Below are positions 1 to 64,000 of a stretch of DNA of 64,000 nt, one piece after another. Made by a program: the position numbers and the translations under genes. The notes beneath the pieces were generated by a model. That model saw only the letters and a list, made by a program, of their open reading frames with translations, was not told the origin of the DNA and searched no databases. Source of the stretch: Haliotis rubra (Eukaryota); assembly GCF_003918875.1 (NCBI RefSeq), contig NW_025767541.1, positions 62,001-126,000 on the forward strand, written 5' to 3'. Within the stretch, counting starts at the first letter, position 1, and the number at the start of each line of letters is the position of its first letter.

Positions 1-81
1 TTGAAATAATTTTGCAATAACTGACAAAAACAAACACATATCATTCATAAATCAAATTTGTATTGATTAGGCAACATATTA

Positions 82-160
82 TGAGTGAGTGAGTTCATTT
101 TATTCCACACTCAGCAATATTCCAACTATATGGAGGCGGTCTGTAAATAATCGAGCCCTG
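82..160 (-). mobile_element. SINE family B, 3' fragment
   Basis: (GTGA)n tail plus ...ctcagcaatattccaactatatggaggcggtctgtaaataatcgag, matching the copies at 19915 and 54808. Confidence 0.8.
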
Positions 161-205
161 GAAAGCAACTTATTATGAACAATAACTTAATGAACCATTA
201 AATAT

Positions 206-730
206 TTACAACCTGTGCACTGTGTGCTTATACAACTTTGAGCTAGATATCAATGTCACAGTCAGAGTAGTCACTTTCGAGACAACAGATTCTTCAGAAT
301 CATAACAACTATCATCAGAACTGTCAGAGTCCTCTACTGTTGCCTTGAGAGCTGGATCTTGCAGTTCTGTTTCATTCTCAACATAAACAGTATCATTGTC
401 ATCTTTAGCTGTGAGAGTGGTGAGTTTTCTTTCTAGGTGTCGTGTTCTGCGAGGTTTTGCTCGCGTAACCAATGATGGATGGCCTGAGTTGCATCGTAAT
501 CTTCCACCTCTTCAGAATTTAGTTGGACTGTCAAGAGATTTGACACTGTGGAGCTGCTCAGTTTGTTTCTGATTTCCGCTTTGATAATTTTTAGCTGAGA
601 AAATCCACGTTCACATTCTGCTGTGGAGCCAGGTAAAGTCAACAGAAGGTCAATCATGTGCAGACAATTCTTGTGTGTCTCTCCATAGGTTTCCCACACA
701 ACATTCCAGGACAGTTCTGAAGGCTTGTGA
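206..730 (-). CDS. 3' exon of a ZNF862-like hAT-transposase-derived gene (hATC dimerisation domain plus acidic tail), with one frameshift near 460
   Basis: Acceptor ttattttcag at 731-740. Translation ...WETYGETHKNCLHMIDLLLTLPGSTAECERGFSQLKIIKAEIRNKLSSSTVSNLLTVQLN..AIHHW carries the hAT C-terminal motif. It continues in another frame as AKPRRTR...DSDSSDD. Confidence 0.75.
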
Positions 731-1154
731 CTGAAAATAACGATATCACATTTTATAACTGAATGAAGGTTATCATTTTACTTTAGGCAGACTATATTCA
801 AAACCTTACTAACATAAACATTTCTTCTTTACTTTCTTTAGTAATTCAACATAGCTGATGTTTATTTCCCATGTTAGTTACAAGCATCCATACTTGACAG
901 TTCCCTTTGAACATACCTAAACTGTAGATATGAAATGCAATGTACATCACCAAGTGTATATAAGTTTCCTTTGCATTCATAGAGTGAGTGATAACCCTGA
1001 ATGATACTTTCCACAGCATGCATCTTGTATTTGTCTATAGAGACTATAAAACACAAGTGCACTGTAATTGCTGATGTCTATACAATAAGAAGAAGATAAA
1101 TCATGGCCTGCAATTGTTTTTCTTTACCTATTGTAGATCTTAGTTTTTAGACTC

Positions 1155-1254
1155 NNNNNNNNNNNNNNNNNNNNNNNNNNNNNNNNNNNNNNNNNNNNNN
1201 NNNNNNNNNNNNNNNNNNNNNNNNNNNNNNNNNNNNNNNNNNNNNNNNNNNNNN
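1155..1254. other. Scaffold gap (100 N)
   Basis: Run of exactly 100 Ns. Confidence 0.99.
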
Positions 1255-4200
1255 CCCGGCCGTTTATCAGCCCATTGATAATATGGCTTCGCGTCATCGA
1301 TAATATCATATTCGGGCCAGATACTCGCGATGGGGATTATCACGTCTTTACGTTAGTACGGTTCGTACCGAAATCATGGATCGCCCGGGTTAAGTATGTT
1401 TCCAAACACTCACGGGATGGAGTCATGGCTCAAGTTGCTATCACCAAACACGATAGGTTCGTTGGCAGCAAGTTCGCATCACTCAACATGATGGTTATGG
1501 CCTGCGCCCCACCTAACTACGGGGATAATCGAGCGTCCGCCTGCAACAACAAAACGATGTAGATTACGTACCACCTAAAGCGGCCCGTTAAAGCATATTC
1601 AAACATCAAATGATAATCGATGGCCCGATGCAACACCAAAACACGGATATCGCCGCACCGGGTTGCGATAAAGTTCCGTACAACTCCAGCATTGATGAAT
1701 ATGGTTCGTTACGTTCGCCAACATGGGGATATTACGTCTTGCGGCTGCATCGAAATTCACGGGTAACATTTGCCCGGGTTACATTGCGTTCACCTGAATA
1801 TGATTTAACATGGCCTCGAGCGTACGGGATACAACATGGGTTCGTTGGCATAGTTCGCATCATTCCGTGTTACGGGGATGACGATGGCCCGCCGTACTGA
1901 CCAAACATCGATGGTTCACGGCCTCGGGTTAGTATGTTCGGTACGGTTTCGCCATATAAGTTTACCACCTAACATCATACTATCCGTTATCGATGAAAAT
2001 AGTGGTCAGCATACGTACCCTTAAGCGGGTATCATACGATATTGATATCAGCCGATACCCGGCATAAGCAGCGCACCGAAGCATGATGGACAAACAGAAT
2101 CAGCGTCATTAATCTTCATTTCAGACATTGATACGTAGCAGCCATCAGCGCCCATTTTATCGCATATCAATATGCGGTATGACCGGTCGAATGAACCGTC
2201 AGCATCAACAATCTGTAGAACATCATCATAAAAGTTACACATTTGTTCGCACGTTCACCGTACCAAGACGTAATTGAGCTGCTTCACTTGTTCAGTTCAA
2301 TTGTTGAACAACAACAAAGCTGACCACAGATCTTCAGACAACCAACGTCAGCAGCAGAAGTGCTGAAAACACGTTATGTTCTCAACATTAGATCTGTTAT
2401 ATTGAACAACACTAATCAGCCGGTACGGATTGAATACACTGTAATTGTTTCTATGGCAACCGAGCAGTCATCAATGTTCAGCAATAATAAACACGTAGGT
2501 TAAGGGCAATCCGTTACGAAATCGGTTCGTTGATTTTCATCAGCGTACCAGCTATACATTATCGATCACCAACATTCTGGAATACGCAGGAGTTGAAGAT
2601 TGTTATCGGCGTGGCAGCATTGGGAATATCTAAGTTTGCCTGCGGCTGGGTCGCCCATTACCACGACCCGTCAATGCGTAACGAAGTCTTCGACCAAAAC
2701 CAACATAATGTCATAATAATGCGAAAGTCAATCGATACGTTGGTGAATCTATCAGTTCGCCGGTGAAGCCGCCCAAGAATATTTCAACAATACATCAAAA
2801 TTCAGCCAGGCGAAGTTGGCACGTTACTTGTTTTCACGATCAACCTGAGTGCACGATAATAGCCTTCCTTCATATGGCCTGTTGAAGTATCGAACAGTTT
2901 GATAATCCTCGGCATTTTCGGCATTTATCGTGTCATCACCAGAAGCCGTAGCGATAGCCAGTCAACCGAAAGGTCATTCCCAACCGCCAGTCGAGGAGCG
3001 AGCACGCCATCACACCAGCCAGGTCTCAACAGGACAATCCAGGCGATCAAACCGCCGTAAAACAAAAACACCGACCTTCTGTTTGTTCACCCCAGCCGAC
3101 CCATTGGTGCTTACGTCTGGCGCGTTCAATATATTGTATTACGCTTCGTTCATCCTTCGAGCGTATCTTCCGTGAGCTATCGTAGCAGGAACGTCAGAGA
3201 TAATGTAATATGTACTGCGTTTGTTTGAAAACGCCATAACGCCGCAGACGCAAAGTCAATTTCGACCGTGCCAACGCAAAAAGAAAATGCATCTTCTTCG
3301 TCCTCGAAACAAACGCAAACAGCTGCACAGGGTGATGACCGTACCGGCGAAAGCGTTTTGTTCACGGCAGCGTTTGCGCAGCGACAAGGCGTCGATGTTC
3401 TATCGCGATATCATAAAGCACAATTAAAGCTACAGTGCCCTCGCCATGGAAAACATGAAAGCTTCGATGAAACCTCATGCTCGAATCCGTCAGCCGCGCC
3501 AGCGTTATTGGTGTTCACGTCATTCGCCGTGGTCTCGATTCCATCGTCCCGTTTGCATGCATCCATAACACGTCATTCGCCAAAGGAAGAGGGTACAGTT
3601 CGCATTGGTAATGAATCGTCGCTGAATTTGAAGCCATTCACCACAGGCAGCGCAAAGAATGCGCTTGAATCAAGGCGAAAGTATATGCATGTTATCTTCA
3701 CGGCCGCAATTTCGCAAAGCGTATACCACCCGTTTTGAACTACGAACACAAGCTGTCAATGGCAGCCCCACCTGGTTAGCCATGCCATACGTCATAAATA
3801 CCGCACGCCGAATCGAAAGCATGACCAGTCACCGAAATGTCAGTATACGCAGTGGGCACCATACCGTATCTCGCAAATGTATTACGGCGTATACCCGCTA
3901 CCAGTCCCGCAAATGGCCGTATACGGGCGCATTCATACTGTAGCCCGCAATGCGCCATTACGGCGCATACCTGTTCGTACTTCCGCAACGCCGATTACGG
4001 CGCATGTTCATAATTTCATCCTGCGTACGGCGCGTCTGCTCGTATTGCGCACGTTACACATGGTACCTTGTATCCACGCCGGGTATTGCCGGCGTATACC
4101 ATACTGTATCTGCAATACGGCGGCATCTTCAGTCTCCGCAACGCTGTGGATAACGCGGTATTGTCAAGACCACGTTCTCGTTGCCGGGCAAGCGTTTATA

Positions 4201-7200
4201 ATCATCGTGAAAGCTGCTCCAACCGACCGCAACAGTCAGGTCACGTCCTTACCAGGCCGCAGCATGCCAGTCATGGCAGTCTTTCCCTGAGCCGACAGGT
4301 CATATGAAAGCGCAAAATCAACGGAAACGAAGGTTGAATAGTAGCAGCCGAGCAAAACCAAAACGCATTGAGAACGAATATTTTCGAGCGAAAATGGATT
4401 AAACAATGCCAGCAGTGAAGACACCAGGTACCATTGTTATCAGAAATACCGCCGTAGTCGGCGTCACATCGTCTGCCTCACTCACAATCTTCCGCCAGCC
4501 ATCGCCAGTCTTCGCCTTCAACGGTGCAATACATCAAATCTATCATTTTGCAGAAAGCTCGAAATATCCGCCCTGTACCAATACAGAACCGAAGGTTAGA
4601 CCGATTCAAAAATATGCCAATGCAAAGAGGCCATTGATCGGTGGCATTGCCGACTGCTGACACATCAACGTCTAATGACGATGCTCGCCGCTGATCACCG
4701 GATCGTTCGAACAAACTCTATTACTAGATCAAACGCCACAGGTGGACAGTTGTTGAGCGTGGCGCAAAATAACCACTGACTTCATTGAAGAACAGCCGCG
4801 GTAGCATTGTTCAGTATTTGTTATTGACGGTAAGTGAACAGGCAGCTGACGCGTGCGAATCATTTCCAGTTTACAATCAGTCATACTGGAATCAGCATTG
4901 CGCCTATCGTGCCGTTAATCACAGACTTTCATTCCGATCATTAATATGCCTGAAATCGTGGAATAATGTGCCAGAAATTGCTATCAGTCCTTTGCCATTG
5001 GTGACGGGCCTGCCCATCATCGCGTTCCCGCCCATAATTCATCAACAATCGTTAAACAGTTGCGTATTTTCCAGAGGACGGTCTTCTCTGTGCGCAAGCC
5101 GGTCAAACGGCACAGAATCACTGTTCTCGTTTTCCGTAAACAACATCATTCCGTGTTTCAGACATTTCAACTGAGGAGGAAACCGGTGGCTAAGATCCTG
5201 TTCCGCGGTCTTCGCTCTGACGCCCAGCAGATCTAAAGGAAGATAACTATCGTCTGGACCGGTTACGAAGAACAGCATGAAATACCCCACGCTCTCGCAA
5301 AGACCGCCCGGTGGGGACATGGCAGCACGCCAGATCTGGTTGGTACCATCCACGGCCCTAAAATGATCAAACAAAGTTTCTAATAAATCAGCCACCCGTC
5401 AAGTCCTCACCTGTGATTACGCATTCTCAACTTCGTTTCCAAGTCACGTACATCCAGAAGGTAACGATTCATTCACCAGAATCGCCATAAGCCGAATAGT
5501 CAAATATCCATCAACTGAATCAAAGCTCACCTTTCCGTTTGTTACCAGATTATCGTTAATTTTCGTTCGGTGTTCAATGGGTCATCGCTTCGAAAAGCTT
5601 AACTCAGACAATTTCTATTCAGCCGGATACGCAAACAGTGAAACAGAACAACGATATCATTCATATTGATGTACGGTGCGTTAGCAACGCCAGCTTAAGC
5701 GATCAATATCAACATTCAGTGCCTGGTTGCGTCGACAGCGAAGTGGGGGAAGGTTGTTGAACGTCGTTGTTAACATGGTTACCAGGAATTGCCGCGACAC
5801 TGGTCGTTTATCGGTAATAATGGCAACAATTTATCAGAGGAAAGTTTCATTATGTTCATTACTATACGTCACTGCTTATCATTTCAAACGCTCAATACAG
5901 GGAGACCCACTACGGGTCTTCGACTTCTAGAATGATCATGAAATGGGCGACTGCGTTGCGATTGCCGTTTGCGCAGCCGATCACCAGCTCACGGCAATCG
6001 AGCACACCCGCGATTCAAACCAGTCGCGATCAAATGACTATCCTCGACCAGAAACCGTCACTACGTAACCGAGTATCATCGCACTTCCGGCAAAAACGGA
6101 GACCGGTTATACAAAGCCCATACTCAAACACAGTTGTGGAAATTAAGTATGATGCTTCGATATTAATTTTACTTCGTTATTCGCCGTTATCGATTGTCGT
6201 TTCATAGTCAGCGGTTTGGGGGCGGTTCGTAACCGGCAAATTGACAGCAAATCACGTCTACTCGATAATTTGAAATTCGTTCAGAACTGGTTTTTGCTCC
6301 GACTGGTTTTCACCGCTTTGGCATCGAGGAGTTCCGGCATTGTTAATACTGATTTTAGCGGCGTTGAAAGCTCCACGGTCGTTATTTAGCAGGTAGTCGG
6401 ACAGATCGGATAAGCGTTACCCATTGCGTCACCATTTTCAAATATTTGTTGTCCATCGTTAATTCGTTTACAGCGTATACGGATAATTCAGGGCATTTTG
6501 AAAATGGTTTTCGTAACCACGGCAACACACCAAGACATCTTTCCGCTGAAGAGTATCCGCTTTATTGAGTGCTCTCTGTCATTGTTGACGCAGCTTCTAA
6601 ATATTCACCGTCAAAAATCATCGGTTTATAAGAGCTGTTTCGTCCAGAGATCAAGATTTGAGAAATGCGTTTCGATAAATGTCGACAGTTCTAGATTATC
6701 CGGTTCTTGGTCGTCTCCAAAACATATGCAGCCGATTTTACGAAACATCGTGTCATGGCTTCAAAAATTAATTATATTCGAGTTTCAAGCAAATCGCCCA
6801 TGAGAACGCCTGGCAGCGTAACAAAATCGTATTCGGCTCGTAATTGTTCGGTGTTCGTTTGGTTGTAGTTCGATATCAGCATCAATAACCGTGAATTAAC
6901 CGATTGAAAGCTGCGTTGACACGTAGTCATGTCATACAATAATTGTAGCGTTATTACATGTTTCGACACCAAAACATGATCATCGTCGGCGCCATTTTCA
7001 AAACGCCAATTGATATTCGTCAGCGAAAAGACGGCAGTGAAACATGAAAGTACCGTTGTTCATTTTATGTTGAATATTACCGTCGCCGGATTGCTTATCT
7101 ACCAGTCAAACCATAAACAATCATCTGTTCTTCGCAGTTATCATGGGTTTTATGTTATCGCCAGTACTTGGTCGGGTCGTCAGTGAGCGTATGTTCGGCT

Positions 7201-10200
7201 CAGTTCCCATGCGACGCATATTGAACGCAAATTACTTCGGTACAAATTATTTCATAACAAAAGCGCCAAATGGACATATTTTCTTAGTTAATGATATATT
7301 GTCAGTCTTCGTGTTGACTATCGACAATCTTGTCATCTTCCCATGGGTCTCACCTCTTTAGTTGTCACGATTTCAGTGACAGATGGTGTTCGGTCATGTT
7401 GTCATCATGCAAATGGAACTTACGGTTATACTTCGAATACCAATAATGGCTTATTTAGCCGACTAAGGTCGCATGCTCCCCGAATACTACCTTATCACTT
7501 CGATAACCACTGCACATATGAAAGTTGAACATGCCTCGCCATTAACAGCATCAATTTCGCCTTACGGACTTCGTCCCCGCAAACCCGTGCCAGTAAATCA
7601 CCAGTCAAAAGCAATATTCCCCAAATACCAATATATCTTACTTTGGCCCACCCCATGCATGCATGACGCATCACAACCCGGAAAACCTTCGCAAGCTTCA
7701 CATTTCGGTCAACAAAGATGATTCCGTTTTGAGGAAAATTAATCTCGAAAGAGAAGGAACCGCGAAACAAGAACAAAATTGGCTCAGTTTTCAGCAAGCA
7801 AAAACACCGAATTCAAAAACCGCAACAGGAACAGAAAGTGTTTATATTCAATAATTACGCGCTAAAGCTAAGCAAAAGTACCAAACTAAATATGAATAAA
7901 AGCGATACTGGGGAAGTAGTAATGTCTGAAACAAGATTTCAGCAACAGCAACATCATCAGGTTGAACAGTAGCGTTATCGTTTGATGCCGTTGACTTGCC
8001 AAATCGATAACACTGGCTGCATGGAAGGCCAACAATATTGCCTCATTCACCTAAACGTGCGCCATTGTAGCCCCAAGACTTCATCTCTCGATCGTAGTCA
8101 ATGTACAAGAATGGCTTCAAGAGTTCCTCATAGGCCATGAACATTCGAGATAGCTCGTAGAACTTCAGATTTTGTCAGAATGAGAGATCATGTAGTCTGC
8201 GATGGGCAGGATCATGCGTTGGTTCGCCACACGACTGCCGACGAAGTTAAACCACACAACAACCACATTACCATCAGCTTTCAGCAATACCGAAGCCGTA
8301 ACGAAAGCAGTCTAAGATTTTCAGTGTTCTGACCATTCACTGGGGCTTCTGCCGACGCAGCGATATTTTCTATCAAATTATTTATACCAGAGAACAACCG
8401 CTGTGACGCGCCTGAGGGTTCCGAATGGAATGCGCAGTTTCGATGAGCTTCCTTTACAGAAATGTTCGAAAGTACCCTCGCAAGTTTTTCCCGTATAGTG
8501 ACCATACCATCATTGACACATTGCGCCGTCGCGAGCCACGCCGTGTTGTTTGTGACCGGCAACACGCCACATTGCCGTTTCGTTAACAGCTGACCCATTA
8601 CAACGTTATTATTGGCAGTTTGAGTAAAGTCATGAACTCGAATAGTCATTGTCACCCGTGTGACATCCAGACAGGTACCTCGTTGCGTAACTCATTATCA
8701 TCTCAAGACAGGCACTTCGTTACCCGCTGGTCACTGGCATTGTCACCGTGTGATCCACTAATAACTTCAGACAGGCACTACACGTGCGATCCCATTCGGT
8801 CATCTCGGTATCAGGTACTTCAGCCGTCTTTGCATCCCACCACGACAGGCATTGCCTGCGTGAACATCGTTAAATATCTCGCTATCGCGACTTCACCATC
8901 AACAAATATTCGCGAGTCGCGTACGTTACCGTGTAATCCCGATCAATATCTTCGGTATCAGGCACTTCTCGTCGCCCGTAACTCAATAACTTTATAGGTA
9001 CCGTTACCGTGTAACTCATCATCACTAAGACAGCACTTCGTTACCGTGCATCGACATCCACAAGACGAGGTATTCGCTCCACCGAAATGATTAATATCCA
9101 CAGACAGGCATTGTTACCCGTGCGAATCGATTGTCATCTCAAGACAGATTGTCACCCGTATCAGTCCGATACAGTTCGACCACTAACACCACAGACAGGT
9201 ATCGTCACCGTGCGAACTATTCAATACTAAGACAGTGTATTTTCTACCAGCAGTCCTTGCTCGACGTTCGCGACAGGTAATACCAGCCGTGCGACATCAC
9301 CTGGACTATGATCAAAACGTTGGATATCTGCGTCCCGGGGAATCGTGTCAGTTATGATAGCGTGCCGCAAATCATGTTAACATTTTCCACTTCCTTCTCT
9401 TCAAGAAAAGCAATTCAAATGTCGCTTTTCCTCACGAAGGTTGCAGTTCATAGCCCGTTATTGCCGCAGATACGTGTTGATAGAACAATACAAGGGCCTT
9501 TGTTCTTCGACAACCGTTCTTACCGGATAATACAAGGAAGCCAGCACCACTGCGATGTTGAAGAAATTATTGCCAAAACCATACAGCTGGAATATTGCTG
9601 TTCGTTCACCGGGTAACCGTTGCCGATATTTACCATGCCAAACCTGGTTCACCTCAGATACGGGTACACCAGCTCACCAGCCAGCCTCGCCACATTGCTG
9701 AAATATTGTTGTACCGCGCAACATGCCGCTTTCATTCAGCCTTGCTCACCGAGCCAGTCCGCCGCGATATTGCTGGAATAATAAGCAGCCGGGCGAGTCC
9801 GTCAGTCAGCTCAAGCGGGTAGCCTGGTTAGCAGGCCTGCCAGATGCCAGCGACTGCTGATTCCGACATGGGCATATCGCGAAGCTCATAATCGATTGCT
9901 GGAATATTGCTAAAACAGGCGCAAAACAGCCGATGTAGTTACCGATGCCAGCATGATAACAGCATTATTAATAAGCCGTCAGCAGCCACGCAACATAACA
10001 GCAATATATTTGTCGTTATTCCGTAGAACAGTAGCCGTCAGCAATGAGAAAGTAATATCAGCTTGGCGGTCAATCGGTCAAATCGCGGCGTGGCATGATG
10101 CGCCGCCCCAGCCTGCTGATCTTTATAAAGTGACAGATATTATTTCGAAAAATGTTTATGTCAATACAAATTAAGCTGAATTTTTCAAAAAATATATAAT

Positions 10201-11741
10201 TTTACCGATGGAAGTTAGTGAATTCAAAACAATTTCTCAAATAATTATTATACGTTTGGTTGTAATAGCGCTTTCGTATCGTTGGGGGCTTCCTTATCAT
10301 TTATCAGAATACCCACGCGATCTATCGCGTTCCAGAACTGCGAAAGATGGCCATTTTCGACATTTTAAAGCATTTATTCACGTAATTACGTATTGTATAT
10401 AATATAATACTTTAAGTTTGTCTTGTATCACCGAGATAACATGGTTACTTCGACCAAAATAACAGTTATGTATCCAGGAACAATCCTGTCTAAAGTGGAA
10501 AACAAATTCCAACAGTTCAGATTGCTGGTTTCCCGCAGCAGCCACAGATGACAGTAGTCCTTCTGGTTTCGACCGAACATATTGTTGCCATTGAAGGAAA
10601 CAACTGGTTAGTACGTAAAGTCGTTTTTCTGTTCATTTCGTCGTCATCATTGGCGTTGATTACCGTATTCATCACCAGCCAATCATGGTGTCACCAGTCA
10701 GTGCAGATTGTACAAAGTCAGTTACCACAATCATCGGGTGCCTGAAAGTGCCATTTTAATGGTCGTTTGTCATTAAACAGCCGCCCGTAAAGTCAGTTAT
10801 CACTAAAGTCAGCCGGTGTCGCCGTCGTCACCGGTGTCAATCGCTCAACAAATCATCGTTATTGTCGTCATCAACAGTATCGAAATGAGTGGTTCAAAGC
10901 TCGACGTTGTTGAAGTCAAGCCGTTCGGAAATTTTCTTCATCAGTCGAGGTTCGGCCGGAATTTTTATGGCCGACATTTCGTCAGACGATCATTCCATGA
11001 CCGTCATGTCATATTTAGATTAAGAAAGATGAATGGAAAGCCACGAGTAGCGGGATGGAGTCAACTTTTCGCCAGTGAAGATAGTAATAGACAAACCGGT
11101 TGGTTTGTGTTACGATTGATAGAGCAGAAGAATACGGTTAAAGAAATCAACAAAAGAGTATGTCATTACCGTTTCCAGTTGGTTGAGCAACGGCGGCGTG
11201 ACGATACGCAAGTCGTAATATTCGAAGCCTGATCATCGCGCGATTTTCGACAAAATACAAAGAAATAGTGCGATATTGAGAAGAAAAGAAAGCAGCAATT
11301 AACGAACACGTAAATCACGAGCGGTATTTCCGGTAATGACCGTCACCTTCGTTTCGTAGCATGCAGATCGTGTTACGGTTGCCGTCGCAAACAAGGATTC
11401 CCTTCCTCCATGACAGATACAACGCGACCTTTTGTTGGTTGTTCATTTGAACACGATGCCGTTCCACGTCTGTTACTGGTCATATTCACGTGGATAATAA
11501 AAGTTTAGCAGACCGGGAATTCCAGCGAGCATCGATGAAAATTTATCGCAAGCTAAACCTTCGAATACACTGGTTTGTGCTAAATCGTCATGCTTCAGCT
11601 GTGGTCAAGATTATGATTACGTTTGCACCTCGATGCCGCAGGAATGAACGGTATTGGCGCATCATAAATTGCCGTTGTTTAATACAGTTATTGCAGAACC
11701 GAATTTGAAAATTGAACAACAAGATGCCAATTTTCAATATT
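1255..11741 (-). other. Low-quality inverted copy of about 11908-24900 (fold-back read / assembly artefact)
   Basis: Colinear reverse-complement anchors: 11690-11741 to 11908-11972; 11510-11545 to about 12150-12190; 10742 to 12395-12418; 9760-9960 to the SINEs at 13370-13630; 8650-9290 to the 41-bp array; 8100-8190 to 15760-15860; 6290-6350 to the OSGIN 3' end; 5150-5340 to exon 19295-19486; 3660-4170 to the 42-bp array; 2347-2396 to 23296-23342; 1255-1980 to the 44-bp array. Confidence 0.92.
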
Positions 11742-12215
11742 AGTTATCATCAATTGCTTTGAGCAATGCTTGATAAATGCCAAGAGAATCTGCTCTTTGA
11801 CATGGATTAACTTGACGAAAAATACAAAGATTTTTTTCCTCTGATAGCACATCTGGAGGTAGACAATTTCATTTTCTTGTGTGCTAACATCTGTGGAGCC
11901 GTCACTCAATATTGAAAAGAAATTGGCATCTTTAATCTGTTGTTCAATTTTCAAATTCTCAGTTTCTGCAATAGCTTGTGTAAACGAAGCAGCAGATTTA
12001 TCTGATGCATATGCTTTACCAGTTTCAATTCCTTTTCTGGCATCAAGTTTTCGTTGCCAAACGTAATCCATAAATGGTCTTGAATTTTTAGCTAGGGCAT
12101 GACAGTTGCTAAACAGTGTATTCAGGGTTTTGAAAGCTTTTGCATTCAGTTTTTCCATCGATTGCTCCGCTGGAGATTCCCGAGGTCTCATTTCCTTCGC
12201 TTTGTGAAATTCCAC
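11742..12215 (-). CDS. Central part of the ZNF862-like hAT transposase (DUF4371-like region and first catalytic Asp), truncated on both sides in the assembly
   Basis: ...LNTLFSNCHALAKNSRPFMDYVWQRKLDARKGIETGKAYASDKSAASFTQAIAE...ANFFSILSDGSTDVSTQENEIVY matches the hAT/ZNF862 FSI(L)xDGSTD motif. Same strand as the hATC exon at 206-730. Confidence 0.75.
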
Positions 12216-12254
12216 GGCCCTAGTATGACCAAATGACAGATGATGGGTTTAAAG

Positions 12255-12535
12255 AGACAACTGACACTGATGACTGAGAGTGATGACAATGTGATGGTTG
12301 ACAATGACAGTTGACACAGGGATAATTGACAGTGACAACTGACACTGATGACTGAGAGTGATGCCTGACACAGGCATGACTGACAATGATGACTGACCAT
12401 TAAAAATGGCACTTTCAGACTTACACAGGAATGATTGACAATGATGACTGACTGTCACAATCGACACACTGACAATTGACACCATGATTGACAGTGATGA
12501 ATGCAATTGACAATCAACACTGTGATGACTGACAA
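12255..12535. repeat. Degenerate TGAC/TGACA-rich low-complexity tandem repeat
   Basis: Repeated tgac/tgatgac/caattgac motifs. Confidence 0.7.
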
Positions 12536-13410
12536 GAATAAGGAGATTGAGGATTTCAGCAAGAAACCTATGACATACTACATAGTACTGTAGTTGTTTC
12601 CTTCAATGTAAGCAATACCTCAATGTTCAGACTCAAGTAGAAGTTCTGTCATCTGTCAATACCTTGCAGAATTAACCCATCCCTGAAACTGATAAATTTA
12701 AGGATATTATACTACTCCACTTTAGATTAGGATGTTATAATTCCTGGATACACATAACTGATTGTTACAGGTCAAATGTATATTAACACATATCTCACAA
12801 AACTGATTGTCCCTAAGATAAACTAAGTAATATATTATACTTCTAATACATGAGTACATGAATTCATGTTTTAAAAAAATAATCCAGAAATGTGTCTTCC
12901 ATCTTTCACTAGTTCTGATTGCAATAGATCACGTAGATTTATTCTGATAAATGATGGGAAACTGTGCCGTACAGAAAATATATTACAACCAAACAATATA
13001 TGGAGTGTGGTATTTGAAAGTCACATAAAAATTGCTGAATTTATAACTTCCATGGTAAATTATATATTTTTTTATTAAAAAAATAATAATTTAGCCAATG
13101 ACATAAAAAACATTTTTCAAATGAAAAATATCTGTCACTTTTATAAAAGTCAAGCAGGCTGGGGACGAGCAACAAAGATACATCATGCCACACTTATATT
13201 GATTTATCCGACAGGTGGTTATTGATGACCATAAGCTGACAGCAAATATTATTACTTTCCTCATTGCTGACGCTACGGTAGTGTTTCTACAGAGTCACGC
13301 TTGACAAAATATGTGCTGATTGTGTTGCCGTAACAGCCAATCAACTGGCAACCTGTTATGAATACACTGGTATCATGCTGTATCAACCAGCTACAGCACT
13401 GAGATCAAAC

Positions 13411-13950
13411 TGTTTTACGCCTCTTTTAGCAATATTCCAGCAATATCACGGCAGGGGACACCAGAAATGGGCTTCACACATTGTACCCATGTCAGGAATC
13501 GAACCCGGGTCTTTGGCATCACAAGCGAATGCCTTAACCACCAGGCTACCCCACCGCCCCTGAGATCAAAGACTGACTGAGTTTGGTTTCACGCCGCTTT
13601 TAGCAATATTCCAGCAATATCACGGCGGGGGACTGAGATCAAAGAAATGATTGAGCAAAGACTGAATAAGTAACATGTTACGCAGGTTTTAACAATATTC
13701 CAGCAATATTTTAGCAGAGGAGTAACAATTGGGCTTCACAAATTGTACCCATCTGGGGAATTGAACCAAGGTTTTCAGCATGACAAATATGCGCTTTAAC
13801 CACTTGGTTACCCCAGTGCTCCGATGGAGTGAGAGAGAATATGGTTTTATGCCACTTTTAGCAATATTCCAGCAATATGATGTGGGGGACAGCAGAAATG
13901 GGCTCTTCAGCATCACGAGTGGATGCTTTAACCATATGGCTATCCGACTG
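13411..13950 (-). mobile_element. Cluster of four tRNA-derived SINE family A copies (13411-13560 full; 13571-13632, about 13686-13818 and about 13828-13950 partial or degenerate)
   Basis: Minus-strand head GGGGCGGTGGGGTAGCCTGGTGGTTAAGGC...GACCCGGGTTCGATTCC (pol III A/B boxes, tRNA-Asp-like). Tail GCTGGAATATTGCTAAAAGCGGCGTAAAAC. Confidence 0.88.
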
Positions 13951-14280
13951 AGCTAAGACAGCAGTTTGGTCAGAGAACTCATGTTGCCCCTTCATGTAAT
14001 GATTACATTCCTGGGCCTCTATCCATACATATCTGCAGCAATACAACCTTGAACTATGAACTGTACTGGGGTCCCCAGCCTTTCTAATGATGCAACAGCA
14101 TAGTAAAAAGCAGTATTTGAGATTACTTTCTTAATGTTGGGCATAAGGAGAGTGGAAAATGATGACACATGATGGCCACAATCCAGTGCAGTTGCACTGA
14201 AAGCATATCATAACTGACAAGTTGAGTCTCCCCAGGACAAGATCACTCCAACATTCAAAGAGGGAACAATTATAATTATG

Positions 14281-15166
14281 ATTAGTGGGTTCACACAGGT
14301 AACAATTACCTGTCTGGGGACATCAGTGGGTTTGCACAGGTAACAAATACCTGTCTGGGGATATTAGTGGGTTCACACAGGTGACAAATACCTGTCTGTG
14401 GATATTAGTGGGTTCAGACAGGTAACAAATGCCTATCTGGGGATATTAGTGGGTTCACACAGGTGACAAATACCTGTCTGGGGATATTAATCAGTTCACA
14501 CAGGTAACAAATACCTGTCTGTGGATATTAATCGGTTCAGACAGGCAACAAATACCTGTCTGTGGATATTAATCGGTCCACACAGGTAACAAGTACCTGT
14601 CTGGGGATATTAGTGGGATTACACAGGTAACAAGTACCTGTCTGGGGATATTAGTGGGATTACACAGGTAACAAGTACCTGTCTGAGGATATTAGTGGGA
14701 TTACACAGGTAACAATTACCTGTCTGAGGATATTTGTGTGTTCACACAGGTGACAAGTCCCTGTCTGGGGATATTTGTGTGTTCACACAGGTAACAAGTA
14801 CCTGTCTGGGGATATTAGTGGGATTACACAGGTAACAATTACCTGTCTGAGGATATTTGTGTGTTCACACAGGTGACAAGTCCCTGTCTGGGGATATTTG
14901 TGTGTTCACACAGGTGACAAGTACCTGTCTGGGGATATTAGTGGGATCACACAGGTAACAAGTACCTGTCTGGGGATATTAGTGGGATCACACAGGTAAC
15001 AAGTACCTGTCTGGGGATATTAGTGGGATCACACAGGTGACAAGTACCTGTCTGGGGATATTAGTGGGATCACACAGGTAACAAGTACCTGTCTGGGGAT
15101 ATTAGTGGGATTACACAGGTAACAAGTACCTGTCTGGGGATATTAGTGGGATCACACAGGTGACAA
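14281..15166. repeat. 41-bp minisatellite, about 21 copies
   Basis: Unit gggatattagtgggatcacacaggtaacaagtacctgtctg. Internal 7-bp dyad ACAGGTA/TACCTGT. Confidence 0.95.
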
Positions 15167-15796
15167 GCGGAGAAACATTCCAGAGTTCATGACTGCCAAA
15201 CTCGTTACCAACATAAATAGCATTATGAAAAATGGGTCCAGCAATCACATTTCCACCCCAACAAAGACAACAATGTATCTGTTTCGGTTGTTTTATTTCA
15301 CCAGTCCCAGTAACAGTGGTCCCCAAACAAGGCCTGACGTAATGCACGACTGGCCCTTGTGGTAATCAATGATGAACATGAGACTTCCTCTCCTACAGGA
15401 AAAAACACAGGGAACACTCCTGAACACATACATTTCTGTAAAACTCATCAAGCTTGCACATTCCATTCAGAACCCTCAGATGTCCCTGTAGACTAACGGT
15501 TAGTCTCTGAATAAATAATTTGATAGAAACTAAAAAAATCCTTTTAAATTAAACAGAAGCCCCATTGAGATGGGAGATTCAGAACCTGAGGACATCTAGA
15601 CTTGCTTCATTTACAGCTTCAGTATTGCAGAAAGGGTTGGGCGGATGAGAAAGTAATGTGGTTGAGGGACTGTGAGACAGACTAAGGTCCCTGTAACCAG
15701 TCATTAAGATGTAGCAGACCAACACACATGATTACACCACAAACACATCACCCAAGATTTATGATCACCATCATTCTGACAAATCTGAAGTTCTAC

Positions 15797-15919
15797 AGGC
15801 TAGCTATTCTCGAAATGTTCGTAGCCCTATGAACTTCTTAAGCCCATTCTTAACACATTGGTTACAATCAAAGTTAAGAATTCTTAGGGCTACAAACGTT
15901 TCGTGAATAAGGGCCCAGC
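15797..15919. mobile_element. Palindromic MITE
   Basis: Imperfect inverted arms tattctcgaaatgttcgtagccctatgaacttcttaa / ttaagaattcttagggctacaaacgtttcgtgaata. Confidence 0.7.
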
Positions 15920-17832
15920 TCTGTATTTAGTGACTAGCTCCCATACAGCCAAATGTTATGTTCAACAAAGTCAACAGCACCTACTTCAAGCAATGTCTAA
16001 ACTTGATAATGACGCTACTGATTTCAACTGAGATTTCTATTGATATTGCTGTTAGGATTCTGAAATCTTGACAAGGTAACAATTATATTTCCCAACTATA
16101 CTTTATTCTTCATATTTAGTTTGAATTACTTTGCCCAAAAGAAAAATAACATTTAACGCATGGTGGTAGATAAACATACTCTGTTCCTGTTTAAACGGTT
16201 TTCAAGTTGGTTCAGTTAATCTATGTTTTTTGCCGTATTTTTTCAAGATTAATTTTCCCCACTCAAAAAACAAAATCCTAATGCTTTTATTGGCCAAAAA
16301 TGTAAACTTACAGAAAAAGTTTTTTTCAGATTGTCTTTTGCCCCATATACACTTCATAAATTGACAAAAGTAAAATACTGTGAGTATTTAGAAGGAATAT
16401 TACTTTGACTAGTGATTCCCCCCCATCCCCCCACCCCCACGCCTTTAGGTTTTCTGAGGGCAAAAAATCCATAAAACAAGAAATTAAATTGGTCTGGCCT
16501 AATGAATGAAAAACGGGCATGTTTCAACTTTCATATCGTACAGTGGTTATCAAGTGTCAGTAAGTATTCAGGGTATCGACCTCATATTGGTCCAGCTAAA
16601 CTGCAGTCAGCAGGTTCATCGCCATTATTGGTAGGTATTCAAGTGTAGCCATGGTTACAGTTTGCAATGATGAGTAACATGGTAACAGACTGCACCATCT
16701 GTCACTATGAAGTCAGAGACAACTCTGGGAGCGGGATTATAGGAGATGACAAGACAGTATCGACTGTAAGTCAACACAGAAGACTATTTCAAGTAAACTG
16801 CTATCAACAACCTAAGAAATATATCCATTTGGCACTTTGTTAGAATCCTTAAAATAATTTGTACAGAAGTTGAAAATTTGCGTTCCAATACCAGTACAGT
16901 CACATAGGGCAAAATTACAGACCAATACATACTGACATTATTCCAAAGTAAAAACATTAACATAAAAACTATATTTTATTCTTACGAAGAGCAAATTGAT
17001 GATTATGGTTTGGCCAATGTGTCGTCATATTAGCAGCAGTATCTTGGGAAATATTATAAATGAATACAAACTATTACCTTCATGTTTCCTGCCAGTACTT
17101 TCACTGACAGAAAATAACACCCGGTATTAGTCATATTTTAGTGTCAAACATGTATGCTATTATACAAGTGTATATGACATGACCTACATTAAATACAAAT
17201 CCAATACCTTCAATAAGTTTATTAATTCTGAATTGTGAAGCAGCTGCTCTCCAGATTGCCCCAATAATCCACTGAGCCCTACAACCAAACAATGAACCTG
17301 AACAATATAAGCCAGATACATTTTGTTACACTGCCAAACATTCTGACTCATAAGACTTCCAATTTGCCCAAAGCTGTGACTATAATTAATTTTTAAACCA
17401 CTATTTTGTGTTTCATAAAATCAATACATATGTTTTGGAGACATTAAAATTGAATAATGTTCAGGGAATTGACGAATTTATCAGAAACACATTTCTCAAA
17501 TCTGGATCTCTGGACCTGATTAGTATCTTATAAACACCAAGTAGTTTTTGACAGTGACAATCTTTAGAAATACATCCAACAAATGACAGAAACTCAATGA
17601 AATATGAAATTCTCATATTCCAGCAGGAGATTAATAAATAGTGTGTTACCATGGTTACAGAAACCATTTTCAAAATGCCCTGAATTATCCATGCCATTTT
17701 CATCGCACAAATTAATAAACAAAGATTAACGATTAATCATGGACAAACAAAATATTTAAGAAAATAAGTGACACAATGCAACAACACTATCCAGTCTGTC
17801 CAGCCTGTAAAAATATAACAACCATTCGTCAG

Positions 17833-18938
17833 TTACACACTTTCTGCTTTTCGCCACTTCCGTAAGTAGTTAACAATGCCCAGAGCTCCTCCGATGCCAA
17901 AACGGACAAAGTTGTCACTGACCAGAGGTCCGAGGGCAAAAAGCCCTGGTTCATAGACGGATTCGTATGTGAAGGGGTTAATCTGAAATGGGTTGTGTTT
18001 ACTGTCAATTTGCCAGTTTTGAACCACCCCCAAATTGCGCCCTCCGTTTGGCAAGAATGACAGGTCTGACCTCGACCCAATCATTACAACAACAATCGAG
18101 GTATCAAACGAGGAAATCGTGTCACCCTGTACTGACTGTATCAGAACTTTCTTGTCATACTTAATTTCCACAACCTTGTGTTTGGAATATGGTTTGTATA
18201 ACTCAGTCTCTGTTTTGCCACGCATCATGGAGTGCACACGGTGATACTCAGGATACATGGGCACCGGCAGTTTCCTGAAGATCAGAGACGGATCATTCGG
18301 TCCACGACGGAACACATGAATCACCGGGATATTGTACTCAGTTGCCATGAGAATAGTGTCCGCTGCACTTAAACCGGCACCAATCACCAACACAGGGTCA
18401 CACGATCCAGTCAGTTCCCCTGATTTCATGATCTTCTCGAAGTCTGGTAGGGAATGGACCACATGGGGCAAGGTCTCCCCTGTAATTGCAAGACGGTTTG
18501 GAATGTCGTATGTCCCAGTGGCCAGTATCACGTAATGAGACACAAAGCAAAACTCCTCCCTGATCGTGTTGCCATTGTCGAAGTCACAGTCTTCAGCAAT
18601 TAGTCTGTAGCCTCGAACCTCCCACAAGTAACCATGATTCTTCTTGACGTTCTTACAACACGGTTCCACCTCCCCACTCTCACTGTCGGCACAGGCTCGA
18701 ACCTGGAACACCTTCTGAACAGATGTTACAGTGTGATAGTCATAGAAATGGCGTTGCAGATTCTTTTCCTTCACGAACCGGAGTAATAATCTTTCACGTC
18801 TCCGACCGTGGCTCTCCCTGAGTGATTACCCGTATGTATAGATGAACTCTTGCGATTGGCCAGCCACTCTCGGAAGGGAACTGTGGGTAACTCCATCCAG
18901 TTGTTCTGGCTCACTGTTTGCATGCTGCCATCCATTCG
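17833..18938 (-). CDS. OSGIN: OSGIN1/2-like gene, last coding exon (FAD/NAD(P)-binding oxidoreductase fold); apparent 1-bp deletion near 18782
   Basis: Acceptor tctatcctccag. RMDGSMQTVSQNNWMELP...RATVGDVKDYY, then one base off, RFVKEKNL...VILATGTYDIPNRL..DPVLVIGAGLSAAD..YPEYHRVHSMM..GLFALGPLVSDNFVRFGIGGAL. These are the characteristic OSGIN motifs. Stop TAA at 17833-17835. Confidence 0.93.
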
Positions 18939-19294
18939 CTGGAGGATAGAAATTATCTGAGTTAAAACTTTTCAAACATTTCAATGACACTCATTGAACA
19001 CAAGGCAGAAAAATTCTAATAACAAACAGAAGAGTGAAACTGGTCTGTTATCTTAACAAGTTAGTTAGTTCTTCAACGTCGGACTCAGCAGTATTTCAGC
19101 TATATGGCTGATTCACAAGTTAGTGAATAATATCATTATCTTCTGGATGTACATGACTTAAACAAGTTAAAGAATGCATATCCACAAATTGAGGACTTGA
19201 CAGATTAACTATGGTTACAATAGAAACTGTTTGATCCTAAAATTTTTGGAATATTATACATGGATGAATTTTTTTATAATAGATCTAAGCGTAC

Positions 19295-19486
19295 CTGCCA
19301 TGATCCCCCTGGACGGGTCTTGCCGAGAACTGCATGGGGTATTTCATACTGTTCTTCATGCTTCCAGTCCAAGACAGTGGAGTTATCTGCCCCTAGATCT
19401 GCTTCTGGGTGAGACAGGGCATCAAAGAGTAAGGCCACTGGGTTAGGGGATCTGCCCTCGAGACCCTCAGACAGAAACTCCAGGTC
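19295..19486 (-). CDS. OSGIN: OSGIN-like coding exon 3 (192 nt, phase 0/0)
   Basis: ttcag|DLEFLSEGLEGRSPNPVALLFDALSHPEADLG...IPHAVLGKTRPGGSWQ|gtacgc, a highly conserved OSGIN block. Confidence 0.95.
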
Positions 19487-19914
19487 CTGAAACACACAGA
19501 ATGATGATAACACAGAAAAAATAAAGAGCAAGTGATTCTGTGCCATTTGACTGAAACTATACCAACACACCCTAAAAAAGATGATGCCTACAAATACACA
19601 ACTGTTTCTTGATTGGTTGATGAGATTATGGGCAGGGCTTTGATGAGAGAATGGGCAGGGCTTGATTTGCATCACCGTGCTAAAGGATGTCACAGATTTC
19701 ACAACATTGTCTACAGTTTGGGCATATTAATGATCAAATGAAAAGTCTGTGAAGTTATTAGCTTTGATAAATCTATAAGTACTGATTTCCAGTACGACTG
19801 CAGTTGTAAACTGGAAAAATGATGCACACACTTTTGTAAATCCAGCACACAGATATTCACCTCGTCAATGCTTAAATATACAAGAGCAATACTACCACAG
19901 CTGTTGTAATTGAG

Positions 19915-20159
19915 TGAGTGAGTGAGTTTAGTTTTACACCACACTCAGCAATATTCTACCTGTATGGCGACAGTCTATAAATAATCAAGTTTGGACCAGA
20001 CGATCCAGTGATCAACAGCATGAGCATCGATCCGCGCAATTGGGAACCGATGACATGTGTCAACCAAGTCAGCGGGCCTGACCACCCGATCCCATTAGTC
20101 GCCTCTTACGACAAGCATGGGTTACTGAAGATCAATTCTACCCCAGATCTTCACGGGTT
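19915..20159 (-). mobile_element. SINE family B, full length, 14-bp TSD
   Basis: TSD ctgttgtaattgag at 19901-19914 and 20160-20173. Non-tRNA head AACCCGTGAAGATC...GTCGTAAGAGGCGACTAA. (ACTC)n tail. Confidence 0.9.
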
Positions 20160-20194
20160 CTGTTGTAATTGAGCCTAGAGACGAGCCACTATAC

Positions 20195-20329
20195 CTGATC
20201 TACAATGGAGATGTCCTTAGCTTTCTGAAGCTTTCTGGTAAGAATGTCATTTGGATGTATTGCACCGTTGAAGAAAGGCCGGTTCCCCCGAGAGCATGAA
20301 GGACAGACTGATGGCTGACGGGCCATTTC
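20195..20329 (-). CDS. OSGIN: OSGIN-like coding exon 2 (phase 1/0); one extra G in a G5 run at 20285-20289
   Basis: ttcag|(G)NGPSAISLSFMLSG / NRPFFNGAIHPNDILTRKLQKAKDISIVDQ|gtatag. Contains the GxGPS dinucleotide-binding motif. Length is 135 nt where 134 is needed. Confidence 0.9.
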
Positions 20330-20642
20330 CTGAAAGAAAGAAAAGATTATGAGTGAAACCATACACTGATGTGAGCACCAACTACGACGAGCCATGTGAT
20401 TCTGATGCTGTGAACAAACACCTGAATGTCTCCTGCACGTGTTCTGATCCTTGCTTACTCTTTCCAGTAAACACTTCCACATACATAATCCCATTTTCAC
20501 TCAAAATATTCATTCTCACTTGCATTTTTTTAGTTTTTTGCTTCAGCTGCTGCACATATTCCAACCTTCATTTTCGTTGGAATTTTTTCCACTTTCTGAC
20601 GCGGTTATATAATATCAGCTCAAAGGGAAAAAGACACCACCA

Positions 20643-22190
20643 GTGACTAAGCATAAAGTGAGGATGCAACCTGAGTAGGACATGACCTGACATTGTTGCA
20701 GTCAGTTGAATTTAACTCTGACTATGGTCTCAACCTTGTCCAGCACAGCAGGGCAACAAGTGCCAACTAAATACCACGTATACAGCATTGCAAGGATACA
20801 AGTATAAGGTATACACCATGTATACAGCATTGCAAGGATACAAGTATAAGGTATACACTATGTATACAGCATTGCAAGGATACAAGTATAAGGTATACAA
20901 CATTTCAAGGAAACTAGTGCAAGGTATACACCATGTATACAGCATTGCAAGGATACAAGTATAAGGTATACACCATGTATACAGCATTGCAAGGATACAA
21001 GTATAAGGTATACACCATGTATACAGCATTGCAAGGATACAAGTATAAGGTATACACCATGTATACAGCATTGCAAGGATACAAGTATAAGGTATACACC
21101 ATGTATACAGCATTGCAAGGATACAAGTATAAGGTATACACCATGTATACAACATTGCAAGGATACAAGTATAAGGTATACACCATGTATACAGCATTTC
21201 AAGGATACAAGTATAAGGTATACACTATGTATACAGCATTTCAAGGATACAAGAGTATAAGGTATGCACTATGTATACAGCATTTCAAGGATACAAGTAT
21301 AAGGTATACACCATGTATACAGCATTGCAAGGATACAAGTATAAGGTATACACCATGTATACAACATTGCAAGGATACAAGTATAAGGTATACACCATGT
21401 ATACAGCATTGCAAGGATACAAGTATAAGGTATACACCACGTATACAACATTTCAAGGAAACTAGTGCACATATATGCACGTGACAATTCACATTCAGCA
21501 TTACCGAGTGGCCCCTAGAACAACCATATAGAGCATGGCCTTTATAGGTGGGGAATATATACCAGTAACACGCCTATGTTCATAGTTCTAAAAAACAGGT
21601 GGAGTATACACTTGACAAAAACACGGCCATGGAAATAAACATCTCCTTATGAATTCCTCTCTCATATGACTAAGCACATTTTTGCACAGCATTCTTGCAC
21701 TACCTGTAGTGAATAACTAGAACATTCTTGATGACTCAGTACAAATACAACCGAACACATTTACATCCACCCTCCTTCCCTTTAACCCGAGATAACCAAT
21801 GTTCGCCGTGCATCATTAAACAGGACACTGCGATACGTCAGACCACAGCAGATGACGAGTGGTACCAAATGTATAGCGCAACTGAATGAGCGTTCCAGTG
21901 GATGGGTTTCATCAAAGCTCATGTTTTTTTCCCATAGCAGGGCCTCTGACCTATAAAGCTAAGTATGTACTTTTATGATATCACATGCAGATATCAACCT
22001 GCCTTGTCATACTATAGAACACTGCCATGATTAAAAACACTTACTCACATGCCAATTACAGACCATGCAATTCCATGTACAGCTATTTCAAATGACATTT
22101 GTTTCAAGGACAAAGAAAGATGGTAAATTTACATTTTTTCATTTTTGCATTGCTGAGTCAGAATGACTTGCATCTGCAGCGTTACTCAGC
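20643..22190. promoter_or_regulatory. Cluster of antioxidant response elements (Nrf2/CncC-sMaf type) in an OSGIN intron
   Basis: GTGACTAAGCA 20643-20653, ATGACTAAGCA 21666-21676, TGCTGAGTCA 22151-22160, and near-matches ATGACTCAGTA 21731 and TTACTCAGC 22182. Confidence 0.6.
20777..21462. repeat. 42-bp minisatellite, about 16 copies
   Basis: Unit tatacagcattgcaaggatacaagtataaggtatacaccatg. Contains the GTATACA-cca-TGTATAC dyad. Confidence 0.95.
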
Positions 22191-22473
22191 GTTCCACTCA
22201 ACCCTGTAAGGTCATTAAACACACCCCAAAGTTACATGTCGGGTAATCAAGCATGTATCTCTGTCATTCACTCACTACAATTACTTCCACAAGGAAAGGA
22301 GATACCTTCCACAGGGATGGGCATCTCAAACTTTATATGTCTATTATTGAAACCTCTGCACCAACTAGCCAGGCAATACTTTCTTGTCATTGTTATATCA
22401 GCTAGGGTGGAGACAAAAATTAGAAAAAGACAAATACACTTGTTTAGGTCAATGTTTTTTTGTTTGGCAGTTT

Positions 22474-22570
22474 GATCACTGGATTGTCTGGTCCAGACTC
22501 GATTATTTACAGACGACTACCATATAGCTGGAATATTGCTGAGTGTGGCGTAAAACTAAACTCACTCCCT
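22474..22570 (+). mobile_element. SINE family B, 5'-truncated, TSD tttggcagttt
   Basis: gatcactggattgtctggtccagactcg...gctggaatattgctgagtgtggcgtaaaactaaactcactc flanked by an 11-bp direct repeat. Confidence 0.85.
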
Positions 22571-23867
22571 CATTTGGCAGTTTAGGGGTGTGCTTTCAGT
22601 TGGCTAAACAATCACTACAGCTCTAGAAAGTTGACTATTTTTACAGCAAATACAATACCAGAAATACCGGGATTTATCCATGCATCCAAACTGGTGTCCT
22701 CAGCAAGTTATATGGGGAAAATATTATCATTACACTCAAATTGGTCAGTAAAAAAAACAAATAACCCGTACAAAGCTATAACAAGATTTGGAAAATTTGT
22801 AATTCCAATTTGGACATATTTGTTGACCTTCACAGCAGACTAGTCATTCCTGGTATGCATGTTAACTTCACACAGTCCTGTGTATGACATTATGTTGGTT
22901 TGGTCAAGACTCGATTATTGACAGGTCATTGTCGTATCGGCATTTAACCACAAACAAACTTAAGATATTCCCAATACTGCCACACCATTATGTCTAACTC
23001 CTGCAGCCCGTAGGAAGAATGTTGAGTTAGTCCTAGTTCAGATGAGTAACGTTCTTGATGTATATAGCAAATACACACTGATGAAGAGGCATTCCATCAA
23101 CCGACCAGTCTGCAACAGATTGTTGCCCTTAAGCTGCCCATTTTCCCATGTTTACATGCAAATAATTTACTAGACTGTGGAAGTGGCAACACACTTTCTC
23201 TGTTGCCATAGAAACCCTAATTACAGTGTAATATTCCAATCCATTACCACAACAGCTGGTGGAGGTTTTCTTTCATGTTGTTTCCAATTCTCTTAGATCT
23301 AATGTGGAAACATAACATTGTTTTTGTGCCTCTGCTGCTGACATAGGCTAGGTTCCACAGCTCCTAATCCATCTGAAGATCTGGGTTACTGGTAGGTCCA
23401 TACTGGATTATTTACAGCAGTATTCAACAAACAAACAAACAAACAAAATTGAAACTCCATTGTTCTGTCTGGTACTAACAGTCTACAATGAATGAACATG
23501 CAAATAAATGTAAAACAACTTTACTGATGGTGACATGTTCCCCTGGAGTGGAATACTACACCCAGTGTAACACTGACTGTTCATTCAGTGAAGCCAGTCA
23601 TACCTGCTTTTGTGATATATGCAGTAAATAAACACTGATAGCTCACTTCCCACATGTCGAGCTGCATGTCACACAGAATGGGAAGTGTGGAATGGCAAAC
23701 ACTGATCTGTTTATTGCATCATAAAGCTCAGTGCACAGCTTCTGCCTTTATATTATCCCAGGTATCAGCTGGCCATATTATCCCATGCTATATTACCCTT
23801 AAAGAGTACATGGCTATGCAACCCACAATATTTTTCCATATCAGTTATCAGATTAGTATATTACTCA

Positions 23868-26335
23868 ATGTTAGGTGGTCCAGGCTATACTAACCCAGGC
23901 CATGTTATCCCAAGCTAGGTGGTACAGACTATACTAACCCAGGCCATGTTATCCCAAGCTAGGTGGTACAGGCTATACTAACCCAGGCCATGTTATCCCA
24001 TGTTAGGTGGTACAGGCTATACTAACCCAGGCCATGTTATCCCAAGCTAGGTGGTACAGACTATACTAACCCAGGCCATATTATCCCATGCTAGGTGGTA
24101 CAGGCTATACTAACCCAGGCCATGTTATCCCATGTTAGGTGGTACAGGCTATACAAACCCAGGCCATGTTATCCCATGCTAGGTAGGTGGTACAGGCTAT
24201 ACTAACCCAGGCCATGTTATCCCAAGCTAGGTGGTACAGGCTATACTAACCCAGGCCATGTTATCCCATGTTAGGTGGTACAGGCTATACTAACCCAGGC
24301 CATGTTATCCCATGTTAGGTGGTACAGGCTATACTAACCCAGGCCATGTTATCCCATGCTAGGTGGTACAGGCTATACTAACCCAGGCCATGTTATCCCA
24401 TGCTAGGTGGTACAGGCTATACTAACCCAGGCCATGTTATCCCATGTTAGGTGGTACAGGCTATACAAACCCAGGCCATGTTATCCCAAGCTAGGTGGTA
24501 CAGGCTATACTAACCCAGGCCATATTATCCCATGCTAGGTGGTACAGGCTATACTAACCCAGGCCATGTTATCCCATGCTAGGTGGTACAGGCTATACTA
24601 ACCCAAGCCACGTTATCCCATGCCAGGTGGTACAGGCTATACTAACCCAGGCCATGTTATCCCATGCTAGGTGGTACAGGCTATACTAACCCAGGCCATA
24701 TTATCCCATGCTAGGTGGTACAGGCTATACTAACCCAGGCCATATTATCCCATGCTAGGTGGTACAGACTATACTAACCCAGGCCATGTTATCCCATGTT
24801 AGGTGGTACAGGCTATACTAACCCAGGCCATGTTATCCCATGTTAGGTGGTACAGGCTATACTAACCCAGGCCATGTTATCCCAAGCTAGGTGGTACAGG
24901 CTATACTAACCCAGGCCATATTATCCCAAGCTAGGTGGTACAGACTATACTAACCCAGGCCATATTATCCCATGTTAGGTGGTACAGGCTATACTAACCC
25001 AGGCCATGTTATCCCATGTTAGGTGGTACAGGCTATACTAACCCAGGCCATGTTATCCCAAGCTAGGTGGTACAGGCTATACTAACCCAGGCCATATTAT
25101 CCCATGCTAGGTGGTACAGGCTATACTTAACCCAGGCCATGTTATCCCAAGCTAGGTGGTACAGGCTATACTAACCCAGGCCATATTATCCCATGCTAGG
25201 TGGTACAGGCTATACTAACCCAGGCCATGTTATCCCATGCTAGGTGGTACAGGCTATACTAACCCAGGCCATGTTATCCCATGCTAGGTGGTACAGGCTA
25301 TACTAACCCAGGCCATGTTATCCCAAGCTAGGTGGTACAGGCTATACTAACCCAGGCCATGTTATCCCATGTTAGGTGGTACAGGCTATACTAACCCAGG
25401 CCATGTTATCCCAAGCTAGGTGGTACAGGCTATACAAACCCAGGCCATGTTATCCCAAGCTAGGTGGTACAGGCTATACAAACCCAGGCCATGTTATCCC
25501 AAGCTAGGTGGTACAGACTATACTAACCCAGGCCATATTATCCCATGCTAGGTGGTACAGGCTATACTAACCCAGGCCATATTATCCCATGCTAGGTGGT
25601 ACAGGCTATACTAACCAAGCCATATTATCCCATGTTTGGTGGTACAGGCTATACTAACCCCAGGCCATATTATCCCCATGTTTGGTGGTACCCAGGGCTA
25701 TACTAACCCAAGCCATATTATCCCATGTTTGGTGGTACAGACTATACTAACCCAAGCCATATTGTCCCATGTTTGGTGGTACAGGATATATCTAACCCAA
25801 GGCCATGTTATCCCATGCTAGGTGGTACAGACTATACTAACCCAGGCCATATCATCCCATGCTAGGTGGTACAGGCTATACCAACCCATGCCATGTTATC
25901 CCATGCTAGGTGGTACAGGCTATACTAACCCAAGCCACGTTATCCCATGCCAGGTGGGTACTAACCCAGGCCATGTTATCCCATGCTAGGTGGTACAGGC
26001 TATACTAACCCAGGCCATATTATCCCATGCTAGGTGGTACAGGCTATACTAACCCAGGCCATATTATCCCATGCTAGGTGGTACAGGCTATACTAACCCA
26101 GGCCATGTTATCCCATGCTAGGTGGTACAGGCTATACTAACCCAGGCCATATTATCCCATGCTAGGTGGTACAGGCTATACTAACCCAGGCCATATTATC
26201 CCATGCTAGGTGGTACAGGCTATACTAACCCAGGCCATGTTATCCCAAGCTAGGTGGTACAGGCTATACTAACCCAGACAATATTAGCCCATGCTATGTG
26301 GTACAGGCTATCCTAATCCAGGCCATACTATTCCA
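23868..26335. repeat. 44-bp minisatellite, about 55 copies
   Basis: Unit caggctatactaacccaggccatgttatcccatgctaggtggta with a few bi-allelic positions. Confidence 0.97.
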
Positions 26336-27579
26336 TCCCTTATCTAAAATCTAGATCCACAAATTCCATGAAACTGTTCACATTGAAGATGTACTAACTA
26401 CACATAACCAGAGACCATATAACAGATCTTTTATATGGTCTCTGACATAGCCTAACCTTTAAGACATCTTGTTGACCGTAGGAAATAGTAGCTCCATATT
26501 AGGCCTGCTTATTTGAATCTACATAGGTCTGAACAGAGTACAATGTCAACACAAAAACACCGGTATAAAACTAAGCCTGTCATAAATCCAAGTCAACATG
26601 AACTAGTTAGATATCACCTCAAGCAATGCATGACAATTCCCTTGTTGTATGATCTACCTACCAAAACATTTACAAATGTGAAATAAAACTACTTCTGTTA
26701 ACCACGTTTACACATATTTTAAGTAAAATGTGCTAACAAACTTCATACTTTTAATTGAAACATTATTTTATTTCCACTTCAACAACAACTTTAAAACTGT
26801 AAGAAGGCTTAACAAAAAGAGAGACGTTTCTAATTTTATATTCAACTGGTTTTGGAAACCATGTCATAAAAATCACTGGCCTTTTAGAAGCGCTGATTTG
26901 GTTTTGCAAACACATTACAATTTGTTTATTTAGTGTTTAATATTGCACTCTGTATTACAACAGTTAACTAAACATTATCAAGTCTGAACCAGATAATGTT
27001 GTGATTGACATAATAAGTGAAAGTCCATACCATCAGCATACACAGACACCAAACCTGACCACTGAATCCATTAAGCCTCTCTACAGACAAACATTGGTCC
27101 CCAGTGAAGCTCAGAACACCTACCAGGCCCACTCTTAATCTGTACCAGGATAACCACATGATCATTTCTAAACACAAAAATATATCCCTAGGACACAGTG
27201 AAGAGTTTGAATATCCATTGTGTTAAATCCATTATATTAATCCATTGTAAGCCCCCAAAATGGTTGGAAACTACTTTCAACAAGTTAAAAAGAACTATAT
27301 GTTCACTGTTTGTCTATAAATGCAAAAAATGTCCAGACTTCCCCCACCACCCCCCATCCTAGAAAAATATACATTTGTTCGACTATACACACCTGAATTG
27401 GAAAAGAAATGCACATATCCTTGGCTTGAAAACTACACAGTGATGAACCTCATAACTACTGCATGAAAAAGTAAATAGTATGGGCCTTATGGCAGGAAGT
27501 GTTTATCATCGTCTCACTGATCATAGGCTTGCCCTGAAAATCAATATCATCAGAAATCAATACTGCAGTGTGTACGTAC

Positions 27580-27640
27580 CAACAATGACGACATCCGTGT
27601 GGACAGCCCCATTGACACAGCAAGGCGAGGATGAGGTCAT
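27580..27640 (-). CDS. OSGIN: OSGIN-like first coding exon (whole exon about 27580-27723, including 5'UTR with a short CTG run)
   Basis: ATG at 27640 gives MTSSSPCCVNGAVHTDVVIVG|gtacgt. Phase 1 joins GA AAT GGC to form VVIVGNGPS. In-frame upstream TAG. Acceptor gtttcag near 27724. Confidence 0.88.
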
Positions 27641-27991
27641 CTTGGTGCACGACTACCCACAATGCAGCAGCAGCAGCAGCAAAACCTCACCACGCAGCAC
27701 CTACACTGTGGGCCCAACTGCAGCTGAAACAACCCAAACTGGCATAAGCTTTTGGAGAAAGTTCTAATGAGCACAGCACAAACTAATCAAACATTACAAC
27801 TACAAGCGATGAGGATCCAATTACGTGACCCACCTTAAGATGAGTTGCAATTTTAATGGGGGTTTTGAAAGTGGGACACACTGTTAGCGATGAAAATACA
27901 AAGCAAACGTAAAATATTTATCAAATTACAAAGTATGTTTACAGTAGCTTTCCAACATAGCTGTAGTGTTACTAAAACCTTTTAAGAGATA

Positions 27992-28086
27992 TAGGTGATA
28001 ACTAGGTAATATAACAAGGTGATAACTAGGTAATATAACTAGGGTAATATAACTAGGTGATAACTAGGTAATATAACTAGGCGATA
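27992..28086. repeat. 24-bp tandem repeat, about 4 copies
   Basis: taggtgataactaggtaatataac repeated. Confidence 0.85.
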
Positions 28087-29689
28087 AAAAAAGATGAAGA
28101 TCTTTCAAAGACAGAAAAGTTTTAAAACACATTACATCCTTCCAGTAGGAAAATGGTTTCCCACACCAAAACCAAAACAACTTTGCATGTCTCAGATTTT
28201 GACAAGATAACCTGCATCACTACCTGGCAAAAAATGACAGCCATGTTTCACAACAACCTCTATGATGACCATAACATACCCTTATGAAGGTCCCGTCATC
28301 CCCACTTCACATGGAAACATTGGCGACAAGACCGCTTGTAAAGTTTCAAGCCCATTAAGGTAGTCATAATGGCTTCAACCAACAATAACATGCATGTTTT
28401 ATATATAAAAAAAATACATTGACCATGACCTTTGATCAACATGTTTTCCAAACAGGACTTCATTATTTCAAATGGTGGAACAACAAACTGAAACTTTATG
28501 ACAGGTCAACAACATTTTGTTGCCAATATTTTGTGACCTTGACCAGTGATTGGTTTCAATTAATCAATATGTATGGTAAGCTAATCCACATGAATGGTAC
28601 ATAACCTCATTTGTTACACAAATATGTCTTGATGTTTTACCCTCTACCAGTGCTGTAGGCCATGGTGGCTACTCTTACATGAACACACATGAACATATCG
28701 TTGTGTTCCAGACATCGCTGACCGACTTTACTCACAGACATCCATGGAAGAAACGATAAACCCTTCCAAGGAGGAGCAATAAAATCTGGATCACTTTGAA
28801 AAGACGTATATCACTATTGGCCAAGGGGTCATGGATATAGGTCAAACTATTCACCGGATATCTCAATCATATTTTACCCACTGACAGTTGCTACCTTGTT
28901 TCATTTACTGCTTGTCTGTTTGTTGCGCTCAGTAATATTCCAGCTGTATGACTGTGGCCTAAAAATAATCAAGTCATGACCAAGTCCAGCGACTAAAATC
29001 ATCACAGGTAGATGGATGAGGCTTTGTGTTTGTTTGTTTGCTATTTCACCCTTCAGGACCATACAATCCAGTGAGTCATTTTCTAAAAACATTCATGCCA
29101 GTGTAGTATTAGGACATGTTTTCAGACAAGTAACCAAGTCCAACCAGCCATTCTATTTCATCACCTCTTCCAACCAGAATACAGTATTGGGGACCTATCG
29201 TACCTGTTGTAACCAAGAATACCTACAGATATACATACTGTAGTAAATAAGTGAAAATGCCATGATTTAATGCACAAGAGGCCAAAGACGGTTAAATGGG
29301 TCCAACAGAACTAATATCTTTACAAATTGTCCCAAGTTTCTACATTTGATTAACAAAAATTGGTTAGCTTTTTCCTCTTCAGGTTGTTATTGCAGGTAAG
29401 TACAGAGAAAAACCATGTGGTTCTGTATTGTTTTTTGTTTGATTTAGAAACTGCGCAAATTGCATTGGCATATTCAATGTCAAATGAAAGTCACTCACCA
29501 TTTCATGGAACTTGCACAATGAATTCACTTGGATCAAAATCTGATTTTCTTTTAAGTTTCTAGATTATTCTCTAATTACCAATATTTTGGTTGTCCATAT
29601 TTGGTTCGAACATACCAAGAACTTAAAAACACTGAACAGTATGCCAAATTAAAATACCTTGCATGTATAGAATATAAATAGCACATAAA

Positions 29690-29978
29690 CAGGGCTACAG
29701 ATAAGGGGCGTACAGGCGTAATGCACGCCTAAAAATCAATGAAGTACGACATAATGTAAGACTTCAAGCGTATCATGTACGCACATAAATACCTTTGTAC
29801 GACTAACATATCTGAAGTTTAATAGCTGAATATGTGTTGAATATTATAAATCACAAACCACAACACCAACTCGCTCACACAAAAACATGTCAGTACTCCT
29901 TCAAAATTCTCAGTACACCTCCACTTGCAATATTAGGTGTAAGTACAGCCACACCCCAAAAAGTTATCTGGAGCCCTG
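29690..29978. mobile_element. MITE with CAGGG termini, short version
   Basis: TIRs cagggctacagataa / ttatctggagccctg. The body is the reverse complement of the copy at 35232-35762. Confidence 0.85.
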
Positions 29979-30384
29979 TATAAATGTATTTATAGTATAA
30001 CTCACGTTTGCATTTAATTATAGAAACAGTATGTGTGTACATTTTAATCATAAAAGTATATATTTTAAATAAACATAAAAAGTGACCTAAGAATATGTTT
30101 AATTCAAAATCTGCCTTTTTAGAGTAATTTTAGACCAGCTGCATACTTGGCATGTTGGATGCGTGCCTAACAAGGTTGACATTATGACCAGGTCAGTCAG
30201 GTTATCAGACCCAGCTGTCGTCACGCTGACACATCCCACATAAGATGTCTGTCTTAGATATGAGAACAAGGACAGGTAGCAGTGTGGGAGTGGATGACGT
30301 GGTCAGTATTCCCGACACTGGGTGACTGGAGCATGTACTGACATGTATAAACAAACATGTACTTACATTTAAGGAACTCCAATA

Positions 30385-30925
30385 CAGCTAGCGACTGTCC
30401 ATATACTAACACAGGTTATAATCGTCGATATACTTGCACAGGTAATAATTGTCTATATACTAACCCTGCTAACAGCTGTACATACACTAACACTGCTAAC
30501 AGCTGTCCATATACTAAACTGCTAACAGCTGTCCATATACTAACACAGGTAATAATGGTCTATATACTTGCACAGGTAATAATTGTCCATATACTAACCC
30601 TGCTAACAATTGTCCATATACTAAGACTGCTAACAACTGTCCATACACTAAGACTGCTAACAGCTGTCCATACACTAAGACTGCCAACAGCTGTACATAC
30701 ACTAAGACTGCTAACAGCTGTCCATACACTAAGACTGCTAACAATTGTCCATACACTAAGACTGCTAACAGCTGTCCATATACTAAGACTGCTAACAATT
30801 GTCCATACACCTAAGACTGCTAACAACTGTCCATATACTAACACAGCTAACAGCTGTCCATATACTAAGACTGCTAACAACTGTCCATATACTAACAAAG
30901 CTAACAACAGTCTGTGTACTAAAAC
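30385..30925. repeat. 27-bp minisatellite
   Basis: Unit ctaagactgctaacagctgtccataca with degenerate flanks. Confidence 0.92.
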
Positions 30926-31912
30926 TAATTTCACTGTACAAGAAGTGATAGGAAGGAGTCAGTTTGACAAGTAGATTGACAAGGCACAGGTGGCAGCTGT
31001 AAACTTCAGGGACTAACAAATGATTAACTTGTTTCACCTGAAAAGAATTTAACACTAAACAGATGACAAAGTATACGCAGTTGTATGGAAAACAACATCT
31101 TCATCCTTCGGTTATAGCGGCACTTAGCATTATTTTTCGACACCATTGTCATACGCCACAGTTATCAGATCTATCCTGAAACATTGCTATAATAGTATAA
31201 CGCGGAATTTGTTATCTGTAAAAGTGTGGTTTTGTAATAATCATCTTTTTAATGCTTAAAGACAAATTCTTTACCGTCCAGAACAGACCATCAATCAATC
31301 TCTTTAGTTCACCGTAAGGTATTTTTTTCAAGAATGAATGTAAGTACACAGTGCAAAAGCTACTGAAACAGTGGAGATCCTGTTCATGGCGCCAACATGT
31401 GAGGACAAAACGTGATGACCGACGATCACAACTGCATCTTGCTTAAAAGGGGTGAACATCTAGTATCATCCCTAGCGTTGTGATTGGTTCCAGCCTCTGG
31501 TTGCTAAGGCTAAGAGCATTGTTTTAGGACTGTTAAATATTGAAATATATTACCTCATACCTGTCATCTCTCATGCATCTTACCTCAATGTCTCATTACC
31601 TCTTTAAACTCATGCATTATTGAAAACGTTTATAAACTAGCACCAAATGACATAAAATCTTTTTTTAAATAACCTAAACACCAATTTTTCTGGCAGGGCT
31701 TTGCTGTCTGGACCCTAGCTTCTCACTCATTGGAACTGTCAGAGGTTGACAGCTATTACCTTTAAAGGAGGAAAGATTGTATGAAATACCATTATTTGCA
31801 CAAGTGCATTTTATCAATGCATGACTTAGTCAGTTGAAGTGCTGTGACATCACAATGTTTCAGTATTGAAATAATATCATGATCCGCTGTTCATGACATC
31901 AAAAGTTGATAA

Positions 31913-32326
31913 AACAAGAAGACAAAGTCATCAATATTCCCCGCAATGGCAAAATACTCTTCATGATTATGTCTACAAGTTATGATTATGTCAAATATTT
32001 AGGTGTGTATATAGAAAAGTGAAAGGAGAGTATTGAAAGGTTTTTTAAAGTTCTGATCCAGAAAGGAGCAATATCACCAATTTCAGTCTAAGTCAAACTT
32101 CTTGCCATGGAAATGCCAAAAATATTTTATTCAGAATTCCAAAACAACCAAAAGGCACCAGTACACCACCAGATCCATGTATGTGCCAAGTTTGGTGAAG
32201 AAATATTGAACGGTTTTAGAGTTCTGCTCCGGAAAAGACAAATGTACACGGACGGACGGACGGACGGACGCACGCACGGACGGAGCCCATTTTAATAAAA
32301 CCTGCAAAACACGTTGAGGGGGATAA
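31913..32326 (+). mobile_element. Non-autonomous Helentron/HINE (DINE-1-like) element
   Basis: Starts aacaaga, contains ccaagtttggtgaaga and an (ACGG)n microsatellite at about 32248-32284, and ends in a hairpin-like ...gaggggggataa. Confidence 0.55.
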
Positions 32327-32832
32327 CACTATCACTACAACAACAGGCTCACTTCAGGTCTATTGGGTAAATCTTGATGTTTCCGTTCACTTCATTGAGT
32401 AATATATAACATAAAGTACTAGAAACAGATTTAATTGTCTCTGATCAATGAATGCATTGTTGATGAGGGTACATACATTAAATGACTATAAATATGTCAA
32501 ATCGAATTGATAATGAGTGTTTGAATAATCATGCACGCCTGCCTTCTCAAAAAAAATCAATGATTTTAACATATTCTCTGCTATTGTCAGAAGCCTCCGA
32601 ATTACATAACATTTCAGCAAACCCATTCCCTCAAGAAATTTAATACCATAACACATCGGAACGCTTTTCCCTATTTTTATGAAAATATCATCTGGTGCAA
32701 GTCAAAACCACAAACCATGCATGGAATTAATAGTGGCTTTTATCTGTGAAAGTACATGATAAATCAAGCTAAAACCTATAACCAGGACTGCCCTCCATAC
32801 AAACCATTCACCGTCTATTGTCTTCTTTATAC

Positions 32833-32955
32833 CATGGGCGGATCCAGGAATTTTGAAAGAAGGGTGGGGGGAGAAAACAAATTTTATTTTTTTTTCAATG
32901 TGGTCTTAAGTCATTTTCAGAGGGGGTTCAACCCCCGACCTTTGATCCGCCACTG
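32833..32955. mobile_element. Small MITE, 5-bp TSD (tatac)
   Basis: TIRs catgggcggatc / gatccgccactg, with tatac on both sides. Confidence 0.8.
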
Positions 32956-34336
32956 TATACATTACGTAACACACCTCTACTAGTACAACAATTTACGCTT
33001 ATGCATTCAATGTGGAGCAAAATTGCTTTTAAAATTTCCTATTCAAAAATTCTTGTCATGTTCACTTCAATAATGCCTGTGATGTTCAAGTCAATAATGA
33101 GTAAACATGTTGATAAATAACATACAACTACAATTAAAACATACTATTGATATGTATGTCAGATATACTTTTCATACTTATCTGGATATTAATATAATAA
33201 TAAGTGCTGGTATCTTTTCTCAAAGAAATATCTTACCTTAGACACAAGTGGCGTGGCGTATCTTGTCTGTCAAGACACACAATCACAAACTGAGGACAAA
33301 TTAACTGCACATGAGGAATATACTCTGGGTTAATTATTATGTACATAACTCCCTCAGCTCTCACAGGAATGCTGTGTCTGCCAATCAATAGCTGATGCCA
33401 AGCAACAAACCCCGCCTTCAACAATGATTGACATAACCGACCCTCCTTTCAAATATGCTTACTCATGTTTTACCACTACATCTAGTTCACAGTGAACATT
33501 TCACAGAGATAAGCCAATCTGATAGAGGAGGTTTGAATGAATTTGCCAGTGAGGTTTAGGCTCACGCACTAGTCGCTTTAGCATAAGCATAGAAAATCTG
33601 TCAAACTTAAAACAGCTGCTTTTCTCACAATATCTTTTTATGTCGCATAAACCGTCAAAATTGATCTACACCAGTTGGCTGTAAATCACTGTATCTACCA
33701 TTGTAAAATATAAATTTATTTGGTAGGTTAATGTTTTGCTTAAAGAATGTACTGTATAGGATTCCTTAAACCCTCTTTTAGTTTGATTTGGAGAGGTAGG
33801 TTATAAAAAAATTACTAATTACTTTCCCCAGTTTCTGTCCTTGAACAGCTGCATAGCAGCGTTCATACAGTTCAGACCTCACTCTGTGAATGTTCATACT
33901 GTACTGAACTCCCAAAACGTGAATGTCAATTCTCAATCCAACAAAATATACATATCTATTTTTGTCTTTCATAAGGCAAGCAGTACATGCTTCTTTGAAC
34001 AATAGATAACCCCAAAAGCTATAAATATCAAAATCAGACACTAACACTTTAAATTTATTGATTGCTTGACCTAACAGTTCACGATCATGATAAGAGATAT
34101 ACTTGTCTAGTAATAAAAACATCTTGGTGGCAAAAATCATTTTCAATCAAACAAAACTGAATTTGATTAATTCTTGTCACAAAAAAACTTAGCAGTCAAC
34201 AATATAGAATAACTTGTCTCAGTACAAAAATTCTTTTCAATTTTCTAGTTAGGAATGAAATCCACTATGAAACTTATTGGCTCAAATCGTTGGAACACAA
34301 CTTGGTTCTATATGTTTTTAACAAAGTTTGTTACGA

Positions 34337-34507
34337 CTGATTGACTGACTGAGTTTTGGTTTTACGCCGCTTTTAGCAATATTCCAGCAACATCACGGCT
34401 GGGGACACCAGAAATGGGCTTCACACATTGTAACCATGTGGGGATTCGAACCCGGGTCTTCAGCGTGACGAGCCAACGCTTTAACCACTAGGCTACAACA
34501 CCGCCCC
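34337..34507 (-). mobile_element. SINE family A, TSD aagtttgttacga
   Basis: Full-length tRNA-headed copy with a 13-bp TSD. Confidence 0.9.
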
Positions 34508-34749
34508 AAGTTTGTTACGATATCAAATGAAGAATGGTTTCTATTTGTGAACATGCAGAAGATAGAATTACCCTATAAATATAAGCAAATTTCAAATAAG
34601 CGAGAAATTATTTTGTAAATCCAACACATTGTGTGAATATTAGTACATAGTCATGTCACAAACAGTTCATATTTAATGCTAAATCATGAAGATACATACA
34701 ATTGGTTGTTTAATAAATATATTACTATCACTACATTCAGCCAATACAT

Positions 34750-34865
34750 TGTCGCCAATGCTTATCCAAATTGCGTAGTCGATGCTCATGCTGTTGATCA
34801 CTGGACCACAGCCATATAGCTGGAATATTGCGGAGTGTACGTGGCATTAAACAACAAACCCACCA
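34750..34865 (+). mobile_element. SINE family B fragment
   Basis: gatgctcatgctgttgatcactgg...gctggaatattgcggagtg...aaacaacaaac. Confidence 0.7.
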
Positions 34866-35231
34866 ACTAGTTGTGGCTGGGTTTTTGTTGATTAGGTTTG
34901 ATTAGATGATGGTAAACTGCAGGGATGTAGTAATCTACTGTAACCCTCTCCTACCCTTTGTCTATCCGTCTTATAGCCATTATCTATATACAACACTATT
35001 AGTCATGTCTGATCACACTGTACAGCAACCTCCTCAATTATCCTTTATGTACATATCCCCCTTGTGCATCATGCCGTGTATCACTTGCTTGATATCAGTG
35101 TTGGTATCTATACCATTGCAATAAAGAAGTTGTCGATCCATATAACTTGTTCGTCTTCATTCAGTTTCTTTCTAAACAAATTTCAAGATGAGAGCCACAT
35201 GGCTCGATCCAAGGATAACCTTAATTATGAA

Positions 35232-35762
35232 CAGGGTTCCAGATAACTTTTGGGGTGCGAGTGTACTTACACCTCATATTGCAAGTGGAGGTGTACTGAG
35301 AATTTTGAAGGAGTACCGACATGTTTTTGTGTGAGCAAGTTGGTGATGTGGTTTGTCTGGACGATTCATCGATCACTTATTCCAACCATGTTTTTGTATT
35401 TGAAGACGAGTGAGAAATAGCTGAGCGACCGTGTGATTCGCGAAATGTCAGGTCCGACTGGATATAAATAGGAACAGTGTGGTTTTTAGCCAATCAAAAA
35501 ATAGTGATGCATATCAATGCATGGGATTCCCACTGCCGTGGTTTTCTCATGTGTCAAATCGCGTTTCACAAAAGAAACTCTTGACAAGTATTTATCCAAA
35601 ATAGATTTCCATTTGCACGATATGCACGGAAATTAAATGTTAGACGTACAAAGGTATTTATGTGCGTACATGATACGTTTGAAATCTTGTGTTATGTCTT
35701 ATGTAATGTTCATTGATTTTGAGGCGTACAATACCCCTGTATGCCAGTTATCTGTATCCCTG
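35232..35762. mobile_element. MITE with CAGGG termini, long version, 5-bp TSD (atgaa)
   Basis: TIRs cagggttccagataac / gttatctgtatccctg, with atgaa on both sides. Shares both ends with 29690-29978. Confidence 0.85.
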
Positions 35763-36117
35763 ATGAAGACAGAATGGGAGGCATGTTTGAAGCCTGACTG
35801 GAATTCTCTGTGCAACTTCTGAAGACACCATTAATGGGATCATTCATACAAAGTTTCATCTCTACACCAAGTAACACTAGAAAAACTAGGTTACTTTAAA
35901 GTAATTAGTTATTGATTGATCAAAAAAACAAAATACACAAGAAAAGTACATTGAACATTTTACAACAAACCATACATGTCCTGCAAAGAAATGTCATGAT
36001 ACATGCAGGAATGGCTGACTACTTGGCAAAACTGACATTTTCAAGATGGCAGTTCCTTAGCGGCCATGTACGTCAGGTCAGAACGGTTGTGACTAACTGT
36101 AGCTGGGATCATTCATA

Positions 36118-36273
36118 GTGAGTGATGGTTTTACACTGCTTTACCAATATTCCAGCAATATCAAAGGAAGGGACACCAACAAAGGGCTTCACACATTGTA
36201 CCCTTGTGGGAAATCAAACCTAGGTTACGGCATGACGTAGAACACTTTAACCACTAGGCTACCCCACCGCCCC
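36118..36273 (-). mobile_element. SINE family A
   Basis: Consensus head and tail. Confidence 0.85.
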
Positions 36274-37318
36274 AAATTATGAGTAAGAACGACAGACAGA
36301 TGGACATACACGAAATAATGTACAGAATATCTGTCCTGAAATGGCAAACATGATTTGAGTTGATTTCAGTTTACTATTCCGGACTTCCATACAGCAAACT
36401 GATCCATTTTATCACGATAATGTTCCAAGAATTTGAATCTATGGCCCAACCGCCCTGGTATAAATTAAAAAGGGTGTGGTTCACAGAGCAACAATTAAGC
36501 CACTTCAGGAGTGGAAACTGCATTTCAAAACCTATTCAGTCTGAAAATGCCTATTGAGTCCTACAATACCTACGGAGTGTCACACTGCCTATTTTCCCCC
36601 GAAAACAAATTCACCTCTGTCATTATGTCTGCTGCGTGAGTGCACCATTACAATTACAACTATGAAACTCTCATTCTGCAGCACTAAACCCAGAGTTCTC
36701 AATAGCGTTAACAGCATTCAACTATTGATGTGCTGTTCCTTCTTTCAAAGAATGACTCACTTCTCTGTAATATTCACATGTAAATATTAATATTTCATGC
36801 ATACAGCCCACAATAAATTAACCTTATTCATGGATCTCTGATCCAGGAAGAAATAGTTGTCGAATCTCGCTTACATAACAGAGAAACTAGACGCTCAGAT
36901 TTGGCTGAATCATTGTTTGTACAATCTTCCTTGGCGGGTAGAATGTAAACATGTGCAAAACTTCACGACTCACATGCGCATGTTTATTTTTACTCAACTG
37001 GGTCACTTGCTATCTCCCTGTATTCTTGACACATTTCTGGGAAACGTGGGGCGACATGTATTTAAAGAGGCAGTGTTGATATCTCTACAAGTACAGATCA
37101 AAGGTCTTGGCATATCATTACATCATGTGGCGGCAGGTGTTGTAACAAATGTACTGACATACTTAGATAAATGTGTGCTGCAGGTGATTTTCCTGCCAAG
37201 GAGATTTCTGGTCGTGCCCTAGACAAGGAGCACTATGAACTGTAAGACCAATGGAACTCAGAGCGGGACATTTTTAAAATGTTACAGTATTTTGTTGCTT
37301 GTGCTTGACAATTTTTAA

Positions 37319-37483
37319 GTGAGTGAGTGAATATGGATTTACGCCGCTTTTAGCAATATGCCAGCAACATCAAGACGGGAAACCAGAAATGAGCTTTACA
37401 CATTGTACCCATGTGGGGAATTGAACCCGGGCCTTCAGCGTGATGAGCGAACACTTTAACCACAAGACTACCCCACCACCCCC
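37319..37483 (-). mobile_element. SINE family A
   Basis: Consensus head and tail. Confidence 0.88.
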
Positions 37484-38503
37484 TTTTATAACTGGGACTA
37501 TTTACAAACTACTACAATGTTTCACAATACTTAAGAAATACAATACAAAACACAAGTACATTGGAAGCGTACAAAATGAACCAATACAATAAAGGAGACA
37601 AAACCTATCCAATTCATTAAAAACACCTTTGAGAATTACCAGTCTTGATTTTCCATTTGGCATAACTTGGAAACTAATGCTGAAACTTAGAGATGGGTCT
37701 CTCCAAATCAGGATGACACCAGGAGCTGATGAAAGGATTAGCATGTCCTGCGTGACTGCTTGCACCCAATACTCACTAGTACCTCAAACCAACATCAGTT
37801 GTATAGCATACAAGGCCATGTCTAACATGATGCTGAAATTTTAGAATTTACAAACAATAATTCAGTTAAAAAAGTCAATAGCCCTCACGAGGTACTTACT
37901 AAATGCAAGTGTATTGTGTTTGAGCGGTGTTCTGATTCAGGACACCGTGGCCATCAGCAGTGTGTTCGAAGACTTTGAACCTCTCTACCCAGTCCTCCAC
38001 AGCTCTACACACCATGTAAAAATGGATCACTATCTGACCAAAGGCCTCTTTTAAAAGTCCCTGACCTCCATGTACGAGCCATCATGACATGATCTAGTTA
38101 TTATTAAAGTCCTACCTCAGTAAAGCAAGTCTGTGGTGTTTATTCACAGACATCTCCAATGGACATTAAGGTTGTATGTTTTGTTCATTACTCATTGTCT
38201 TCTTTATTACAGGTTGGCCCTAATGGGTGACCTGGGTTGAATATGTCCCTGTGTGTGTGTTATAGTGAGGGGGAACCTGCTGGAAAGACCTGTCATAGAG
38301 GCTCAGCATGCTCTGTCCACACAGTGAAGAAGTGTCCATGATTCAACAGCTTAAAGGAGGTCACAGAACAGGTCAAAACTACCTCAGGTGTAACATCTCT
38401 TTGGCAAACATGATCTGTTCTAGTTTCTGTGACGGAGGAAATAAGTGAATGTGAGTGAGTATGAAACTAAGTGTGAAAGCGAGAGTGTCAGCTTAATGTT
38501 GGA

Positions 38504-38698
38504 GTGAGTGAGTAAGTTTAGTTTTACACCGCATTCAGCAATATTCCAGCTATATGGAGACGGTCTGTAAATAACTGAGTGTGGACCAGACAATCCAGTG
38601 ATCAACAGCATGAGCATCGATCTGCGCAATTGGGAACCGATGACAAGTGTCAATGAAGCCAGCGTGCCTGACCGCCAGATCCCGTTAGTCTCCTCTTA
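38504..38698 (-). mobile_element. SINE family B, 5'-truncated, TSD agcttaatgttggag
   Basis: Matches the 19915 copy; 15-bp direct repeat flanks. Confidence 0.88.
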
Positions 38699-39101
38699 AG
38701 CTTAATGTTGGAGAATTTGAGGCAGGCTACAGATGCAGGAAATTTGGGTTAAACCCACAAACATCAATATTGTGCTGACCCACCAACAAACATAATCAGG
38801 GTTAAGTGGGATTTCTCATTCACAATCACAGGCTCCTGGAATGTCTAGGGGATGCAACTCCGCACAGCCTCCTGTGCCACTTCAAGTAGTTCATGATGCA
38901 GCAATCGGCAGTGTGAAAACAACATTGATTTCTTCCTAATCTGGAAGAACACTTCTTTCAATGTGATAAACTCTGTGTTTTACATGCTATCAGTGAAAAA
39001 CAGTTAACCTTTGCAAAAACAAAACATGACATATAAATACATGAAGAAGTTATCAAATAATAAATTCAAACCAAATTACACTTTAGACCTAGGTGAGAGA
39101 T

Positions 39102-39249
39102 AGAGTGAGTTGGGTTTTACGCCGCTTTTAGCAATATGCCAGCAATATCACGACAGGGCACAGCACACATTGTACCCATGTGGGGAATCGAACCCAGGTC
39201 TTTAGTGTGATGAGCAAACGCCTCAACCACTAGGTTACCCCACTGCCCC
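39102..39249 (-). mobile_element. SINE family A
   Basis: Consensus match; flanks tagacct(a/g)gg. Confidence 0.85.
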
Positions 39250-40096
39250 TGTAGACCTGGGACTGAATATTGGCCTTGAAAAATGCTAAGAAGAACAAAA
39301 TCTCGGAACAATGAAGTGTCAGGCTTGAGGTTTTAGAGAGATGCAGGAACAATATGGATACTAGGAGTGAATGTTTTATGCCACTGAGTCAACAATTCTG
39401 CAGCTGTATAACAGCTGCATGTATGCAATCAGGTTAGGACCAAGCAGATTAATGACGGGAAACTTGTACACATATGACAAACTATCAGTCACAAATCCTG
39501 ATAGCCTAATTCAAGAAAGATTCTGGATGACAAATAAAACATCACCGTCATGTCAGTCAACTGACCATCTTGCAGTCAATATGAGTACAACACCCTAACA
39601 ATGCCGATCTCCTGACTCACCACAACATATTGTCACATGCTGCGTACTTTACAATGAATAAATTTCATGACTAAGGAGACAAACAAAACCCAAATCAATA
39701 TTCAGTTGCAAGTTTGTATGAAGTTAGACATGCTTGACAAAGCATTTGTCACACATTATAAATTAGTACATAAGATCAGGCTTATGTCTATCATAAACAT
39801 TTTTTTTGCCAAAGCAACAAGTTCGCGTGACTATCGCAATAAATTCCTGATCAGTGCATAACATTTATGCTCAGTTAGATATATATCCAGTGTATTCATG
39901 GAGAGGTGGCTTTTTAACATAATTATGGAAGACAATGAGTCTTCATGACTATCTCAAACATATTTTTTTTGTACATCACTCAGACAACTGATTTTATTAT
40001 TTGCCTGCATATCAGGTTTTACCTTTATATGACCTATGGCCCTGTAAGTTTTGATTTCACACATTGGTTTTCACAACAGCTTCAGCTGTATGGGTA

Positions 40097-40259
40097 AGTG
40101 AGTGAGTTCAGTTTTACGTCGCTTTTAGCAATATTCCAGCTATATCATAGCAGGGGGATACCAGAATGGGCTTCATACACTGTAGCCATGTGGGGAATTG
40201 AGCCCAGGTCTTCAGCGTGACGCACAAATGCTTTTACCACTAGGCTACACCACGGCCCC
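40097..40259 (-). mobile_element. SINE family A, TSD cttcagctgtatgg
   Basis: Consensus match with a 14-bp TSD. Confidence 0.88.
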
Positions 40260-40482
40260 TTCAGCTGTATGGAGTTTTGAGAGTGTAAACTGGCCATACC
40301 AAACCATGATTTATAGACTTATCCATCCAGTACCATAAAGATAATGAGGTATGTATGACGCAAGTGGATAAACTTGCAGGACAAAGTTCTCTCCCTTAGC
40401 TGCAAAAATTCAGCTTGTCACATTTCAAATCCCAGATTTAACCTGAAGACGATCCATGTTTTGTCACCAGCATGGCCATAAT

Positions 40483-40645
40483 AGTGAGTGAGTTTAGTTT
40501 TACGCCGCTTTTAGCAATATTCCAGTAATATCACGGCAGGGGACACCAGACATGGGCTTTACACATTGTACCCATGTGGGAAATCAAACCCGGGACTTCG
40601 GCGTGATGAGCGAACGCTTTAACCACTAGGCTACCCTTCCGGCCC
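40483..40645 (-). mobile_element. SINE family A
   Basis: Near-consensus copy. Confidence 0.9.
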
Positions 40646-40895
40646 TATATAACATGAAACATAGAGGGAGGGCTAGTTTAAGGGGTAAGCTTGGTCTTGT
40701 CACCTTTTGGCAGAAATAATACAAATGTGACATTAATTTTTAATTTACTTTCTTGAGGGATTTGGATTTGTGGCTGAAGTAGTAACTTCATCTGAAGTCA
40801 CATATTGTACTAGCTTCTGCCCATGTAGGTATAGTGGCTGGGTAGACATGACGATGTCATGCGCCTTGCAAGCTTGACTAGGCAGTCATGTTTGC

Positions 40896-41050
40896 GTGAG
40901 ATTAGTTTTACGCCGATTTTAGCAACATTCCAGCATAAGCGGCGGGGGGACACCAGAACTGGGCTTCACACATCGTACCCATGTGCGGAATAGAACCCAG
41001 GTCTTCAGCGTGACGAGCGAACACTTTAACCCATGGCTACCCCACCACCC
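40896..41050 (-). mobile_element. SINE family A
   Basis: Near-consensus copy flanked by gtca(t/c)(g/a)tttg. Confidence 0.88.
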
Positions 41051-41061
41051 TGTCACATTTG

Positions 41062-41420
41062 AGGTGAGGTGAGGTGAAATTGGGTTTAACGTCGTGCTTG
41101 AGAATATTTCGCTCATATGACGACATGCATGCGTGTGTATGTGTATGTGCGGCTGCTTGTACTAGCCCAGACTGAAGCTGGTTTTATAGTGCTAGCCCAC
41201 TGAGATACCATACCGCAGTGAAGCATGAATACCCCACTCAGACACATTATACTGACTCCGAGCCGACCAATCCTTGTTGTACCCATTAATGCCGAGCACC
41301 AGGCAGGGACCAACAAGTACCATATCTTAACGTCTTTTGGTATGATGCGGTCGGGGGTCGAACCCGCGACGTTCCGCTCTCTGGGAGGACGCTCTAACCA
41401 CTACACCACGGAGGCGGTCC
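41062..41420 (-). mobile_element. SINE family C: tRNA head plus a Meta/MESC-like central domain
   Basis: GGACCGCCTCCGTGGTGTAGTGGTTAGAGCG...GGGTTCGACCCCCG, then CATACCAAAAGACGTTAAGATATGGTACTTGTTGGTCCCTGCCTGGTGCTCGGCATTAA. Tail GAAATATTCTCAAGCACGACGTTAAAC plus (CACCT)n. Confidence 0.82.
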
Positions 41421-41809
41421 GTCATGTTTGAGAGACAAGACATAAGGAATATGGTAATAGATTGTTTCATTTTCCTAATCACACGGTCCATGTGTCACAA
41501 CCTTGTGTGGTGAATCATCAGTCATCCTGTATCTAAAATGGGGGACATCTCAGTCGACTTGTGCAAAAACCTTTCATTTTAAGTTTTCTATTGGTTTTTT
41601 TTTCTGGAATAATTGTGAAATGAGTGATAGTCATGGGCAGTCTAGAACCAAGAGAGAATTGAACAGGCTTATTTCTGATATTTTATTACAGGTGTTAAGT
41701 TAAAAGAATTAGGTATCACTGGGTATAATATAAAACCCAAGAGTTGGTTTTCAAAGACAGGAAAGTGGAAAGTATGTAGTGATTCTTTATTCAGCTCATG
41801 GAGGTTAAG

Positions 41810-42049
41810 CAGGGGTGGAAATAACCCATTGCCCGACGCCCGAGTCCAGTGTTTTTTTCTGTCGGGCAAGCTACTTTGTATATCACACTGTACTGGTGTC
41901 CAGTTGATATTCCAATGTTAATTATGTTGTTTATTTACAAAATCAACAAAAAAACGGCCGGTATAGTGGAAAAATGATCAGGGCAAGTGATTTTACATGT
42001 GCCACTGTACCGAAGTACACTAGCAATTTTAAAGTTATTTCCACCCCTG
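41810..42049. mobile_element. MITE, 16-bp perfect TIR, 5-bp TSD (ttaag)
   Basis: caggggtggaaataac / gttatttccacccctg, with ttaag on both sides. Confidence 0.9.
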
Positions 42050-43197
42050 TTAAGCCCCTTATTTCTATCTAAAATATATTTATAATTAAACTTCATCACT
42101 CTCACTGTGTGTATATAACTAAAAGTGATAACCCAATCTTGGCTTCACTGAACATGAAAGCAATGAATAGTGCATAGGAAAGGAGAACACAAAATCAGTA
42201 AATATCCAAACACTGACATAATCTATTATGTCACTGAGCACCTATTGGAGATTTTAGGCATCTACTACAATTGTTATTAGATTATTTAGCAAGGAATTCT
42301 TGTCTTGCTTGATACACAGAGAACTGTTTCATTGTAGTCAGTTGTCTACTTTAAGGTTACTACTCCTTAGAATCCCTTCAATCTGACAGATAAAGAAGGG
42401 ACAACATTGGCAAGAAAAAGTTGATACTGCAGTTGAAATTTCATTCTTCCCAGTGGGTATAAATATATTATTCTTGGGGAATATTCAAAGATGCAGGCTT
42501 TAGAAACAAGAAAGTTATTAAGAAAGTCAGCACGCATTACATGGTGTGGGCATATATAGTGTTTTCAGTGTAAGTTCATTGGTCTTATGTGTCCTAAAAG
42601 TCAAGCTAACTCCACATCAGTCAGCAAACAATGAACAAAGACGTGTGTCATGCTTGTCGGAATACTGCTTTGCAAACCATCATCAAACTATTTTCTCTCT
42701 GAACAACCTCAAACCACAATGTCCGTGTCTTATGTAACCATGTTGACGACCAAGACCAATATTAGAAATAAGACTACAAAAGTTCTACTGATTAACGATC
42801 TGGCAACATTAAACAACATATTTCAAGCCACAGGACCATTGGTCATGATCGTTTGATAACACCATGATAAATTCCTTGTCATGAACCGACACACGGTAAC
42901 GAAAGTCGGAAGGATCCAAATTTACGTAATGCTTGACAACACGATGAATTACCTGTGGTTACGGATAACGATCTTAGAGCCAAACTCCGTCTTTCAGACT
43001 CTTTCTATTAGAAATACATACCATGGTACATAAAGTGAGGTGTGATATTACACGACCACATCACACAGACAACCATCTCAGTCAGTCAGTGATAACTCTC
43101 ACCCCACCGCTCGTAATGTCAGTGAGGCACACGTGTGTGTCCATGTGTGAAGGCCTATATACATATCTCATAACCTACGGAACAGCTTAAACCTTAC

Positions 43198-43390
43198 CCG
43201 CGAGTCATTCGAACCCTTTGTATCTGTCTGCGTCACATTATGCCAGATATCTCCATCCACCCGACTAGAAAAGAAGCGCCGTACATCGGAACATTGCCAA
43301 GGCAGATGACACTGCAATATTTATCACTATCGTGCGTGATGATTGGTCCGTTTTCACTGCCTGGTTGTATCGGCATGGTTGATTGGCTGG
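43198..43390 (-). promoter_or_regulatory. Probable OSGIN promoter and non-coding first exon
   Basis: Donor GG|GTAAGG at 43198/43197, locally CpG-richer sequence, and two minus-strand CCAAT boxes (43342-43346, 43382-43386). The link to OSGIN is inferred. Confidence 0.5.
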
Positions 43391-43730
43391 TACGCAGTGC
43401 TTATATTCTCATATCGCCCAGCGTGTGGCTCTTGCATAAGTTACCTACACAAATTGTTTCCAGACGAGTGAATATAATTACGGCCACATCTGTCAGATGG
43501 TACAGTTAGTTAAAATTCAGCCATGGTTTTGTATGGATTTATGATACCACTGAATCATAACCTAAAACCGAAACATAAATCAATGTATTGGCAAGTTATA
43601 AGGATTTGGAATTGTTTTACAAATTACTATTTCATCACATTCTGAAATTCGAATTCCTTCACATACAAACTACGTTGTCTCCACTTGTGATATATACAAC
43701 CAATGCATGTCGTTAACTAAACTAAATGTA

Positions 43731-43892
43731 CATAGACAATTTTCTAGGTTTCATATTCTTTTAATTGTTTGGTACAATGTTTCAGGGCTTGTTCTAACCC
43801 CATCATCAGGCAGTTGTACCAAACAATATAAAGAATATGAAAACCCAGAATTTTTTTATGTTCATCAAAATATCATCTTCTAAAATGCCAAT
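43731..43892 (-). mobile_element. Small Penelope-like foldback insertion with a hammerhead ribozyme core
   Basis: Minus strand CTGATGA-tggggttagaacaagccct-GAAAC-att-GTA (43773-43809) between about 45-bp inverted arms. 13-bp direct repeat taaactaaatgta at 43718-43730 and 43893-43905. Confidence 0.65.
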
Positions 43893-44171
43893 TAAACTAA
43901 ATGTAGTTCATTCGTGCTCATGATGGTAGGGTTAAAATGGAATAAAATAACTACTTGTCGTCTTGATCTTATTAGTTGGTATTTTTTACCCAAAAACCAA
44001 ATTCTTTATTTGTCAACTCCACGACCAGATATGAACATTTAAGGTGTATACTAAATAGATGCTCAACCGTTTCGGGGAGAAAATGTTACACTGCTCGTAT
44101 CCTGGCTATTCTAGTTACAACATCGCTGTGGTAAACCGCGACATGTTGTTATATATCGTATATTGACATAA

Positions 44172-44286
44172 TATACTCATGCCAATAATGGTTGTCACAC
44201 CCCACCCCAACCCCACACACACCTCACACCCCCTCTCCAATTAAAAAAGTTGAAGGGGGTGACAACCATTATTGGCATGAGTATAT
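44172..44286. mobile_element. MITE with about 30-bp TIRs in a TA context (Tc1/mariner-type)
   Basis: tatactcatgccaataatggttgtcacacc / ggggtgacaaccattattggcatgagtata. Confidence 0.8.
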
Positions 44287-44295
44287 ATTGAGATT

Positions 44296-44434
44296 GAGGT
44301 GGGGTAGTCTAGTGGTTAAGCGTTGGCTCGTAGGGTTCGATTCCCTACAAGGGTACAATGTGTGAATGTCCCTGCCGTGATATTGCTGGAATATTGCTAA
44401 AAGCGGCGTAAACCCAACTCACTCACTCACTCAC
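44296..44434 (+). mobile_element. SINE family A (plus strand)
   Basis: ggtggggtagtctagtggttaagcg...gctggaatattgctaaaagcggcgtaaacccaactcactcactcac. Confidence 0.88.
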
Positions 44435-45753
44435 TGAAATGCCCACGAGGTGTATACGGTGGCGCCTTCGTCTGAGGCACCACAATTCGCTGCCAGAAAA
44501 CTATGGTCGAATGGTCTCTTAAAACTGAAGAAACATATTTACAAATACAAGTACAGTCTAAATACAATTGCATTCACAGTTATAATACAACCACGACGTA
44601 CGATCAACTAACAACTAGACTAACAACTAGTCTCTGAAATGAACATATTTTACAGACAAAAAAAACCCAACAGTTCTAAATTATTTGAATTTAACATAAC
44701 ACTCGAAAGCCAAGAGACTTTCGTCATTTTGCAACTACATGTATTAATCCCGACATGCTAAATATTATATACTTGCTTGGGCTTTTCGGATTATATTTGT
44801 TTCGGGTATGAATGACAGACATCAGTACGATGTGTGTATCTCTTGTTGTATTCATGCTGAGAGCTACTTCTAAATAAGGGCGTGACATTGTTGCACCACA
44901 GTTGGAAACAGAAGCCAATCCTTGTCGTGACCTGCTGGTGGATATATGTGCTCCTACCGTATAAAAGATCACAACAGGTGCAATACGCATCAAGTAACTC
45001 CTTTACAACTTGCCCGAATAGAATTTATGTTTCATTACCTCCGAGCGTTTCACTAGGTTAAATAAACAACTTAAAGTCATTAGGGAGAAAGAAGACATAC
45101 AAGCTCTCTTGGATGTTGAATACAAATGAACAGGTACATTCCATTTATTTAAATGGAATCTTTACCGGACAGGCACAGAAATAATCCCGTTATAACAATA
45201 TGGCAAACACTTTGCTTCCAAAATGAACAGGAACTACTGGATTTGTGAACTATCATCAACCTGAACTTCAGTCATTGATATACCCAATATTGGTCCCTAT
45301 GTATTCGTTAAACGATGTAACTTAATTAAACACCGTCAGTTCAATTAAACATATTGTTCGCAAAATATACATTCAACAATGTTACTACAGTGTCCCGATA
45401 CATTCACTAAAAACATTGCCTCACATGATATACACATCTAGGTTGAGTTCAAGTGTCTGGATATTTCATTTATAACGCGGGGTGTCAATGTGATATGGGA
45501 GACTGAACATGAGATTGATTCGAGCTGATAGTCCAGCGATTAAAACCTGGCTTTAAAACCTTCAGTCAGCGGATACTGGCGCCACGTTAAGACGTCATCG
45601 TTCACAGATATTTATTTGTGTGTGTGTTGGGGGGTGGCGGGGGAAGGGTGGTGGAGTGGTGGCTGGATTGATGAGAGAGAAAGGAGGCACCCTGACAATA
45701 CTGGTGTTCAGTTAATAGCGGTCCCAATATATCCCCGTCAACGATCGTGAAGG

Positions 45754-45904
45754 CCACTGGGGTATGATGGGTAATGTAAAATATGACGATTATGGATCAG
45801 AATCCCACTGGGGTATGATGGGTAATGTAAAATATGACGATAATGGATCAGAATCCCACTGGGGTATGATGGGTAATGTAAACTATGACGATTATGGATC
45901 AGAA
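45754..45904. repeat. 51-bp tandem repeat, about 3 copies
   Basis: ccactggggtatgatgggtaatgtaaaatatgacgattatggatcagaatc. Confidence 0.92.
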
Positions 45905-45909
45905 GTGCT

Positions 45910-46135
45910 TGAATTCAGTCGACGAGGCATAATACGTATGAGTGTCCAAAAGACGATGTGAGAGACTGTGCCCCACTCCTCTAGCAACGCCTGCCCAAGC
46001 TCTCCCAACGTGGCCGTGTCCCATCATGTCGCAATCTTTTTCAACGGTGAAACGGCCTGGGCCCATTGCATTATATATTTTTTTATACTGGACGTGAGCA
46101 TTGGCGATTTGTGCACGGAGATTCGTCGTTTGAGC
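45910..46135 (-). pseudogene. Decayed Tc1-like transposase C-terminus
   Basis: An alternate frame reads IMQWAQAVSPLKKIAT*WD-TATLGELGQALLEEWGTVSHIVFWTLIRIMPRRL, resembling the Tc1 WPxxSPDLNPIExxW...ALxEEW...LIxSMPRR region. Confidence 0.6.
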
Positions 46136-46439
46136 TTGATTTCGTGAAGCCTGGTTTCGGATAAGTCTATAATTGTACTCTTGTCGTTGGTATGGAACTC
46201 CCTGTCCGGGATCTTTTGTCAACATTTTGGGTTTATTGATACCTGTTCCAAAGTGTGCTAATCGCAGACTGTGAAACGTTGACAGTACTGACCACTACAC
46301 GCTGACTTCTACTTGCTATTAGCATGCCAACATCCCATAGACGCCCAGAGCGTTCCAGACGCCTTATCAGTTGTTCAAACAATATAATGAACGAAATCAA
46401 GTAAATCACAACTGAACGATAAGCAAATATCAGTTAGAT

Positions 46440-46668
46440 GCATAGAAATAATGGTCCTCAAAGATTAATCGACCATTCTTTCGGAACGAAGGACGGCTGG
46501 TAAATTGTTCCAGAGGAAGGGTCCTGCTCTAGAGAATGACCTGTCTCCATATGACTTGGTTCTAGTTTGTGGTATTTCAAGGAGAGACTGGTCTCTTGAG
46601 CGGAGTGATCTAATTGGGTGATATGGTGTCAGAAGATCCGAGAGGTATTTTGGAAATAGACCGTTTAA
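46440..46668 (-). mobile_element. L2/CR1-group LINE ORF2 3' fragment
   Basis: LNGLFPKYLSDLLTPYHPIRSLRS..LLEIPQTRTKSYGDRSFSRAGPFLWNNLP is the typical L2 C-terminal motif. Confidence 0.85.
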
Positions 46669-46798
46669 GTGTTCGCTCGTCACGCGGAAAACCCGGGTTC
46701 GATTCCTTACATGGGTGCAATAGGTGAAGCCTATATCTGGTTTCCCGTGATGTTGCTGGAATATTGCTAAAAGCTTTGTAAGAAAACCTCACTCACTC
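46669..46798 (+). mobile_element. SINE family A (plus strand, 5'-clipped)
   Basis: gttcgctcgtcacgcggaaaacccgggttcgattcc...gctggaatattgctaaa. Confidence 0.85.
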
Positions 46799-47619
46799 AA
46801 GAGCTACTTTATAACCCACGTTTCAGTCTTGCTGAGTAACATACTGACTAACCTTCCCAAATTTATGGAGGGTTCTTCCGATATATGGGTTATAATGTAG
46901 GGAAGCATATAATAAGACGAACAGTTCTCTCACATTCTATATTTCTACTCAGTCTCTATTTTATTTAGAGGAATTACCTCGTAAACATCGATTTTTTAAG
47001 ACTGAAGCTATGTCACTACGATCCTTGCGTGTTTCCAAATTGTAATTATGAAATGGCAGTATTTCCAGAGACTATCAAAAGGTAGAGTATTATTCTATGG
47101 TTTCAGGTATCATCAACATGTTTATTGTTTCCATCGTCATAACCGTCATCAATTTCATGATGTTATCATTATCATTATTAAAATATCTGTGTTTTAAAAT
47201 GATAATGTATTCAGTTACTTGTAATAACCAAGAACCTGCTGAGATCCACATTACAATTGGACTAACACAACCCCTCCTTGTCGAATAGTCGACTTACGGC
47301 ATCGGGGGTATCCTTGAGGAGTGAAGGTATCGGAATATGCCGAGCGCTGCCGAATGCTTCCGACTGCTGACGAGTGCAACCCTGTGCCCGAGAACTGCAT
47401 GTTGTTGACAAAGTCCAAGGATTTATCTTCCTGTTAAATAGCATTACATCGATCTTGCACAACTGCAGTGAACAATCATTCGGTAATTGCACAACATGTG
47501 TCTTTCCTCGAATACTCCATTGTGCGCCTGGATAATTCATAGACCAGGGATTTGTGTTGGACATTGTGACGCCGGACATAAATAAGGATTGTCTTAGATT
47601 AGAGGATTATACAAGAACA

Positions 47620-47930
47620 CACCGCCTATTTCGAATTAACGCTACTTTGCCCAGAGTATTACTGGACAACTAAACGCCTATTTCGAAATAACATTACTTT
47701 GATCAGAACATTCCTGGACAATAACACCTCATTCCAATAAAAGCTACTTTGACCAGAGCAGTATTGGGCAACATATGGTGGCATTGGAATAAACGCTTCT
47801 TTGACCAGAGCATTACTGGCCAACATGCCACCCCATTCCAATAAACGCTAGTTTGACCAGAGCAGTATAGCACAACATAACACCGTATAAGGATATACCC
47901 TGTAGTTTGATTAGAACGTTACTGGACAAT
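47620..47930. repeat. Degenerate tandem repeat of about 53 bp
   Basis: Recurrent (a)cgctactttgaccagagca(t/g)tactggacaa. Confidence 0.7.
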
Positions 47931-48067
47931 ATGCATCAGTAGCATTAACGCTACCTTGAGCGGGGAATATATTTGAGAATAAGCCGTCTCACCCAAATAG
48001 ACACTGATCTTGCTCTATGTGGGAATAGTGGAACAATGTTCATGTGCACTAAAATACACATTCTTAT

Positions 48068-48202
48068 GTGAGTGAGTATGGTTTTACGCCGCTTTCCAGC
48101 AATACCACGGCTGAAGACACCAGAAATAGACATCACACGTTGCAACCACGTGGAGAATCCAACCATGTGTGTACAACGAACTCTAAGCTAACCCAACAGC
48201 CC
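48068..48202 (-). mobile_element. SINE family A, degenerate
   Basis: gtgagtgagtatggttttacgccgc...caccagaaat. Confidence 0.7.
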
Positions 48203-48836
48203 TCTTAATGTAGAGGAAGGTAAGGAAAGAGTATACTCGGTAATTCAAATAACTGCTACTTTGTGTCGGGAATCGGAAGACGATAATTGGGGTCACACTC
48301 GGAATTAGTGTGTCTCACAGTCCCTGAACCACATTATTTTCCCTACAGCCTAGCCTTCCCTGTAGTGCTAAATCCCTAAACGAAGCAAGTCTAGATTTCC
48401 TCAGGTTCAGGAATCTCTGGTCTCCCTAGGGCTCCTTTTCAATTTAAATGGGCTTGTTTGGTACTATCAAAATTATATATATTCAGAGACTAAGCTTTAG
48501 TCTAACTCGGAATGTTCAACGCCGCGAACAGTTTGAGAAGGTTCTTTATCAAAGATATTTTTCAGCTGTAAAATAACTTTGACAATCTCAACGGCAAAAA
48601 TGAAAACATGAAACTATTTCATGATGTAGACATTGGAGCATATTACACACCTTGTGTGACAAACTTTTGAACGAAAGTTGCCATATTTTGCCATAAACCC
48701 CCCACCCCCCAACCCCCAACAATACTACTGTAATTTTGACAATTCGTATGACAGAAAGAGACACCCAAAAGACAAGATTAAGTACAATGTACACCAACAA
48801 GTGAAGATCAACTTGAAAGACACCAATATGACCTAC

Positions 48837-49146
48837 CTCGACAGTGAACGGTGTCCAGGTGTTCAGGAGTTAAGGTGCCTAACGGTGGTTCTAACTGGGA
48901 CAGAGCAGAAGAACATTCTAGCAACAGTTCGACAACAAGAACGCTTTCACCTCTACCGGTAAGAAAATTGCACGCGACGTCGCAAGGGCGCTTTTACCAC
49001 TCTCATTTCGGAGAATATGATCCGGATATGTACGACAAGGGCCGGAGGCAGTTTGGTTTATATCTCAGGAAAAGGGGATTTCCATTAAGTGGGTGACGTA
49101 AGCTGTTTACGATGGCTATAAATAAAACATACATTCTGTGATTGGT
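48837..49146 (-). promoter_or_regulatory. Candidate inducible promoter and first exon (CCAAT, CRE, NF-kB, TATA)
   Basis: ATTGG 49141-49145, TGACGTA 49094-49100, GGGGATTTCC 49074-49083, minus-strand TATAAA 49057-49062, and donor GAG|GTAGGT at 48837. Confidence 0.45.
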
Positions 49147-49685
49147 TACACTACACCTGTTGTTATTTATCATAGTATACATGCACAGCTACATTGTATA
49201 TGGCCCAATCCTCAGGGAACCCTGGGCATAAAACATATAGTTACATTTGACAAATAGGTTACTGAAGATCCATATTCTTGGGGGGGTATGTATCCCACTG
49301 GAAATGTTAATCCCCACGTTTCACCACACCCTCTGGATCCGCGCATGATCAAGTAACCTATAAGCAATGTGAAACGACCGCTGAATACGTAAGTAATTAC
49401 CTACATATATGAATGAGTTACCTGAAACGCAGTTCCACAGATTTCGGACTACCGGGCTGTACTGACTGACACACCGGCCTGTGTCAAGCGAGGGACGGTT
49501 AGTCTGACATATTGCGATACGTGTTCAGATAGCAGGATCATGCTGAGATGTTATCATACGTGGTCCGTGATAATCCATATTATCCAGGTATTACTCAGAT
49601 ATTGTGTTTGCGAAGCTTGCTGTGTCTTCAAAACCGCGGATTATTCTGTAAAATCGTCCTGTGTGTTCACAAATCGGGCTAGCCT

Positions 49686-49790
49686 GAAACATCGTCCTAT
49701 GTGCTCCGAGATCGGGAGCCGCTGCACGGAAACATCGTCCTATGAGCTCCGAGATCGGGAGCGGATGCACGGAAACATCGTCCCATGTGT
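49686..49790. repeat. 43-bp tandem repeat, about 2.5 copies
   Basis: gaaacatcgtcctatg(t/a)gctccgagatcgggagc. Confidence 0.85.
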
Positions 49791-50041
49791 TCACATATGG
49801 GGCTACATGTTCACACATTCCCTACACAGACGCTACTTTTCTTCAAGGACAGTCATTATATTGTCTTCTGTAGGTATGTTTATCAGTCATTAAACAAAAT
49901 GCCATGTACTTATCTTTTACAACACAACAAAATGCCTTTCCAATATCTGTCCCCGGCACCCGTGTTAAAGACACCGGACCCGACGGTGCCGACTGTGCAA
50001 GTGCTAGCGGCATGTAGCACCAGGTTCCCAGCAACGTAGAA

Positions 50042-50545
50042 GTGAGTGAATGAGTAGTGTTTTACGCCGCCTTTAGTAATATTCCAGGAACACCAGAAAT
50101 GGGCTTCACACATTGAACCCATGTGGGGAATCGAACCTTGGTCTTCGGCGTGACGTGCAAACGCTTTAACCACTACGCTACCCCAACGCCCCTCCAGGTT
50201 GCTTGTAAAGAGCCCTGAGTAGAAAACACACACATAATAGGGTATTAGAGCGGTTACACACACATGACGAGCGAACGCTTTGACCATTAGGCTACCCCAC
50301 CGCCCCTGGAACGTAGAGTAGGCACACATGATGACCTCTTGGTAGCCTAGGGGTATTGAACCAGGGTAGTCCGCGAGACGAGTCTTCTATTACAGTATCA
50401 TCACCTTTGAGTGAGTGAGTGAGTATTGGTTTACGCCTTTCTGGGGAGAACAACGGAAATGTGGCCTCAGTGTATCCCATGGGAATCGAACAAGGTCTTG
50501 GTGGGACGAGCCAACGTTTTACCACTTGGCTACCTAAACGTCCTA
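50042..50545 (-). mobile_element. SINE family A cluster (50042-50192, head fragment 50264-50306, degenerate 50409-50545)
   Basis: Consensus head and tail matches. Confidence 0.82.
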
Positions 50546-52499
50546 CCTTATGGGAAATGGCACATGTAGCAGCTAAGGTGGGAGCGGGCATTGCCCTGAC
50601 AAGCACAACAGCTGACAAGCACAAGTGACACACAGTGATGTGCTTCATAGATATGCACCTTATCACTTAGCAGTGACCTGGCAATGACCTGTGAAGGTCA
50701 AGGCCAAACGTCATTGACATAACTTGACTGGTCGCTGATAATCCCACTGACATTTATCAATAGAAAATACACTCACCCTGTGTTCAAGTGTGTAGGTTCA
50801 TTTCAACTCCATGTTAATTTTTATGATACTCGGAGTCAAAACACGTATTAAATGTTTTTTCCGTCGGAAAAACAACTGTAAATCCAAAATTTAATCAAGC
50901 TAATTTAAACAAAAACCTTCTGGATTTTGGGCTTCGTAATTTCAATCTATTTTGGGGCAAATACTATTTTGGGAGATAAAAGTGGTGTGCAAAATGTGAT
51001 GTTGCCCCACTTCCGGGATCCTGTTCGATAACCGTGAAGATCCGGGTTACAGATAGTCGCGTAAGAGTCTAACGGCATCGGGTGGCTGGGTTCGGTGGCT
51101 TGGTGGCTGCGTAAGAGTCTAACGGCATCGTACTTCACGTCAGCCACTGGGTAATGAATACACACATATTTTGGTTGTGTGGTACAGAATCGATTATTTG
51201 CAGACCGCCGCCAGATAACGTGAGTACAGACTACAAAGAAAGAAGGAAAAGTCTTATTTTCACCTGAAACCGAAAGTTCATTTATAGGCAACCCACATGC
51301 CATATTCCATTGCCGGGGAACTAGTGGCGCATATAGGCTAATAAACATACCGCCGCCACAGCTGAAATATTGCTGAGTGCGGCGTAAAATTCAACTCACC
51401 CACTCACTTGAGTTCAGCGTCTGTTTTAAGTAACCTTTGCATTATTTATACTGACGTTTTGTTTAATCTTTGATATGTGTTCATTGAGATAAACATGAGT
51501 AAATGTTCTTCTAAATATGTTCAAAGTTTGTGAAATGAATATATTTTAGTTATTTTTTTTAATGGTAAATTGACAATTGAAATGATTTCAATAAATTTTG
51601 AAAATACAGAAAAGACCAAATGAAAGTAAACGACCGATGCATATGTATTGCAATATATTGCAAGAAGTTTTTTTTTGTAAAAATAAGCTCCTTATTATCG
51701 AGTTAATGCTTGATTTATAAAGCAAAAACACAACAAAATCACTATTCTTGATTAAGCTTTAATAAAAACTTTTAATCATGACAATATAAAAATGTAAATA
51801 ATATTTGGCATATTTAACATCAACACAGTGGTTACTAGTTTGAACTAGTTTCTCCACTCTCAAAAAAGCCCTGAGATTTTAGACAGCAACTTGACCTGGT
51901 CAGGACATATCAGGGATCATTGGTCATTAATGAGTAAATATTTACAACATTCAGATCCAAAACATTGCGAAACACTTGAACAAAAATTAAGAACACAAAC
52001 AGAACCGAACTAAACAATCCAGTTAAATGTAAAATCTTTGTTTTTTAAATGTAATTTTCACCACGATCATTCCCACCACCATTACCACAGTTGCCACGAT
52101 CATCAAGGTTTCCGAGTGTTATGAAGTTTTCCGAAAGCATGTCAAATACCGGTTTTCGATCAGCGTAACGCAATACGTATCGTTTTTATGTCTGAACAGG
52201 TTAATACCGGTAAACCGGTTATATTGCGCAGCCCTAACAATTATATTATCATTTATGAAGATGTGAAAGTACCATCCTCATAGATATAAGTATCTTCCAT
52301 ACAGATGTTAGTATCATCTACGTATCAGATACTTTCTCATCTTCATATACAATAAAATACAGTTATAATGATCTCAAAGTGACCTCTAATTTTAGTTCGC
52401 TATAACCGTTGTTCGTTCTTCGACTAAAACATGCCAAAACCCCAAACAATTTTGCTACGCCCCATTAACTTTGTTGAAAATACAATTTACGGTATGATA

Positions 52500-52742
52500 G
52501 TATAATCGTGAGTACCGTGATAATAAATGGTTTTAAGTTACATTGTGGCGCTAACACGCTTCCATAATGACAAACGCTCGTTGCACACGCAACAACTGGC
52601 CAGGACCTCAAAATAGTTCGCTATACCCCTTCACTTTGTTATAAATATAATTTACTGCATGATATAATCGTGAGTACCGTGATAATAGATGGTTTACATT
52701 GTGGCGCTAACACGCTTCCATACTGACAAAGGCTCGTTGCAC
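52500..52742. repeat. Local direct duplication of about 85 bp
   Basis: tataatcgtgagtaccgtgataata...ttacattgtggcgctaacacgcttccata..gacaaa.gctcgttgcac at about 52500 and about 52663. Confidence 0.85.
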
Positions 52743-53011
52743 GTCATGTTCACAGTGTATCCACAGACCGCTTGCTGTAGGGGCCTTATGTGGAAGATGT
52801 CACGATGACCTACAGCACGTGTCAGTACGTGACAGGGAGACGTTGATATCCCTCTACCCATTGCGGAGAAATAAACAATTAAACATTTTGATATCGTTTG
52901 TTTTTAGTCAGTGGAAGGAATTTATTGTGGTCAGTTTGATTATCCCTCAAATGCAGTGCAACTTTTATCACTTACAGCAGTTTCATGTAGTCTTGTGTGA
53001 TGGTTGGAGAT

Positions 53012-53255
53012 GCGTGAAGATTCGGGTTAGCAACCTAGCATAGGTCTTCAGCAACCCTTGCATGTCCTCAGATGCGAGTAATGGGATCATGTGGTCAGAC
53101 TCGCTGACTTGGTTGACACATGTCATCGTATCCCAATTGCAGTGTTGAGGCTCATGCTGCTGATCACTGGATTGTCTGGTCCAGAATCGATTATTTACAG
53201 ACTGCCGTCATGTAGCTGGGATATTGCTGAGTGCGGCGTTAAACAACAAACCAAC
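53012..53255 (+). mobile_element. SINE family B, full length, diverged
   Basis: cgtgaagattcgggttag...ggtcttcagcaaccc...gatattgctgagtgcggcgttaaacaacaaac. Confidence 0.85.
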
Positions 53256-53974
53256 AGAACCAACGAAAGATCATCTCCCAACCCAGACCCTCGACCTCCT
53301 AACTTAAACTTGCAGATGACACGAAAACTGCTGTTTTCTATGACCTATGATTATGTGGCCCTTGCACAATGGCTTGTGTGTGTGTGTTGTAGTAATCGTG
53401 AAGTAGATTTCATGAAGTTTGATAAGCTGATTTCATACCTCACGCATACATTAAATTGGTTATTGACACAATTCTTTCATGCATGGTTTCTTTTGGGTTT
53501 CTTTGTTGTTGTTTTTGTTGTTTTTTTAAGAGTTAACAGAAGAGAGATATCAGTGGGTAAGAGAATATCCATTTTAACCAATCAGACTCAAGCATTGTTT
53601 AACATTTAATTAGAGGGAGTTCCTGTTGTTAATCTACATCCATGGACATCCCGACCACCAGTACACCCTGTACATCAGTACACCATTCCATCAGTACACC
53701 AGTACACCGTGGACGTGTTGTTATGTTTATATGTTTATTATAGAAGGCTTCAGGCCCTAAAACGTGCTGTCTATACCACATAGCGCAGAATACGTATATA
53801 TTAATTATATTTTATTATTATATAAATACATTTGCACTTTCAATTAAAATTTACATTTATTTTGAAAGTATGCTTGCAAAGATAACCTGATAATTTCTGG
53901 CTTGTAGAAAACAATCAAACTCTTGGACTTGAAAATATTTTGATAATATTTTGTATGTATTGCTTTTGAATTTA

Positions 53975-54204
53975 AGGGAGGTACCGGGTTAGTAGATCTT
54001 AAGCAACCCATGCTGACGACTAACGGGATGGGGTGGTGAGGCTCGCTGACCCGGTTGACACATGTCATCGTATCCCTAATTGTGTAGATCGATGCTCATG
54101 ATGTTAATCACTGGATTGTCTTGTCCAAATCCGATAGTTTACAGGCCGCCGTCATATACCTGGAATATTGCCGAGTGCGGCGTTAAACAACAAACAAACA
54201 AACA
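53975..54204 (+). mobile_element. SINE family B
   Basis: Consensus body with an (AAAC)n tail. Confidence 0.85.
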
Positions 54205-54807
54205 ACTTTAAGGGTGGATTAGTAAACAGTGAAATTATGTAGATCTTCGACACTGTTACAATATTCGATTAGGATGCAACATGTACGTAATCGTCCAGAG
54301 TTTGGAATGTTATTCTGTCTCCTATCAGTATTAACCCTGTTCATCCAACTCGACCACGATCAATGGGAAGCAAATATACAGTACAATAACATGTGAACTA
54401 ACCCTCTGCTGCAAGTAATAATACCAAGCGTTAACTAATAAACAAAACTTCTCGAGGTCCCCTCTCCGGAAGATGGATGAAAACAGTATGCTGAAAATAC
54501 CACATAGTGTACTGGCACAGTTCTACCACACAAAATATCGTTCCGTCATGGTTCACGTATATGAACACTCTAAAATTAGCCTAGGTCTGCACGGTGGTTT
54601 ACAACGGTCGTGTCCTGCTGGTTAAAGGTCGGGCATCCGCTGGTTATCCCCCTGCGTTATCTATAGTTTGACGAGCATCACACGGCAAATATGAAAAAGG
54701 AACTCCATTTAGTTCATCCTCCATCTAGGCGTGTTATATATTTACATTGGACACCCTTTACAACAACATCGTTAAGAACACGACCTCTGCAACCTCTAAC
54801 TACTCAA

Positions 54808-55054
54808 GTGAGTGAGTGAGTTTAGTTTTACGTCGCATTCAGCAATATTCAAGCTATATGGCGGCGGTCTGTAAATAATCGAGTCTGGACCAGAAAATCC
54901 AGTGATCAACAGCAGGAGCATCGTTCTGAGCAAATGGGAACCGATGTCACGTGTCAACCAAGTCAGCGAGCCTGACCACCCGATCCCGTTAGTCGCCTCT
55001 TACGACAAGCATGGGTTACTGAAGATCAATATTCTAACCCGGACCTTCACGGGT
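54808..55054 (-). mobile_element. SINE family B, full length, near consensus
   Basis: Head ACCCGTGAAGGTCCGGGTTAGAATATTGATCTTCAGTAACCCATGCTTGTCGTAAGAGGCGACTAACGGG and (ACTC)n tail. Confidence 0.9.
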
Positions 55055-55123
55055 CTAGGGACAGTCAATTCTGGGGTAAAGAAATCAGTGGATAATAAAT
55101 ATTTATTTATACTTTTGTTTTTT

Positions 55124-55276
55124 TAGTTTTACCTCTTTTGTAGCAATATTCCAGCAAGCTCACGGCGGGGGACACCAGAAAAATGGGCTTCACGCACCGT
55201 AACCATGTGGGGAATCGAACTCGGGTGTTCGGCGTGATGAGCGAACACTTTAATTACTAGGATACTCCACCGCCCC
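55124..55276 (-). mobile_element. SINE family A
   Basis: Consensus match. Confidence 0.85.
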
Positions 55277-56431
55277 GGATGACTAGCGTATTAACACAGT
55301 CGGGAACATATCAAAATTTTGTTTCAACTATACTCATGACACGTATTCGTACGTTGGTAGAACTGCGAGATACGTTAGGTGCACCTGTATCCGCAGATGT
55401 ATTTATTATAGTGGATTATTGTATTGAATCACCATATATGAATCGATACTGTACATCGTTCTTCACTGACAATAGAGTGGATCTAGACATATGCCAGTTA
55501 GTTTACACTTTTATAGAACGTAAGCAAATCACAACCCTCAATACCAATAGCCTACACATTGCTACAAACAAGATGACTCCCAGCTGGTGGCTTCTAAAAA
55601 TAGATTAACAGCTGTTTCGATGCGATCGTTGAAACGTTGCTTTTCACCTATCTCTATTGTAAACATTATCTCTGCGACTGATTTATGAGAAAGCCTTATG
55701 CTATTAGCCAACCATCTAACGTCAGTTTCTATGGGTGTGATTGTAAACTAGGTGAACGAGAATGAATATGTCTTAGACGATTCAGGCTTAATTAAAGCTG
55801 AGCGAGGCTTTCCGAGTACGAAAAGGACAAAGTTTCAACCATCAGTTAAAGTTAAAGATGCAGTCAGGTTTTAAAAAGAATTGAAAATAAAGATCTGATA
55901 ATCAACCAATACAGACGATCGTTTGAAGAATGTTTCATGCTCAAGTAAAAATGAATCACGATGATGTCCATGATCATTTGCCAATCGATGGAGTGGATCA
56001 GCGTAACAAAACCAGAAATACACATCACATTATTTAGCATTGTATCAGTTCAGATACAAATAGCCTGGATACGCGAGTACAGTGAGTGAGATGTAAAGTA
56101 TTCGGTAAAATATTATTCTGCATTTTCTTGTGAAGGTGTCAGTACGTCATTCGACTGGTGTATTTCCCGATTCGCGGACAAAAGCAATTACCACTTTCAT
56201 AAGACAGGGTCGTGACAATAATAAAGTATAATCATTCAGGTATGTCTATGAAAAAGAAAAAAACACAGCAAATTCATACTGCTTTCCCTGATTTTAGAAA
56301 ATAACATTATATTCTGTGCATCGCCCTAACCTTCAGCATTGCTTGCATTCAGTTGGTTTAAATGGAACAAAATGTCGAAGTTATTATGTATGTACATGGA
56401 AAAAGTATCGCGAAAACCCATATTTTACATA

Positions 56432-56664
56432 AACTGACGTTAAGAAGAAAGTACACAGTCACCTGATTCTTTGGTAAAATGTTTTCTTTAAAACAGCATT
56501 AATATTTTAAAAAGTGTTTTGATTCTGCCTGTCACAAACATTGTGCAAGTGTTTCCAAAACACCAGAAATTGTACCCAATAACAACATTGCTAGCGAAAT
56601 ATTTATGGTTTTAATGGAAATAGTCCCAAAACACCAGGTGTGTACTTTCTTATGAACGTCAGTA
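56432..56664. mobile_element. Tc1/mariner-type MITE
   Basis: TIRs actgacgttaagaagaaagtacaca / tgtgtactttcttatgaacgtcagt, with TA flanks. Confidence 0.8.
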
Positions 56665-56925
56665 TAGTATCGATATGTTACCATTTAACATAGGAACTTA
56701 TCCAAAAATCAGTTAGGCTTACTATCTGGATAAATTTAATTTCAATTAATAATTTTATGGCAAATCTAACTGAAAAAACCCCCGAAAACCGGTTTAATCA
56801 CGATGGCAAACATGGCAAAAGGATGTAGTACTGATAACTATGGTGGTATGACATTAACAAGGGCGGTCAGTTTCAAGAATCTGGCACACATACCCTCAAG
56901 AAATCAAATAAAAAACCGAGCACAA

Positions 56926-57500
56926 TATTAGTATCTGGTGTACCTTCGCCAACAGCAATAGCATCCCTGAACCTCCTTGGCTCTTTCAGACGTTGCATTT
57001 AATGTTGTGGGATTGCGTTCCATATTTGATATAGGGCTTGTCCCAAACATACACTATGGGATTGAGATCTGGGCTCCTGGCTGGCCAAGGTAGTGTTGCT
57101 ACCACCGATGTCTACCATGAACAACTGGCCTTTGTGTTGAGAGGATGGTCATCAAAATGTGGTACAACAACCCTGTCTGTGATGTCAGTGATGTACCCTT
57201 GTCCATTCCCATTTCTCAGATCGAGAGAGGCACATCGTCACCACCTAAGAACCCCTGTCAAATGGTGCCTGCTCCAAAGCATTCCTTTGTGCAGATGCAG
57301 TGTTTCTGCGGTGCCAAACACCATCCCGGCAATCGGCGACAAACAAAGGAAGTTGATCGTCGCCCGACCAGTGGCACTTCCCAACAACGTAAAATTCCAG
57401 TGACGTCGAGCTTGACACCAAGCTAGCCATGCTGGTAGGTCGTCGGACCTTATACCCGATCGATTTTAGGCGACTTCGGACCACTGTTTTCAAAACGCCA
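56926..57500 (-). pseudogene. Decayed Tc1 (DD34E) transposase
   Basis: VATLPWPARSPDLNPIVYVWD at about 57040-57100, a terminal TRY* and an upstream degenerate FSDESRF..DGRxRVWRR region. Confidence 0.85.
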
Positions 57501-57739
57501 GAGCAGTTTAATGAAACTTGATATTTGCTTAAAGACGGTTACGCGTATTGCTCACCTTGATCGTTACACTAGCGTGTCTAAAATCATTGTATGGTTTAGA
57601 ATAATCATAAAAACAAACATAATAATGATATGAAAATAAATGGCTATATAGGGGTTCAATATCATAGGAGTTGTGATGCTGTTTGTAAAAGTAAAAACGT
57701 GTGTGAGAGGTAAAAAGTTTTTTTAAAGATTATTTTTAG

Positions 57740-58080
57740 TGTCCAAGTGGATTAAGGCAAGCTGCCAGGCTAATTCTATATTTTATCAACGAATTATCAC
57801 GAGAAAGTTTAACAAACGAAAAGTATGGAGTGCAGTTGTTTCTGAACTATGAGAAATCTTGCTACTTATACTTGTTGATGATGTCATCATGGTATCTAAC
57901 GCAATGTGAGAAGTACAGAAGCAACTTCGTATTCTCGGATCGTACGAAGATCTGTGGGGTCTAACGGACCAGAACAGACAAAACTGTTGCCTTCAGGAGT
58001 AGGTGACGCTTGTCGGCACAGAATAGCTGTTTCATAAAATGAAACAATATATTAGAGGAGATGACACCTACAAGCAGCAA
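57740..58080 (+). pseudogene. Non-LTR reverse transcriptase remnant (RTE-X/L2-like)
   Basis: Frame-shifted GLRQ...FINELS...EILLLILVDDVIMVS...VQKQLRIL..DLWGL, the degenerate YADD region. Confidence 0.55.
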
Positions 58081-58467
58081 AAATCTATGACATTATGAAT
58101 AACATCAGAAAAGAGAAACGTAAAATCATATACCAGATACTAACAAAATATAGAATTACAACTCATGCTTAATATATTTCCATATGATAGGATTTTGAAT
58201 ACTAAAGATTCAGTTGTCATATGGTCCACAAATGATGTCCAATTGCTCTTACTGACACAAACTGTGACTTTTACATTATCTCTGTAATTTGAATTAATTC
58301 ATAATTACCCGACGACAGACGGTCCGTAACTTCCGTACTTTGTAATTCAAATGACACCAGTTAACCAATTATTCTTAGCCTATATATTATCATTTCATAT
58401 TTGTTAACCATTACGGTATTAGCATCTGTAACCAAACTGCAGATAAACGCCAAGTCTTCTAATTAAA

Positions 58468-58698
58468 CACCTCTTCTTGAAACTTGATCATATTCCTGGT
58501 TCATAGGTCGTCTATGTTGGATTTATAGAGAAATCAAAATGAATTTTTTAAGCTGAGCTGTTTTGATGACAAGACAAGACCCTAGTCTTTAAGCACCTCT
58601 TCTTGAAACTTGATCGTATACCTGGTTCATATGTTGGATTTATAGAGAAATCAAAATGAATTTTATAAGCCGAGCTGTTTTGATGACAAGACAAGACC
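58468..58698. repeat. Tandem duplication of about 120 bp
   Basis: cacctct..ttgaaacttgatc..ttggatttatagagaaatcaaaatgaatttt..gagctgttttgatgacaagacaagacc, twice. Confidence 0.88.
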
Positions 58699-58727
58699 GT
58701 AGTCTGTCTCACAGTCCCTGAACCAAA

Positions 58728-58729
58728 GC

Positions 58730-58794
<65 letters not shown>
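58728..58794. repeat. (CT)n(CA)n compound microsatellite
   Basis: Seen directly. Confidence 0.97.
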
Positions 58795-58796
<2 letters not shown>

Positions 58797-59429
58797 GCTA
58801 CACTATGTACAGAAGCAAGCAGGTACCTTTGTCCAAGTAGAACAGATCCTCGATTCGTATCGTGCTGTCCATTCACTTCATAACTCGGACACCGAACATC
58901 TACCCTCCTGTCGGACAGTCGAACAAGTCTCGATGACACTCGCCCTGGCAACTGCCATGTCTTGGGTCACTGATAGCCACAGTTTAGGTCATTGGCAAGT
59001 GACACTCCCGGTATATTTACAGCGTGATGCAACACCGCGCTACATACACGCTTGAGACCTTGGCCGTGCATAGCTTTATCGACTTACCGTCGTTACAACA
59101 ATCAGGCCGGCCACAACACATGGACTGAACACGTGCTCTCACTGTGAATGGCCTTTGACTTTTCACAGTACTGTCATTTTCAAGTGTCGGGCTAATATTC
59201 CCATAGCGTTTGTGCCATTTGATGTAAGATGTTTTAATTTGAACATATGTACGTATATGTACGTACGCGTGGACTTATAGTATTCCCAGAAATTATTGAG
59301 AAAGTTTTTTCGGCAAATATCTAATACATGTATGTAAACAAGAGACGTTTTACTTATAAGAATATGTTGAGATATCATTCTCTTACAGTCTAAATGTGTT
59401 TTCAGTACTTTGTGAAAAATCTGAAAACC

Positions 59430-60897
59430 TTTTCTACATTGGTTCCCAAATAGGCTGTAAATCCCAGGGATGAGAAGCTTCACACAACATATGGATGACA
59501 ATTTGGATGTTAAAGAAACGTTCATTACATCTTGTGGCCAGTTTGTGAGTTCTATGTATGTACCAAATAATCCAGTGATGTCTGTAGATGAGACAAGATA
59601 TTGAATGAAAACTTCCCAGCAACATCCAACAGTCTAAAACATCACATTGAGCGAGTAGACTACGGAGTACATGTTTGGAAACAGCCTCTGTAAATAATCA
59701 TGAACATTACTTCACCAGTTGACCATGGCTGGAGAATTTGTGATGGTCAGCTTAACCCTATTCTAAAGTTGAAAAATCCTGCTCCCCATGGATTGGTTGA
59801 ACTGACATCGTGTTAATGCAAAAGTCAGCATGCCAGCAGAGTCTATGTCAATGCAGACATAATGATCTAGTGTGCACAGAGGCCTGCATGTCTTTGTACG
59901 GAACACCTTTGACTTGTTGTTAGTAGATGACTCCGATTCTGACATGGAGTAACATATGACATGAAAGAAAGTGAAAAGAAGGGTTAATTGTAAGCTTCTG
60001 AATGTATCAAAAGTGATTAAAGAGTTATATGATAGAACAATATGAATAGCTACTACCAGAGCTTAGACGCAGTTATTGGTCATGAATCATATTTTTCAAA
60101 CACTTTTGGATAATGATATTTCATCAAATATGTTAGGAGTGTGAAGCTTTCATTGACCATATCATTGAAATTTAGTTCGATTCCAATACTGTATTGAACA
60201 TTTGACACCAAATGAATTGTTTGGTTTTTATATCAGTAGATATTTAGTCCTCCACTATGTATATGTAGTAAAACTACAATGGTGGCCATTTTGAATTTTT
60301 GGAAACATATAAAAATTCCTAATAACGTGCTGTCACTCTAGAAGTAAAGAGGAAGTAAACAGAACTTGTTTTAGTTACAAAAACAATGTTAACTTTCAAT
60401 GAATAAATCACTACCACACATTTTCATGAAAAGTCGGAGAAAAGCTAAAATACCCCCTCTCTCAAAGAATAAGCTGTAAAACATTACCATGATATGACCA
60501 TACACAACCACTTGTGTTGTGCCCAAGCCATCACTCTAGAAGAGACAAGTGTCAAAAAACAATAAAAGTATCAACTTTGGATGTAAATGGAAACGGCCAT
60601 TTTGATTTTTTTTCAAAAACAAAGAAGTCAAAATAGAGGTGATCAGATTGATAGAAGTAAAAGTACCCATGATTAACTTTGAGGTGTTGTCGGGCAGCAA
60701 ACCAAATGTGACGAAAATGCTCGGAGACCCCACCACATATATGATGGCCTGTGAAAAAAACCTGATACCACAATCTGAGAGTATTACAGGCCATTTCATG
60801 AGCCCAAGACATTATACTAACTGAAAATAGTGTCAAACAATATCAGTACTGGGGGAGGCTACGATTTCATAATTTTCAGCTGCCTCCTCCTGGACTA
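59430..60897 (+). mobile_element. Academ-type DNA transposon, 3' remnant
   Basis: Degenerate LPxTxxSLKHHIERVDY..HVW..SPVDHGW..GQLNP..PAP.GLVELTSCxCK..CQC....LVCTEAC (nuclease C-terminus plus Cys-rich tail). The element ends ...ctcctggacta, a TAG-start terminus typical of Academ. Confidence 0.65.
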
Positions 60898-60932
60898 TTC
60901 GGGCCGTTGGAATGAGGTGATCATCTAAGATG

Positions 60933-61548
60933 TCAAAATATCGTTCCTTCCAATTTCAAGTGAAAATACACAACGGCATCACTCAACGTGATGATATCCC
61001 ATCCCACATGTGAAATTTGTGGCAATGTTTTGGACGTTGGTAGATAGGTTTCTTTTGTGCAGATTTTCACACAGTTCGGCAAAAGGCGGACAGAACCTTC
61101 ATCAGAAAAGAAAACATTATCCCAGTCTGGACTTTTGTGAGCCCTACACCAGTTTAAACGTCTTTCTTTTTGTGCATCTTTCTTCAATGGTGAGGGAATT
61201 CCGCGTTTTTTCACCCAGTTAAGTCTTTGTAATTCTTGTCTAAGGTTTTCATTACATACCTGAGGACATCCTGTATTAATCATTTCATTTCTGATATTCT
61301 CAACGCTTTTCAATCTTCACCTTCTCACGATCTGGCCAAGTCGCTGGCGATCCGTAGTAGGCTACTGAACTTTCTTGCTCCCTGACCCTGTCTTGTGCAC
61401 AATCTCAACTCCTGACTAATTATTCTTCAAAGTTCTGTACACTGTAGACAGAAGAATGTCAACCAGCTAACTCTTTTGCACTAGTCACACCCCTTGCAAA
61501 GTCATCTAGAACCAGCTTTCTTTTCTCTTCTGCTGTCAAATCTGCCAT
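60933..61548 (-). pseudogene. Decayed Tc1-like transposase, N-terminal half
   Basis: MADLTAEEKRKLVL..AKELA..STVYR (HTH), then KERRLNWCRAHKSPDWDNVFFSDE. Confidence 0.8.
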
Positions 61549-62294
61549 GTCAACAAAGGAAGCCGTCTGTTACACCAGGGGAAATAACTCTTGATATAGT
61601 AAGGTTCATTCTTAAGCCCACAAGAGTGACCTCCCATATTGAGTACCTTACTACTTAATGTAATGCCTATTTTAAAATTCTATTATCAATATTAGGAAAC
61701 ACGCAGCTTTCCCACAGCCACCCTTAAACTGACAAAATAAAGTAGAATCAAAGTTATAGATGCTTTGTATTCGTCTCTGATGTAGGTATGAACAAATCTA
61801 GATTTTGCAATTTTGATTTAATTATTTTATTGTAAACCGACCGACCCAACTTTAGATGACGTTTGCCTTGTGAAACACATAAAAAAGGGCTGCCTGACAT
61901 ATGCCATCTGTTAGTGCACTCTCCATGTACACCATTACTGATGCTATAAATAGCCCAGGATACGGCAGCACTCAGTCCGGAACAACGATGACTTGACATT
62001 TATTACAAACTAATTTACATATCACGTGATCTTGTTTTTGTATATCATCAAGGCTTGGATGTCTGTGAGTGGAACTGTGCAGTCACCGTCAAAAAAGAAT
62101 AAACACACAAATGAAATATGTTTTGTTTTGTTTTAATATATTTTTTCAATGAATACTAAAGGTTTCATTAATATGGTTTCCTGAATGTGAAGAAAGACGG
62201 AAATCATTGTTATCTGTTTATTGCACTGTAGGAGTTGTGATAAATGTTATCACGCTTTCTGCGGCAGATAACCAGGTACCAGGTTGACTGTATT

Positions 62295-62469
62295 GAGTGA
62301 GTGAGTGAGTGAATGTAGTTTTGCGCCGCTTTTGGCAATATTCCAGCAACATCACCAGATGCGGGGTACACCAGAATGGGCTTCACACATTACACCCATG
62401 TTGGGAAACGAACCCGGGTCTTCGGCGTGACGTGCAAACGCTTTAACCACTAGGCTACCCCACCGCCCC
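62295..62469 (-). mobile_element. SINE family A
   Basis: Near-consensus full-length copy. Confidence 0.9.
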
Positions 62470-62944
62470 TACAGTCTGACTGTAAAGAGCCCTGGGTAGA
62501 AGACACACACATAATAGGGTATTAGAGCGGGAACACACACACTCGGGTAGGAGAACAGTGACACACGCAATCTGGCTCTAGGAGAATGGCGACACACACA
62601 ATGGGATAGGGGGTGGGGACACACACAGTCGGGTATTAGAACGGCGACAAATACAACTGGGTATTCAATTCAATATTCTTTATTAATAGTTTTACAACTT
62701 ATCAAATGTATTTTTAGTTGGTCTGATAATAATCGTTTGTGAAGGATAATGTATTTTCCTGTTTCTAAATTAGTTGAAAGGTCATTGGCCTCCGAGGCCA
62801 AAAGGATGCTGTCATGATGATAATTCTCGTTCCAGTCATCCCGAACTTGCATATATCCGCAGGAAGCTGTGGCAGCCGCGCGAGGTCACTTGCGTCTTCC
62901 ATGTATACTGTACTCTTGCCATCGTCGTATAAAACTCGGATACA

Positions 62945-64000
62945 CACAATCGGGTAGGACAGTAGCGACACACACAGTGGGGTAGGAGAGTAGCGAAACA
63001 CACAGTGGGGTAGGACAGTAGCGACACACACAGTGAAGTAGGAGAGTAGCGACACACACAGTAGGGTAGGAGAGTAGCGACACACACAGTGGGGTAGGAG
63101 AGTAGCAACACACACAGTAGGGTAGGAGAGTAGCGAGTGGGGGTAGGAGAGTAGCGACACACACAGTGAGGTAGGAGAGTAGCGACACACACAGTAGGGT
63201 AGGAGAGTAGCGACACACACACAGTGGGGTAGGAGGTAGGAGAGTAGCACACACAGTGTGGGTAGGAGAGTAGCGACACACAGTCAGGAGAGAGAGAGTA
63301 GCAGAAACACACAGTTGGGTAGGAGAGTAGCGACACACACAGTGGGGTAGGAGAGTAGCGAAACACACAGTTGGGTAGGACAGTAGCGACACACAGTCGG
63401 GTAGGAGAGTAGCGACACACAGTCGGGTAGGAGAGTAGCGACACACACAGTGGGGTAGGAGAGTAGCGACACACACAGTCGGGTAGGAGAGTAGCGACAC
63501 ACAGTCGGGTAGGAGAGTAGCGACACACACAGTGGGGTAGGAGAGTAGCGAAACACACAGTCGGGTAGGAGAGTAGCGACACACAGTCGGGTAGGAGAGT
63601 AGCGACACACTCAGTGGGGTAGGAGAGTAGCGACACACACAGTGGGGTAGGAGAGTAGCGACACACACAGTAGGGTAGGACAGTAGCGACACACACAGTA
63701 GGGTAGGAGAGTAGCCACACACACAGTCGGGTAGGAGAGTAGCGACACACACAGTGGGGTAGGAGAGTAGCGACACACACAGTGGGGTAGGAGAGTAGCG
63801 ACACACACAGTCGGGTAGGAGAGTAGCGACACACACAGTAGGGTAGGAGAGTAGCGACACACACAGTAGGGTAGGAGAGTAGCGACACACACAGTAGGGG
63901 TAGGAGAGTAGCGAAACACACAGTGGGGTAGGAGAGTAGCGACACACACAGTGGGGTAGGAGAGTAGCGACACACACAGTTGGGTAGGAGAGTAGCGACA
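62945..64000. repeat. 28/26-bp minisatellite running off the window (degenerate units also at 62490-62665)
   Basis: Unit (g/a/c/t)gggtaggagagtagcgacacacacagt. CA copy number varies. Confidence 0.97.

What the first reader, a model, noticed from the sequence alone, without database searches (positions are those of the whole stretch)
1255..11741. The 10.5-kb 'foreign-looking' block is a garbled mirror image of the next 13 kb (fold-back read artefact)
Seen: at least 11 colinear reverse-complement anchors, covering OSGIN exons, SINEs, a MITE and all three minisatellites. The copy is compressed to roughly three-quarters length by pervasive 1-5 bp deletions and collapsed homopolymers. It visibly gains CpG, degrades uniformly across exons, young SINEs and satellites, and ends at the N-gap. 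The turn is at 11741/11908, leaving a loop of about 165 bp. Inference: an unpolished template-complement nanopore-type chimera at a contig end. A real old duplication in a methylated animal genome should lose CpG and would not garble satellite units this way. It matters because it mimics bacterial HGT or a novel ORF cluster and creates a false OSGIN paralog.
Basis: partly seen in the sequence, partly recalled or inferred. Interest (0 to 1): 0.7.

Follow-up and report, generated by a model that had tools for sequence, protein, structure and literature searches.

The report
Garbled fold-back read at contig end
The 10.5-kb "foreign-looking", CpG-rich block is not real genome sequence; it is the badly mis-read second strand of one nanopore fold-back read left unpolished at a contig end, and it creates a false copy of an OSGIN-like gene.

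Summary

**The mirror.** Window 1255-11752 is a colinear reverse complement of 11890-24695. The alignment score is 3107, against 2-13 for controls.

**The damage.**
- Per good-arm base there are 62% matches, 10% substitutions, 28% deletions and 6% insertions.
- It is uniform across a coding exon, SINEs, three minisatellites and unique DNA.
- It is strand-asymmetric in every 2-kb bin (A>G 466 against T>C 87).
- CpG rises from 163 to 665, which is 13 SD above what context-free noise would give.

**Relative-rate test.** The turn lies inside a young hAT-like transposon whose copies are 96-99.5% alike. The good-arm copy is 98.6% identical to the family. The mirrored copy is 68.5% identical. So all the "divergence" sits in one arm.

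**Independent reads.** Contigs from four public runs tile the good arm with no differences, at single-copy depth. No long contig lies on the block, and many bins there have zero depth.

**Source of the artefact.** The assembly's size and record count match the published blacklip abalone nanopore assembly. That assembly included five 2D hairpin libraries base-called as 1D. Shortening and mis-calling of the second arm of an inverted repeat is a published nanopore behaviour.

**Verdict.** This is a technical artefact of low scientific interest. It is useful only as an assembly-quality flag.

The parts
1155..1254 (.). 100-N scaffold gap that bounds the block. Left untouched.
   Evidence: It is the only N run in the window and in 276 kb of the scaffold. 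In the matching published assembly, transcript-guided scaffolding made 292 joins and added 29,200 bp, which is 100 N per join.
1255..11752 (.). Garbled reverse-complement copy of 11890-24695. Read as the mis-base-called second pass of a fold-back nanopore read, not real genome sequence.
   Evidence: It shares no 31-mer with the good arm. The 10 longest ORFs have no Pfam hit.
1255..1975 (.). Garbled image of the 44-bp minisatellite (good arm 23868-24695). The block ends inside this array.
   Evidence: for the mapping. TRF finds no array here.
3824..4176 (.). Garbled image of the 42-bp minisatellite (20773-21466), at half length.
5684..6370 (+). False paralog: garbled image of the OSGIN-like Pyr_redox exon. 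299 of 942 bases are deleted and 44 inserted, so no frame survives.
8647..9297 (.). Garbled image of the 41-bp minisatellite (14281-15167).
10909..11741 (-). Garbled image of a hAT-like transposon (family positions 1154-2135 of L002). It includes about 680 bp that the good arm lacks.
   Evidence: 68.5% identity over 998 columns. About 70% identity to 7 other genomic copies.
11753..11889 (+). Unmirrored 'loop': high-quality transposon sequence where accurate sequence begins.
   Evidence: 98.6% identity to L002:1001-1495 starting exactly at 11753. Contigs of three runs begin their match at 11753. Local alignment.
11890..24695 (+). Good arm: the real locus from which the block is mirrored.
   Evidence: Contigs with 0 differences at 12253-13440 and 13853-14377, at single-copy depth. 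Alignment.
11753..12250 (+). Fragment of a young hAT-like DNA transposon, with its transposase remnant on the minus strand. The contig break and the turn lie inside it.
   Evidence: Weak, sub-threshold Pfam matches (DUF4371, zf-C17orf113) in family copy L002.
17833..18774 (-). Real terminal coding exon of the OSGIN-like gene (313-aa ORF with a Pyr_redox_3 domain).
   Evidence: Pfam PF13738, E 5.3e-13.

Best explanation
The block is a sequencing and assembly artefact.

One nanopore read ran leftwards along the real locus, from at least 24,695 to about 11,753, and reached the end of the DNA molecule inside a transposon. It then carried on along the complementary strand of the same molecule. The two strands were joined either by the hairpin adaptor of a 2D (LSK208) library that was base-called as one 1D read, or by spontaneous follow-on of the complement.

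As the second strand passes the pore it can pair with the first. It then moves too fast and is under-sampled. The base-caller skips about 28% of bases, miscalls about 10%, and falls into systematic biases such as CA called as CG. The first half of the read overlapped other reads and was corrected. The second half was too garbled to be recognised as the same locus, so it hung off the contig as 10.5 kb of apparently unique sequence.

No long or short read could map to it, since it shares no 31-mer with the good arm. Racon and Pilon therefore left it as it was. Transcript-guided scaffolding then placed a 100-N join beside it.

Shown here: the mirror, the error profile, the relative-rate asymmetry, the lack of independent contig support and the single-copy depth. 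Inferred: that a single read is responsible, the read's direction, and whether the join was a hairpin or spontaneous.
For: - Colinear reverse-complement alignment, score 3107 against 2-13 in controls.
- Deletion-dominated errors: 28% deletions, 9.7% substitutions, 5.9% insertions. Aligned length ratio 0.78.
- Uniform damage in exon, SINE, satellite and unique DNA.
- Strand-asymmetric A>G, 3.4- to 8.7-fold over T>C in most 2-kb bins and 3-fold in the last, partial one. 31% of CpA is called as CpG, against 3.5% for the complementary TpG change.
- 665 CpG observed, against 411 +/- 19 under context-free noise at the same rates.
- Young transposon: 98.6% identity in the good arm against 68.5% in the block, with family copies 96-99.5% alike. 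SINEs: 82-90% against almost no match.
- Minisatellites are no longer tandem in the block.
- The only other match of the block in the 1.38-Gb assembly is the good arm.
- Four runs: good-arm contigs show 0 differences. Depth in X1 is 148-162, against 122-171 for unrelated contigs. No listed contig piece lies on the block, and at 80% likeness several of its bins have zero depth in all four runs and others in most of them.
- G000 has 1,378,282,171 bases in 2,855 records. The published Haliotis rubra assembly has 1,378,265,264 bp in 2,854 scaffolds. It was built from LSK108 plus five LSK208 nanopore libraries with Albacore 2.3.3, wtdbg, DBG2OLC, Racon and Pilon (PMC6774278).
- LSK208 is the 2D kit with a hairpin adaptor that joins the two strands (PMC7982845).
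- The second arm of an inverted repeat is low-quality, miscalled and shorter in nanopore reads (PMC7229812).
- Fold-back artefacts are typically 1-4% of nanopore genomic reads (PMC12870357).
Against: - Only contigs, not raw reads, could be laid. The tool warns that a hole in contigs proves nothing.
- The identification of the assembly rests on matching totals. The difference is 16,907 bp and 1 record, which I take from my own knowledge to be a mitochondrial genome.
- About 137-165 bp at the turn have no mirror image, and no adaptor or hairpin sequence was looked for. The exact join is therefore unexplained.
- The block holds about 680 bp of transposon that the polished arm lacks. So the read's molecule and the consensus differ there (allele, second individual, or an error in the polished arm).
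- About 59% identity is low even for a poor read. It needs the special second-arm effect.
Confidence: 0.9

Rival explanations
1. A real inverted duplication (palindrome) exists in the animal. Its arms are nearly identical and were collapsed by the assembler. Only a junction-crossing nanopore read shows the left arm, and that read is garbled because real inverted repeats also spoil the second arm.
For: Spealman et al. saw the same garbling at real inverted duplications. Garbling alone therefore does not separate a real fold-back from an artificial one. The short-read junction could hide among the many transposon copies.
Against: - Good-arm contigs sit at the same depth as unrelated contigs in three runs, not at twice that depth.
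- Reads crossing a real junction from the other side, and reads lying wholly within the left arm, would have given a clean left arm.
- The one-stranded error spectrum along all 10.5 kb fits one read or one read direction.
- The turn is at a contig end inside a repeat, next to a scaffold gap.
- Fold-back artefacts are common, and the source data include hairpin libraries.
Confidence: 0.04
2. A physical snap-back chimera was made in the tube. The 3' end of a fragment folded back and was extended during end repair or nick repair, and the resulting hairpin molecule was then read normally.
For: It would also give one molecule with both strands in series and a loop of about 140-165 nt. A perfect 10-nt palindrome, TCAATATTGA, lies at 11906-11915, close to the turn. 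Such palindromes occur about once per 870 bases here.
Against: The mirror seems to run past the palindrome to about 11890, so the palindrome is not the pivot. No amplification step is described for the libraries. This is still an artefact and changes nothing for the genome.
Confidence: 0.04
3. An old, diverged inverted paralogous segment (with a true second OSGIN-like gene or pseudogene), or foreign or bacterial DNA.
For: CpG o/e of 1.2-1.46 and GC of 40-50% differ from the neighbourhood. There are several ORFs of 100-156 aa.
Against: - The block is colinear with host introns, SINEs and satellites.
- A transposon 98.6% identical to its family in one arm is 68.5% identical in the other.
- The exon is no better kept than the introns.
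- Satellite arrays are destroyed rather than homogenised.
- The strand-asymmetric spectrum cannot come from neutral evolution of duplex DNA.
- No Pfam family is found in the 10 longest ORFs.
- No contig support.
Confidence: 0.01

Closest known systems
Fold-back (duplicated-inversion) read artefacts in long-read data (Heinz, Meyerson & Li 2026, PMC12870357)
   Same: One read maps half to one strand and half to the same place on the other strand, as a near-concatenation of forward and reverse strands. This is common in nanopore genomic DNA.
   Different: Here the artefact is fixed in a public assembly as 10.5 kb of contig sequence, not seen as a split read against a reference. About 137-165 bp at the turn are unmirrored.
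Sequencing failure on the second arm of inverted duplicates in nanopores (Spealman, Burrell & Gresham 2020, PMC7229812)
   Same: A good first arm is followed by a low-quality second arm with miscalled and missed bases. The second arm is consistently somewhat shorter than the first. Here the length ratio is 0.78-0.82 with 28% deletions.
   Different: That study concerned real inverted duplications. Current traces and phred scores cannot be seen here. The strong CA>CG bias is not described in the part of the paper I read.
Nanopore 2D reads (hairpin adaptor, kit SQK-LSK208)
   Same: Template and complement are covalently joined and read in series. Five such libraries went into the matching assembly and were base-called with Albacore 2.3.3 to fastq.
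   Different: Whether this particular read came from an LSK208 library, and whether the hairpin adaptor sequence lies at the turn, was not tested.
Palindromic chimeras after whole-genome amplification (Pacasus, bioRxiv 10.1101/173872)
   Same: Artificial palindromic long reads.
   Different: No amplification is described for these libraries. Such chimeras do not by themselves explain a garbled second half.

Membership tests
Nanopore fold-back (template-complement) read artefact | Two halves map colinearly to the same locus on opposite strands and meet at one turn | tested here: met
   The turn is at 11741-11752 / 11890-11908.
Nanopore fold-back (template-complement) read artefact | The second half is miscalled, deletion-rich and shorter than the first | tested here: met
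   28% deletions, 9.7% substitutions, 5.9% insertions. Length ratio 0.78.
Nanopore fold-back (template-complement) read artefact | Errors bear the mark of one strand read once (strand-asymmetric spectrum, no consensus improvement) | tested here: met
   A>G exceeds T>C 3- to 8.7-fold in every 2-kb bin. The longest exact run is 30 nt.
Nanopore fold-back (template-complement) read artefact | No independent reads support the second arm or the junction | tested here: inconclusive
   Contigs of four runs (two samples, one study) give no long piece on the block, and many bins are zero at 80% likeness. The good arm is tiled without differences. Contigs show presence, not absence, and raw reads were not available.
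Nanopore fold-back (template-complement) read artefact | The real locus is single-copy | tested here: met
   - X1: 148 and 162, against 122-171 for unrelated contigs.
- X3: 5.1-6.2, against 4.4-8.3.
- X4: 5.9, against 4.2-7.6 (all).
- The only match of the block in the assembly is the good arm.
Nanopore fold-back (template-complement) read artefact | The assembly was built from nanopore reads | tested here: met
   The totals of G000 match PMC6774278 to within 16,907 bp and 1 record. For the methods. The identification is by totals only.
Nanopore fold-back (template-complement) read artefact | Adaptor or hairpin sequence, a phred drop and a current uplift at the turn in the raw read | not testable with these tools
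   No raw long reads or signal files are at hand.
Real inverted segmental duplication or palindrome | Both arms diverge at like rates from shared older repeats | tested here: not met
   98.6% against 68.5% for the same transposon insertion. SINEs.
Real inverted segmental duplication or palindrome | Doubled read depth if the arms are collapsed, or independent support for both arms | tested here: not met
   Single-copy depth and no contigs on the block, with the caveat that these are contigs.
Horizontally acquired or contaminant bacterial DNA | Coding density with recognisable protein families, and no homology to host non-coding DNA | tested here: not met
   None of 10 ORFs has a Pfam hit. The block mirrors host introns, SINEs and satellites.

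The most novel reading that the evidence does not exclude
The fold-back is a real DNA molecule from the animal: a somatic, heterozygous or extrachromosomal inverted duplication whose turn lies inside a recently active hAT-like transposon. It would have been caught by a single nanopore read and garbled only because real inverted repeats are also misread.
Probability: 0.04. Interest if true: 0.4.

Novelty: not a real feature. Interest (0 to 1): 0.12.

Why it matters
This has practical value only.

- The 10.5-kb block should be masked or removed from the scaffold (scaffold positions 63,255-73,752).
- It imitates foreign, CpG-rich DNA with ORFs of up to 156 aa, and it carries a false, frame-shattered copy of an OSGIN-like exon. 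Both could mislead gene prediction, HGT screens, duplication counts and methylation or CpG analyses.
- The case gives a simple recipe for finding such blocks in older nanopore assemblies. Look at contig ends for CpG o/e above 1.2, a strongly one-sided A>G spectrum and a deletion-rich reverse-complement match to the adjacent sequence.
- The source data probably included hairpin (2D) libraries base-called as 1D, so more such ends may exist in this assembly. In the 276 kb of this scaffold that I could read, there was only this one.

Tried and rejected
1. My first global alignment with free end gaps mis-set the first 560 nt near the turn. The block holds about 680 bp of extra transposon there. I re-aligned in two pieces.

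2. I asked whether the contig left of the N-gap carries the missing left part of the transposon, which would show the true neighbour. It does not within 8 kb; there are only SINE matches.

3. I asked whether the turn sits exactly on the 10-nt palindrome at 11906-11915. The mirror seems to run about 16 nt past it, so I make nothing of it.

4. Homopolymer-specific collapse is not supported.

5. I checked other CpG-rich stretches of the scaffold (130-145 kb) as possible further artefacts. They have no mirror partner, only SINE hits, so they are probably natural unmethylated DNA.

7. Earlier notes of the scan near this place concern other things and did not bear on this report.

8. I did not test whether the block's dinucleotide pattern resembles a base-caller's training genomes.

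The N-gap was not filled or looked up.
Full report
**1. The observation**

The window has one N run, 1155-1254. Straight after it comes a 10.5-kb stretch whose CpG observed/expected ratio is 1.18-1.46. The next 14 kb have 0.15-0.5. GC is also higher, at 40-50%.

BLAST of the block against the window gives eight colinear minus-strand matches. They run from 2342-11741 onto 23347-11908 at 61-86% identity, with E-values down to 1e-122. A global alignment of the reverse complement of 1255-10908 with 12251-25200 scores 3107. Reversed, shuffled and non-complemented controls score 4, 2 and 13. The alignment ends at 1255 <-> 24695, so the mirror reaches the N-gap.

A local alignment suggests the garbled copy continues for 11 more letters, to 11752 <-> about 11890. 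Accurate sequence starts at 11753.

**2. The kind of damage**

Per base of the good arm there are 62% matches, 9.7% substitutions and 28.3% deletions, plus 5.9% insertions. There are 1,083 deletion events, mostly of 1-5 bases, against 399 insertion events. The aligned block is 9,654 nt for 12,444 nt of good arm, a ratio of 0.78.

The damage is even along the block and across sequence classes:

| Class | Bases matching |
|---|---|
| Terminal coding exon of the OSGIN-like gene (17833-18774, minus strand; Pfam Pyr_redox_3, E 5e-13) | 60% |
| 41-bp minisatellite | 60% |
| 44-bp minisatellite | 62% |
| 42-bp minisatellite (half of it is missing) | 43% |
| SINE | 61% |
| Unique DNA | 61-68% |

Tandem Repeats Finder sees the three arrays in the good arm. 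It sees nothing of them in the block, even at score 30.

Homopolymers are not hit much harder than single bases: retention is 0.66-0.72 against 0.74.

**3. A one-stranded error spectrum and the CpG gain**

In good-arm orientation, A>G makes up 466 of 1,209 substitutions. The complementary T>C has only 87. The imbalance holds in every 2-kb bin: 3.4- to 8.7-fold in most, and 3-fold in the last, partial one.

A>G hits 31% of A's that follow C. As a result 213 CpA became CpG, while only 21 TpG became CpG. Further CpGs arise where a deletion brings C and G together (146) or where a base was inserted (115).

CpG rises from 163 to 665. When the same base-wise rates are applied without context, 300 simulations give 411 +/- 19 and never more than 456. 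So there is a systematic bias towards calling CG. Neutral evolution of double-stranded DNA cannot give a spectrum that differs between complementary changes. A single strand read once can.

**4. Relative-rate tests**

The turn lies in a transposon.
- Window 11753-12250 is 98.6% identical to positions 1001-1495 of another genomic copy (L002).
- The block's 11741-10909 matches positions 1154-2135 of that copy at 68.5%.
- Seven other copies in the assembly are 95.7-99.5% identical to each other over 2.2 kb, and each is about 70% identical to the block's version.

Both arms contain the same insertion, so any duplication would be younger than that insertion, meaning a few per cent of divergence at most. 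All the difference lies in one arm.

SINEs tell the same story. Good-arm copies are 82-90% identical to other copies in the window. Their images in the block find almost nothing.

The transposon looks hAT-like. Its ORFs give weak, sub-threshold Pfam matches to DUF4371 and a C17orf113-type zinc finger.

**5. Independent sequence data**

Four public runs (two samples, one study) hold 34-41% of the sampled words of 8800-14700. That is what the good half alone would give.

Laid on that stretch at 80% likeness, their contigs tile the good arm without a single difference. Examples are X1 at 12253-13440 and 13853-14377, and X2 at 12334-13440.

No listed contig piece lies on the block. Bins 8800-8996, 9194-9390, 10573-10966 and 11164-11360 have zero depth in all four runs, and 8997-9193 has zero depth in three of them. 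The depth that does appear in the block sits on the images of the very abundant SINE and of the transposon.

Good-arm contigs have the same depth as unrelated contigs that touch the stretch only through the SINE:

| Run | Good-arm contigs | Unrelated contigs |
|---|---|---|
| X1 | 148 and 162 | 122-171 |
| X3 | 5.1-6.2 | 4.4-8.3 |
| X4 | 5.9 | 4.2-7.6 |

So the locus is single-copy, not a collapsed pair of arms. The caveat, stated by the tool, is that these are contigs. They show presence well and absence poorly.

Within the assembly, the only other match of block 5000-9000 is the good arm itself. Block and good arm share no 31-mer. This explains why neither long-read nor short-read polishing could touch the block.

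**6. Where the assembly comes from**

G000 has 1,378,282,171 bases in 2,855 records. The published blacklip abalone (Haliotis rubra) assembly has 1,378,265,264 bp in 2,854 scaffolds (PMC6774278). The difference is one record of 16,907 bp, which from my own knowledge is the size of an abalone mitochondrial genome. The two samples and one study fit the paper's two animals.

The paper's methods:
- 14 LSK108 and five 'obsolete' LSK208 nanopore libraries.
- Base-calling with Albacore 2.3.3, and trimming with Porechop.
- Assembly with wtdbg and DBG2OLC.
- Two rounds of Racon and one of Pilon.
- Merging with QuickMerge.
- Transcript-guided scaffolding, then haplotig purging.

The scaffolding step made 292 joins and added 29,200 bp, which is 100 N per join. 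That matches the gap at 1155-1254.

LSK208 is the '2D' kit, whose hairpin adaptor physically joins template and complement (PMC7982845). A 2D molecule base-called as one 1D read is by construction a fold-back read. That this particular read came from such a library is inference. Spontaneous follow-on of the complement would look the same.

**7. Mechanism**

Spealman et al. (PMC7229812) showed what happens to nanopore reads that cross an inverted duplicate. Quality is normal on the first arm. On the second arm phred scores are low and bases are miscalled and missed. Current is raised and there are fewer samples per base. The length of the bad region tracks the preceding good region (rho 0.93) but is consistently shorter. 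No base-caller they tried could rescue it. They attribute this to secondary structure speeding up translocation.

The block fits: deletion-rich, 0.78-0.82 of the length, and garbled from the turn to its end.

Fold-back artefacts are reported at typically 1-4% of nanopore genomic reads (PMC12870357).

The likely course of events is this. The read's first half overlapped other reads and was corrected into the contig. Its second half was unrecognisable and extended the contig end, which lay in a repeat where the assembly broke anyway. Polishing had nothing to map there. Scaffolding then joined the contig to its neighbour.

**8. Rivals**

- **Real palindrome collapsed by the assembler.** This would also give a garbled second arm. 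It predicts doubled depth and clean reads from the other direction. Depth is single-copy and the error spectrum is one-stranded throughout. I give it 4%.
- **Snap-back chimera made during library preparation.** This is still an artefact. The nearby 10-nt palindrome at 11906-11915 is not the pivot. I give it 4%.
- **Old paralog or bacterial DNA.** This is excluded by the relative-rate tests, the colinearity with host non-coding DNA and the lack of any Pfam family in the ten longest ORFs.

**9. What remains unexplained**

First, 137-165 bp at the turn have no image in the block, and I could not look for adaptor sequence.

Second, the block carries about 680 bp of the transposon (family positions about 1496-2176) that the polished arm lacks at 12250/12253. 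In all four runs the listed contig pieces also stop at 12250 and restart at 12253 or later, and a transposon contig runs on past 12250. So here the garbled copy may be truer in structure than the polished arm. That shows the block is an independent reading of a real molecule, not a copy made by software. The cause may be an allele, the second animal, or a local mis-assembly.

**10. Verdict**

This is a known kind of technical artefact fixed in a public assembly. It is not a biological feature. Interest is low, and the value lies in flagging the block and the false exon copy.

Noticed in passing
window 12250-12253: The polished 'good' arm jumps from transposon family position about 1495 straight into flanking DNA. 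It lacks about 680 bp that the garbled block and all other family copies have. The listed contig pieces of all four public runs stop at 12250 and restart at 12253 or 12334. This is a probable local mis-assembly or a deletion allele.
   Followed up: partly
window 11753-12250; L002-L008: A young hAT-like DNA transposon family with at least 8 copies that are 95.7-99.5% identical over 2.2 kb or more. A 4.4-kb contig in run X1 has about 5.7x the unique depth. ORFs give weak, sub-threshold Pfam matches to DUF4371 and a C17orf113-type zinc finger. It may have been active recently.
   Followed up: partly
window 13331-13921: A SINE with an enormous word depth in the public runs, up to 3.7e7 summed in X1. 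It must be one of the most abundant repeats of this genome. Loose ends show a GAGT microsatellite head and a tRNA-like part.
   Followed up: no
L024 5001-8000 and L025 1001-9000 (scaffold 131-134, 137-140 and 142-145 kb): Stretches with CpG o/e of 1.1-1.68 and no reverse-complement partner nearby, only SINE matches. They are probably natural unmethylated CpG-rich DNA. A high CpG ratio alone does not mark an artefact in this genome.
   Followed up: partly
window 11906-11915: A perfect 10-nt palindrome, TCAATATTGA, lies within a few bases of where BLAST ends the mirror. Such palindromes occur about once per 870 bases here. The mirror seems to run past it, so this is probably coincidence.
   Followed up: partly
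window 12334-14364: Run X2 (118 million letters of contigs, with very uneven contig depths) covers this stretch downstream of the OSGIN-like stop codon without differences. If X2 is the RNA library of the second animal, this would be a long 3' UTR or unspliced RNA, and it might explain the transcript-guided join at the N-gap.
   Followed up: no
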